Shown piece by piece: positions 1 through 35,367 of a stretch of 35,367 nucleotides of DNA. Location: positions 1-35,367 of the forward strand of contig CAZOTW010000004.1 in the NCBI GenBank assembly GCA_964582845.1, given 5' to 3'. Position 1 is the first letter of the stretch, and each line of letters starts with the position of its first letter. Source of the DNA: an uncultured Gammaproteobacteria bacterium. Its GTDB lineage: Bacteria; Patescibacteriota; Microgenomatia; UBA10105; UBA927. The translations under genes were made by a program, and so were the position numbers. The notes beneath the pieces are model-generated. The model ran no database searches. It saw nothing but the letters and a program-made list of their open reading frames with translations, and was not told where the DNA came from.

Positions 1-10
1 TTTGAGACAT
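1..10 (-). CDS. 5' end of a gene running off the left edge (MSQ...)
   Basis: ATG at 8-10 on the minus strand, preceded by a strong SD AAGGAGG (+ strand cctcctt, 15-21). Only 3 codons are visible. Confidence 0.55.
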
Positions 11-61
11 ATATCCTCCTTTGTATTGTACACAATTTATATTTGCTTCGTAAGACTCTAT

Positions 62-436
62 TCACTCCCCTTGCTTTTGTATTCCGGGCGCTATAACAAC
101 CGCTCCCAACTTCTCTAGCATACCGTCACGGGCTTGAGGTGATCCGAGTAAACGTGCCTCGGCGAATAACGGGTGTTGCGCTAGCACATCCTGTGCTTTT
201 CCCTTTAGACTGTCAAACAATCGTACAAGTTCCACCATGACGACGCTTTCGGCTAAAAACCGAGACTGCTCGACGCTGGGCTCTTGATTATCTGCATTCA
301 ACCGATCGAGCAAGCGAATACTCAAGATATACCGCACTTGAGCGTATTCGAAATACGCTTGCGGCGGCTTAGGAAAATCTCCTTTGTAGCTGTCGCTACG
401 TAAGTCCAAACAATGTTCCAGATTTGGTTCTGACAT
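62..436 (-). CDS. hypothetical protein (~124 aa), first gene after the attenuator-like leader
   Basis: ORF track gives 62..445. A perfect SD AGGAGGTGA (442-450) lies 5 nt before the ATG at 436, so the start is moved to MSEPNLEH. Confidence 0.75.
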   Translation of the reverse strand: MSEPNLEHCLDLRSDSYKGDFPKPPQAYFEYAQVRYILSIRLLDRLNADNQEPSVEQSRFLAESVVMVELVRLFDSLKGKAQDVLAQHPLFAEARLLGSPQARDGMLEKLGAVVIAPGIQKQGE

Positions 437-497
437 ACTATTCACCTCCTTTCGTACACACTAATCCCAGTCCCGCTCAGTGGGACGGGTAACCATC

Positions 498-521
498 AAA
501 AAACCTCCCGTTACGGGAGGT
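498..521 (-). terminator. intrinsic terminator (attenuator 3:4 hairpin)
   Basis: Minus strand reads CCTCCCG-TAA-CGGGAGG followed by TTTTTT. Confidence 0.8.
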
Positions 522-549
522 CGTCTGGTTGTTTAAGAAAAGAGGGTTC

Positions 550-621
550 TTAAGCCGCCACACCACCTCCCAACGGTTGTTGGGTTGTGGTAGTGGTTGT
601 TTGTCGGTTATTAAGTTTCAT
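550..621 (-). CDS. Thr-rich leader peptide MKLNNRQTTTTTTQQPLGGGVAA (23 aa)
   Basis: Translated by hand. Six consecutive Thr codons (583-600), GGGGGA SD-like sequence upstream, and alternative pairing with the downstream terminator. Confidence 0.7.
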   Translation of the reverse strand: MKLNNRQTTTTTTQQPLGGGVAA

Positions 622-705
622 AAAGCTATCCCCCTTCGCCCTGGCTTCGGCGGGATTGATGGTTGCTAACTTCGTCTCGAAGACTCGACTCACTAAGCAA
701 CCATC

Positions 706-776
706 AAAAAAGCCACCCTTTCTCGTTGGATCCCTTCGGCTTTGCTCAGGGAGGTTCCATCCAACTTTGGTGACTT
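706..776 (-). terminator. long interrupted hairpin plus U-tract (second terminator-like structure, with a REP-like cap)
   Basis: Minus strand reads AGTCACC..GTTGGAT..CCCTGAGCAAAGCCGAAGGG..ATCCAAC..GGTGGCT-TTTTT. Confidence 0.45.
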
Positions 777-855
777 AATTTCCTTCTGTTACGCCGAATT
801 ACGCGCTTCTCTTTGAGGTTGGTTAGGTCTCATGTAAACGAGAAGATTGATACGT

Positions 856-884
856 ACTATATCGCACTACTATTGGCCTGTCAA
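856..884 (-). promoter_or_regulatory. sigma70-type promoter for the long leader
   Basis: TTGACA (879-884), 17-nt spacer, TATAGT (856-861). Confidence 0.65.
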
Positions 885-1192
885 GCAAGTGGTGGAAAAC
901 CACCGACATGTTTTTCTAGACGATCCAGCCGTTTTTCGTGTTCGTTGAGGATGGGAAGAATGGTATGACCCATGTAGCCTACAAGATCGCCCACAATTTC
1001 TTTTTTGAGTCGTTTTTCCATAGCAGCAAGGTCGTCTTTGGTAGCAAACCTGTTGAGGTCGTCTTTGGTAGCAAACCTGTTGAGGTCGTCTTTGGTAGCA
1101 AACTTCGCGTTGAAACGCCTCTCCATCGCAGTCAAGTCGTCTTTGGTGGCAAATACGGCTTTGAGTTTCTTGATATCAGCATCCGTAATCAT
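881..1192 (-). CDS. small coiled-coil protein with FATKDDL repeats
   Basis: 103 aa with four FATKDDL units. Preceded by TTGACA-17-TAGAGT ending 6 nt before the ATG (leaderless start). Confidence 0.8.
   Translation of the reverse strand: MITDADIKKLKAVFATKDDLTAMERRFNAKFATKDDLNRFATKDDLNRFATKDDLAAMEKRLKKEIVGDLVGYMGHTILPILNEHEKRLDRLEKHVGGFPPLA
1029..1103. repeat. 27-bp perfect tandem repeat, ~2.8 copies
   Basis: aggtcgtctttggtagcaaacctgttg at 1029, 1056 and 1083 (partial), with a degenerate copy near 1134. Confidence 0.95.
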
Positions 1193-1223
1193 ACATCCAC
1201 TCTACTGCGTGAAAAATACTCTG

Positions 1224-2807
1224 TCAATCAATTCCGGGAGTTTGAAAACCCAATGGATGATGAAGACCACACATCTCTTGAGCCACCTGATCAAAAATTT
1301 TTAAACTGTCAGTTTTCGAACTGCTTCGAGCCATTTTCAATGCCATACGTATCGCAGTTTGATAATCGACTGTCTGGTTGGAAAGAAGAATATTTTGAGT
1401 GTAGTCCAATATAAGCGCCAAGCCACTATAGTTTAAGCCTGAGGAAGCTTGAGCAAGTTCAGTAATAAATATGTGATGACTTCCTTTATCAGGAAATTGG
1501 TTGGAATCGATCATCTGCTGCAAAAAAAGCGTTCTCTGTTCTAGATCTGGAAGTGGAAAATACACAAGGTTAAATCTTCGTGCAAATGCTGCCTCGATGT
1601 CCGGATGATTTAATGTGGCCATAATATATATCCCATAGGTATCTGTCAATCTTTCAAGAAGATCGAGGGCATAGGCGCGCTTTTCAGGGTCCACCATACC
1701 TTTCATATCACCATTATTGAGTGATGACTCAAATAATGCCTCCACATCATCCATGAAAATAACCACCGGTAATTGAAATATTCGTTTGACTCGTTCTAGA
1801 TCCGGTAAAATTCTTCCTTGGAAGATATCTTTATTACCCGGTGTTTGCTTATACAACATGTCTACCGGTATTTTGACCGTAAGGACATCTGGGTAAAAAC
1901 TAAATAAACGTGCAATCATACTTTTTCCAACCCCAGGTGCACCAATTAAAAGAGTATTCATTGGTCTTCCTTTTCCAGTAGCAAGCGGAGTATATAAATT
2001 TTGTGCAATATTTTTTCGTTGCGTATCTAAACCAACTATTTCTTGCTCTAACGCATGAGGCATCAGTTCTGCGAGCATTTTTTGATACACACCAATAAAT
2101 ATGCGTCTTCTCGTGTTCAGAGTTGCTTCCATTTGTTCTTGAGTTGAAAGATCAAATTTTCCGGCCATAATGAGTGAAGTCATAATAGCAAGATATGCCA
2201 ATTCTACTTCGCTCAACAGAGAATCAGTGTATTGATGAATTTCTACAGTTCCGCGCGATGGAATGTCACCGTGATATTTGGCTTTGTTGACCGCTAAAGT
2301 TCCCACTACTGGTTTTTCTTGTTCACCCACAAAAAATACACCCGCATCTTGAAAAGGGTTTTCCAGTATACTCGACCCATATAGACTAGGAACGACAAAA
2401 TAACATGGCGTAGGAGAAGTGAATCGATGTCTTAGGTGCTGATAGTTTCGAGATAACTCTACAGGGAGATAGAAAAACGTGCCTTCACGTAGAAAGGCAG
2501 CATTGCTATAGAGATTCATCAGTACATTTTTGAGACTTTGTACTTTTGGTGGGTTATTTTCTGTGTAAGGAATAGATATTCTGATAAGGTCATGCTGACT
2601 GTTGCCGATTTTTGCTTTACTCAGACACGGTACTGAGATTGTCTCATTATATGTTCCTAAGAAAGAGTTTATGGTATCAGTAAAACTCGCCAGTCGATCA
2701 GGGTTAGCTCTGAGAGCATAAATGAGAGGGTTTTCTGATCGCGGGTATGTTGGTTTTTTACCAAAGGAATCTTGTTGGGAGAAAGGTGCTTCTTTATTCA
2801 TAAGCAA
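1224..2807 (-). CDS. AAA+ ATPase with unknown N-terminal domain
   Basis: Walker A GAPGVGKS, Walker B IFMDDVE, sensor-1 ATLNHP, arginine finger AAFARRF. Confidence 0.85.
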   Translation of the reverse strand: MLMNKEAPFSQQDSFGKKPTYPRSENPLIYALRANPDRLASFTDTINSFLGTYNETISVPCLSKAKIGNSQHDLIRISIPYTENNPPKVQSLKNVLMNLYSNAAFLREGTFFYLPVELSRNYQHLRHRFTSPTPCYFVVPSLYGSSILENPFQDAGVFFVGEQEKPVVGTLAVNKAKYHGDIPSRGTVEIHQYTDSLLSEVELAYLAIMTSLIMAGKFDLSTQEQMEATLNTRRRIFIGVYQKMLAELMPHALEQEIVGLDTQRKNIAQNLYTPLATGKGRPMNTLLIGAPGVGKSMIARLFSFYPDVLTVKIPVDMLYKQTPGNKDIFQGRILPDLERVKRIFQLPVVIFMDDVEALFESSLNNGDMKGMVDPEKRAYALDLLERLTDTYGIYIMATLNHPDIEAAFARRFNLVYFPLPDLEQRTLFLQQMIDSNQFPDKGSHHIFITELAQASSGLNYSGLALILDYTQNILLSNQTVDYQTAIRMALKMARSSSKTDSLKIFDQVAQEMCGLHHPLGFQTPGID

Positions 2808-2900
2808 ATGAGATGAAATATTCCACTTATACTTTGATAAAGAAGATTATTATACACCAAATACAACATTCTTACGGCTTTCCTCGTTTCCCAGCCATTC

Positions 2901-2927
2901 GCTATCATGTAACGGTACATGATAGCA
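2901..2927. repeat. palindrome, copy 1 (operator- or REP-like)
   Basis: gctatcatgta-acgg-tacatgatagc has 11-bp perfect arms. It overlaps a TGnTAGCAT -10 candidate for the gene at 2935. Confidence 0.9.
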
Positions 2928-2934
2928 TAGGTAT

Positions 2935-3384
2935 ATGACACAAGTTTCCAGAAGAAAGTTGTCGCGCGCTATACAAAACCGCATCTATACAATTTTCACG
3001 AAAATCATCACGGATGTCCGTACACAATCCGAAGTTGAGGCGCTTTTGGAGGACTTCCTGACACCGACGGAACGAGTCATGTTGCCCAAGCGTTTGTGCA
3101 TCGCCTTTCTTTTGCTTAAGGGGTATAGCCATCGGACGATCGCTTCATATTTAAACGTGAGTTTTACCACAATCAACAGGGTCAGTACCGCGTTACAGGT
3201 AAGCGGTAAGGGGTATCAGGTGATGCTGACACGGATGCAGCATCATGAGGAGCTGGAGTCTATTTTAGAAAAAATTGAAGAGGGCGTATTAGGAGTTTTA
3301 GCAGCGACTGGCGGGCCGAGCCGCGTATGGAGGAGTTTGCAACAAGAGCATCGAAAAGAAAAAAGCCCCCGTACCCCGTTTTAA
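2935..3384 (+). CDS. TrpR-like YerC/YecD family HTH protein
   Basis: LLEDFLTPTERVMLPKRL...LLLKGYSHRTIASYLNVSFTTINRV matches the family pattern. Confidence 0.85.
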   Translation: MTQVSRRKLSRAIQNRIYTIFTKIITDVRTQSEVEALLEDFLTPTERVMLPKRLCIAFLLLKGYSHRTIASYLNVSFTTINRVSTALQVSGKGYQVMLTRMQHHEELESILEKIEEGVLGVLAATGGPSRVWRSLQQEHRKEKSPRTPF

Positions 3385-3390
3385 TTTCTT

Positions 3391-3417
3391 GCTATCATGT
3401 AACGGTACATGATAGCA
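3391..3417. repeat. palindrome, copy 2 (identical 27 bp)
   Basis: Same sequence as 2901-2927, 6 nt after the stop codon. The arms extend to 13 bp here. Confidence 0.9.
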
Positions 3418-3426
3418 ATAGCAGAA

Positions 3427-3966
3427 TTAGTTGGGGGGATTGCGTGGGATGCGAAATGCGTAAACGTGATTGGCGGCGTCTTGGCGACACATCTTTATGT
3501 GCGGGAAAATAAAACTGTTGGAAACAATCAGCGTTTGCGGTTTTAGCTCGTGGGTCAGCTTTTTCTCCAGTTTTTCCATGCGCCACGGGAGAAGGTAGAT
3601 AAGTACGACGTCGGCGTCTTTAAGGTTCGCGCTCCAAAAACTCCCCCATGTCGTCCACACGCGTCCGCGATACCCCGTCAGGATAGCGCGTAGGTTCGTA
3701 TAAAGGGCTAGAAAGGGGTTTATCTCTATGCCGCGCGCAATTGCCCCTTTTTGGGCAGCAAGGAACAGGAGCCTCCCGTCGCCGGAGCCAAGGTCGTAGA
3801 CGATGTCGCCCTTTTGTATCCGCGCCAGGTCAATCATGGCGTTACTAGCCTTTTTGGTAGTGGGTACAAACGGCGCGCCCGTCAGAAAAGCGATGCACAG
3901 GTAGAGCATGAAAATCACCAGGCAAAATTGGAGGACAAGGATAAATAGAGATAAGGCAAGCGCCAT
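3427..3966 (-). CDS. membrane-anchored class I SAM-dependent methyltransferase
   Basis: N-terminal TM helix, GAPFVPT, VYDLGSGDGR motif I, GIEINP, DADVVLIYL. Confidence 0.9.
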   Translation of the reverse strand: MALALSLFILVLQFCLVIFMLYLCIAFLTGAPFVPTTKKASNAMIDLARIQKGDIVYDLGSGDGRLLFLAAQKGAIARGIEINPFLALYTNLRAILTGYRGRVWTTWGSFWSANLKDADVVLIYLLPWRMEKLEKKLTHELKPQTLIVSNSFIFPHIKMCRQDAANHVYAFRIPRNPPN

Positions 3967-4022
3967 AGGTATGCGGGCATTGTAATACGACTATCCCCTA
4001 CCGACAAGCGCATTATCTGAAA

Positions 4023-4580
4023 TTATTTTACCGGGTCGGCATAGACGACGCGCCGTTTTTGATCAAAATTCCCTTCGCAGGTATAGAGCGTCAATTGGTT
4101 TTTATCGCTCAATATTGACTGTACATCATGCTCGCCTACATCCCGGGATCCACTGACGACGTAGCGTTTCCACGTATTATCGTGTTGAATCTCCATGACG
4201 TCTCCGGGCATTAAAAGGTAGAGATCACGCCACAGGGTTTTCCAGTTGTGGGCGTAGAGTATGACATTCCCCTGTCCGGGAACTGCGGATGTGGCAAGCC
4301 ACGCGACGGCATCCGGAAACATGTCCCAGTCGTTCCCGCGGACAGTCGCCCGCTTAATCGGCAGGTTTTTGCCGATTTTAGGAATATTGATGGCGGTAGG
4401 AGGATCTTTGGTGGCAGAAGTTGGCGTGGGAGATCGGGACGGTGCCGTAGTTGATGGTGTTTTCGATAGCCGCCCCCGTAGGGAAGGTATTGCACCCGTG
4501 CCTGCATAGACAGTAGCTCCTGTGACAAGAGAGAGGATAACCAAAAATACGGTGGTATTTTGAGGTTTAGGAAGTTTCAT
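4023..4580 (-). CDS. sortase
   Basis: N-terminal TM. Catalytic triad motifs GNVILYAH, LTLYTC and KRRVV. Confidence 0.9.
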   Translation of the reverse strand: MKLPKPQNTTVFLVILSLVTGATVYAGTGAIPSLRGRLSKTPSTTAPSRSPTPTSATKDPPTAINIPKIGKNLPIKRATVRGNDWDMFPDAVAWLATSAVPGQGNVILYAHNWKTLWRDLYLLMPGDVMEIQHDNTWKRYVVSGSRDVGEHDVQSILSDKNQLTLYTCEGNFDQKRRVVYADPVK

Positions 4581-5511
4581 TTACCCGCGCGAGCCTGTGG
4601 CCCAGCAGGAAAACAATAAGAGCTGTAGCGAGTGAAATCACAAATCGTGGTAGCGCATAGTTTGAACCAGTCGCGGCTAAAGTATCCGTGGACGCGCCTA
4701 AGACCTGGCCGCCCGTTGAAGCACCTAAGACTTGTCCGCCAGCTGGCGGAGCGGTACAACTCGGGCAACTGGAGCGTCCATCGCTCCTGCCGTCACTCAG
4801 TCCATCGCCCGGGCCGCCACCGTTAGAAGGAGGCGGGGGGACATCAGTGGGCGTAACCGTGGGGTCGTTGGGAACACATTGCTGCTCTTCGTCGTAGTGA
4901 TACCCCTCGGGAAGTACCGGTTGATTCTCCGGAATGTTTGGACATACATCAACAGGAGGAGGCGTACAGGATTCTCCGCCTGTAACTTGTACCCCGTCAA
5001 CATCATATGCATCTGCATCGGGAAAATCGTTAAAATTATCCCGGTTACTTGTATCTGTTATTCGTACGTATTGGGCACACGTTATCCCTTCTGGTACGGG
5101 AACTGTATCATCCTGAGTAACCGTTCCGGCTGCGGTCCAGTTGGTTATTCCGTCTACGGAGACCTCTACTAAAGCAGTTTCATCGGGATATCCCTCGTTG
5201 GTTGCTTCAACAACGATGACTCCGCCGCTAAAGGGATTATCAAAGCGAAGTACAATGTTGCCGCCAAAACCAAGAGAAAAGAAATGTCCATCGACGGTGT
5301 CGTTTTCTGCAATACCCAATGCCGACTCTGGATTGCTCCTTAGGGGATTGACAATGCTTACTGGTGTTCCTCCTTTGGTATTTAGTTGATTAGAAGAAAA
5401 GACGCTATCTGCCCACGGGCCTGGGCCGTCGCCAGCGGCCTGGACATGTACCACTGCTACTCCCAACAACAAACAGCCAAAAACAATAAGGCCTGCAATT
5501 TTTGCTTTCAT
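4567..5511 (-). CDS. sortase-anchored surface protein (LAATG sorting signal)
   Basis: Signal peptide, acidic beta-rich domain (SLGFGG...YVRITD...YDVDGV), Pro/Gly linker, GGPGDGLSDGRSDGRS, GGQVLGAST x2, LAATG, TM helix, basic tail. Confidence 0.85.
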   Translation of the reverse strand: MKAKIAGLIVFGCLLLGVAVVHVQAAGDGPGPWADSVFSSNQLNTKGGTPVSIVNPLRSNPESALGIAENDTVDGHFFSLGFGGNIVLRFDNPFSGGVIVVEATNEGYPDETALVEVSVDGITNWTAAGTVTQDDTVPVPEGITCAQYVRITDTSNRDNFNDFPDADAYDVDGVQVTGGESCTPPPVDVCPNIPENQPVLPEGYHYDEEQQCVPNDPTVTPTDVPPPPSNGGGPGDGLSDGRSDGRSSCPSCTAPPAGGQVLGASTGGQVLGASTDTLAATGSNYALPRFVISLATALIVFLLGHRLARVNETS

Positions 5512-5577
5512 ACGTGTAGCTTAATCCTTATAACATCATCAGAGTGTCGCGTGCAACGGATCAATTTTTAGTACAAA

Positions 5578-6777
5578 CTATATCGTACCCAGAATCCGCA
5601 TCCAGTGTGCATATTCTTTTATCTTCATTGAGGTAAGGCGCCGGTCAAGCGATGCCCGGATATCCTTTCGATTCTGATACAGCGCGTAAAGCAGCCTGGT
5701 GAGGTTGGAGGTTGTCACCAGGTCCCCTTGCACACAATAGCGGCCCATTTTTATGGTTTGAGTAATACCTAGGGTCTTATGTTCATAGGCTATGGCGACA
5801 AACGGCGTTGTCTGGGTAGCCGCGAGTATATTTGCGTGCATGCGCATGCCCACGAGCAGGGCGCATCGGGCGTATATTTTTTGCGCATGATCGGGAGAAC
5901 GAAGAATAATGGGTTTTCTGACCCGCACGCCATGACCCATCATGAGGCGGGTAAGGCGACGTGATACAGATAAGTCAATGTCCCCATGTTTCGGAGCATG
6001 GACCTGCACAATCGGCTGAATGGATAAACCGGTTTTTTGGGCAAACGAAACAAGAGCGCTGGCAACGCTCGCCTCAAGTCGTTGCTGTACGTTTGGTGGA
6101 TACCAATTTCGGAGGGTAACGCCTACGACTGCTTGTGATTTCCTTGGGTTTTTTCCGTGTTTACGAGAAGGAAGAAGCAATCCATGATCCGGACCAAGAC
6201 GCGCATGGAGAAGGCCAAATTTTCGCGCTAGACGTAACGATATGCGTTCACGGATAAAAAGAAGGCATGGGAAAGAAAGTAGCTGGGCAACAAGCGCCGC
6301 CTGCCACCTGTACGCAAAAGGGCCGAAGCCCATGGGTGCGATGATGACTGGTTTTCCTGATCGACGAGCCACAAAAAACGGAACAAGTTGCGATAACAGA
6401 AATATCGATTGCGTTATTCCTTTCCGGGCCCGTAGGTACCCGTTTCCGACGAATATGATGGCATCGGCGTTTTTATAGGCGGCGAGAATATTCGTAAGCG
6501 TTTTATCTATCGTGAGTTGGGGGAACACAAGTTGGATACAAAGTATCGCGCATCGGAGCGCGCGATTAACCAATTTTGTATCCGTAAAAAGAAGCCATGA
6601 TGCCAGTAATCGCATCGTCGGAAGATGTATTTGTTTGGCTTGTGTTTCGGGATCAAACGACTGAATGACGACGTGAGACTTTGGCCGGGCATGTTTAATG
6701 ATGGATAAAAGAGAGAGAAGTTGCGCTTGATCGCCTATATTTTTCGGGCTTGTGGCGTTGGGAATCAGAATCTTCAT
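5578..6777 (-). CDS. polysaccharide pyruvyl transferase family (WcaK-like)
   Basis: NIGDQA, IRERIS, PD and GMRMHANILA...IAYEHK motifs. Confidence 0.88.
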   Translation of the reverse strand: MKILIPNATSPKNIGDQAQLLSLLSIIKHARPKSHVVIQSFDPETQAKQIHLPTMRLLASWLLFTDTKLVNRALRCAILCIQLVFPQLTIDKTLTNILAAYKNADAIIFVGNGYLRARKGITQSIFLLSQLVPFFVARRSGKPVIIAPMGFGPFAYRWQAALVAQLLSFPCLLFIRERISLRLARKFGLLHARLGPDHGLLLPSRKHGKNPRKSQAVVGVTLRNWYPPNVQQRLEASVASALVSFAQKTGLSIQPIVQVHAPKHGDIDLSVSRRLTRLMMGHGVRVRKPIILRSPDHAQKIYARCALLVGMRMHANILAATQTTPFVAIAYEHKTLGITQTIKMGRYCVQGDLVTTSNLTRLLYALYQNRKDIRASLDRRLTSMKIKEYAHWMRILGTI

Positions 6778-6789
6778 AAGAGTGAAGAC

Positions 6790-7335
6790 TTACTTACGCG
6801 AAAGCGCAGGGTCGTCGGCTATGGCGGTGACGACCAACCGTTTGGAGTCCAGAAATCCGGTACAGGTATAGAGGGTGATGCGAGCATCTTTGGAATTGGC
6901 AAGGATTCGCGTGTCGTCGGGTGTAACGACGGATAAAAACGCGACGGTGAATCCTCGGCGTTGTCCGTTTGACAGAAGCACGGTCAAGCGGTCCCCCGGT
7001 TTCACCAGGCGCAGGTTTCCAAGCAGATTTGGCCAATTATGGCCGTACATGATGCTGTTGCCTACGTCTCCCGGTACGGCTGAGGCAGACAAATACGAGA
7101 CGCCCCTTTTGGTGTCCTGCCATTGTCCGGTGGTTATCGTGGCTGGGACAATAGGTAGGGTAATATGGGCCGTAGGGATCGTCAGGACGACCGGGAAGGG
7201 GGTATTGGCTGAAGGAGCAGATAACTTAGGTAAGTCCCGAAATGAGAGGCGTAGCGGCGTTGTACGCTGCCACGTAAGGTACATACCAAACAGTACCAAA
7301 GCCACGCCGAGCGTGAGAAATATACGGTGTGTCAT
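6790..7335 (-). CDS. sortase (second paralog)
   Basis: GNSIMYGH, ITLYTC, KRLVV. Start reassigned to MTHRIF (7335), just after the upstream stop at 7343. Confidence 0.9.
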   Translation of the reverse strand: MTHRIFLTLGVALVLFGMYLTWQRTTPLRLSFRDLPKLSAPSANTPFPVVLTIPTAHITLPIVPATITTGQWQDTKRGVSYLSASAVPGDVGNSIMYGHNWPNLLGNLRLVKPGDRLTVLLSNGQRRGFTVAFLSVVTPDDTRILANSKDARITLYTCTGFLDSKRLVVTAIADDPALSRK

Positions 7336-7342
7336 AGGGGTG

Positions 7343-7978
7343 TTATTTGCGGGAAACCTTTTGGGATTTACGGAGTTTACTAGCAAACCCAAGAAGCATA
7401 CAAGCGACTCCCAGTGCGTATACACTCATAACAAAGAGGACGTCTCCGGTAAACGCCAGGCCCAATACGGCGCCTAACACTTGTCCGCCACGTCCGTCGC
7501 TTCGTCCGTCGCTTCTCCCATCGCTTAGGCCGTCCCCGGGTCCACCCTGGTTGGAAGGAGGAGTTGAAAGACAGCTATAAGAGCTATTTTGTGCTAAATA
7601 CCACCCGCCGTCCAATCCCCACGCGGAGCCGTCCGGAATAGAAATCCAGCCTTCGGATTCAAGTACTTTTATCTCGTCTTCTGTCAGGCTTGATGCTTTC
7701 CACCAATTGGTTTGGATGCCTTCTCCTGAAGCGGAGCAGAAGCATTGAGTGATAAAATCGCGATTCTCTGGATTTTGCGTGTATACGGTATCGCTGCCGG
7801 TATATGTCGCGGTGCTTCCTACTATCCCATGGGTTCCGTTGCCCCAGGAAGCAATCACTTCTCCTTGGGGATTGACGCACGAAGGAAATGTTGGCGTTTC
7901 CGTGGCATAAGCCGCCGTTACCGGAAGAAAGATGGCAAGGACGAAGAGGACGATAAAGAAACGCGCGATACGTTGCAT
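7343..7978 (-). CDS. sortase-anchored surface protein (LAFTG sorting signal)
   Basis: Signal peptide, Cys/Trp-containing domain, GGPGDGLSDGRSDGRSDGR, GGQVLGA, LAFTG, TM helix, KLRKSQKVSRK tail. Confidence 0.85.
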   Translation of the reverse strand: MQRIARFFIVLFVLAIFLPVTAAYATETPTFPSCVNPQGEVIASWGNGTHGIVGSTATYTGSDTVYTQNPENRDFITQCFCSASGEGIQTNWWKASSLTEDEIKVLESEGWISIPDGSAWGLDGGWYLAQNSSYSCLSTPPSNQGGPGDGLSDGRSDGRSDGRGGQVLGAVLGLAFTGDVLFVMSVYALGVACMLLGFASKLRKSQKVSRK

Positions 7979-8034
7979 TGATTTTTTGTCTCCCCCGGCA
8001 GAGGAATGCAGAACAGACTTTATTATAGGTTGAT

Positions 8035-8043
8035 ATTATAGCA
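8035..8043 (-). promoter_or_regulatory. extended -10 element upstream of the first substrate-sortase pair
   Basis: TGcTATAAT on the minus strand, with a TTGCAT-like -35 upstream. Confidence 0.5.
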
Positions 8044-8063
8044 CACGCGGGAGAAAATGCAAA

Positions 8064-9314
8064 TTACGGCGATTTGGTAAATAGGCTTTTAATATAGTCC
8101 AGAATCATATAAATAATATTCTGATACGGTTTCTCCATAACTATTTTTATATTTAGGTCATTTTTATTGATGACAAGCTCTTTATCTGTGTATCCGTTGA
8201 CATGTATCGTAATGGCGGCGTCGCCCTCGATTATAGGAAGGTTGAAATTACCGTCTATAGCTGTTTTTACGTTTCGATATACTGAAGACACTTCAGCATT
8301 AGCTATAGGTTTACGAAATTGATTTATAACGTGTCCTGTAATAACTCTTGGAGTAAAATACTCCGTGATCACTGATACTGCTTTTCTCGGGTTGCCATCG
8401 TCGTTCCACAGCTTGGTAGAACCTCCGACACTCACCCAGTAATTGATACCGATGAGCTGGTCTACAGAGACAAGTTTCCGAAATGTTTCATTCAAATAGC
8501 GCGCCTGTGCCTCCTCATCCATGGGACCATGAATATCCAGTATCGGTGCGCCGAACTCACCCAAAACCACGCGTCCACCGCTTTGAGCAGCCAGCGCGCG
8601 AATGTCCAAAACCAGCCGATCCGGCGAAGCGACGTAATGATCAATTGTGACAATGCCGTCGAGAGCCAGGGTGGTAGGTTTATCCATAATCAGTTTGGCG
8701 ACATCTCCGTTCATAGAAAAATAGTTTGAAGCCACGCGCTTCCCGATTTGGATAAATGCGTCTTTGGTAACCTGGTATTCGTCAATTAAGAATTTTCTAT
8801 ACCCCCTCACGTCTCCGGTTATTTGCGGATTGCCCGGCCCGCCGTTTTCACACTCCGGGCACCCGCTAAAGATGTCTCCGTCTTCAAATACACCAGGGTG
8901 ATTGAGGATAAAGTCGCGGGTTTTGGTAATGTGCTCCTCGCGCGAAATACCCGTATATCCAAACCACTTCTCCCAGCCAGACCAGTTGCCGCGAAACCAG
9001 ACGTTAAGATGGTATTTCCTTGCAGCGGCAACCCAGCGCTTGAGTATCGGGACAAACTCTTCATCATACGGAGTCGCAATAGCCACATGGGTGGCTCCGG
9101 TATCGGCAATATTTTTTACCTGCGTATCTATGGTTTGGTCAAACGACGGGTCGTTGAGTTTTTCGCGGCTGGCGTCGCGGGAGTATTTCATCGTATCGAC
9201 GGATTGAAACGCCCACCATGTCGCTTTATCTGTAGTAGATGTGACGTTACGTTTCAGAAGCAGTGCGAGTAAAAACACGATAAGAACAATGGAAATAATA
9301 ATAAGTCGCTTCAT
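8064..9314 (-). CDS. membrane-anchored clan GH-A-like glycoside hydrolase with C-terminal carboxypeptidase-regulatory-like domain
   Basis: N-terminal anchor MKRLIIISIV, PECEN (acid/base candidate), VLGEFG (nucleophile candidate), ITGHVIN..PIANAEV..DGNF domain. Confidence 0.7.
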   Translation of the reverse strand: MKRLIIISIVLIVFLLALLLKRNVTSTTDKATWWAFQSVDTMKYSRDASREKLNDPSFDQTIDTQVKNIADTGATHVAIATPYDEEFVPILKRWVAAARKYHLNVWFRGNWSGWEKWFGYTGISREEHITKTRDFILNHPGVFEDGDIFSGCPECENGGPGNPQITGDVRGYRKFLIDEYQVTKDAFIQIGKRVASNYFSMNGDVAKLIMDKPTTLALDGIVTIDHYVASPDRLVLDIRALAAQSGGRVVLGEFGAPILDIHGPMDEEAQARYLNETFRKLVSVDQLIGINYWVSVGGSTKLWNDDGNPRKAVSVITEYFTPRVITGHVINQFRKPIANAEVSSVYRNVKTAIDGNFNLPIIEGDAAITIHVNGYTDKELVINKNDLNIKIVMEKPYQNIIYMILDYIKSLFTKSP

Positions 9315-9367
9315 GTGCCGATATATTATACCTTGAAATACGATCCATCGGTAGCTAGCGTTCAATA

Positions 9368-9952
9368 TTAGGATGGAGGAAAAGACGGATTGCGCGGATG
9401 TTTGTAGGGAACCCGGAAATGAAGCGATTCTCTGATGGAAGAATAATTTTCATTTTCGTCAATTTGTCGAATTATTCTGGCTGGCACTTCACCTACCAGT
9501 GTATGCGGCGGTACATCCCGCGTAACCACGGCTCCTGCTGCTACAACGCTTCCTTCTCCGACGGTTACTCCCGAAAGAATGATTGATCCCGATCCTAACC
9601 AAGCGTTTTTTTCTATCGTTATCGGCTCATTGTAATGTACCCGTCTATTTGTTTTTTGGTCCAAAAAAACATCATTATTTGATGTAAGAATCATGCACCG
9701 AAATCCTATGGCGACATTATCTTGAATAGTAATTTTTTCTTCACCGACTAAAATACATTGTTGGTTAATAAATACATTGTTCCCGATGATAATATTTTTC
9801 GGTTTAAAGAATTTTGAAAATGTGATAAATACGCACCCCTTGCCGCACGATCCGATGTTGCGGGCGATCAAAAAGGAATACAATTTTTGAATGAGGGCGA
9901 TAATATATCCCATAGGAGTTATTATACTACTTTTTTCCCGTCTTTTCGTCAA
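9368..9952 (-). CDS. hexapeptide-repeat (LbH) O-acetyltransferase
   Basis: IIIGNNVFIN, ITIEKNAWLGSGSIILSGVTVGEGSVVAAGAVVTRDVP. The true start may be a downstream Met. Confidence 0.9.
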   Translation of the reverse strand: MTKRREKSSIITPMGYIIALIQKLYSFLIARNIGSCGKGCVFITFSKFFKPKNIIIGNNVFINQQCILVGEEKITIQDNVAIGFRCMILTSNNDVFLDQKTNRRVHYNEPITIEKNAWLGSGSIILSGVTVGEGSVVAAGAVVTRDVPPHTLVGEVPARIIRQIDENENYSSIRESLHFRVPYKHPRNPSFPPS

Positions 9953-11309
9953 ATCGGGATATGCATACGAGCCAATCTTTCGATAAAGGCGCCTGGACAG
10001 TATAGGATTGCTGGTTGGTAAACGTTTCTTCGCGCTGTGAGTGCATCGTTATGGGTGATATGTACGTGACGGTATACGTGTGATGTATTGAAAAGTTGGA
10101 AAGCGTATAGTGTGTATGTTTTCTTCCTTGAGGTAAATAGACCAGAACGTACTGATTATGGATATGTGCAATGATTGGTTCAAAAGGATGTATTGTTTCT
10201 GTTTTTGGAGTCAATATCTGGTTTTTAGGAGTCAATTTCCACCAGGGAATGTTCATTACCCATTGTTTCGCAAGACCAATTTGTTTGGCCCCTTCATACC
10301 GTATTGCTTCCTGCCAGTCGGAATTTCCCCAATGGTTCATAAAATTATCATGATTGGCAAGTTGCCAGATGCCATGAGCTCCGTAGGTGTGTCCTTTTGC
10401 GCCCGAGAGGACGCTTGTCCAGAATGCGTAGCGCTGATCTGACGGCCCGAAGTTGCCTAAAATTCCTTCATACCACGGCTCTAGATTAACAAAGGGGTGA
10501 GTTTTACTGCCACGGCGTGCGGCTTCTATCATGAAACCGGCATTGGACTTGGTATGACCGGACTGAATCGTATTTATATCAAGCCAGGAGGGGTCGCTAT
10601 ACAGTTCGGAGGCAAGACGTTTACTCTGGGGATGCACGGTAAGAAGACGGTGGTGTGTATCGATGTGTTTAATATATACGGCTACCTCTGCCCATTTTTC
10701 CAGTCGGACATGCAACGCCTTGTCCGTATTTGCCGTCGGCAATTTCTCTACAAATGGAATAAGGTGTAATCGTCTTACTGCGCGGATGATGAGTTGATGG
10801 AGACGAAGTGAAGGAGTAAGTTGCAGAAACCCGTCCACTTCTCCCGTTAAACAAAATATGATCGGTAGCTTCCCCCAGCGGGTGATAATTTCCGCCCAGA
10901 GATTTTTCATGGCAGCTACTCCGAATCGGTCGATATGGTGGCCCCAGCTGCCGACGATACACGGCACGATTCCTGCAGCAATAATTTCCCGGATGACGTT
11001 ATCGGCATAATCAAAGTATTGCGTGTTGATGTCACCGTTTGGTAAGAAGGCGCATCCCCCTTCATTTCCCGCGTCGGCGCCCAAAGAGTCAACTTCAGGT
11101 GGAGCGCCGATGACCAAGAGGATAACGGTGAAGCCCTTTTTTGCCCTATCGGCGAGGAGTTTTTGGAGGGCGTTTTTGCTCATTCGCTTGGTCGCCGCAA
11201 ACCACCAGGTATCAGCTAGCCAGAAAAACGGCGTCCCATCGGCATAGGTGAGGTATTGATGATCGGACGAAAGCGTGGGGGCTCCGTGGCGTTGAAGGGC
11301 GTTTTCCAT
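9927..11309 (-). CDS. DUF4038 / GH140 (apiosidase-like) family protein
   Basis: DGTPFFWLADTWW, LTVHP, QSGH, NLEPWYE, GHTYGAHGIW motifs. Confidence 0.8.
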   Translation of the reverse strand: MENALQRHGAPTLSSDHQYLTYADGTPFFWLADTWWFAATKRMSKNALQKLLADRAKKGFTVILLVIGAPPEVDSLGADAGNEGGCAFLPNGDINTQYFDYADNVIREIIAAGIVPCIVGSWGHHIDRFGVAAMKNLWAEIITRWGKLPIIFCLTGEVDGFLQLTPSLRLHQLIIRAVRRLHLIPFVEKLPTANTDKALHVRLEKWAEVAVYIKHIDTHHRLLTVHPQSKRLASELYSDPSWLDINTIQSGHTKSNAGFMIEAARRGSKTHPFVNLEPWYEGILGNFGPSDQRYAFWTSVLSGAKGHTYGAHGIWQLANHDNFMNHWGNSDWQEAIRYEGAKQIGLAKQWVMNIPWWKLTPKNQILTPKTETIHPFEPIIAHIHNQYVLVYLPQGRKHTHYTLSNFSIHHTYTVTYISPITMHSQREETFTNQQSYTVQAPLSKDWLVCISRFDEKTGKK

Positions 11310-11332
11310 ATCCCCTATTGTACCACCGGTGT

Positions 11333-12616
11333 TTACGCGGGTTGATACACGCGTGGCGTAGGTTTTTTTGTGGCCTGCACCAAGCCGGAAAGGATCGTTG
11401 CCGCATTGACCGGCAAGGTGACATCGCTTATTTTTATCGGTTGATCCTGATGAAGTGAGTGTTTGACGATTGCTCCGGGAGCAAGTCCGACCGGCAGATA
11501 ACCCGCGGAATGCTCAATTTTATCGATGTTGCCGTACATGGTGTCTCCGCCGATGCCGTCAAGCGCCGTGCCGGCAGCAAGTTCGGTTTTAGCCACAGCT
11601 ATGGTGGTCGCGCGTGGACTCACGCTATTATGTATGGTTTCTTGTCCAAATAGGACGACCTTCGCAATCGTTCCGGCAACTTCCAGGTGACATAAGTGAT
11701 AGGGCTCAAACAATACATAGCGCGGTCCTTCTCCCAGTCCCAGGTAGCGCAGATATTTTTGCTGATTTTTATCCGAGTGCTCGGCTACCACAAAGATTCC
11801 CGGGAAAAGCTTTTTCCCCAGTATGTAATCCACTACTCCCTCTTGGGGGATTTTATGCCATTGAAACACTTTGAGGGCTTCCTGTACGTCCTCTACTTCC
11901 GGCCCGCGCATACCAAACTGCAGGATATCCATGCCGAAGTAGTTGGCGACAAGTGTCATCTCTATGGACTGTTTGGTGCCGTCGGTGAATGAGACGGTTT
12001 GGCGCACGGACAAGCCCTTGTCATCTGCCCAAGGTTTCATTTCTTCCTGAGTGGCGTGGCGATTGAGATACCGTTTCATGTTTCCGGCAAGAAGCACGTT
12101 GAAGCCCATGAGTTTTGATTGACCGATAAGTCTAGCAAGGGATCCGGGCTGGTCGCCGATGACGTCGGTGATGACGACGCCGTTTTGGTCCGCGAGTTGC
12201 TTGAGTTCGGTTCCGACTGTGGCCTGCAACTCCGGATTCATGGTGACGATGTGTTTGTGGGCGCGGATGGCGCGAAGGGCCACATCCGTGCCGTATGCAA
12301 TCGTGCCGGTAACTTCCATGACGACGTCTGCCGGATACGATTCGATAAGATCGAGGTTATCCGAGACGCATATATATCCCAGGTCTGCTTGCTCCTTTAT
12401 TTTTTGCGGATTACTTTCGACACATGCGGCAAATCCGTGTTCTTCGAGAAATTTTTTGGACTGGTCAACCCTGCGGGTAAGTACCAGGGGGACGCGGATG
12501 CCTTTGGTGTGTTTAATCGAGGAGAGAAACCCAAACCCCATGAATCCCAAACCGGTGACGATAACGTCTATGGGTTGTTTACGGCTCTCGAGTTTTTTCA
12601 GGATGATGTCGTACAT
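11333..12616 (-). CDS. NAD(P)-dependent oxidoreductase with C-terminal SAF domain (homoserine dehydrogenase-like)
   Basis: GLGFMG Rossmann motif, GDQPG, SFTDGTK, PYHLCHLE, LDGIGG...LPVGLA. Confidence 0.85.
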   Translation of the reverse strand: MYDIILKKLESRKQPIDVIVTGLGFMGFGFLSSIKHTKGIRVPLVLTRRVDQSKKFLEEHGFAACVESNPQKIKEQADLGYICVSDNLDLIESYPADVVMEVTGTIAYGTDVALRAIRAHKHIVTMNPELQATVGTELKQLADQNGVVITDVIGDQPGSLARLIGQSKLMGFNVLLAGNMKRYLNRHATQEEMKPWADDKGLSVRQTVSFTDGTKQSIEMTLVANYFGMDILQFGMRGPEVEDVQEALKVFQWHKIPQEGVVDYILGKKLFPGIFVVAEHSDKNQQKYLRYLGLGEGPRYVLFEPYHLCHLEVAGTIAKVVLFGQETIHNSVSPRATTIAVAKTELAAGTALDGIGGDTMYGNIDKIEHSAGYLPVGLAPGAIVKHSLHQDQPIKISDVTLPVNAATILSGLVQATKKPTPRVYQPA

Positions 12617-12662
12617 AAAGAGTAATAATTATATCCTATAGTTAGAATACTGTCAATCTCCC

Positions 12663-14282
12663 CTACCGTTGTTTTGGCAGTGTTGGCTTGGTATTCAGTG
12701 TCTTCAGATATTCGGGCTTGAGTTCATACACGTCCGCAAACGGAAATTGAGCAACCCTGGTATATTTTGACAATTGATTGGTCACACGAATAGCTTTGTA
12801 CGTGAGATCATTATCATCATACGTACGCATCACAATCCAGCGCGCCCAGCGATCGGGACTCGTCGTTGCGCTTTTCCAGTAGGTGCCGGTGCCTTCATGG
12901 ATAAAGCGTTTCATGGGTAGACCCGAAGAAAAGATAATAGCATCGTGCGAAGCGGCGGAGATCAGAATAAATCCTTCTTGGTTTGCCGCGTGGGTTTTGA
13001 GGTATCCGCTTACTTCGCTCACATTTTTTTGGCTACTGCCGACACGTGCGTCATCGATTGTGACGGCATCGTGGTTAGCGATGGAGAAAAAGATCACAAA
13101 AGCGTAGAGCGCAACAAGCGATAGTCTGCCGATTTTTACCCGGTCTATGAGATACCCGATGAAAATTGCAAGAGATGGCATCATCATGATGCCATAGCGA
13201 ACGTTAAACCATGTGTTTCCGGAAATTCCCTGCACAAACAGTACGGAAAATCCGAGATAGAGGGCAAGCACGTTAAACAAAAATGGCGCAAATAATGCCG
13301 TGGTAGCTATCCGCACAGAAGGGATAAGGCGTCGATCCAGCCAAAGGACAACCGCCCCAATAGCTCCCAAGATAGCTACGTATGCCGTGGAGTTAAAAAT
13401 GAGCGCGTAGAGATAGACCTGGATAGACAGGAGCAGGTTCTTTTTGGTCATAAGTACTCCGGCGCTTTCCAGTTGCGTCTGTTGGGTATGAGCAGAAAAC
13501 GGTCCGAATGCAAAGTACAGCGCGTCTTTGAAAATAAGCTGGTTCCACAAAAGCCACAAAAATATGCCGAATCCTGCAAGCGTACAAAATAGAATAAAAT
13601 ACCCTTCGGCCACGCGGTATCCCCGCTTTCTCCATGTATGAAAAACGACAAGTGCTGCTCCATACGCCAAGAGAAACCATCCGTCATACCGCACGAGTGT
13701 GGAAAGCATGATCCAAAACGCCGCGCGGATAAGAGCAAGAATGTCCTCTGTTTTATGCCATTTGGTCAGTTCGTAGACGCCGACTGTCATAGTAAAAAGA
13801 AGCAGAAGCTCGGTCATGGCGATAGATTGCAGATATAAAATATTGAGATTTAGAATAAAGACGGCAACACCAAAGATTCGGCCAAAGAGACCAACGCCGA
13901 GCAATCGCAAAAACAGGTAAATGACCACACCGGTGGCGACAAATGCAATCATGGACTGCAGGGCACCCGCCAGTCCTGAATGCCACATAAAATCATTCCA
14001 GATCGTCGGGATCATGAGAATGTGGTTCAGTGGGAGCCATACCGACCCCAACTGCGCTAAACCAGGCTTGAGGTTCTCTACGACACGGCGTCCGATGTCC
14101 AGATGACTCCGGGCGTCGTTGTAGGCAAGACCTAAGCCATTGGCGTAATACGTGTAAAATGACGCAATGGACACGACGCTTAGTACAATTATCAGGAAAA
14201 CAAGTGCATGACGTGTAGACCACGCTCCTATGCGTTGGAATGGTTGTTTCGGAATAGTGAGAGTCAGTTCGCGTATGTTCAT
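12663..14282 (-). CDS. GT-C fold (ArnT/PMT-like) polytopic membrane glycosyltransferase
   Basis: More than 10 TM segments. First-loop YNDARSH...GSVWLPL, MTE, RYDGW, NVRYG motifs. Confidence 0.75.
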   Translation of the reverse strand: MNIRELTLTIPKQPFQRIGAWSTRHALVFLIIVLSVVSIASFYTYYANGLGLAYNDARSHLDIGRRVVENLKPGLAQLGSVWLPLNHILMIPTIWNDFMWHSGLAGALQSMIAFVATGVVIYLFLRLLGVGLFGRIFGVAVFILNLNILYLQSIAMTELLLLFTMTVGVYELTKWHKTEDILALIRAAFWIMLSTLVRYDGWFLLAYGAALVVFHTWRKRGYRVAEGYFILFCTLAGFGIFLWLLWNQLIFKDALYFAFGPFSAHTQQTQLESAGVLMTKKNLLLSIQVYLYALIFNSTAYVAILGAIGAVVLWLDRRLIPSVRIATTALFAPFLFNVLALYLGFSVLFVQGISGNTWFNVRYGIMMMPSLAIFIGYLIDRVKIGRLSLVALYAFVIFFSIANHDAVTIDDARVGSSQKNVSEVSGYLKTHAANQEGFILISAASHDAIIFSSGLPMKRFIHEGTGTYWKSATTSPDRWARWIVMRTYDDNDLTYKAIRVTNQLSKYTRVAQFPFADVYELKPEYLKTLNTKPTLPKQR

Positions 14283-15796
14283 ACAGAGTGTTTCCTAAAA
14301 AACTCTTTTCTAATGAGCAGAGCATAGGCTATGCATGTGAAGGAGATACCGATTCCCTGATAGATCTTGACGACAGAGGAAAGCGGAATGCGGCCATTCA
14401 GCCATAGGTTGTAGACTAGGGATCCAGTTTTACCTTGATCGATCAGTTGTTTGTTGTACTCGTACGTGTAGGGAATAAATGTCACCAGGTGTTCGGCTTC
14501 CTGTTTGGGCGGAACCTGCGTAGTGGTAAACGCACCAAACGTAGAGACATAGATGCCGTATCCGGCGATAGCCAAAAAAGCAAGACCAAAGAGAATGCTT
14601 CGTTTCCACCGTTCTATCGCCAAACCAATTCCAGTGGAAAGAAGTGCCGTTGCCGGCAAAAGATACCGCGGGCCAAATGACCAACCGCCCCACGGATCGC
14701 CGAATGTAGAGTAGAGGGTGACCGTGAGTCCGGCCATGGTCAAGATGACGACTGCCGCCTTTTGTGTCTCTTTTTGTTTAAGAGCAAGAAAAAGTCCCGC
14801 CGTGCCAATAAATACGATAGGACTATAATAAAGCCATCCGCGCTCATTGCTTATAAGCAGTATGTATAGTCCGTTGAGCTGTAGGCGTGAATAAAACGGA
14901 AGCGTTGGCGCATACGGATCCCGTGTTTTTTTTACTGTTGTCGTTTTTGGCTTTGGCGGATAGTCTGATCTTCCCAAAAATTGGCTCAGAATCGTATAGC
15001 TTCCTGTGACTTGTTTGTTGTACCAGCCAAATGTGCCAAGGAGCGGAATAAATCCGAGAAGTAAAAATACGAGAACGAGTTTTAGCTTGATTGTAACCAC
15101 GCGGCCTTCGTCTATACGAGTGAGATGTTGTCCGGCGGCGTAGAGCATAAGAGGCAAAAGAATAATCGCATTCGGAATATCGATGAGAAGCCCAGCTCCA
15201 TACAGAAGACCGAGAAGGGTATTTCGAAGAAGCCCTGGTTTATGAAACAGCGTGAGGGTAGCAAGAAGAATAACAAGTATGCTTAAGTGGTGCTGGGTAA
15301 GCGTGAGCGCGTACGTGAGGGCGCTGGTACCAAACAAAAATAGGAAGCCGCTTATGAGAGACGGGATCATACCGGCTCCGAGCTTGCGCGCGATAAGTAC
15401 AACGAGGAGTAGATTCACAAACGCAACGAGAGTGGTTGCGCCGTACGTCGCAAGCTGTGGTATGCCGAAAAGATTGCCGAGGAGGTAAAACGGCAACACC
15501 GCAAACGCCACGCCCGGAGTAAAAATAGAAAAATATTTTCCGTTGTACAAAACGAGATCCGGCGCGGCGAGTCCGGCCTGCGCGTTGTTAAAGAAAAATG
15601 TTTTGGATTTGACAATCGCTTCAACGAGTGCGTATCTGGAATTGCTTCCGGAGCTTTCGAATGGTCCCGTAAGGTTCCCTTCCGTGCTTTGCTGATAGGC
15701 TAAAGAGCCGTTTGGCGCTTTATTCCCCTTCACGACCATCGCAAGAAGGACGGTGATGATAAAACCAAAAGCCAGCATGCATAGTGCGCGCTTCAT
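14279..15796 (-). CDS. second GT-C-like polytopic membrane protein
   Basis: Many TMs. SRYALVEAI, SIFTPG, RGWLYYSP, WGGWSFGPRYLLP motifs. Confidence 0.7.
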   Translation of the reverse strand: MKRALCMLAFGFIITVLLAMVVKGNKAPNGSLAYQQSTEGNLTGPFESSGSNSRYALVEAIVKSKTFFFNNAQAGLAAPDLVLYNGKYFSIFTPGVAFAVLPFYLLGNLFGIPQLATYGATTLVAFVNLLLVVLIARKLGAGMIPSLISGFLFLFGTSALTYALTLTQHHLSILVILLATLTLFHKPGLLRNTLLGLLYGAGLLIDIPNAIILLPLMLYAAGQHLTRIDEGRVVTIKLKLVLVFLLLGFIPLLGTFGWYNKQVTGSYTILSQFLGRSDYPPKPKTTTVKKTRDPYAPTLPFYSRLQLNGLYILLISNERGWLYYSPIVFIGTAGLFLALKQKETQKAAVVILTMAGLTVTLYSTFGDPWGGWSFGPRYLLPATALLSTGIGLAIERWKRSILFGLAFLAIAGYGIYVSTFGAFTTTQVPPKQEAEHLVTFIPYTYEYNKQLIDQGKTGSLVYNLWLNGRIPLSSVVKIYQGIGISFTCIAYALLIRKEFFRKHSV

Positions 15797-16931
15797 AGAA
15801 TTTCTCCCATATATTCAATAAGCTTCTCCCCTACTATTGTAGGCGAAAAATTTTCAGTAAACATCCGGTATCCTTGGGTCGCGATGCGTTTGCGAAGAGA
15901 TGGGTTGTTTTTCAATTCAACGATGGCATCCACAAACGCGTCCGTGTCGGCAGGCGGCACGATGTAGATATTCTTTTTGTTCGTAAATACGCTGCGGATA
16001 ACCGGCGCGTCGGCAGTCACGACGACTTTGTTAAGCGATAATCCCTGGTACACTTTGTTCGGGATCACGCGATCAATACTTGGGTGTTTGGCCAGAAAGC
16101 CCAGAAAGATGTCGCCTTTTTGGGCAATCGGGATATGTTCTTCTTGCGGAATGTCGTAGTAAAAAGACATATTGGTGAGCTTGAGTTTTTTTGCGCGCGT
16201 GATACTTGCGTCAAACGTCTGTCCCCTGTTGCCGATCATGTCAAAATGAATGTCTTTGTCGCTCCGTAGTCTCCGCGCCGCCTCTATGATGTACTCTACC
16301 CCGTGAATCGGGCTATAGAGACCATAATACGTCACATTTATTTTGTTTGTTGTATTGGTATACGGTGTGTACGGATAAAATTTATCGTCCGCACCTAGGG
16401 CAACCGTTCGGATTTTACTTTTCGGCACGCAGAAAATACGCTCCATAAATTCCTGCTGAAACGGCGTGTCTGCCATGACCGGTACACGAGTCCCTCGCCG
16501 AATTTGGCGAGTTTCGCAAGAAAGGATCCTTTCGACAGAATGCCCTGCTCTTCGGTAAAACCGGTGTAGAAAATGAGAAGAGGATTAAACACTAATTTTT
16601 TCCTGAATATCTTGGCCACGAACCACGCCGGAAATACGTCGAAGTGTCCGGGATACCCGACGTAGATGACGTCGCTTGCGGCAATGCCCTTGCGATGTTT
16701 GATAATTTCACTGACGATGCGATACTTGCGAAGCACGCGTTTGGCAAGCTGCAGCCAGCCCATTTCCTGCTTTTTGTTTAATGTGGTCACCGTGACTGCG
16801 GCGTTGACCTCTACGACGCGCGCACCGTTATCACGAAGTCCAGCGATCGTAAGCTTATTGGACGTATATGTGGGATCATACGTGCCGAACATACAGATGA
16901 CCGGGTGTTTTTTCCTTATCCTGTTATCCAT
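15793..16931 (-). pseudogene. GT4 glycosyltransferase split by a frameshift near 16478
   Basis: The N-half ORF (16395..16931) and C-half ORF (15793..16476, ..ADT..YYGLYSPIHG..PNKVYQ) overlap in different frames and together give one GT-B protein. Confidence 0.8.
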
Positions 16932-17842
16932 AGAGTTATTCCCCTTCGCAAAATTTTTGAGCTTTTCGCAACAGTCCAGGTGTTGTGTACTCGTTTGATG
17001 AGTCGGGATTTTATGTTGAGATACGCGGCAAGTCCAAGATACGGCACGATAAAAGGATTTTTCCCGGTATATTGAATAAGCGTTTTGAGTGCCAGAAATT
17101 TGGGTAGTGTGTACGCATCGGAAACAAATTTTTCTCCGAATTCGCCCACCGAAAGCCTGCGGGATTGGAAAAACCGTACGCTTTGGAGTTCGTGATCGCC
17201 AAGCGTGCTTGGGAGCGCATACCAGACGGTCGCGTCGGAAACGTATCGGTAGGTATATCCGTGATGGACACAGAAGAGATAGGAATATGCATCTTCGTTG
17301 GCGCTATCTTTAAAGTGAATTGCTTTATACAGCCGTTTGGAAAACGCGCGCCCGCGTCCATGGCATGTGTAGATATTATTTCCATTGTGTATTGAAGCGA
17401 ACACGCGTCGTTTATACTGCATACTTGCCGCAAGCATTTTCTCCAGGAAATTTCTCGGATGAAGCTCGTCAATGTTTGCCGCGCATAAATCCGCCTTTCC
17501 GTTGGTAATCGGTGACACGAGCTTGGCGAGAAATAACCGGTCTTTCAGCACGACGTCAGCGTCCAGGATAATGAGCGCGTCGGTGGTTGTTTGGGCTAAA
17601 ATGGTATTGACCGATCGCGCTTTTCCTAATCGTTTGGCATTCACAACAACGGTGATAGGTAAATCGCGGAATGTTCGGGCAATTTCCGCAGTTTTATCGG
17701 TGCTTGCGTCCGAGACAACGATAACCTTTTGTATGACATACCCGCGTTGCGTTTGGCTGGGGAGGTCGCTAAGCAGCTCACCGATATTTGCTTCTTCGTT
17801 GTATGCCGGTATGCCGATGGTTAGGGTAAGTTTATTTCTCAT
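16916..17842 (-). CDS. GT2 glycosyltransferase
   Basis: IGIPAYNEE, SDASTD, LDAD, NED. Start taken at MRNKLT. Confidence 0.9.
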   Translation of the reverse strand: MRNKLTLTIGIPAYNEEANIGELLSDLPSQTQRGYVIQKVIVVSDASTDKTAEIARTFRDLPITVVVNAKRLGKARSVNTILAQTTTDALIILDADVVLKDRLFLAKLVSPITNGKADLCAANIDELHPRNFLEKMLAASMQYKRRVFASIHNGNNIYTCHGRGRAFSKRLYKAIHFKDSANEDAYSYLFCVHHGYTYRYVSDATVWYALPSTLGDHELQSVRFFQSRRLSVGEFGEKFVSDAYTLPKFLALKTLIQYTGKNPFIVPYLGLAAYLNIKSRLIKRVHNTWTVAKSSKILRRGITLWITG

Positions 17843-17847
17843 ATATT

Positions 17848-18762
17848 TTATAGTTGCTTGGTTGATCTGACAACGCTCCACGTTTTTGAAAACGCAGATT
17901 TGTTAAGCTTATCTTTAAGCCCTATCCAATAGTGAGCCGCGAATAGGAATATTAGGTGAGGGAAATATCTAATTACTTCTTCAATTCTTAGGTATTCATA
18001 AAATTTTTTAGGCGCTGCGTATTCACGAATTGCTAGATTTCTAAATCTACGATCTATCAGACTATCACTGTTTCGATTTCGTAAATTAATTTTTATAAAA
18101 TCTGTAACAGTATCCGGAAACTTAAAATATACTACGGATTTCTGTGCAAAATAATAAGAAAAGCCAGTCGCCAGGCACATGAAATATAGATATACATCCA
18201 CATTACCCATGTCACCCAAATTCACAGGATATTTTAGTTTCTTATAAAAGTTTCTAGATACAGCCATTATTTTGCCGTCGCACGTTCTCTTAGTATGTAT
18301 AGTGGGCATATCGGCTATCACGCGTCTTCCTAAGATAAATCCAATCAATGTTGTATTTTGGATGAAATTTCTAGACGGTAAGGGTTTCAAATTACCCCCA
18401 ACCATTCCGACAACAGGATTTTTTATAATAGGATTGCATAATTCTTCAATAATATTTAAATTTTTAACGACGATATCATCGTTAAGTATGACAACAATAT
18501 CTGAATTACTCGATTGCAACATTTTTTTAACTCCATAGGCAAAACCTTGTCGTGTAGTATTGCCGTAGACTTTAATTATTCTGTTTTTTACAGATTTCGC
18601 TCTATTTATCGTGTCGTCTGAACTTAGATCTGATAAAACCATAATCTCTTTAATCACCACTGATAAAGTACGTTGCTGTATAAGCTGACCCAATAAACGA
18701 GCAATGTTTTGTTCTGCATTAAAAGCCGGAATAAATATTGACACTGTTGGTTTATATTTCAT
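17848..18762 (-). CDS. GT2 glycosyltransferase (AT-rich paralog)
   Basis: IFIPAFNAE, SDLSSD, LNDD. Confidence 0.88.
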   Translation of the reverse strand: MKYKPTVSIFIPAFNAEQNIARLLGQLIQQRTLSVVIKEIMVLSDLSSDDTINRAKSVKNRIIKVYGNTTRQGFAYGVKKMLQSSNSDIVVILNDDIVVKNLNIIEELCNPIIKNPVVGMVGGNLKPLPSRNFIQNTTLIGFILGRRVIADMPTIHTKRTCDGKIMAVSRNFYKKLKYPVNLGDMGNVDVYLYFMCLATGFSYYFAQKSVVYFKFPDTVTDFIKINLRNRNSDSLIDRRFRNLAIREYAAPKKFYEYLRIEEVIRYFPHLIFLFAAHYWIGLKDKLNKSAFSKTWSVVRSTKQL

Positions 18763-18781
18763 ACGTTATTCAAAATAATAT

Positions 18782-19696
18782 TTACTGCAAAAATTGTTTT
18801 GTAGTTTCGGCAATGCTCCATTTTGCATCAAGCTTGGATTCAATTGACTTGCTTTTCCGCCGACAATACATATTAACTACATAGATATAAAAACTATGGA
18901 TGGGATATCGAATAAATTGTTTGAATCGACATTTCCAAAGTAACCTTGAAGGAATATAGTATTCTCTATCAACTAGCTCTGAAGGAAAATAATCTTTAAA
19001 CCGTTGTTGTGCAGATTCGAATCGGGTATTTTGACGTATTTGCTCCCGCAATGTTTGAACAGAACGAAACATTATTATAGCATTCGGGACAAATCTATAT
19101 TTATATCCTTTCGATATACACGTTAGGTACATATACGTATCATCGGCAAACATCGTGCGTGGTATTGTAATTCCTTTAACAAATTCTTTTTTAGATGCAA
19201 GCAACTGACCAGTTACACAGAAAATACTGTGTCCGTCACGGACGGAATATTTCAACTCTTGGTAAGCTTCAACGGTTTTATTCACTGCAAATTCAGTAAA
19301 TGTTTTTGCTGAGAGTGGCTTTGAGTTACCGCTCGTTAACATCACTGTTTTATGCTTAATTAACGGTTTTATTACATTACTCAAAACGTATTGGTCATTC
19401 AAGACAACATCCGCATCTGACTGAACAAGAATATCCGTTGTTAGAGATTTATATATCTTGTTATATCTTGAAGATTTTCCAACTCTGTTCTTATACGCAA
19501 TGACTTCGATTTTTTTGTGATTCTGGGATTTTGCAAGCTTGACCGTGTTATCTGTTGATCCATCTGAGACAATCAGAATTTTTTCGATCCTAAAACCGAT
19601 TTCCTTCTGTCGTAATACAGACGCTATATGTCGTACTATATTTTGTCCCTCGTTATATGCACATACTGCATATGTGACTGTGGGCATAGTTTTCAT
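18782..19696 (-). CDS. GT2 glycosyltransferase (AT-rich paralog)
   Basis: VCAYNEG, SDGSTD, SDAD, ADD. Confidence 0.9.
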   Translation of the reverse strand: MKTMPTVTYAVCAYNEGQNIVRHIASVLRQKEIGFRIEKILIVSDGSTDNTVKLAKSQNHKKIEVIAYKNRVGKSSRYNKIYKSLTTDILVQSDADVVLNDQYVLSNVIKPLIKHKTVMLTSGNSKPLSAKTFTEFAVNKTVEAYQELKYSVRDGHSIFCVTGQLLASKKEFVKGITIPRTMFADDTYMYLTCISKGYKYRFVPNAIIMFRSVQTLREQIRQNTRFESAQQRFKDYFPSELVDREYYIPSRLLWKCRFKQFIRYPIHSFYIYVVNMYCRRKSKSIESKLDAKWSIAETTKQFLQ

Positions 19697-22600
19697 ATGT
19701 TTTTCGCTTCCGCAAGGGAAAGTCTATCTTTTTGGGTTACTATAGGTTTTTTCTGCTGTTGTAAAATTCCGGTGATGTATTCGATGAAGTCCTGTGCGCT
19801 TTTTTCCCACGAGAATGACCTAGACCATTCATGGGCTTCGACACTAAATTTTTTGCGCAATGCGTGATTGGCGATGAGAAGCTCCATGGATTCTGCAAGC
19901 GCATGGTCATTTCTGGGCGGTACCAGAAGTCCGGTTTGGTTATTTACCACGGAATCCCGTAAGCCGTACACGTCGGAAGCTATCACAGGCGTGCCGCATG
20001 CATTGGCTTCCAGCACTGCCAAGCTCCATCCCTCAAATGACGACGGTTGTACGGCTACCCAGCTGGTAGCCAGAAGCGCGAGTTTTTCCTTCTCCGTCAC
20101 TCTACCGGTAAATCGCACGGAACCATTCAGGTTGAGCGCGCCTGCCGTCTTTTTTAACTCGGACATATGTTCCCCTTCACCGGCGATGACGAGCTTGGCA
20201 TCGGGATACGCGCGGTAGACATTCGCAAATGCGCGGATAGCCACATCGATGTTTTTGTACGCTTTGAGGCGTCCGAGATAGAGAACAGACGGATATTCGG
20301 TTTTCGTGCGTTTTTCAAATAATTCAATATTCACTCCTGGCGTCACCACGCGAATGTGTTCCTCGCGGGCGAGATTATGTCGCAGAATTTCCTTTTTGGA
20401 AGATTCTGATACGGTAATGACCGTATTGTTGCGGTAGGCTTTTGGCATGAGCGTTGATTCTATGAACGTGGCAATCTGCCGCAAGGGAAATGTTAAGTGT
20501 ATGCGAAATACATCCTGATGCACGTGGTGGATGAGCAAAAATATCGGTTCTTTTACATAGAGTGGGGTAAAAAACGGGATGCCGTTTTCGCTGTCTACGA
20601 CGACGTCATATTTTCCCCGAAACCGTACCATGTAGTACAAAAATGCCCATACGTACACCGTATAGAATCCGCCACGGCGAATTACCCGGACGCCATCGAC
20701 GACTTGATTGCGTGGGGTTTTCCCGTCATTGCCGCAGAAAAGGGTCACGGAATGTCCCATGTGGATCCATTGCTTGGCTAGCTCGTGGATATACGCTTCC
20801 GCGCCGCCACCCCACACGTGATTGGTATCCCGCCAGTTAAAAATCAGTATACGCAGCTTTTGGGGAGCAAAGGGTAGCGCCGTAATGCGGCTGAAAAGTC
20901 CTAAGAAGTCCGCAGTATTGACGATAAGTACCCGTATCTGTTCACGAAATATGTGCAATAAAGTCATGACAATAAGCTGAAGCAACGCGCTTCCAAACAT
21001 GACTACTACTACCTGGGACAAACTGTTATGGAAAAGCACAAGTCCGGTAACTTGCGCAATCGTCAGTAAAAAGCCCACAACGGGAAATATGTACTCTTTG
21101 CGTATCTGGTGATAGCTGACGATGCCGGAGGCTACGGTAAACAGGACCATGGCAAGCGTATAGAGCGGCAGCTCTCCTACCACCGAAGCGATATTTTTGC
21201 CAAATAGAAGCGGTACGGTGATATATCCAAACACACCAACACCTACAAATCCTACTAGGCAGACTGCCGTGGTTACGGCAAGCAGTGTATAAAACTGTTT
21301 CGTGCCGTCTCGTCCGGCTCCTATTTCGCGGCTGACAACCGGGGTGATAAATTGCCCGAACATAGACCCCGCGACAACAATCATCTTTCCCACGAGAGAC
21401 AAAAGCCCGTAGTGTCCTGCATCCAGTGCCGTCATATAGTGATTCACCAAAAGGACATCAACAGAAAGAAATGCGGCTGTAGAAATGATGCTTAACATTG
21501 AGGTCAAGAAAAATCGTCTTGGGAAATACGCGATGGTTTGTGGATCACTCACGACGCGTTTTTGTGCCCTTCTGCTCATAACGAGCGTGCCCAGAAGGTA
21601 CTCTACCCCAATTGCAAGCGGTATGACGATATAGATAAACTCGGGGAGTCCGATCGTGATGATCGCCACAGCGGCAGCAAGCTTCACGCTAGCATCGATG
21701 AGAGTAAGAGCCGCAAGAAACGAAAATTGGTGCGTGCCTCCCAGAAATCCGGAGTTTGCCGCAACGCCAATTCCCACGAGCCAGATAGGACTAAACAGAA
21801 GAAGAGGAACAAGGGTTGACAGGTGAAAAAATCCGGCAATGAAAGGCATAGAGCATAGCCAAAGTATGGTTGATGCCAGTGCAATGAAAAAAAGTGGGCG
21901 TTGGAGCGAGGCCCAATACGCATAGACGGGTTTGCCGAATTTCCCGAATAGGTATCCGCTTCGATACGTAATGGTTCTCGCCAGAGCGCCAATGGGTATG
22001 CTGACAAGATAAAAAAATGTGCCGAAGAGATTGATAACGCCAAATGTTTCAATGGGTACGGTTCGCCCCAGAAATGCGTTGTATAAAAAGTTCAGAACAC
22101 TGCCTACGGCTGTGGCTGCCACAAGAAGACCGCCATGAGTAACGCTTGAATGCAAAAACGCACGAAGCAAGGAAGATTCGGGCGCTACCGCATATGCATG
22201 TTCGGACATGGTTGCTTTTGCGGGCGTTTCACCGAAACGTAATCCGTGTCGGGTCTTTTCCCAATAATGGGGTTTTACGATTAATTGAATGATGGCAAGA
22301 CCAGCAGCAAAACTGACCATAAGCCAGTACAGTGGCACCAAAAATACGTATTTCATGAGACTCCACTGGTCGCGCTTCGCACATCCAATCATGTAGTAAT
22401 ACATGCAAAGAAAATTGCCGAAGACGAGTGAGCTTGCCGCCATGTAAAAAATGACAGACGGATAGAGAGCTTGTATGGTGGGACCAACAAATGCATACAG
22501 CGTAAAATACGAAATAGTCGCAAGCCACAGCAGTGGGTTAATAAGCATGAATGCGATCTTGCCGCCAACAACCAGCTGAAAAACAAGAGCGTGGATTAGG

Positions 22601-24378
22601 TGATTTTCTCCAAATGATAAGGGTTTTCGCGTATGGACAAAGTACGTTTGGATATAGCCTTTGATCCAACGGCTTCTCTGGCGAATCCAGTTGCCTAGCG
22701 CGCTATTTGCTTCTTCCAGGGTCGTTGAGTTAATGATAGCGGTCCTATATCCGTGTTTAAACAAGCGTGCGCCCAGGTCGCAGTCTTCTGTGACATTAAA
22801 CGCGTCCCAGCCGTGGAGTTCCAAGAGTACGGATGTTCGGAAATGGTTACTTGTCCCCCCGAGCGGCATGCTCGTTTCTATCGCCTGCAACCCAGGAAGC
22901 GTTACATCAAACCACAGAGAGTATTCTGCGGTGAACAGTTTGGTCAACAGATTATCGTGTGGGTTGTAGTAGTTTAACTTCGCTTGAAGACATACGATAC
23001 GCTTGTCAGTGTGTGTAAAAGCCCAATAGGCTTTCTTCAGCTGCATCGGGTCAGGTCTGTCTTCCGCATCAAATATGACGACATACTCCCCCCGCGCGAC
23101 ATTTAAGCCGTAATTGCAGGCTTTGGGTTTGGTTTTTGGTTTGGATTCCGGTACTTCCACGATCCGGAAATAATCGGGAAGACCGAGTGCTCTCGCTTCA
23201 TCTATGGTCGCCGTGTCATCTTTTTCAAGAAGCAGCAAAACGTCCAGTTTATCCTTCGGCCAATCGAGAGCCTCAATGGCTTTTACAAACTGCGGTAAGA
23301 CGCTCGCCTCATGGTATAACGGGCAGAGGATGGAATAGACGGGTAAATCCTCACTTTTTACCGATACTAACTCGCCTGCATCAACCGTAATTTCCGGTGG
23401 CATATTCAAGCTTTTGAGAATGAGATATGCATTGAAAAGAACATCAATAAAATAGATGGCACTTAAGATCCCAATAGCGGCTATCGCGGTAGTGAGCGGG
23501 TTAGCCCAAACGCTGATGGCGAAGCCAACAACGAGTGACGCAAGAAAGACTTTTTGCCACCTGGCAAGCGTCGTTATGGCGGACATATGATGCGGAAGTG
23601 TCGTATGCGTAATAAATCGGTGCCGTTTGTGAGCAAGACCGGCGCCGAGCATGGATTTTTCTCGCGTTGGAGGTACGGGAAAAACGCGTCTGCGGGATAA
23701 TTTTGTTTTGATTGCCCCTGTTGCTATTTGCCAGGCGGTTTCGACAAACCGGACATTGGACCTGCCGGCGCTTCTGGGATGGAAATCGATGTTGACGTGT
23801 CCAACCGTATACCCGAGCTCATGGCCGGTGAAAAGAAGCGGCATGTCGATGGCCCATGCGGAAACCAGGCGTGTATCGAGGTGATCGAATATCTCCCGCC
23901 TCATTACTTTTAAGCCGGATTGGACGTCTGTTTTTAGCCCCAGAAGCATTCTTCCGAAGATGAAGGCATTGAATCTAGAAGCGATGCGGCGAGCAAGCGT
24001 GGTTCTGTACGTTTTCCGGTTGGCAACAGCCATACCGTACTCTTGAGCTTTCGCATACAATTCAGGAAGAATTTCCGGTGGGTACTGCAGATCCCCATCG
24101 AGCATGGCTATCGAGTCATATGCCGCATGGGTGTATCCTTCTAAAATTGAATAGCCTTTTCCTTTCTTTCCTTGTTTACGAAAGAAATAGACGGGGTATT
24201 CTTGCGCATACTGCCGTACGACTTCCTGGGTATTATCCGTTGAGTGGTCATCGATAAAGAGTATTTCATACGGCACACCAATACGTGCGATAGCCTCAGC
24301 AATGCGCGTAACGAGCTCCGGAATACTCGCGGATTCGTTATATGTTGGAACAATGATAGATAGGCCTTTGGTATTCAT
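19693..24378 (-). CDS. 1561-aa fusion: DPM-like GT2 + processive CESA-like GT2 + Wzx-like flippase + GT4
   Basis: IVPTYNE/DDHSTD/DGDLQYPP; then PLYHE/FDAED/TED/QRSRW/WEKTRHG; then a ~12-TM region; then NWRD..GGAE/EGWSLAVLEANACG. Confidence 0.88.
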   Translation of the reverse strand: MNTKGLSIIVPTYNESASIPELVTRIAEAIARIGVPYEILFIDDHSTDNTQEVVRQYAQEYPVYFFRKQGKKGKGYSILEGYTHAAYDSIAMLDGDLQYPPEILPELYAKAQEYGMAVANRKTYRTTLARRIASRFNAFIFGRMLLGLKTDVQSGLKVMRREIFDHLDTRLVSAWAIDMPLLFTGHELGYTVGHVNIDFHPRSAGRSNVRFVETAWQIATGAIKTKLSRRRVFPVPPTREKSMLGAGLAHKRHRFITHTTLPHHMSAITTLARWQKVFLASLVVGFAISVWANPLTTAIAAIGILSAIYFIDVLFNAYLILKSLNMPPEITVDAGELVSVKSEDLPVYSILCPLYHEASVLPQFVKAIEALDWPKDKLDVLLLLEKDDTATIDEARALGLPDYFRIVEVPESKPKTKPKACNYGLNVARGEYVVIFDAEDRPDPMQLKKAYWAFTHTDKRIVCLQAKLNYYNPHDNLLTKLFTAEYSLWFDVTLPGLQAIETSMPLGGTSNHFRTSVLLELHGWDAFNVTEDCDLGARLFKHGYRTAIINSTTLEEANSALGNWIRQRSRWIKGYIQTYFVHTRKPLSFGENHLIHALVFQLVVGGKIAFMLINPLLWLATISYFTLYAFVGPTIQALYPSVIFYMAASSLVFGNFLCMYYYMIGCAKRDQWSLMKYVFLVPLYWLMVSFAAGLAIIQLIVKPHYWEKTRHGLRFGETPAKATMSEHAYAVAPESSLLRAFLHSSVTHGGLLVAATAVGSVLNFLYNAFLGRTVPIETFGVINLFGTFFYLVSIPIGALARTITYRSGYLFGKFGKPVYAYWASLQRPLFFIALASTILWLCSMPFIAGFFHLSTLVPLLLFSPIWLVGIGVAANSGFLGGTHQFSFLAALTLIDASVKLAAAVAIITIGLPEFIYIVIPLAIGVEYLLGTLVMSRRAQKRVVSDPQTIAYFPRRFFLTSMLSIISTAAFLSVDVLLVNHYMTALDAGHYGLLSLVGKMIVVAGSMFGQFITPVVSREIGAGRDGTKQFYTLLAVTTAVCLVGFVGVGVFGYITVPLLFGKNIASVVGELPLYTLAMVLFTVASGIVSYHQIRKEYIFPVVGFLLTIAQVTGLVLFHNSLSQVVVVMFGSALLQLIVMTLLHIFREQIRVLIVNTADFLGLFSRITALPFAPQKLRILIFNWRDTNHVWGGGAEAYIHELAKQWIHMGHSVTLFCGNDGKTPRNQVVDGVRVIRRGGFYTVYVWAFLYYMVRFRGKYDVVVDSENGIPFFTPLYVKEPIFLLIHHVHQDVFRIHLTFPLRQIATFIESTLMPKAYRNNTVITVSESSKKEILRHNLAREEHIRVVTPGVNIELFEKRTKTEYPSVLYLGRLKAYKNIDVAIRAFANVYRAYPDAKLVIAGEGEHMSELKKTAGALNLNGSVRFTGRVTEKEKLALLATSWVAVQPSSFEGWSLAVLEANACGTPVIASDVYGLRDSVVNNQTGLLVPPRNDHALAESMELLIANHALRKKFSVEAHEWSRSFSWEKSAQDFIEYITGILQQQKKPIVTQKDRLSLAEAKNI

Positions 24379-24395
24379 AAGTTAAGAAACGAATA

Positions 24396-24584
24396 TTATG
24401 TGTCAACCTCCACTTTGTGGCTATCGATAAACTGCATGAGATCCTGCCGTTCGATGCGATAGGTTCTGCCAAATTTGACGGCATTGAGCTTGCCCGTGCG
24501 GATATACGCGTAAATCGTGAGAGGATTGAGCTTCAGGTATGAGGCAACTTCTTTGACGGTAAAATAGGTTTCTGGAAAATCCAT
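24396..24584 (-). CDS. excisionase/MerR-like HTH DNA-binding protein heading the glycan locus
   Basis: FTVKEVASYLKLNPLTIYAYIRTGKLNAVKFGRTYRI. Confidence 0.85.
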   Translation of the reverse strand: MDFPETYFTVKEVASYLKLNPLTIYAYIRTGKLNAVKFGRTYRIERQDLMQFIDSHKVEVDT

Positions 24585-24615
24585 AGGTGCTTATACTAGA
24601 ATCTATCTCATACAT

Positions 24616-24690
24616 CGTCACTCTGGCTTGTCCAGAGTCCGTAAATCCTGTTTCGGATTCTGGGCGCGCCTTCGGCTTGCCAGAATGACG
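24616..24690. repeat. REP/MITE-like palindromic element
   Basis: Terminal inverted repeat cgtcactctggc...gccagaatgacg with internal hairpins (actctgg/ccagagt, aatcc/ggatt). Confidence 0.6.
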
Positions 24691-25126
24691 TAACTCTCGT
24701 AATTATGAGATGACTTCTAGTCATAATATCATACAACATTAATGTGATATATATTACATGTATAACGCTAACCAATTCATCTGTCAACTGTTTTGTCCTG
24801 TTTCCCCTGTTTTAGTATGTTCCACGTCATCTAGGTAAATTTGAACAGGTTTCGATTATACTAACAATACTCCACACTGTCTATAGTCAATTTACTATAG
24901 TTTAGTATGCCTATGTATAATGTAATTTATTGGGCGTAGATAAGGCCGGAGGTGGTTTTGAGAGGAAGCTTGTCCTCTTTTGTGGTCCCCTGCCATGATT
25001 CGTCGATACAAGAGGTGCCGTCCCCACAGAAGTGTCGCGATTTCAAACACATACCCACACCCGGTGTGGGATAGCTGGACACCTGAGGAAGTTACGAGTA
25101 TTAGTGGATATTAGTGGATAAGGTAG

Positions 25127-25198
25127 TGGACACGGAGGGATTTGAACCCCCGACATCTGCAATGTGAATGCAGCGCTCTACCGCTGAGCTACGTGTCC
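25127..25198 (-). tRNA. tRNA-Val(CAC)
   Basis: Acceptor stem GGACACG/CGTGTCC, anticodon arm CTGCA-TTCACAT-TGCAG, T-loop TTCAAAT. No encoded CCA. Confidence 0.95.
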
Positions 25199-25257
25199 TA
25201 TGTGTTATGCATTATTATACCTTATGGCCGATTGTACACACCAGGTGTGGGTTCGTA

Positions 25258-25286
25258 TTGACACATAAGGAGAGACTGTATACATT
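25258..25286 (+). promoter_or_regulatory. promoter of RAYT (leaderless)
   Basis: TTGACA-17-TACATT, 7 nt before the ATG at 25294. Confidence 0.6.
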
Positions 25287-25293
25287 GTGGTTA

Positions 25294-25974
25294 ATGCCTT
25301 ATCGATTCGTTCCTTTTGCGACTGATCAAACGTATCATATTTTTAATCGAAGCGTAGCGCGTCAACCAATATTCTTGAATAGTAAGTACTACGGGCGCAT
25401 GCTTGATACGATCAATTATTATCGTTTTGATACTCTACGCCTACGTTTTTCCCATTATCATCGTCTTCCCCCGAAACAAAAATACACATTTATGCAAGAG
25501 CTTGAGAGTTCGCATGTAAATATTGTCGATGTGCTCGCGTTTTGCCTCATGCCAAACCACGTTCACTTTCTACTCCGGCAAACTGCGGAAAACGGCATTT
25601 CAGGATTCATGAGGAATATACAAAATAGTTACGCAAAGTATTTTAATACCAAAACGAAGCGATCCGGTGCGGTCTTTCAAGCTATGTTTAAGAGTGTTCG
25701 AATGGAATCTGAAGAACAATTGCTTCACGTTAGCCGATATATTCACTTAAATCCGTTTACCTCATTCGTCATAAAAGATATGAGTGGTTTAGAGGAGTAT
25801 GCGTGGTCTTCGTACGGTTCTTACACGAAAAATCAGGTTTACCCATTTGTGACGACAGATTTGATACAAAGTCATTTTTCAAGCATTGAAGAATTACAGA
25901 GTTTTACGACAAATCAGGCGGACTATCAGCGCGCACTTGCAGAAATCAAGCATTTAACACTTGACAATCCTTAG
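25294..25974 (+). CDS. rayT: REP-associated tyrosine transposase (RAYT, IS200-like HUH Y1)
   Basis: YHIFNRS..IF, AFCLMPNHVH (HUH), YIHLNP, WSSY. Start moved to 25294 because the longer ORF overlaps the tRNA. Confidence 0.92.
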   Translation: MPYRFVPFATDQTYHIFNRSVARQPIFLNSKYYGRMLDTINYYRFDTLRLRFSHYHRLPPKQKYTFMQELESSHVNIVDVLAFCLMPNHVHFLLRQTAENGISGFMRNIQNSYAKYFNTKTKRSGAVFQAMFKSVRMESEEQLLHVSRYIHLNPFTSFVIKDMSGLEEYAWSSYGSYTKNQVYPFVTTDLIQSHFSSIEELQSFTTNQADYQRALAEIKHLTLDNP

Positions 25975-26022
25975 GTGTCTACCTGTACCCACACCTGGTG
26001 TGGGTGTATATTCAAAGGAAAG

Positions 26023-26631
26023 TTACCCCGCGGAGGTAGCCATCGTTCGTTCGGTGGAGAGGCCAAATTGCGTCCCGTGTTTTTTGTACAGACCCCAGTA
26101 GCCTTTTTTCTGTTTCCTCGCGTTATGCATCACGAGCCAGCTTCTGCTGTCTTCGATTTGCTCACGCAGAACTTTCATAATCGAGCGCAACCGATCCAGG
26201 AAGTTTTTGTGATACACACCCGGACGTATCGGCACTTCGTTAACTGCCTTTTGGATTTCCGTGTTGAGATTCCTCATGGACATAGACAGTGCTTTGAGTT
26301 CCGCCCGCACTTCTTCAATTTCACGTTTCAAATTGGGTTCGCCCAGTTCCACAATCGGTGGTCTATGGATTTCCGGACGCCGAAACGGCGAAAACGGCTG
26401 ACGTTCTTTTTGGAAGTCCATGGATCTGTTTGCCCGTAATTCCCCGCCAGCTGGCGGGGGTGCGCCAAATAAAGAAGCCAGCGCATCGCTTGCGATTTTG
26501 CCCGTGACGTCTTTGGCAACAGCTTTCCCTACTCCCCCACCGATAGCGCGAAGAGATTCCAAAATGCTGTCATTTTGGTACATTTTGGGCTTTTTTTGTT
26601 GCTGTTGTTGACCAAATACGGTGTTGTCCAT
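26023..26631 (-). CDS. CPR-type conserved hypothetical protein (DUF5660-like)
   Basis: Coiled coil followed by PGVYHKNFLD...GYWGLYKKHGTQFGLSTER. Family name recalled, not searched. Confidence 0.65.
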   Translation of the reverse strand: MDNTVFGQQQQQKKPKMYQNDSILESLRAIGGGVGKAVAKDVTGKIASDALASLFGAPPPAGGELRANRSMDFQKERQPFSPFRRPEIHRPPIVELGEPNLKREIEEVRAELKALSMSMRNLNTEIQKAVNEVPIRPGVYHKNFLDRLRSIMKVLREQIEDSRSWLVMHNARKQKKGYWGLYKKHGTQFGLSTERTMATSAG

Positions 26632-26672
26632 AGCCTCATTTTACTACAGGACGGATATGCAATGCAACGGTA

Positions 26673-27551
26673 TTACAAAGTCGCAAGGAAGTCAATAGTC
26701 TTCTGGCGGCGAAGCACAGAGGCGATATAGTATCGCTGGCTCTGCATCGCTTTTTTCTCTTCGTCGGTTTTTGCCGTTTTTATCACGGTGTCAATATCAT
26801 CATCCGATATCAAAATGCCCTCTTTATCCGCGATTTCCTCAAGGGCAAATTCCAGGGTCAATGTGCGTCTGGCTTGCTCTTCATATTCTTTCCGAACGGT
26901 TTCTGAGGTGCGGCCGGTTGATGCCAGGTACTGCTCTACCGTAAGACCAAGCTTTTTCGTTTGGTCAATAAGGTCGGAAAGCAGTCTATTAACTTCGTGC
27001 TCAAGAAGGAGAGCCGGGATGAAAATTTTGACCGCCTCATACAACGCTTTTAAAAGTTCGTCGAGCGTCGGCTTTTTATCATCGGGCTTTCCCTCATTTT
27101 GTCTGGCGGAGCCAGATCCGGCTTCGCCGGATCCGGGAACCCAAATTTTTTTCTGTTTTGATACTTTGACGTCTCGTATTGCTTCTTTATATGATCCCAA
27201 GTCGACTTTTGGTTTTTCGCAGGTGAGTGCGCGAAGCCGCCAATCCTTTTTTTCTGTGGCTTCCTGAAGTTCAATTTTGGGAGAGACGATGGGATGAATT
27301 TTATGTTCTTCGACTGCCTTCCCGTAGGCTTGGGGAATAATCCGCTGGAGCGCATCTTCATACACTTTTGTTTTATCGAGTTTTTCTTCGACTAAATTGC
27401 GCGGCGCTTTGCCCTTGCGGAACCCGGAAAGTTCGGCGTTTTTCACCGTGTTGTCAACGACCGCGTCGTAGGTTTTCTGCACTTCCGCCCAGGGGATGGT
27501 GATAACAAGCTCAATAGTTCCGTCGGTTAGATGTTGCATCTTGGATGTCAT
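26673..27551 (-). CDS. tig: trigger factor, short form without FKBP domain
   Basis: Ribosome-binding signature GFRKGKAP, C-terminal SurA-like helices (LEEIADKEGI). Only 292 aa. Confidence 0.9.
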   Translation of the reverse strand: MTSKMQHLTDGTIELVITIPWAEVQKTYDAVVDNTVKNAELSGFRKGKAPRNLVEEKLDKTKVYEDALQRIIPQAYGKAVEEHKIHPIVSPKIELQEATEKKDWRLRALTCEKPKVDLGSYKEAIRDVKVSKQKKIWVPGSGEAGSGSARQNEGKPDDKKPTLDELLKALYEAVKIFIPALLLEHEVNRLLSDLIDQTKKLGLTVEQYLASTGRTSETVRKEYEEQARRTLTLEFALEEIADKEGILISDDDIDTVIKTAKTDEEKKAMQSQRYYIASVLRRQKTIDFLATL

Positions 27552-27607
27552 GAGGCAAATTGTAGCATAAATAGGGCTCTAGATAAATACAGCGTTACGC
27601 TTAATGG

Positions 27608-28027
27608 TTAATCGGAGAATCCCAGGGGGAGATCAAGAACCGGAGGAACGAGTGCGGGATTTTGGACGTTGAATGCATTGATGGCTCCTGAAAGCGAGGC
27701 GATTGCCGTATCAAGCTCCATGAATGCGCTTTGCGAGGCGATTGCCGAGTATGGGTGAATCGGCGTGGGGGTGGGTGTCACGGTCGGTGTGGGTGAAGGA
27801 GGCAAAACGACCTGCTGTCTTCGGCTTGTCGCAAAGAAGGTGGAACCGGCGATCAGAAACCCGATGACACAAATGATGACGACCCAGGGAGGAATGGTGC
27901 GCTTTGGAGACTCCGCTTGCGGTTGGTTTGCCGTAGGTGGCGATGGTGGCGGCGAAAACACCGGTCCGTAGTTTGGCGGATTATGGCTTTCGGGCAATAT
28001 ATCGGGTTGTGGTGTGGTAGCGTCCAT
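27608..28027 (-). CDS. Pro-rich single-pass membrane protein
   Basis: 139 aa with a central TM and a PTPTVTPTPTP linker. Confidence 0.75.
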   Translation of the reverse strand: MDATTPQPDILPESHNPPNYGPVFSPPPSPPTANQPQAESPKRTIPPWVVIICVIGFLIAGSTFFATSRRQQVVLPPSPTPTVTPTPTPIHPYSAIASQSAFMELDTAIASLSGAINAFNVQNPALVPPVLDLPLGFSD

Positions 28028-28029
28028 AG

Positions 28030-28833
28030 TTAGTCTTGATACCGCAGAGCATTTGCTAATTCCCCCAGGTACGATGTGCCTTCAAGTAAATATTGTTTTG
28101 CCTCCCCTACTTGACTCGTCATACTATCAAACCTTCGGGTGAGTTCCTGAAGATCATTGATTTGCAGTTGGGTGTTGGCGGATGAGATTTGGTTGATTTT
28201 TTGCTGATAGAGGCTGCGTTTATCGGTAATCTGCAGGACCCACCGATTAATGGTATTGAGCTTGTCTTGGGGAAAAATGGATCCCTGGGTGAGGATAATG
28301 GCTTTTGCATTTTGCAGAAGCGTATCGTACTTCGCGCTGAGGATGGCGAGGTTTCCCAGTGACAGACCGATAATGATTTGGCGCATGGATGTTTGCAGGA
28401 TAATGTAATGAGACTCTAGTTGTGTTGAGACGGTTTGGGCATCATTAATCGATCCCACAGCTGGGATGAGTTGGCTGTGGCTATCCAGAAACTTCACTTC
28501 GTTATTGAGGAGTGTCTGATACGTTTGTTTTGTCGTTGGATTCAGCCCCTGGTTCTCGCCAAGCTCTTCATTGAGGAGAAGTAAATACGCACGGAGCACC
28601 TGATCGCGTTGGGCCAACATGATTTTCGTTTTCTCGAGGGCCGTCGTTTGTGACTCCAGTGTCTTGAATTTATCGTAGGAATTTTTGGCTACCTGAAAAT
28701 CCGAATACTTCTGTCGGTAGACGTCAAACTGGTAAAGGTAGTCCTGGTATGCTTGCGTGGATGAGGCGTAGATAAAGCCTGCAAGGGACAGTAGTACCAG
28801 CAAGACGAAACAATAGATGGGCAGCCGTCTCAT
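28030..28833 (-). CDS. secreted or anchored helical hypothetical protein
   Basis: Start moved to MRRLPIY (signal-like), since the upstream ORF extension runs through the tRNA and hairpins. Confidence 0.75.
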   Translation of the reverse strand: MRRLPIYCFVLLVLLSLAGFIYASSTQAYQDYLYQFDVYRQKYSDFQVAKNSYDKFKTLESQTTALEKTKIMLAQRDQVLRAYLLLLNEELGENQGLNPTTKQTYQTLLNNEVKFLDSHSQLIPAVGSINDAQTVSTQLESHYIILQTSMRQIIIGLSLGNLAILSAKYDTLLQNAKAIILTQGSIFPQDKLNTINRWVLQITDKRSLYQQKINQISSANTQLQINDLQELTRRFDSMTSQVGEAKQYLLEGTSYLGELANALRYQD

Positions 28834-28912
28834 ACTATGATCGTACATGCTTGGGAAGGACGGGTCAAGTAAAGTTATAGTGCTCTCGAGAGGAGTTGTC
28901 CCGAAAGTATCT

Positions 28913-28973
28913 TTCCGCCTTTGGCGGAATAGAACTTCGGGATCCCGCATCCCGATCAAATCGGGATGCGGGA
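28913..28973. repeat. hairpin pair downstream of tRNA-Leu
   Basis: ttccgcc-ttt-ggcggaa (28913-28929) and the 14-bp perfect tcccgcatcccgat-caa-atcgggatgcggga (28943-28973). Confidence 0.8.
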
Positions 28974-28995
28974 AACCTCCTGCCAAGTATGTCAG

Positions 28996-29078
28996 TGCCA
29001 GAGGAGAGACTCGAACTCTCATGCTTTTTGGGCACACGGTCCTAAGCCGTGCCTGTATACCAGTTTCAGCACTCTGGC
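28996..29078 (-). tRNA. tRNA-Leu(TAG)
   Basis: Acceptor stem GCCAGAG/CTCTGGC, anticodon arm CACGG-CTTAGGA-CCGTG, long variable arm, TTCGAGT T-loop. Confidence 0.95.
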
Positions 29079-29149
29079 GGCGGGCAAGTATACCACTCAC
29101 TCATGATAAATCCACATTATTATATAAGGAACCAAGGGGATGCGCCAGT

Positions 29150-29743
29150 TTAGATATTGAGGGCTAGCTCTTCGGGATCGGTTGGCTGAAAGGATTCTAT
29201 TTTATCGATAAAGAATCGTACGTGAGCGGGCCATGCGGGTGACGCGGCATAGATGTAGCCGATTTCTTCGATCGATTGAGCGCCTTTGTCGATATAGTTT
29301 TTCTTCAGTCCTTCTGATACGGAGGCAATGCCGTCTTTCCAACTAGCGAATGCGATGCCGTACTGGGCGCCTGTCGGGATCCCCCATCCCCACGCGTTAT
29401 ACGATCCTGAAGGGATATGTTTTCCGAATGTTGATTCTACACCGGCAATAGCGGCGACCAATTTCCAGTCCAGATTATTTTTATCCGCCTCACTGATAAA
29501 CGTTTTGGCTTGCTGTTCAAGAGGAGAATTATGTGCATGCAAAAATGCGCGAAGAAGCTCCGGGCGCATGTCTATTTCGGGGTCGCGTAAATCGCTAAAG
29601 TGAACGCCATTTATATCACCAAAATGGATAATAAGACTGGCGGCGTCATTGGCAATGGATTGTGCGGCAAAGACCGCCTTCGGTGAGCCGATCATGACGG
29701 CCAATGTCAGGACGCAAGCAAATGCTTGTATTGTGTTTTTCAT
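29150..29743 (-). CDS. secreted lysozyme-like (glucosaminidase-type) peptidoglycan hydrolase
   Basis: Signal peptide, DWKLVAAIAGVESTFGK, YNAWGWG. Confidence 0.75.
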   Translation of the reverse strand: MKNTIQAFACVLTLAVMIGSPKAVFAAQSIANDAASLIIHFGDINGVHFSDLRDPEIDMRPELLRAFLHAHNSPLEQQAKTFISEADKNNLDWKLVAAIAGVESTFGKHIPSGSYNAWGWGIPTGAQYGIAFASWKDGIASVSEGLKKNYIDKGAQSIEEIGYIYAASPAWPAHVRFFIDKIESFQPTDPEELALNI

Positions 29744-29992
29744 AGTCTCCTACCCTACTTCAGTCAGTGCCATTTGGCGGGCTTGACGAAAGTGAGGCAT
29801 GAGGCTAGAGCAGGGGCAAAAGGGGCGAGATGTTTAGCCTTGGTTGAGGCCAAAATGGCCACCCCGTACTTCGCTTCGCGAATACGGGGTCGTTGCTGCT
29901 AAACTCCCCCGCAAGAGCGGGATCGTTAAGCAAGCCACGAAAAAATCCTAAAGCAGATTAGATTAGTAATCTACCTTAGGATCTAAGGGGGC

Positions 29993-30021
29993 ATTATACA
30001 GCGAATAAAACACTTTGTCAA
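29993..30021 (-). promoter_or_regulatory. perfect consensus sigma70 promoter
   Basis: TTGACA (30016-30021), 17-nt spacer, TATAAT (29993-29998). Confidence 0.8.
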
Positions 30022-30128
30022 GTGCTATGGGCTAAATGGCAATTTCAGGCTATCTTCATGTAGTTTGCAGCAACGACCAAAATATTAAAATACAAAGCTT
30101 TAATGGATATGTTATCGGCCACAACCAA

Positions 30129-30731
30129 TCAGATTATGGAGTTGCGGAAGCGTTCAACGCAGGTGGTCCAGGAGTATTGTGTGTTCACCGATGGTGGCGC
30201 CCAAATGGCACCGATATCCCGCAGATCCGTAATTCCCCTATCGTAATATTTTTCTTTTATGTACTTCGTGACCCACTCGATAGACTGTTGCCAATCTGCA
30301 AATGCTTTTCCTTTCAGCTGTCCGGTATACACGGCGATACCGAATGCATTGTATTCATTTTTCTTCGGTATGCGTTTCCCGGCGTTGGACTCACACATGG
30401 CAATTGCGGGGACCAATCGAAAATCAACGCCATATCTGTCTGCTTCCGCGACAATGGCATCGGCGATGTCACTCATCGGAGAGTTATACTTTTCTAAAAA
30501 TGATTTCACCAGGAGTACGCGGGCGTCGCCGGCAGTGACGGTGGCACTGAGTACTTGAGATGTGCCCGCCGAAGCAGTCAGTTGAAATGGTGTTTCCTCG
30601 GGTGGGTAGGTACTCAACTTTGTCCCGTTGGCGCGGGTTTGGGTATAGGAGGCAAGGAGCGTCAAGTTAATGATGAGTAAAATATATGTAAGTGGAAACC
30701 ATGCCAAAACCAGCAGACTTTTCCTGAACAT
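30129..30731 (-). CDS. membrane-anchored lysozyme-like (glucosaminidase-type) hydrolase, paralog
   Basis: DFRLVPAIAMCESNAGK, YNAFGI. Confidence 0.75.
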   Translation of the reverse strand: MFRKSLLVLAWFPLTYILLIINLTLLASYTQTRANGTKLSTYPPEETPFQLTASAGTSQVLSATVTAGDARVLLVKSFLEKYNSPMSDIADAIVAEADRYGVDFRLVPAIAMCESNAGKRIPKKNEYNAFGIAVYTGQLKGKAFADWQQSIEWVTKYIKEKYYDRGITDLRDIGAIWAPPSVNTQYSWTTCVERFRNSII

Positions 30732-30876
30732 ACGAACATAGTGTCATAGGAAAACAGATGTGTCAACTTGATGACATCGTAAGTAATAGATTGCAATATT
30801 TTTATAGTATCTATCGGGGAATTTATCCTTCCGATTTCATGAACTGCTATTCATTGAAATTGATCATCTATAAATT

Positions 30877-31092
30877 TCAAGTGGGATTTGTACCGGATTG
30901 ATCTTTTTCACTTGGTATCCGTAGTGTCGTTTTTTCTGTTACCACCAAACCGTGATTTGTGTGACAAACATCAACTTCTATTAGCGCAGGAATCTCAAAT
31001 TTTTGCATTAGTCCCACGTCATCGACCAATTCTACCGTTGCAGCTGTGTCTTGATTGGATATAATTCCACCTTCTGATTCATGATCTACCAT
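30877..31092 (-). CDS. small hypothetical protein (71 aa)
   Basis: GAAGGGG SD-like sequence and tandem extended -10 boxes upstream. Confidence 0.5.
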   Translation of the reverse strand: MVDHESEGGIISNQDTAATVELVDDVGLMQKFEIPALIEVDVCHTNHGLVVTEKTTLRIPSEKDQSGTNPT

Positions 31093-31138
31093 ATTATTTC
31101 CCCTTCTTGGGCAGTAATGGATTTTGGCTATTTAGGTC

Positions 31139-31175
31139 CCAATTATAGCATAATTACCAATTATAGCATAATTAC
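31139..31175. repeat. 18-bp tandem duplication in divergent promoter region
   Basis: ccaattatagcataatta x2. Each unit is near-palindromic and reads TGcTATAAT on the minus strand. Confidence 0.9.
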
Positions 31176-31209
31176 TCATACGAATGAGCCGTGGCATATC
31201 CCCGTATTC

Positions 31210-31238
31210 TTGACTCAGATACTAACGGGCAGCATAAT
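31210..31238 (+). promoter_or_regulatory. promoter of the 649-aa gene
   Basis: TTGACT-17-CATAAT. Confidence 0.55.
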
Positions 31239-31269
31239 GAACTAAATACAGAATTTATAGTATACCGCT

Positions 31270-33219
31270 ATGGCAGAAAGTGACTCCTCAGGACCAAAAA
31301 ATCAAGATAGAAGAAATTTTTTAAAACTGGTGACCGGAGGGGCAGTATTGGTAGGAACAGGAACACTTGGTGTTGCCCTTAGAAATAATACTGCTTCTCA
31401 ACCAGCTTCTGAACCGGTTGCCGGTGACGCAAACACCGCACCAACAATTCCTCAGGGTATTTCGAAAACACCGACGATTCCCCAGATTGAGCGAGTGGGA
31501 ATACCCGAGTTTATTGATATCGGACCATTTATTGTTGAAACGCAAGAAGTCTATGAGGGAGAAAAAGTCTCGCGTTTAGATTATGCAAAACTATCCGAAG
31601 CATACCCCGACGTTGTACGGTTCGTTGATGATGAAAATTTTACCGGATATGTCATTTTTAATCCCAATAACGCGCCGTTAACCATAAACCTAAAATCAGC
31701 GGCTGGGAAAACGATTCGCTTCGACCCCACACTTGTCAAACGAGCGGCGATGGATGACGTGCCACTCGCCTTCGTCTATGACAATCCCTCGAATCGATCC
31801 CGGCAATCAGGTTTTAGTTCGGTAAATGCAGGGATGGTTTTGGTGGGTAATATAACCATAGACGGAGGGGTCAGTTCCGACGAAGAGCGACCTGTTTTCC
31901 TCGCGAGTACGCCGCCAGACAATACCTATAAAACAACACAGCGCGTCATATATGGGCGCTCCTATTCTATGGAGGATGGCGCTCCGCTTTCCCACATTGC
32001 GGTTCAAGCAGTCAATATCGTAGGACCGTCACTTTTTTCTGATTCAGATGGAGATTTTGGTGTCGCCCCTGCGGCAATTGCTATCGATCGGGCAAATGTT
32101 CATATCGGACTATGTAATATAGATGGGTCTCTTCGACATAATTTACCCTTTCGCGGGATCGTGACATCAATCGATAATCAACAAACTCTCTTATCTGACC
32201 CCTCGTTTCCAGCAGCACTTCGATCGGTAGCGAAAACAACCGCAAGCGACCTTGAAGCTGCACTCGATGTCCTCATAGAGCCACATCGGACTCGCGGGGA
32301 ACTTTCAAGAGGAGTCATTATAAATAATCCTGATCCGACGCAAGCACTGGGGTGTTCTATAGATTATTGCATATTTCGAAACATTCCCTGGGACGCAGTG
32401 AATAGCAACGGGCGAGTGGATTTGCGGTTTGTAGGGGTGAAACCGGACGCAGCGAACAGTAATCCATCGTATACCGTGCAAATCCTTCAAGATCCTATAT
32501 ATGGCGATAGATTCGGCGCCGGTGCGGCAATTAGCATCACGAACGGTGGGCAAGGAGAGGTTGAGGTGGTAGGAGCAAATCTTGTCTTCGGAAAAGGAGT
32601 ATGGTACATCAACAATCAGAATGTCGCAGAACCAGCTCGCGTGAAAATCGTCAGCTCCAGAATCGAAACCCAACAATGGGCAATCGGTGGGCGGAATAGC
32701 GCTATAGAGGTTAATAACGTCAATATCCACGTTAAGGATGTTCAAAGTAGAACATTGCCCTACAACCGAGACACGCAGACGGTATCCATAAGTGAAGATA
32801 ATTTCGTTATCAACGTAGGGCAAAATACCGTTTTTATCAATGATGGGATGGGTTTTTATTTACCCTCTGAGCCGATTGATCCCAATAGCGTAGTCTATCT
32901 CTTTAACGTTTCTCATACCATGTTTTCTGATTTTATGAAGCAATCAGGAGGGCCCCTCGAAGCATTTAAAAAAATATTGCAGTTAAACCTAGGGCTGATA
33001 GTTCAGGCAGGTGATCAGCCTTTGGGAGATATATTTACCTCTCGGTCAATTCAGGATGCTGTTCAAAGATTGCCATACGATGCCACAAAAGGCTATGGAA
33101 ATATTGCCGTTGTGTATGATCCGAAGGAAAAAAAGATCGGTGTGGCATTAGTCGGTGGAGGAGATAGAAAAACAAATATCCCAAGTACCGGTACGGTAGT
33201 CTGGGCGCAAAAGAAATAG
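31270..33219 (+). CDS. large hypothetical exported protein with twin-arginine-like N-terminus, possibly beta-helix
   Basis: DRRNFLK plus hydrophobic stretch. Val/Ile/Asn/Gly-rich beta patterns. Confidence 0.8.
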   Translation: MAESDSSGPKNQDRRNFLKLVTGGAVLVGTGTLGVALRNNTASQPASEPVAGDANTAPTIPQGISKTPTIPQIERVGIPEFIDIGPFIVETQEVYEGEKVSRLDYAKLSEAYPDVVRFVDDENFTGYVIFNPNNAPLTINLKSAAGKTIRFDPTLVKRAAMDDVPLAFVYDNPSNRSRQSGFSSVNAGMVLVGNITIDGGVSSDEERPVFLASTPPDNTYKTTQRVIYGRSYSMEDGAPLSHIAVQAVNIVGPSLFSDSDGDFGVAPAAIAIDRANVHIGLCNIDGSLRHNLPFRGIVTSIDNQQTLLSDPSFPAALRSVAKTTASDLEAALDVLIEPHRTRGELSRGVIINNPDPTQALGCSIDYCIFRNIPWDAVNSNGRVDLRFVGVKPDAANSNPSYTVQILQDPIYGDRFGAGAAISITNGGQGEVEVVGANLVFGKGVWYINNQNVAEPARVKIVSSRIETQQWAIGGRNSAIEVNNVNIHVKDVQSRTLPYNRDTQTVSISEDNFVINVGQNTVFINDGMGFYLPSEPIDPNSVVYLFNVSHTMFSDFMKQSGGPLEAFKKILQLNLGLIVQAGDQPLGDIFTSRSIQDAVQRLPYDATKGYGNIAVVYDPKEKKIGVALVGGGDRKTNIPSTGTVVWAQKK

Positions 33220-33302
33220 GATAACCCTGGAATTTTGTGACGCGAATTCCCTTCTCTCTTTCGCAGTTTGACTCTCCCAAACATAACTGAGATACTTATT
33301 TT

Positions 33303-34070
33303 ATGGCTGATGCGGGATCATCTCACCCAGAGAGCGACAACGACGTTCCTTTAGTTGTGGACTTAACCAGACGTAATTTCTTGCGGCTTATGGCAATTTT
33401 TGGGGGAACAGTTGCCACCGTCGGATGGTCCGCTATCCTCTATTTTTTTAACCTTGGGGTGCCTGATATACGAATAGAAATACTATTAGCCGTTATTTGC
33501 GTTGTTTTGTTCTGTAGTTCGTATCTAAAACATATAAAAACAGTGTATTGGTCGTTTGTCATTGTTACTTTTTTTGTCGTTCTGTCATTTAATATCTTCC
33601 ATTCAGATACCAATCCCATGATATATAGTTCTATTACGTTGTTTCCTTTAGTTGCTTTATTTCTTTTAGGCTCCCTCTGGGGAGGAATTTTCAGCACCGT
33701 CTACATATTTATATTGATATTCGTTTACTCTTTTCGGGTGACCTCATTGTCTCTTGACTCCTTCACTATCTTTCACATCATGTTTCATGTCGTGACGGCG
33801 ACGGTTATTGCATACTTTTACCAAAGTGCACAAAAAAACGCACAACACGTTGTCGATGCCAAAGAAAAAGAAAAGGAAAAAACGATAGAAGAATTACACT
33901 TGGAAATTGTTAAACGAGAACAAGCAGAAGAGCAGCTCAAACAAAACATCACAAAAATAGAATCTCAAAAGAAAGAACTTGAGAAACTTAATTCGTTGAT
34001 GGTAGGGAGAGAACTCGCTATGGCTGACATGAAAAGGAAAATGAAAGAGTTGGAGTCGCAGCATCAATAA
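33303..34070 (+). CDS. polytopic membrane protein with C-terminal coiled coil (sensor-like, no output domain)
   Basis: TRRNFLR, ~6 TMs, ...LEKLNSLMVGRELAMADMK tail. Confidence 0.8.
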   Translation: MADAGSSHPESDNDVPLVVDLTRRNFLRLMAIFGGTVATVGWSAILYFFNLGVPDIRIEILLAVICVVLFCSSYLKHIKTVYWSFVIVTFFVVLSFNIFHSDTNPMIYSSITLFPLVALFLLGSLWGGIFSTVYIFILIFVYSFRVTSLSLDSFTIFHIMFHVVTATVIAYFYQSAQKNAQHVVDAKEKEKEKTIEELHLEIVKREQAEEQLKQNITKIESQKKELEKLNSLMVGRELAMADMKRKMKELESQHQ

Positions 34071-34382
34071 TTGTATTGATGGTGAGCCAGCTCACCTGGC
34101 TTCCACCAAGCTGAGCTTGGTGAGCGTGCAGAGATTCCCATTCGACTCTGATTCGGCTTTGCTCCTCGACAAGCTCGGAACTTTGCTCACCATCGCTCAG
34201 AGGAAACTTATTATCCCGCCGTACTATTTGAGCCAACTATCCGTTAGTTGGAACTCCTTATAAGCCGATAACCTTCCATATTCGAAAGTAGTCATGGAGT
34301 AGATCCTTTAGTGGGACATATATTGTTTGATTGAGCGTGGAGTGTTGATTTACTATAAGCTTTACACTATAATTTGACTCTT

Positions 34383-35367
34383 ATGTCCTCGCTTTTTGAA
34401 TCAGCCCGATCTATTGCTAGGGACAGCGATGAGCCACGTCCGTCCCGCGAGCTAATTGACCAACAGCTTCAGGTTCTCATCGAACTCTTCCCTAGCCTCT
34501 CTGCGGTGTTTCCCATGCACGATGAATTTGATTTTACCAATGGGATTGATTCCGCTATTGCGAAAAATATACATGAACATGGCTTGAGGATAGGGAACGA
34601 ATTCGTTACTCCGGAGGAAATTCGTCTTCTCTTTGCCGATTGTCCTGACGAATATAACCGTTTGTGGGATTTATCAGACACGGAAAAGACAGAATATGGA
34701 CTATTAGTGCGCGCTTCTTTTTCTACGCGGCACCCTTTTTATCCAGAAGGTCAACGCTGGTTTCCTACCTATGCATTGGGGTTGCTTAAGGCTATTGGAT
34801 CGCAGGATAGCTTGGAATCTGCCAAAGGGGCGGTTCGAGCTGTTGGAAGCGCCCAATTAGAGGAGATTATGTCCGACCCTGATTTCGTTGGTTGGATAAG
34901 CTCTTTGTGGAAAAGCCCCAAACGGGTCTTTCGGCATGTCGCCTATAATCCGAATCCCCCGCAGGCATTACAAACGCTTGCTTATTTATGCTCTGATTCA
35001 TCGGCCCGCCATGATATTTCGGCTATTAGTCACGAGTTGCATGAAAGAGAAAAAACCTTTGGGAATATATATCTTGACGAGGTCACCAATGTCGATTGTT
35101 GGCAGCAACTCTTAGGTCTTTATCGTCAACACGGTAATGTCCGAGTCTTTCGTGACCGGGTAGTGAGGGCCCAAAAACTCGATACAGTCTCGCGGCAGTT
35201 TTATGAATGTCCGAATACTCGTCACGTAGAATATGGCTTAGCGTTTTGTCACATGACCGATCAGCAGATGGAAGATTATCAAAATGTCGTGGGTGCACTT
35301 TGTGGATACCCTGCAAATAGTCCTGGCATAGAAGTGTCTCTTTCATGTATTGCCACACTGGCTCCGT
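34383..35367 (+). CDS. hypothetical protein, 3'-partial (missing from the ORF track)
   Basis: ATG at 34383 (MSSLFESARS...) read by hand with no stop for 328 codons to the window end. TATAAT lies 9 nt upstream. Confidence 0.8.
   Translation, partial: MSSLFESARSIARDSDEPRPSRELIDQQLQVLIELFPSLSAVFPMHDEFDFTNGIDSAIAKNIHEHGLRIGNEFVTPEEIRLLFADCPDEYNRLWDLSDTEKTEYGLLVRASFSTRHPFYPEGQRWFPTYALGLLKAIGSQDSLESAKGAVRAVGSAQLEEIMSDPDFVGWISSLWKSPKRVFRHVAYNPNPPQALQTLAYLCSDSSARHDISAISHELHEREKTFGNIYLDEVTNVDCWQQLLGLYRQHGNVRVFRDRVVRAQKLDTVSRQFYECPNTRHVEYGLAFCHMTDQQMEDYQNVVGALCGYPANSPGIEVSLSCIATLAP

Follow-up and report, generated by a model that had tools for sequence, protein, structure and literature searches.

Two predicted threonine-tRNA sensors in series upstream of thrS in a Candidate Phyla Radiation bacterium

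Results

Organization of the thrS locus

The DNA analysed here (the window) is a stretch of 35,367 nt, C4:1–35367 of a 116-contig assembly, which starts at a contig end. The features described below lie on its minus strand and are read towards that end. A sigma-70-type promoter at 884–856 (TTGACA 884–879, a spacing of 17 nt and TATAGT 861–856) matches the consensus at 11 of 12 positions, from which the leader transcript likely starts at about 849. No further promoter-like site was found on the minus strand between this promoter and position 1. Downstream of it lie, in order, a compact T-box-like element, a palindromic repeat, a threonine-rich leader peptide open reading frame (ORF) with an intrinsic terminator, a 124-aa ORF (ORF124) and the start of a further gene (10–1, ATG 10–8). 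This last gene is preceded by the ribosome-binding site (RBS) AGGAGG at 20–15 and is cut by the contig end.

The truncated gene was identified through a second contig of the same assembly, C81 (4,432 nt), which is 95% identical to window positions 554–494 and 100% identical to positions 54–1. C81 continues from the gene at window position 10 as a 595-aa ORF with tRNA_SAD, tRNA-synt_2b and HGTP_anticodon domains. Judged by this overlap and by its domains, the gene is thrS, encoding threonyl-tRNA synthetase (ThrRS). The best ThrRS relatives, 83% and 78% identical, come from Candidatus Gottesmanbacteria, which places the organism among the CPR/Patescibacteria, in agreement with the initial annotation. 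The gene order on C81 is thrS, infC, rplT, a 104-aa ORF, a Phe-rich leader with a terminator, a 70-aa ORF and pheS, and the target of the attenuator sits in the classical thrS–infC–rplT–pheS neighbourhood. An initial annotation of the window had the operon continuing past the left edge and called for the gene at position 10 to be identified; C81 supplies both the continuation, through thrS, infC and rplT, and the identity. The Phe-rich leader before pheS, MTTQNAFFFFYFTSISGGSFGCKPV, has its own terminator and shows attenuator-like switching in ribosome-masked folds of the kind described below.

The two contigs differ between the terminator and thrS. In C81 ORF124 is missing and the leader terminator, which has an altered loop, runs directly into the region upstream of thrS; we read C81 and the window as two haplotypes present in the sampled population. 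Since no read-derived contig from four public runs spans the ORF124 indel, this reading is drawn from the assembly alone. The public reads gave one 183-nt contig identical to positions 138–320, in two runs that are possibly one data set, together with short contigs of other organisms that match only positions 803–848, the conserved Stem I of the T-box-like element. Among the public runs listed for the locus none was an RNA run, and two DNA runs contained 15% of its sequence words.

Leader peptide ORF and predicted attenuator

The leader peptide ORF (621–550) comprises 23 codons, from ATG 621–619 to TAA 552–550, and encodes MKLNNRQTTTTTTQQPLGGGVAA. Its central feature is a run of six consecutive Thr codons (ACA ACC ACT ACC ACA ACC) at 600–583. 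A Shine–Dalgarno (SD)-like sequence, AAGGGGGA, lies 7–8 nt 5′ of the ATG; it is imperfect and is partly paired inside the second hairpin (HP2) of the inserted repeat.

The Thr codons form part of a set of alternative RNA helices. Region 1 (596–579) pairs with region 2 (574–558), which lies inside the ORF and ends 6 nt before the stop codon, and this 1:2 hairpin is present in the minimum free energy (MFE) structure of 630–490. The MFE of that segment is −50.2 kcal/mol, against −30.2±3.6 kcal/mol for dinucleotide shuffles (z=−5.6; none of 200 shuffles was as good). Alternatively, region 2 (GGGAGGUGGUGUGG, 571–558) can pair with region 3 (CCAGACGACCUCCC, 528–515) at 12 of 14 positions, a pairing found by hand and reproduced by ViennaRNA. 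Region 3 contributes the 5′ arm of the terminator and is the alternative, antiterminating partner of region 2. The intrinsic terminator itself, hairpin 3:4 (522–498), has a stem at 522–502 of nine pairs, six of them G–C, closed by a 3-nt loop and followed by a U tract (T6, 503–498). Folded in isolation, the 2:3 hairpin is worth −30.7 kcal/mol and the 3:4 hairpin −15.0 kcal/mol. Each of these elements had been recognized in the initial annotation, and the 23-aa ORF with its six Thr codons, the 1:2 hairpin, the 12-of-14 pairing of regions 2 and 3, and the 3:4 hairpin followed by U6 are all as described there.

Ribosome stalling was modelled by masking 30 nt and refolding the remainder to its MFE, a crude procedure whose results are indicative only. 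All nine terminator pairs form without a ribosome and with a ribosome at the stop codon. None of the nine forms when any of Thr codons 1–5 occupies the A site, where the MFE structure moves to the 2:3 helix. In a longer folding context the switch occurs at Thr codon 3, and the terminator persists when Thr codon 1 or 6 occupies the A site. The 2:3 and 3:4 helices are mutually exclusive under masking, and the thrL-type logic that had been suggested for the locus is upheld in silico.

The ORF stands out within its own genome. When the 1.37-Mb assembly was scanned for small ORFs having four or more identical residues in eight and a terminator nearby, 334 raw candidates were returned, a figure in which alternative starts and alternative terminator stems of one ORF are counted separately and most candidates fall within coding regions. 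The 23-codon ORF is the only one in the real sequence that combines six identical residues of eight with an SD. The other candidates (Thr, Ile, Leu, Tyr, Gly and Arg) were, with one exception, dropped, since most either lie within genes or follow the terminator of a tRNA gene or of greA. Searches of window positions 1–1500 against Rfam at E≤10 gave chance-level matches only (Phe_leader at 17.8 bits by way of the terminator, IS128 and bxd_5). Thr_leader (RF00506) gave no match at E≤10 over the same positions, and the window leader is analogous to that family, not a member of it.

Threonine leaders upstream of thrS in other genomes

We searched for small ORFs within 600 nt upstream of thrS at 80 Candidate Phyla Radiation (CPR) loci, with the antisense strand and 308 control segments as controls. 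ORFs with at least five Thr in eight residues were found at 7 of the 80 loci on the sense strand; the antisense strand had none at any of the 80, and among the 308 control segments there was one. With the threshold raised to at least six Thr in eight, the counts were five, zero and zero. Thr is the sole amino acid enriched upstream of thrS, and it is enriched on the sense strand only. The Thr-leader peptides of relatives include MQKFTTTTTTTATPLYRQWF, MKTIFCATTTTTTTNPP, MTVEIRKTTTATTTPP and MKIFTTTTTSC.

The RNA architecture recurs along with the codons. Leaders of relatives that have a U tract carry before it a terminator of the CCUCC...GGAGG type, with which an upstream region 2 of the GGAGG type competes. 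Eleven Thr leaders followed by a U tract were folded. In 10 of them the terminator survives when the ribosome is at the stop codon and disappears for at least one stall position on the Thr codons; the eleventh, L020, shows no switch in masked folds. For L106, L040 and L080 the unconstrained MFE structure is already the antiterminator. Two leaders, L072 and L016, lack a U tract by the criterion used; in L016 the next SD is buried in a hairpin, and from its predicted fold that leader looks translational. In five more distant CPR loci (L018, L034, L061, L080 and L091) the Thr leader stands directly before thrS, with no passenger ORF between them.

Four of the relatives' leaders, those of L103, L106, L040 and L016, are homologous to the window leader. 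Across these five the Thr run is kept while the remaining peptide drifts. Such a comparison of Thr-rich upstream ORFs had been proposed in the initial annotation, which counted loss of the Thr run with retention of the hairpins as evidence against attenuation; the opposite is what we observe.

This conservation bears on two other accounts of the small ORF. In the first, the hairpins would be a constitutive terminator or an RNA-stability structure, and the Thr run a by-product of a C/A-rich strand in an untranslated ORF. The ACC/ACA repeats do resemble the complement of GGUGGUGUGG, and the SD is imperfect. Yet the Thr run shares its reading frame with an ATG and a stop codon in the five homologous leaders and in at least seven non-homologous ones, and upstream of thrS Thr alone is enriched, on the sense strand alone. 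Moreover, the pheS leader of the same genome carries Phe codons instead, and a constitutive terminator before an essential gene would be harmful. We regard this account as very improbable. The second account, under which the ORF would yield a peptide with a function of its own (such as a Thr-rich product that is secreted or modified) and not act as a sensor, is the least probable of those considered. In its favour, the length class of the ORF is conserved and a Gly-rich tail recurs (LGGGVAA and LGGSPAA), but the Gly codons coincide with RNA region 2, the peptides diverge freely outside the Thr run (QPFVGRCVSG, QLGWEMWAW and ATPLYRQWF), and Pfam searches of the first 11 ORFs (62–9365) revealed no processing or export genes. 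The Thr leader is most likely a real attenuator that works by the mechanism first proposed for it.

A compact T-box-like element

The initial annotation missed a second, T-box-like Thr leader in front of the attenuator. This element (847–706), of about 140 nt, is conserved upstream of thrS in relatives, where the TTGACA...TATA arrangement is likewise found 5′ of it. We aligned 32 copies and built a covariance model from the same 32. In the window, helix P1 is formed by 845–840 and 811–806; the specifier hairpin presents ACC (823–821) and then A (820) in its loop. Helix A1 pairs 765–760 with 730–725, helix A2 lies beyond, and a 7-nt bulge, UGGAACC (759–753), separates the two. An outer stem, GUCACC/GGUGGC (774–769 with 717–712), abuts a U6 tract at 711–706.

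The alignment supports this structure. The specifier loop reads A-C-N-A in all 32 copies, with the A, C and A invariant and N being C in 28, U in two and G in two; every aligned copy presents a Thr codon followed by a purine. The stem of the specifier hairpin covaries, A1 occurs in 10 sequence-pair variants, A2 covaries, and a CGC:GCG pairing surrounds the second hairpin of the element. The bulge is UGGAACC in 28 of 32 copies, UGGAAAC in two and UGGGACC in two. In 30 of the 32 copies the outer stem directly adjoins the U tract. In the proposed structure 96.3% of cells are paired, compared with 84.1% in column shuffles and 35–47% when the partners are slid, and compensatory changes are seen in 13 of 23 pairs. 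The covariance model finds exactly one copy in the element's own genome. Of 87 genomes in the order, 73 have a match, likewise in one copy, and these include all six from a second family.

T-boxes are recognized by a specifier loop in which a purine follows the cognate codon, and by a 7-nt UGGN-ACC bulge in which N matches the discriminator base of the tRNA. The genome has two tRNA-Thr genes, with anticodons UGU and GGU, and both have U73 (by our own parse of ARAGORN output), which is complementary to the A of the UGGA in the bulge. By these features, 847–706 resembles a compact variant of the T-box, one not detected by Rfam. A distal Stem I platform for the tRNA elbow was not found: the gap between P1 and the specifier hairpin is 3–5 nt in 28 of the 32 copies, and the other four have an inserted hairpin there. 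The Rfam T-box model (RF00230) gave no match at E≤10 on 685–860 and none at its gathering score in nine related loci bearing the element. The same genome contains two canonical T-boxes, one ahead of ileS and one ahead of a tRNA-binding-domain gene and proS; they score 41.9 and 36.1 bits on RF00230, below its gathering score of 93.

The element also differs in how it is coupled to termination. In the two canonical T-boxes of the genome, the 3′ arm of the terminator pairs with the bulge itself. In the compact element, the stem beside the U tract encloses the bulged A1 hairpin and shares no bases with it. Because this stem flanks rather than overlaps the acceptor-binding hairpin, the canonical competition between antiterminator and terminator is not evident. 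A simple terminator scan does not call the stem and its U6 tract.

Tandem arrangement and the passenger gene

The gene behind the T-box-like leader is thrS throughout the 32 loci, save for L097 and L105, where it is a YbaK-like deacylase gene. Five of the loci (the window, L016, L040, L103 and L106) have the tandem arrangement of a T-box-like leader followed by a homologous Thr leader, and in all five the Thr leader is followed by a small ORF of 63–131 aa and then thrS. The other 27 have no Thr leader and no extra ORF, the U tract of the T-box-like leader giving straight onto the gene; the Thr leader is therefore dispensable. At four of these five loci, 0–6 nt separate the U tract of the T-box-like leader from the ATG of the Thr leader.

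The window is distinguished by an interspersed palindromic repeat of two hairpins (705–628; HP1 705–658, HP2 about 656–628), an insertion that separates the T-box-like terminator from the Thr leader and is absent from that position in the other four tandem loci. The 3′ arm of HP2 carries the SD-like GGGGGA of the leader. Seven full and two partial copies of the repeat are present in the genome, and many are found across the family. A reading of the repeat as an integron attC site was rejected by eye, since its GTT...AAC order is the reverse of that in attC.

ORF124 (436–62; ATG 436–434, stop codon 64–62, RBS GGAGGTGA) is the first gene behind the attenuator in the window haplotype and is absent from the second. 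It belongs to no Pfam or NCBIfam family, finds only itself among 5.8 billion clustered proteins and has one relative (E=1.5e-5) in a phmmer search of 1.84 billion representatives. The ORF that occupies the same position in L103 shares 30% identity with it over 66 aa. The AF2 model of ORF124 (pLDDT 81.6) is all helical and has no match in the PDB at E≤0.001 by Foldseek, the best hit being a generic helical bundle at E=2.5. By these searches and its model, ORF124 is a near-orphan, predicted helical protein and an accessory gene, a point missing from the initial annotation. No similarity was detected between ORF124 and the 70-aa ORF behind the Phe leader, or between a 103-aa ORF at 881–1192 and the 104-aa ORF that precedes the Phe leader.

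The initial annotation had considered a Thr attenuator unusual for a CPR bacterium, with a 124-aa gene as the first regulated one. The first gene is indeed ORF124, but the apparent paradox dissolves: a Thr attenuator in an organism lacking amino-acid biosynthesis is not paradoxical, because what is regulated here is, as in pheM–pheST, the gene for the cognate tRNA synthetase and not a biosynthetic operon.

The small ORF behind the Thr leader of each tandem locus raises the question of what the leader regulates. Leader and ORF could together be an inserted accessory cassette in which the leader mainly controls its passenger, leaving the T-box-like element as the real regulator of thrS. An extra small ORF precedes thrS in five of five tandem loci and neither leader nor ORF is present in the other 27; ORF124 is polymorphic in the population, and it and the L103 ORF are distant homologues. 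Against this, the leader terminator of C81 joins the thrS upstream region directly, with no ORF, and the Thr leaders of L018, L034, L061, L080 and L091 have no passenger to regulate. The passenger ORFs of L016/L040 and of L106 are, by eye, unlike ORF124, and the regulatory codons match thrS. We therefore judge the cassette account unlikely, though less so than the two accounts of the small ORF weighed above, and favour an attenuator directed at thrS.

Proposed mechanism

Our preferred reading, to which we assign a probability of roughly 0.8, is that the window contains a Thr-specific, ribosome-mediated transcription attenuator controlling thrS and the accessory 124-aa gene, behind a T-box-like sensor. 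The single promoter at 884–856 would drive a long leader in which one sensor follows the other. In the first (847–706), the specifier loop would present the Thr codon ACC while the UGGAACC bulge pairs with the UCCA end of uncharged tRNA-Thr, and the element would end in its stem and U6 tract. How tRNA binding might switch this element is a guess; the docked acceptor arm could sterically block closure of the outer stem.

For the second sensor (621–498), we infer that the ORF is translated and that the position of the ribosome on it sets the efficiency of termination, making the leader responsive to charged tRNA-Thr. With charged tRNA-Thr plentiful, the ribosome would reach the stop codon and cover region 2, hairpin 3:4 would form and transcription would stop. 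With charged tRNA-Thr scarce, the ribosome would stall on the six Thr codons and hold region 1. Region 2 would then pair with region 3, no terminator would form, and RNA polymerase would enter ORF124 and thrS. As read from the sequence, the cell thus probably checks its supply of threonyl-tRNA twice before making more ThrRS. A possible benefit of the tandem is breadth: the T-box-like element would read only the ACC-decoding tRNA-Thr(GGU), and the ACA and ACC/ACU codons of the leader would sample both isoacceptors.

A broader proposition concerns the order as a whole. Its thrS genes may be guarded by a streamlined T-box descendant, invisible to current models, with an enclosing terminator stem, to which some lineages, this one among them, have added a modular Thr leader and a fast-evolving helical protein, so that one tRNA would be sensed by two different mechanisms. 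We offer this tentatively, as somewhat short of an even chance. If true, blocking of the outer stem would constitute a switching geometry unlike that of every described T-box.

Discussion

CPR bacteria, or Patescibacteria, depend on scavenged amino acids, and to our knowledge almost nothing is known of how their genes are regulated. A literature search, with most subscription journals outside its scope, returned nothing that joins Patescibacteria or the Candidate Phyla Radiation with T-boxes or transcription attenuation. The locus described here suggests that, for their synthetase genes, CPR bacteria have retained the classical ways of sensing tRNA charging through RNA and combine these mechanisms. 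Within this one genome, these would comprise leader peptides (thrS and pheS), T-boxes (ileS and proS) and a compact T-box variant (thrS).

An attenuator before an aminoacyl-tRNA synthetase gene is a textbook principle, and the Thr leader alone is modestly novel. The added value lies in the compact T-box variant, the tandem arrangement and the near-orphan passenger gene. At about 140 nt and with a minimal Stem I, the variant may offer a small natural scaffold for studies of tRNA recognition. Since it is missed by RF00230, Rfam-based censuses of T-boxes would undercount. Along with the anti-TRAP operon of Bacillus subtilis, the tandem would bring the natural examples of serial tRNA sensing to two.

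The closest precedent in layout is pheM–pheST of Escherichia coli, in which a short ORF rich in cognate codons is followed by alternative hairpins and an intrinsic terminator. PMC1262725 mentions the leader-peptide attenuator before these synthetase genes, and gives trpS and leuS of Streptomyces as further genes with attenuators of this type, described or proposed. The window shares the pheM–pheST layout before a cognate synthetase gene but differs in amino acid and gene (here Thr and thrS) and in phylum (here CPR). There is no sequence similarity between the two, the 17.8-bit match to Rfam Phe_leader, against a gathering score of 55, arising through the terminator. Escherichia coli thrL controls Thr biosynthesis and has mixed Thr and Ile codons; it has in common with the window a Thr-codon run and the 1:2, 2:3 and 3:4 logic, whereas the target in the window is a synthetase.

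Regulation of thrS itself takes other forms elsewhere. In E. coli it is autoregulated at the level of translation, according to PMC2965389, whereas thrS in the window lies behind a predicted transcription attenuator; the same paper refers to leader-peptide attenuators, described or proposed, for hisS paralogues in bacilli. Attenuators have been proposed for thrL–thrS and alaL–alaS of Streptomyces lividans, and according to PMC8079986 this thrL has only two Thr codons and no clear U-rich terminator. Both this thrL and the window leader precede thrS, but the latter has six consecutive Thr codons and a canonical terminator.

Element 847–706 shares with the T-box family (RF00230) a loop with codon and purine, a UGGNACC bulge, a match to the discriminator and a cognate synthetase downstream, but has a minimal Stem I and a U-tract stem that encloses the bulged hairpin, and is not matched by RF00230. 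Short forms of Stem I occur in the T-boxes of actinobacterial ileS genes. These are the class II T-boxes of TBDB (PMC7778990).

The nearest parallel to the tandem is rtpA (anti-TRAP) of B. subtilis, where, according to Chen & Yanofsky 2003 as summarized in PMC10327191, a T-box is followed by a Trp-codon leader peptide, rtpLP. On that account both loci would be serial sensors of one tRNA, with a tRNA-binding RNA first and a cognate-codon leader peptide second. They differ in amino acid, target and phylum. The second sensor of rtpA, as described there, controls translation initiation of the next gene, whereas that of the window has a full terminator and antiterminator, and the first sensor of the window looks like a non-canonical variant of the T-box.

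Two candidate haplotypes at thrS

Contig C81 (locus L008), which belongs to the same genome as the window, was compared with it at thrS (C81 4340–4432 against window 55–493). In C81 the leader terminator is joined to thrS without the intervening 124-aa ORF (ORF124), and its terminator loop differs from that of the window. C81 and the window are candidate haplotypes, a distinction seen in the assembly and not confirmed by public reads.

A Phe leader and other small ORFs

C81 also carries a Phe-rich leader peptide, MTTQNAFFFFYFTSISGGSFGCKPV, with a terminator (880–1046, minus strand), downstream of which lie a 70-aa ORF and then pheS. With a ribosome positioned over the first three Phe codons, the predicted fold no longer contains this terminator. 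On contig C57 of this genome, the small ORF MNTNIQFSLALLLLSP (7155–7205, minus strand) precedes two tandem terminators and an aminotransferase-like gene, so named from its N-terminal sequence by eye only; the ORF is possibly a Leu-sensing leader.

Within the window, a 103-aa ORF (881–1192, minus strand) ends directly at the leader promoter. It contains four repeats of the motif ATKDDL and matched no family in Pfam or NCBIfam. A Trp_repressor-family protein (2935–3384, plus strand; Pfam E 1.1e-15) is encoded here, in a genome whose group is reputed to lack amino-acid biosynthesis.

A palindromic repeat in unrelated leaders

A copy of a conserved two-hairpin palindromic repeat occupies window 628–729 (minus strand), with others in the genome at C81:839–944, C40:4937–5046, C69:3145–3250, C1:59479–59577, C1:60208–60315 and C8:31165–31270. 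Copy number is seven full and two partial here, and each genome across the family has several. In every case the repeat starts exactly at the U tract of a leader terminator (TTTTTTGATGG...), and the sites are 5' leaders of unrelated genes (glnA-like, thrS and pheS, together with rplJ in a relative). Copy-to-copy comparison reveals compensatory changes in its first hairpin, HP1; a search of Rfam gave no match.

T-box-like and canonical-looking T-box leaders

In two related genomes, the window's type of T-box-like leader with a Thr specifier (L097:1505–1639 and L105:1501–1633, both minus strand) lies upstream not of thrS but of a YbaK/EbsC-like aminoacyl-tRNA deacylase gene, an assignment resting on a weak NCBIfam match (E 1.2e-12, under the cut-off). 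The Stem I/specifier core, window 803–848, is the sole matching part in several short contigs from two groundwater metagenome runs (X5 and X6), which diverge beyond it. These contigs are consistent with the leader being carried by many different organisms.

The window's own genome has two canonical-looking T-boxes, L124 (C18:116–310) and L123 (C9:about 6200–6480), scoring 41.9 and 36.1 bits, under the Rfam gathering score of 93. One has ileS downstream, the other a tRNA-binding-domain gene and then proS. In both, the UGGUACC bulge itself is the pairing partner of the short stem adjoining the U tract.

Follow-up and report, generated by a model that had tools for sequence, protein, structure and literature searches.

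Putative sortase and single-substrate cassettes with a composite sorting tail beside a glycan locus in a Microgenomates-type Patescibacterium

Organisation of the locus and its two substrates

The 35,367-nt stretch of DNA analysed here (the window) belongs to a 1.37-Mb genome whose six frames contain 11,499 ORFs of 50 aa or more, and it carries two pairs of genes in which a secreted protein, A or B, precedes a sortase (Table 1). That each secreted protein lies directly upstream of its own sortase had been noticed in a first-pass annotation, and the ORFs confirm it: the ATG of sortase 1 at 7335 follows substrate A after a gap of 7 nt, and sortase 2 overlaps substrate B by 14 nt. For sortase 1 the frame is also open from a GTG at 7425, which would give a longer protein. 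The pyruvyl transferase said to separate the pairs is also there, as its Pfam match attests; against TIGR03609 it scores 6.5e-32, under the cut-off of that model. Between 24378 and 8064, every gene of the neighbouring glycan locus is on the minus strand; among them are a GT2-GT2-GT4 fusion of 1561 aa, three GT2 genes and one GT4. A search of the genome found no SLH domain.

Table 1. Position of the genes and tail features discussed in the text.
Feature	Coordinates	Strand	Description
Substrate A	7343-7978	-	211 aa; ORF call, no Pfam family
A, repeat module GGPGDG-LSDG-RSDG-RSDG-R	7490-7546	-	predicted disordered, pLDDT 47-55
A, VLG boxes QVLGAVLG joined directly to sorting motif LAFTG	7445-7483	-	
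A, C-terminal membrane helix and basic end SKLRKSQKVSRK	7346-7444	-	
Sortase 1	6790-7335	-	181 aa; PF04203, E 8.2e-20
Polysaccharide pyruvyl transferase, CsaB-like	5578-6777	-	between the two pairs; PS_pyruv_trans PF04230, 3e-32
Substrate B	4567-5511	-	314 aa; ORF call, no Pfam family
B, full SDG-CPxCT module: GGPGDGLSDGRSDGRS, then S-CPSCT	4753-4818	-	
B, two VLGAST boxes (GGQVLGAST x2), DT, sorting motif LAATG	4666-4740	-	
B, membrane helix and conserved end HRLARVNETS	4570-4665	-	
Sortase 2	4023-4580	-	185 aa; PF04203, E 2.7e-19
433-aa membrane-anchored protein, tentatively hydrolase-like, CarboxypepD_reg-like C-terminal domain	8064-9365	-	
Two polytopic membrane proteins (539 and 505 aa), GT-C-like	12663-15796	-	9-10 hydrophobic segments each

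Substrate A consists of a signal-like helix, a globular head of about 115 residues rich in Cys and Trp, and the tail. Residues 30-140 are predicted with a pLDDT of about 95; Foldseek gives the head no PDB match at E<=0.001, and its fold is unrecognised. The 337 homologues that make up family A, from Patescibacteria/Microgenomates, are all unnamed or "hypothetical". Substrate B has a signal-like helix, a beta-sandwich head (pLDDT mostly above 90 over residues 30-180), a Pro/Thr linker and the tail. There are 23 PDB matches for its head at E<=0.001, the majority to CBM32 and F5/8 type C domains with a TM-score by target of 0.5-0.65, the leading one being the N-terminal region of PAPP-A. The model thus places the head of B among CBM32/discoidin-like, lectin-like folds, and sugar binding is predicted for it; the head of A may conceivably bind glycan as well. 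Although B resembles the CBM32 and F5/8 type C domains by fold (for example 2j7m, 7d29 and 2j1a), it has no sequence-family match, and its head stands alone on a sortase tail, not as an appendage of a glycoside hydrolase.

Neither substrate matches a Pfam family at E<=0.01, nor an NCBIfam model even at E<=10, a search in which the HMMER filters may drop weak short matches. The LPXTG cell-wall anchor models of Pfam and NCBIfam leave the C-termini of both unmatched; the classical ones are PF00746 and TIGR01167. Like LPXTG anchors, A and B are secreted proteins with a C-terminal motif, a hydrophobic helix and a basic end, but their motif is LAxTG, with 40-60 conserved residues in front of it.

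The shared tail and its distribution

It had been claimed that A and B share a C-terminal tail and have no visible N-terminal similarity, and BLASTP indeed aligns their tails alone (29/77 identities, E 4e-5), finding no similarity between the N-terminal parts. At the N-terminus both have a hydrophobic signal-like helix, and at the C-terminus a second helix with a basic end behind it. The stretch GGPGDGLSDGRSDGRS (residues 145-160 of A) is identical in the two proteins, and from PPSN onward they agree at 20 of 21 residues, yet the codons differ at 14 of the 16 positions of the identical stretch. This agrees with the earlier suggestion of conservation at the protein level without recent duplication, and on such a comparison the two tails would owe their likeness to a lineage consensus kept under purifying selection. 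Since GPGDG, SDG.SDG and QVLGA are each confined to A and B among all the six-frame ORFs of the genome, the sharing is not due to chance. Structure models predict both tails to be disordered. CPxCT is absent from the tail of A, and the ending HRLARVNETS of B recurs behind other N-domains. The family libraries and literature that we searched did not contain the shared peptide.

A profile of the tail, run against 1.84 billion proteins, retrieved 217 representative clusters at E<=0.001. Among the best 150 representatives the tail lies at or near the C-terminus in every case (150/150), and the N-domain is unlike that of A or B in 142. The order of its elements is Pro/Thr linker, GGPGDG-xSDG-xSDG, often SSCPxCT, one or two VLGAST boxes, the sorting motif, the membrane helix and the basic end. 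The tail is a composite, lineage-wide module, probably for sorting and as a stalk, and is undescribed in those libraries and papers. The x-S-D-G unit occurs in just 2-4 copies, and the Lys within the repeat alternates with Leu and Arg. In the 117 CPxCT-carrying representatives, a set picked by profile and pattern, the residues of S-D-G-x-S-D-G-x-S-S-C-P-x-C-T are kept in 111-117. One variant of the tail also has two Cys, spaced differently (…GCGSHDC…). SDG-CPxCT occurs with no membrane helix in at least 11 of the 150 representatives, which end in AP.TGR.. (6) or GWK (5), so the peptide can occur without a classical sorting signal; a few of the seven unclassified helix-less rows resemble them. 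A VLG box precedes all five of the LPxTG/LPxAG-type signals seen. With respect to family A, LA.TG is present in the tail of 119 of the 120 best hits and DG.SDG in only 53, about half of the family being without the repeat.

Sortase class and sortase-substrate pairing

Both enzymes are membrane-anchored, sortase 1 at its N-terminus, and score well above the PF04203 cut-off of 26.6 bits (71.3 for sortase 1 and 69.6 for sortase 2). Their catalytic motifs are GHNW (His), TLYTC (Cys) and SKRLVV (Arg) in sortase 1, and AHNW, TLYTC and QKRRVV in sortase 2; the two are 36% identical. In sortase 1 these three motifs align with those of class C structures, and its closest solved relatives are pilus-specific class C enzymes (5k9a, E 2.4e-9; 2xwg, 6.5e-7), while the sole PDB match of sortase 2 is the class D-type structure 2kw8. 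Neither passes an NCBIfam class cut-off, with scores of 28-39 bits and TIGR01076 as the nearest miss (38.9 against 39.35).

Kattke et al. (2016; PMC5148588) describe SrtE1 and SrtE2 of Streptomyces coelicolor as class E sortases with an LAXTG sorting signal, and give as hallmarks of the class a conserved Tyr in the beta3/beta4 loop and a long beta6/beta7 insertion. As class E is portrayed there, our pairs resemble it in having Ala instead of Pro as the second motif residue, a membrane-anchored enzyme with an extracellular catalytic domain, and a substrate that carries motif, helix and basic end. They differ in that each enzyme here serves one adjacent substrate, whereas class E sortases are housekeeping, and in that VLG boxes, and in many cases the SDG-CPxCT peptide, lengthen the signal. 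The earlier view of LAxTG as a class E-type signal therefore stands only for the substrates, with their LAFTG and LAATG. The class E label was rejected for both enzymes, since they score 35.3 and 30.1 bits with the class E model NF033747 (cut-off 160) and PDB sequence searches with either at E<=0.01 returned no structure of that class. LAxTG-type specificity would thus arise outside class E sortases.

Sortases with a single target are known elsewhere: the class GN "marine" sortase TIGR03784 with its one target, and the class B SrtB with IsdC. As in these systems, the sortase gene here adjoins a single substrate gene of its own, whose product has a non-standard motif, but the setting is Patescibacteria, the tail module is another one, and several motif-specific clades may coexist in a genome. 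Against TIGR03784 our enzymes score 36 and 21 bits (cut-off 158).

A sortase gene follows 16 of 22 SDG-tail genes directly and on the same strand. The six with no adjacent sortase are one each in loci L025 and L038 and two each in L033 and L040; one of the L033 genes sits at a contig edge. No other gene recurs as a partner near SDG-tail genes. In a tree of 34 sortases, labelled by the motif type of the neighbouring substrate, all seven neighbours of [FY]AxTG signals form a single clade (support 100/98), the four neighbours of TLAATG another that includes sortase 2 (99/100), and the three neighbours of LSxT[SA]G a third (94/88). Eleven of the twelve GLAxTG neighbours fall in one clade with sortase 1 (98/95), and the sortases beside LPxTG-type signals lie in a distant clade (100/100). 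The label changes 9 times on this tree against a mean of 20.4 after shuffling, a value attained in none of 200 shuffles; with labels shared among kin and motif type tied to substrate family, co-evolution of sortase and motif is no more than indicated. The cognate pairing that the first-pass annotation had suggested is supported by these results.

The glycan locus and the reading of the tail

In the loci of families A and B, the hydrolase-like gene is present in 12 of 12 and the two GT-C-like genes in 11 and 10 of 12. The SDG repeat is found in just two of the 12 that carry the glycan block. The hydrolase-like gene is the conserved upstream neighbour of both families, and only 2 of 13 orthologues of its 433-aa product match Glyco_hydro_cc (best E 0.0041). 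The two GT-C enzymes announced earlier are a more qualified case: the 539-aa and 505-aa proteins of the window pass no Pfam cut-off and their PDB profile searches were empty, but 3 of 12 orthologues of the former match PMT_2 (PF13231, best E 6.8e-10) and one of 12 matches PMT (PF02366), and about 21% of the members among its ESM Atlas neighbours carry PMT_2. The 505-aa protein matches NF047440, "putative glycosyltransferase", at 2.2e-13 (49.8 bits, cut-off 200), and one of 12 orthologues is TMEM260-like at E 0.059. The proposed tie to the glycan locus holds in another form, through the N-domains, which adjoin the block in 10-12 of 12 loci, and not through the repeat. The glycan connection goes with the N-terminal domains, and the tail goes with the sortase.

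We consider it probable (about 0.7) that these are dedicated cassettes of a sortase and a single substrate, with a composite sorting tail and with heads tied to the glycan locus. In this Microgenomates-type Patescibacterium there would be two independent ones, each sortase being dedicated to its one adjacent substrate. By analogy with established sortase biology, the N-terminal signal peptide would direct export of the substrate, and its C-terminal helix and basic end would keep it in the membrane; the sortase from the next gene downstream, itself membrane-anchored, would then cleave the L-A-x-T-G motif and link the substrate covalently to the cell envelope, with peptidoglycan the likeliest acceptor. 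Motif, helix and end would be matched to a particular sortase clade, and A and B would most likely be anchored in the wall, where they bind the glycan made by the neighbouring locus or act on it. Patescibacteria are ultra-small, live attached to other cells and have surface proteins that are mostly unannotated; the tail offers a searchable tag for one or two such proteins per genome, each paired with its expected processing enzyme. The conserved five-gene glycan block, with a lectin-like, presumably wall-anchored protein, two GT-C-like enzymes and a hydrolase-like protein, is a testable unit, and the small motif-specific sortases might find use as orthogonal ligation enzymes.

The first-pass annotation went further, to a coupled system in which the SDG(R) repeat is an acceptor or tag for the glycosyltransferases of the locus. 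Staphylococcal Ser-Asp repeat adhesins are glycosylated by SdgA/SdgB, and here too an acidic, Ser-Asp-containing repeat lies just upstream of the sortase signal; the unit, however, is x-S-D-G in its few copies followed by CPxCT, and it does not travel with glycan genes. Both pairs end a co-directional glycan locus whose block is strongly syntenic with families A and B, the 539-aa protein has PMT_2-like and PMT-like orthologues, a Pfam family named for protein O-mannosyltransferases, and the peptide is Ser-rich and conserved as recognition sites are. Nevertheless, the coupled system seems quite unlikely. Besides the scarcity of the repeat in the family A and B loci, the glycan trio lies within the fetched flanks of just 4 of the 22 SDG-tail genes. 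Moreover, the 539-aa family is absent from 14 of 15 genomes (93-99% completeness) that have the SDG tail on another N-domain, the fifteenth, G072, being a positive control (E 2.5e-178), and the GT4 of the locus is generic when compared with SdgA (NF047880, 68 bits, cut-off 800). Since PMT_2 matches are plentiful in these genomes (29 in G000 and 14-33 in five relatives), some other enzyme could glycosylate the repeat.

Most improbable is the idea that each sortase, in the style of class C pilus sortases, builds a covalently linked fibre or layer from its one substrate instead of anchoring monomers. One enzyme per substrate gene and the pilus-specific nearest structures of sortase 1 would suit it, but 50 family-A sequences have no invariant or near-invariant Lys, so no pilin-motif nucleophile is apparent, and the Lys of the repeat is replaceable, as noted above; the class C model gives only 30-32 bits (cut-off 160), and we found no pilin-like fold for A, B being lectin-like.

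Within the dedicated-cassette reading, our best guess, a weak one, is that the SDG-CPxCT peptide serves as a stalk embedded in the wall, which a disulfide or a bound metal would staple, and is maybe modified too; its conservation exceeds the needs of a passive spacer, which weakens this. Alternatively, it would be a lineage-wide modification or recognition handle for another enzyme or ligand (a PMT_2-type GT-C, a thiol-disulfide oxidoreductase or a metal site), which would couple sorting and modification, though not through this locus. The near-invariance of SDGxSDGxSSCPxCT inside a disordered stretch, the variant with displaced Cys, the abundance of PMT_2 and the helix-less carriers all favour a handle, but with the sortase as the only recurring neighbour and about half of family A lacking the repeat, we consider it unlikely. 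More tentatively than the cassettes themselves, one might imagine a "sortase code", a possible if doubtful combination in which at least five clades of dedicated sortases each read an extended signal of their own, about 60-90 residues long and made up of a VLG box, a motif variant and a helix and cytoplasmic end that match, and SDGxSDGxSSCPxCT is a new post-translational handle, be it a glycosylation sequon or a redox or metal loop, required for the processing or wall embedding of the stalk. If so, the SDG peptide would rank with tags such as PEP-CTERM and not as a spacer. Genomes with SDG tails have only about three sortases each, and G000 has three.

Two substrate-sortase pairs with a common tail

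Substrate A, sortase 1, a pyruvyl transferase, substrate B and sortase 2 are five consecutive genes on the minus strand (see the table). The open reading frames and the Pfam matches thus bear out the first-pass annotation, which had described two closely spaced substrate-sortase pairs with the transferase between them. The substrates themselves match no Pfam family, and none in NCBIfam even at E<=10. The similarity of A and B is confined to their tails, the C-terminal modules with the sorting motif; the two sortases are 36% identical. Within the tails, A and B share an identical stretch of 16 residues, GGPGDGLSDGRSDGRS, although 14 of the 16 codons differ, in agreement with the earlier claim of a peptide conserved as protein. 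Moreover, six-frame translation of the complete genome sequence (G000, 1.37 Mb) gives 11,499 ORFs of 50 aa or more, and GPGDG, SDG.SDG and QVLGA each occur only in those of A and B. Codon divergence and genome-wide uniqueness together therefore point to selection on the peptide, and they rule out both chance and a recent duplication as its origin.

Features of the window and of other contigs (C numbers) of the same genome
Feature	Position	Strand	Remarks
Sortase 2	4023-4580	-	14-nt overlap with B; Pfam E 2.7e-19
Substrate B	4567-5511	-	314 aa
Pyruvyl transferase	5578-6777	-	CsaB-like; Pfam 3e-32
Sortase 1	6790-7335	-	181 aa from ATG; 7-nt gap to A; Pfam E 8.2e-20
Substrate A	7343-7978	-	211 aa
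Methyltransferase	3427-3966	-	NF041081, 4.3e-17, below cut-off
Five-gene block	8064-15796
GT4-type ORF	15793-16476	-	227 aa; Glycos_transf_1
GT4-type ORF	16395-16931	-	178 aa; no Pfam match
GT2/GT4 fusion	19693-24378	-	1561 aa
Y1 transposase ORF	25168-25974	+	IS200-like; PF01797, 2.5e-9
PMT_2 match	C14:13968-14447
PMT_2 match	C26:14067-14531
VPNTG protein	C27:3268-4602		445 aa
Third sortase and 232-aa protein	C31:10829-12160

The tail module and its sortases in the lineage

Homologues of A (n=337) and B (n=252) are all unnamed or "hypothetical", and those with an organism named by the source belong to Patescibacteria or Microgenomates. Their tails follow one plan: a Pro/Thr linker, then (N/S)PGGPGDG-[LRK]SDG-[RK]SDG-xS, often SCP[SE]CT-x-[AP]-P, a single or double VLGAST box and, after the sorting motif, a hydrophobic helix with a basic end. 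A search of 1.84 billion representative proteins with a profile built from 17 tails gave 217 representatives at E<=0.001, 79 of them at E<=1e-10. In all of the best 150 of the 217, proteins nearly all of ~80-400 aa, the match lies at or near the C-terminus; the head is that of A in 5, that of B in 3 and very varied in the other 142. Of the 117 representatives with CPxCT, 111-117 retain the core S-D-G-x-S-D-G-x-S-S-C-P-x-C-T, a figure inflated because the set was picked by profile plus pattern. The sorting motifs downstream, again among the best 150, are [FY]AxTG (48), LSxT[SA]G (27), MAxTG (21), TLAxTG (16), GLAxTG (8) and LPxTG (1). AlphaFold models of A and B leave the module disordered (pLDDT 42-55).

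At least 11 short secreted proteins among these 150 carry SDG-CPxCT, the repeat plus CPxCT, and stop a few residues after it with no membrane helix, ending in AP.TGR.. (P0343, P0364, P0369, P0372, P0374, P0375) or GWK (P0335, P0346, P0366, P0378, P0380). They represent either a short-tailed signal or another use of the peptide.

This composite tail module is real and conserved, and it is undescribed in the libraries and literature searched. No Pfam or NCBIfam model contains the SDG-CPxCT/VLG module; no paper on SDGRSDG, VLGAST or GQVLGA was found among the matches listed, which had matched LAATG or LAXTG; and a literature search for Microgenomates, sortase and "surface protein" together found none. 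A clustering of CPR protein families reports a sortase family as near-ubiquitous in Microgenomates and, in the passages covered, makes no mention of substrates (Meheust et al. 2019, PMC6744442); PMC13278184 names sortase in passing only.

At E<=1e-5 the tail profile matched 45 of 401 same-class genomes, usually once in each. Up to 10 kb on either side of 30 matches was fetched and annotated with the window's proteins as queries, yielding 22 SDG-tail ORFs, the window included, once an 87-aa false pattern match in locus L031 was dropped. The tail co-occurs with an adjacent sortase, which lies directly downstream on the same strand in 16 of the 22. The other six comprise L025, where a sortase lies 1.3 kb off, L038 (1497 aa), and two ORFs each in L033 and L040; of the L033 pair, one adjoins a contig edge and the other encodes an 1804-aa protein. 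When all neighbours were clustered against one another, no partner apart from the sortase recurred beside SDG-tail genes. Sortases that serve a single substrate are known, and by analogy the A and B cassettes would work in the same way; they are dedicated sortase-substrate pairs with a composite sorting tail.

LAxTG had been read as a class E-type signal, and the A/B motif is indeed of the class E type (PMC5148588). The enzymes, however, are not class E: no NCBIfam class model reaches its cut-off (scores of 28-39 bits), and the closest sequences of known structure belong to class C, D-type and A sortases.

Thirty-four sortases from the fetched loci were placed in a maximum-likelihood tree, each labelled with the sorting motif of the substrate next to it. 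[FY]AxTG (7 rows, support 100/98), TLAATG (4 rows including sortase 2, 99/100) and LSxT[SA]G (3 rows, 94/88) each form one clade, and 11 of the 12 GLAxTG rows group with sortase 1 in a single clade (98/95). Enzymes near LPxTG/LPxAG signals, including the genome's third sortase, form a distant clade (100/100). The labels require 9 changes on this tree, a count reached in 0 of 200 shuffles, whose mean was 20.4. This indicates that sortase clades and substrate motifs have co-diversified, and falls short of proof because kin share labels. All five LPxTG-type signals seen have a VLG box in front of them; the box is therefore an element found generally upstream of the lineage's sorting signals. The third sortase, part of whose upstream region is masked N, is followed directly by a secreted 232-aa protein whose end consists of VLGVSTLPVAG (…GQRVLGVSTLPVAG), a helix and KGKKRG. 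Elsewhere in the genome, a protein ending in VPNTG and a helix adjoins a pair of genes that, judged by sequence alone, look PilN/PilO-like and may belong to a pilus platform.

Glycan genes and the substrate heads

The first-pass annotation had tied the pairs to a glycan locus and had proposed a coupled sort-and-glycosylate system, with the SDG repeat as glycan acceptor or recognition tag. We compared 12 loci in which a family A or B gene stands beside a sortase (L015, L016, L018-L022, L024, L026, L036, L037, L042; L043, a 6.7-kb contig with fragments, was left out). A 433-aa membrane-anchored protein lies directly upstream in 12 of 12, with the 539-aa membrane protein present in 11 and the 505-aa one in 10. 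The tie to glycan genes thus holds for the heads, but it does not extend to the repeat, which occurs in only 2 of these 12 loci, the rest having Gly/Ser/Asn-rich or short Gly-rich spacers. Conversely, the GT-C pair and hydrolase-like gene are found in the fetched flanks of only 4 of the 22 SDG-tail ORFs (two in the window, L015, L026). The 539-aa family profile has no match in 14 of 15 genomes (93-99% complete) that carry the SDG tail on another head; the fifteenth, G072, matched at 2.5e-178 and served as positive control. The tail travels with the sortase and not with the glycan genes, and the glycan link is a property of the heads. Of the proposed mechanism, sorting and a glycan connection survive in part, whereas the point stressed there, a repeat that serves this locus as acceptor, does not. 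The analogy with staphylococcal-type Ser-Asp glycosylation also fails here. SDG-CPxCT may still be glycosylated by an enzyme from elsewhere, since the genomes hold 14-33 PMT_2-type genes each.

The 539-aa and 505-aa proteins have 9-10 hydrophobic segments each, and profile searches of PDB sequences gave no matches for either family; their GT-C nature has only indirect support. The 433-aa protein is only tentatively a hydrolase; its family profile matched PDB sequences weakly, at the C-terminal beta-sandwich only. Both heads have confident models. That of B has 23 PDB matches at E<=0.001, mostly to carbohydrate-binding modules of the CBM32 and F5/8 type C kinds. That of A, in which four Cys and several Trp are invariant, has none in PDB or BFVD by Foldseek at the same threshold, and in the ESM Atlas no usable feature match, only unrelated families at TM 0.4-0.54. 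Family A has no invariant Lys, which disfavours pilin-type polymerisation.

Flanking genes

A five-gene block (505-aa and 539-aa membrane proteins, 433-aa anchored hydrolase-like protein, family-A protein, sortase) is kept across several families of the class (the window, L015, L021, L022, L024, L026, L036, L037, L042), with family-B versions in L018 and L020. The PMT_2-type GT-C family is greatly expanded, with 29 matches in G000 (22 above cut-off) and 14-33 per genome in five others of the same family (1.0-1.6 Mb). For the pyruvyl transferase, an SLH-domain protein was sought as a partner to read its product, and none was found in the 93%-complete genome.

The membrane-anchored, protein-lysine methyltransferase-like gene after sortase 2 was rejected as part of the system: its orthologues in six same-family genomes occupy a conserved housekeeping neighbourhood (presumably thrS, infC, rplT and pheT, from sequence starts only) beside different cassettes. 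As different sortase cassettes adjoin it across genomes, the site looks like one of cassette exchange. Further upstream of A, a GT4-type gene is seemingly split into two overlapping ORFs, which may reflect a frameshift or two genes. The large fusion combines two GT2 domains and a C-terminal GT4 with a middle region (residues 780-1140) of ~13 hydrophobic segments, and the transposase ORF lies just past the upstream end of the glycan locus.
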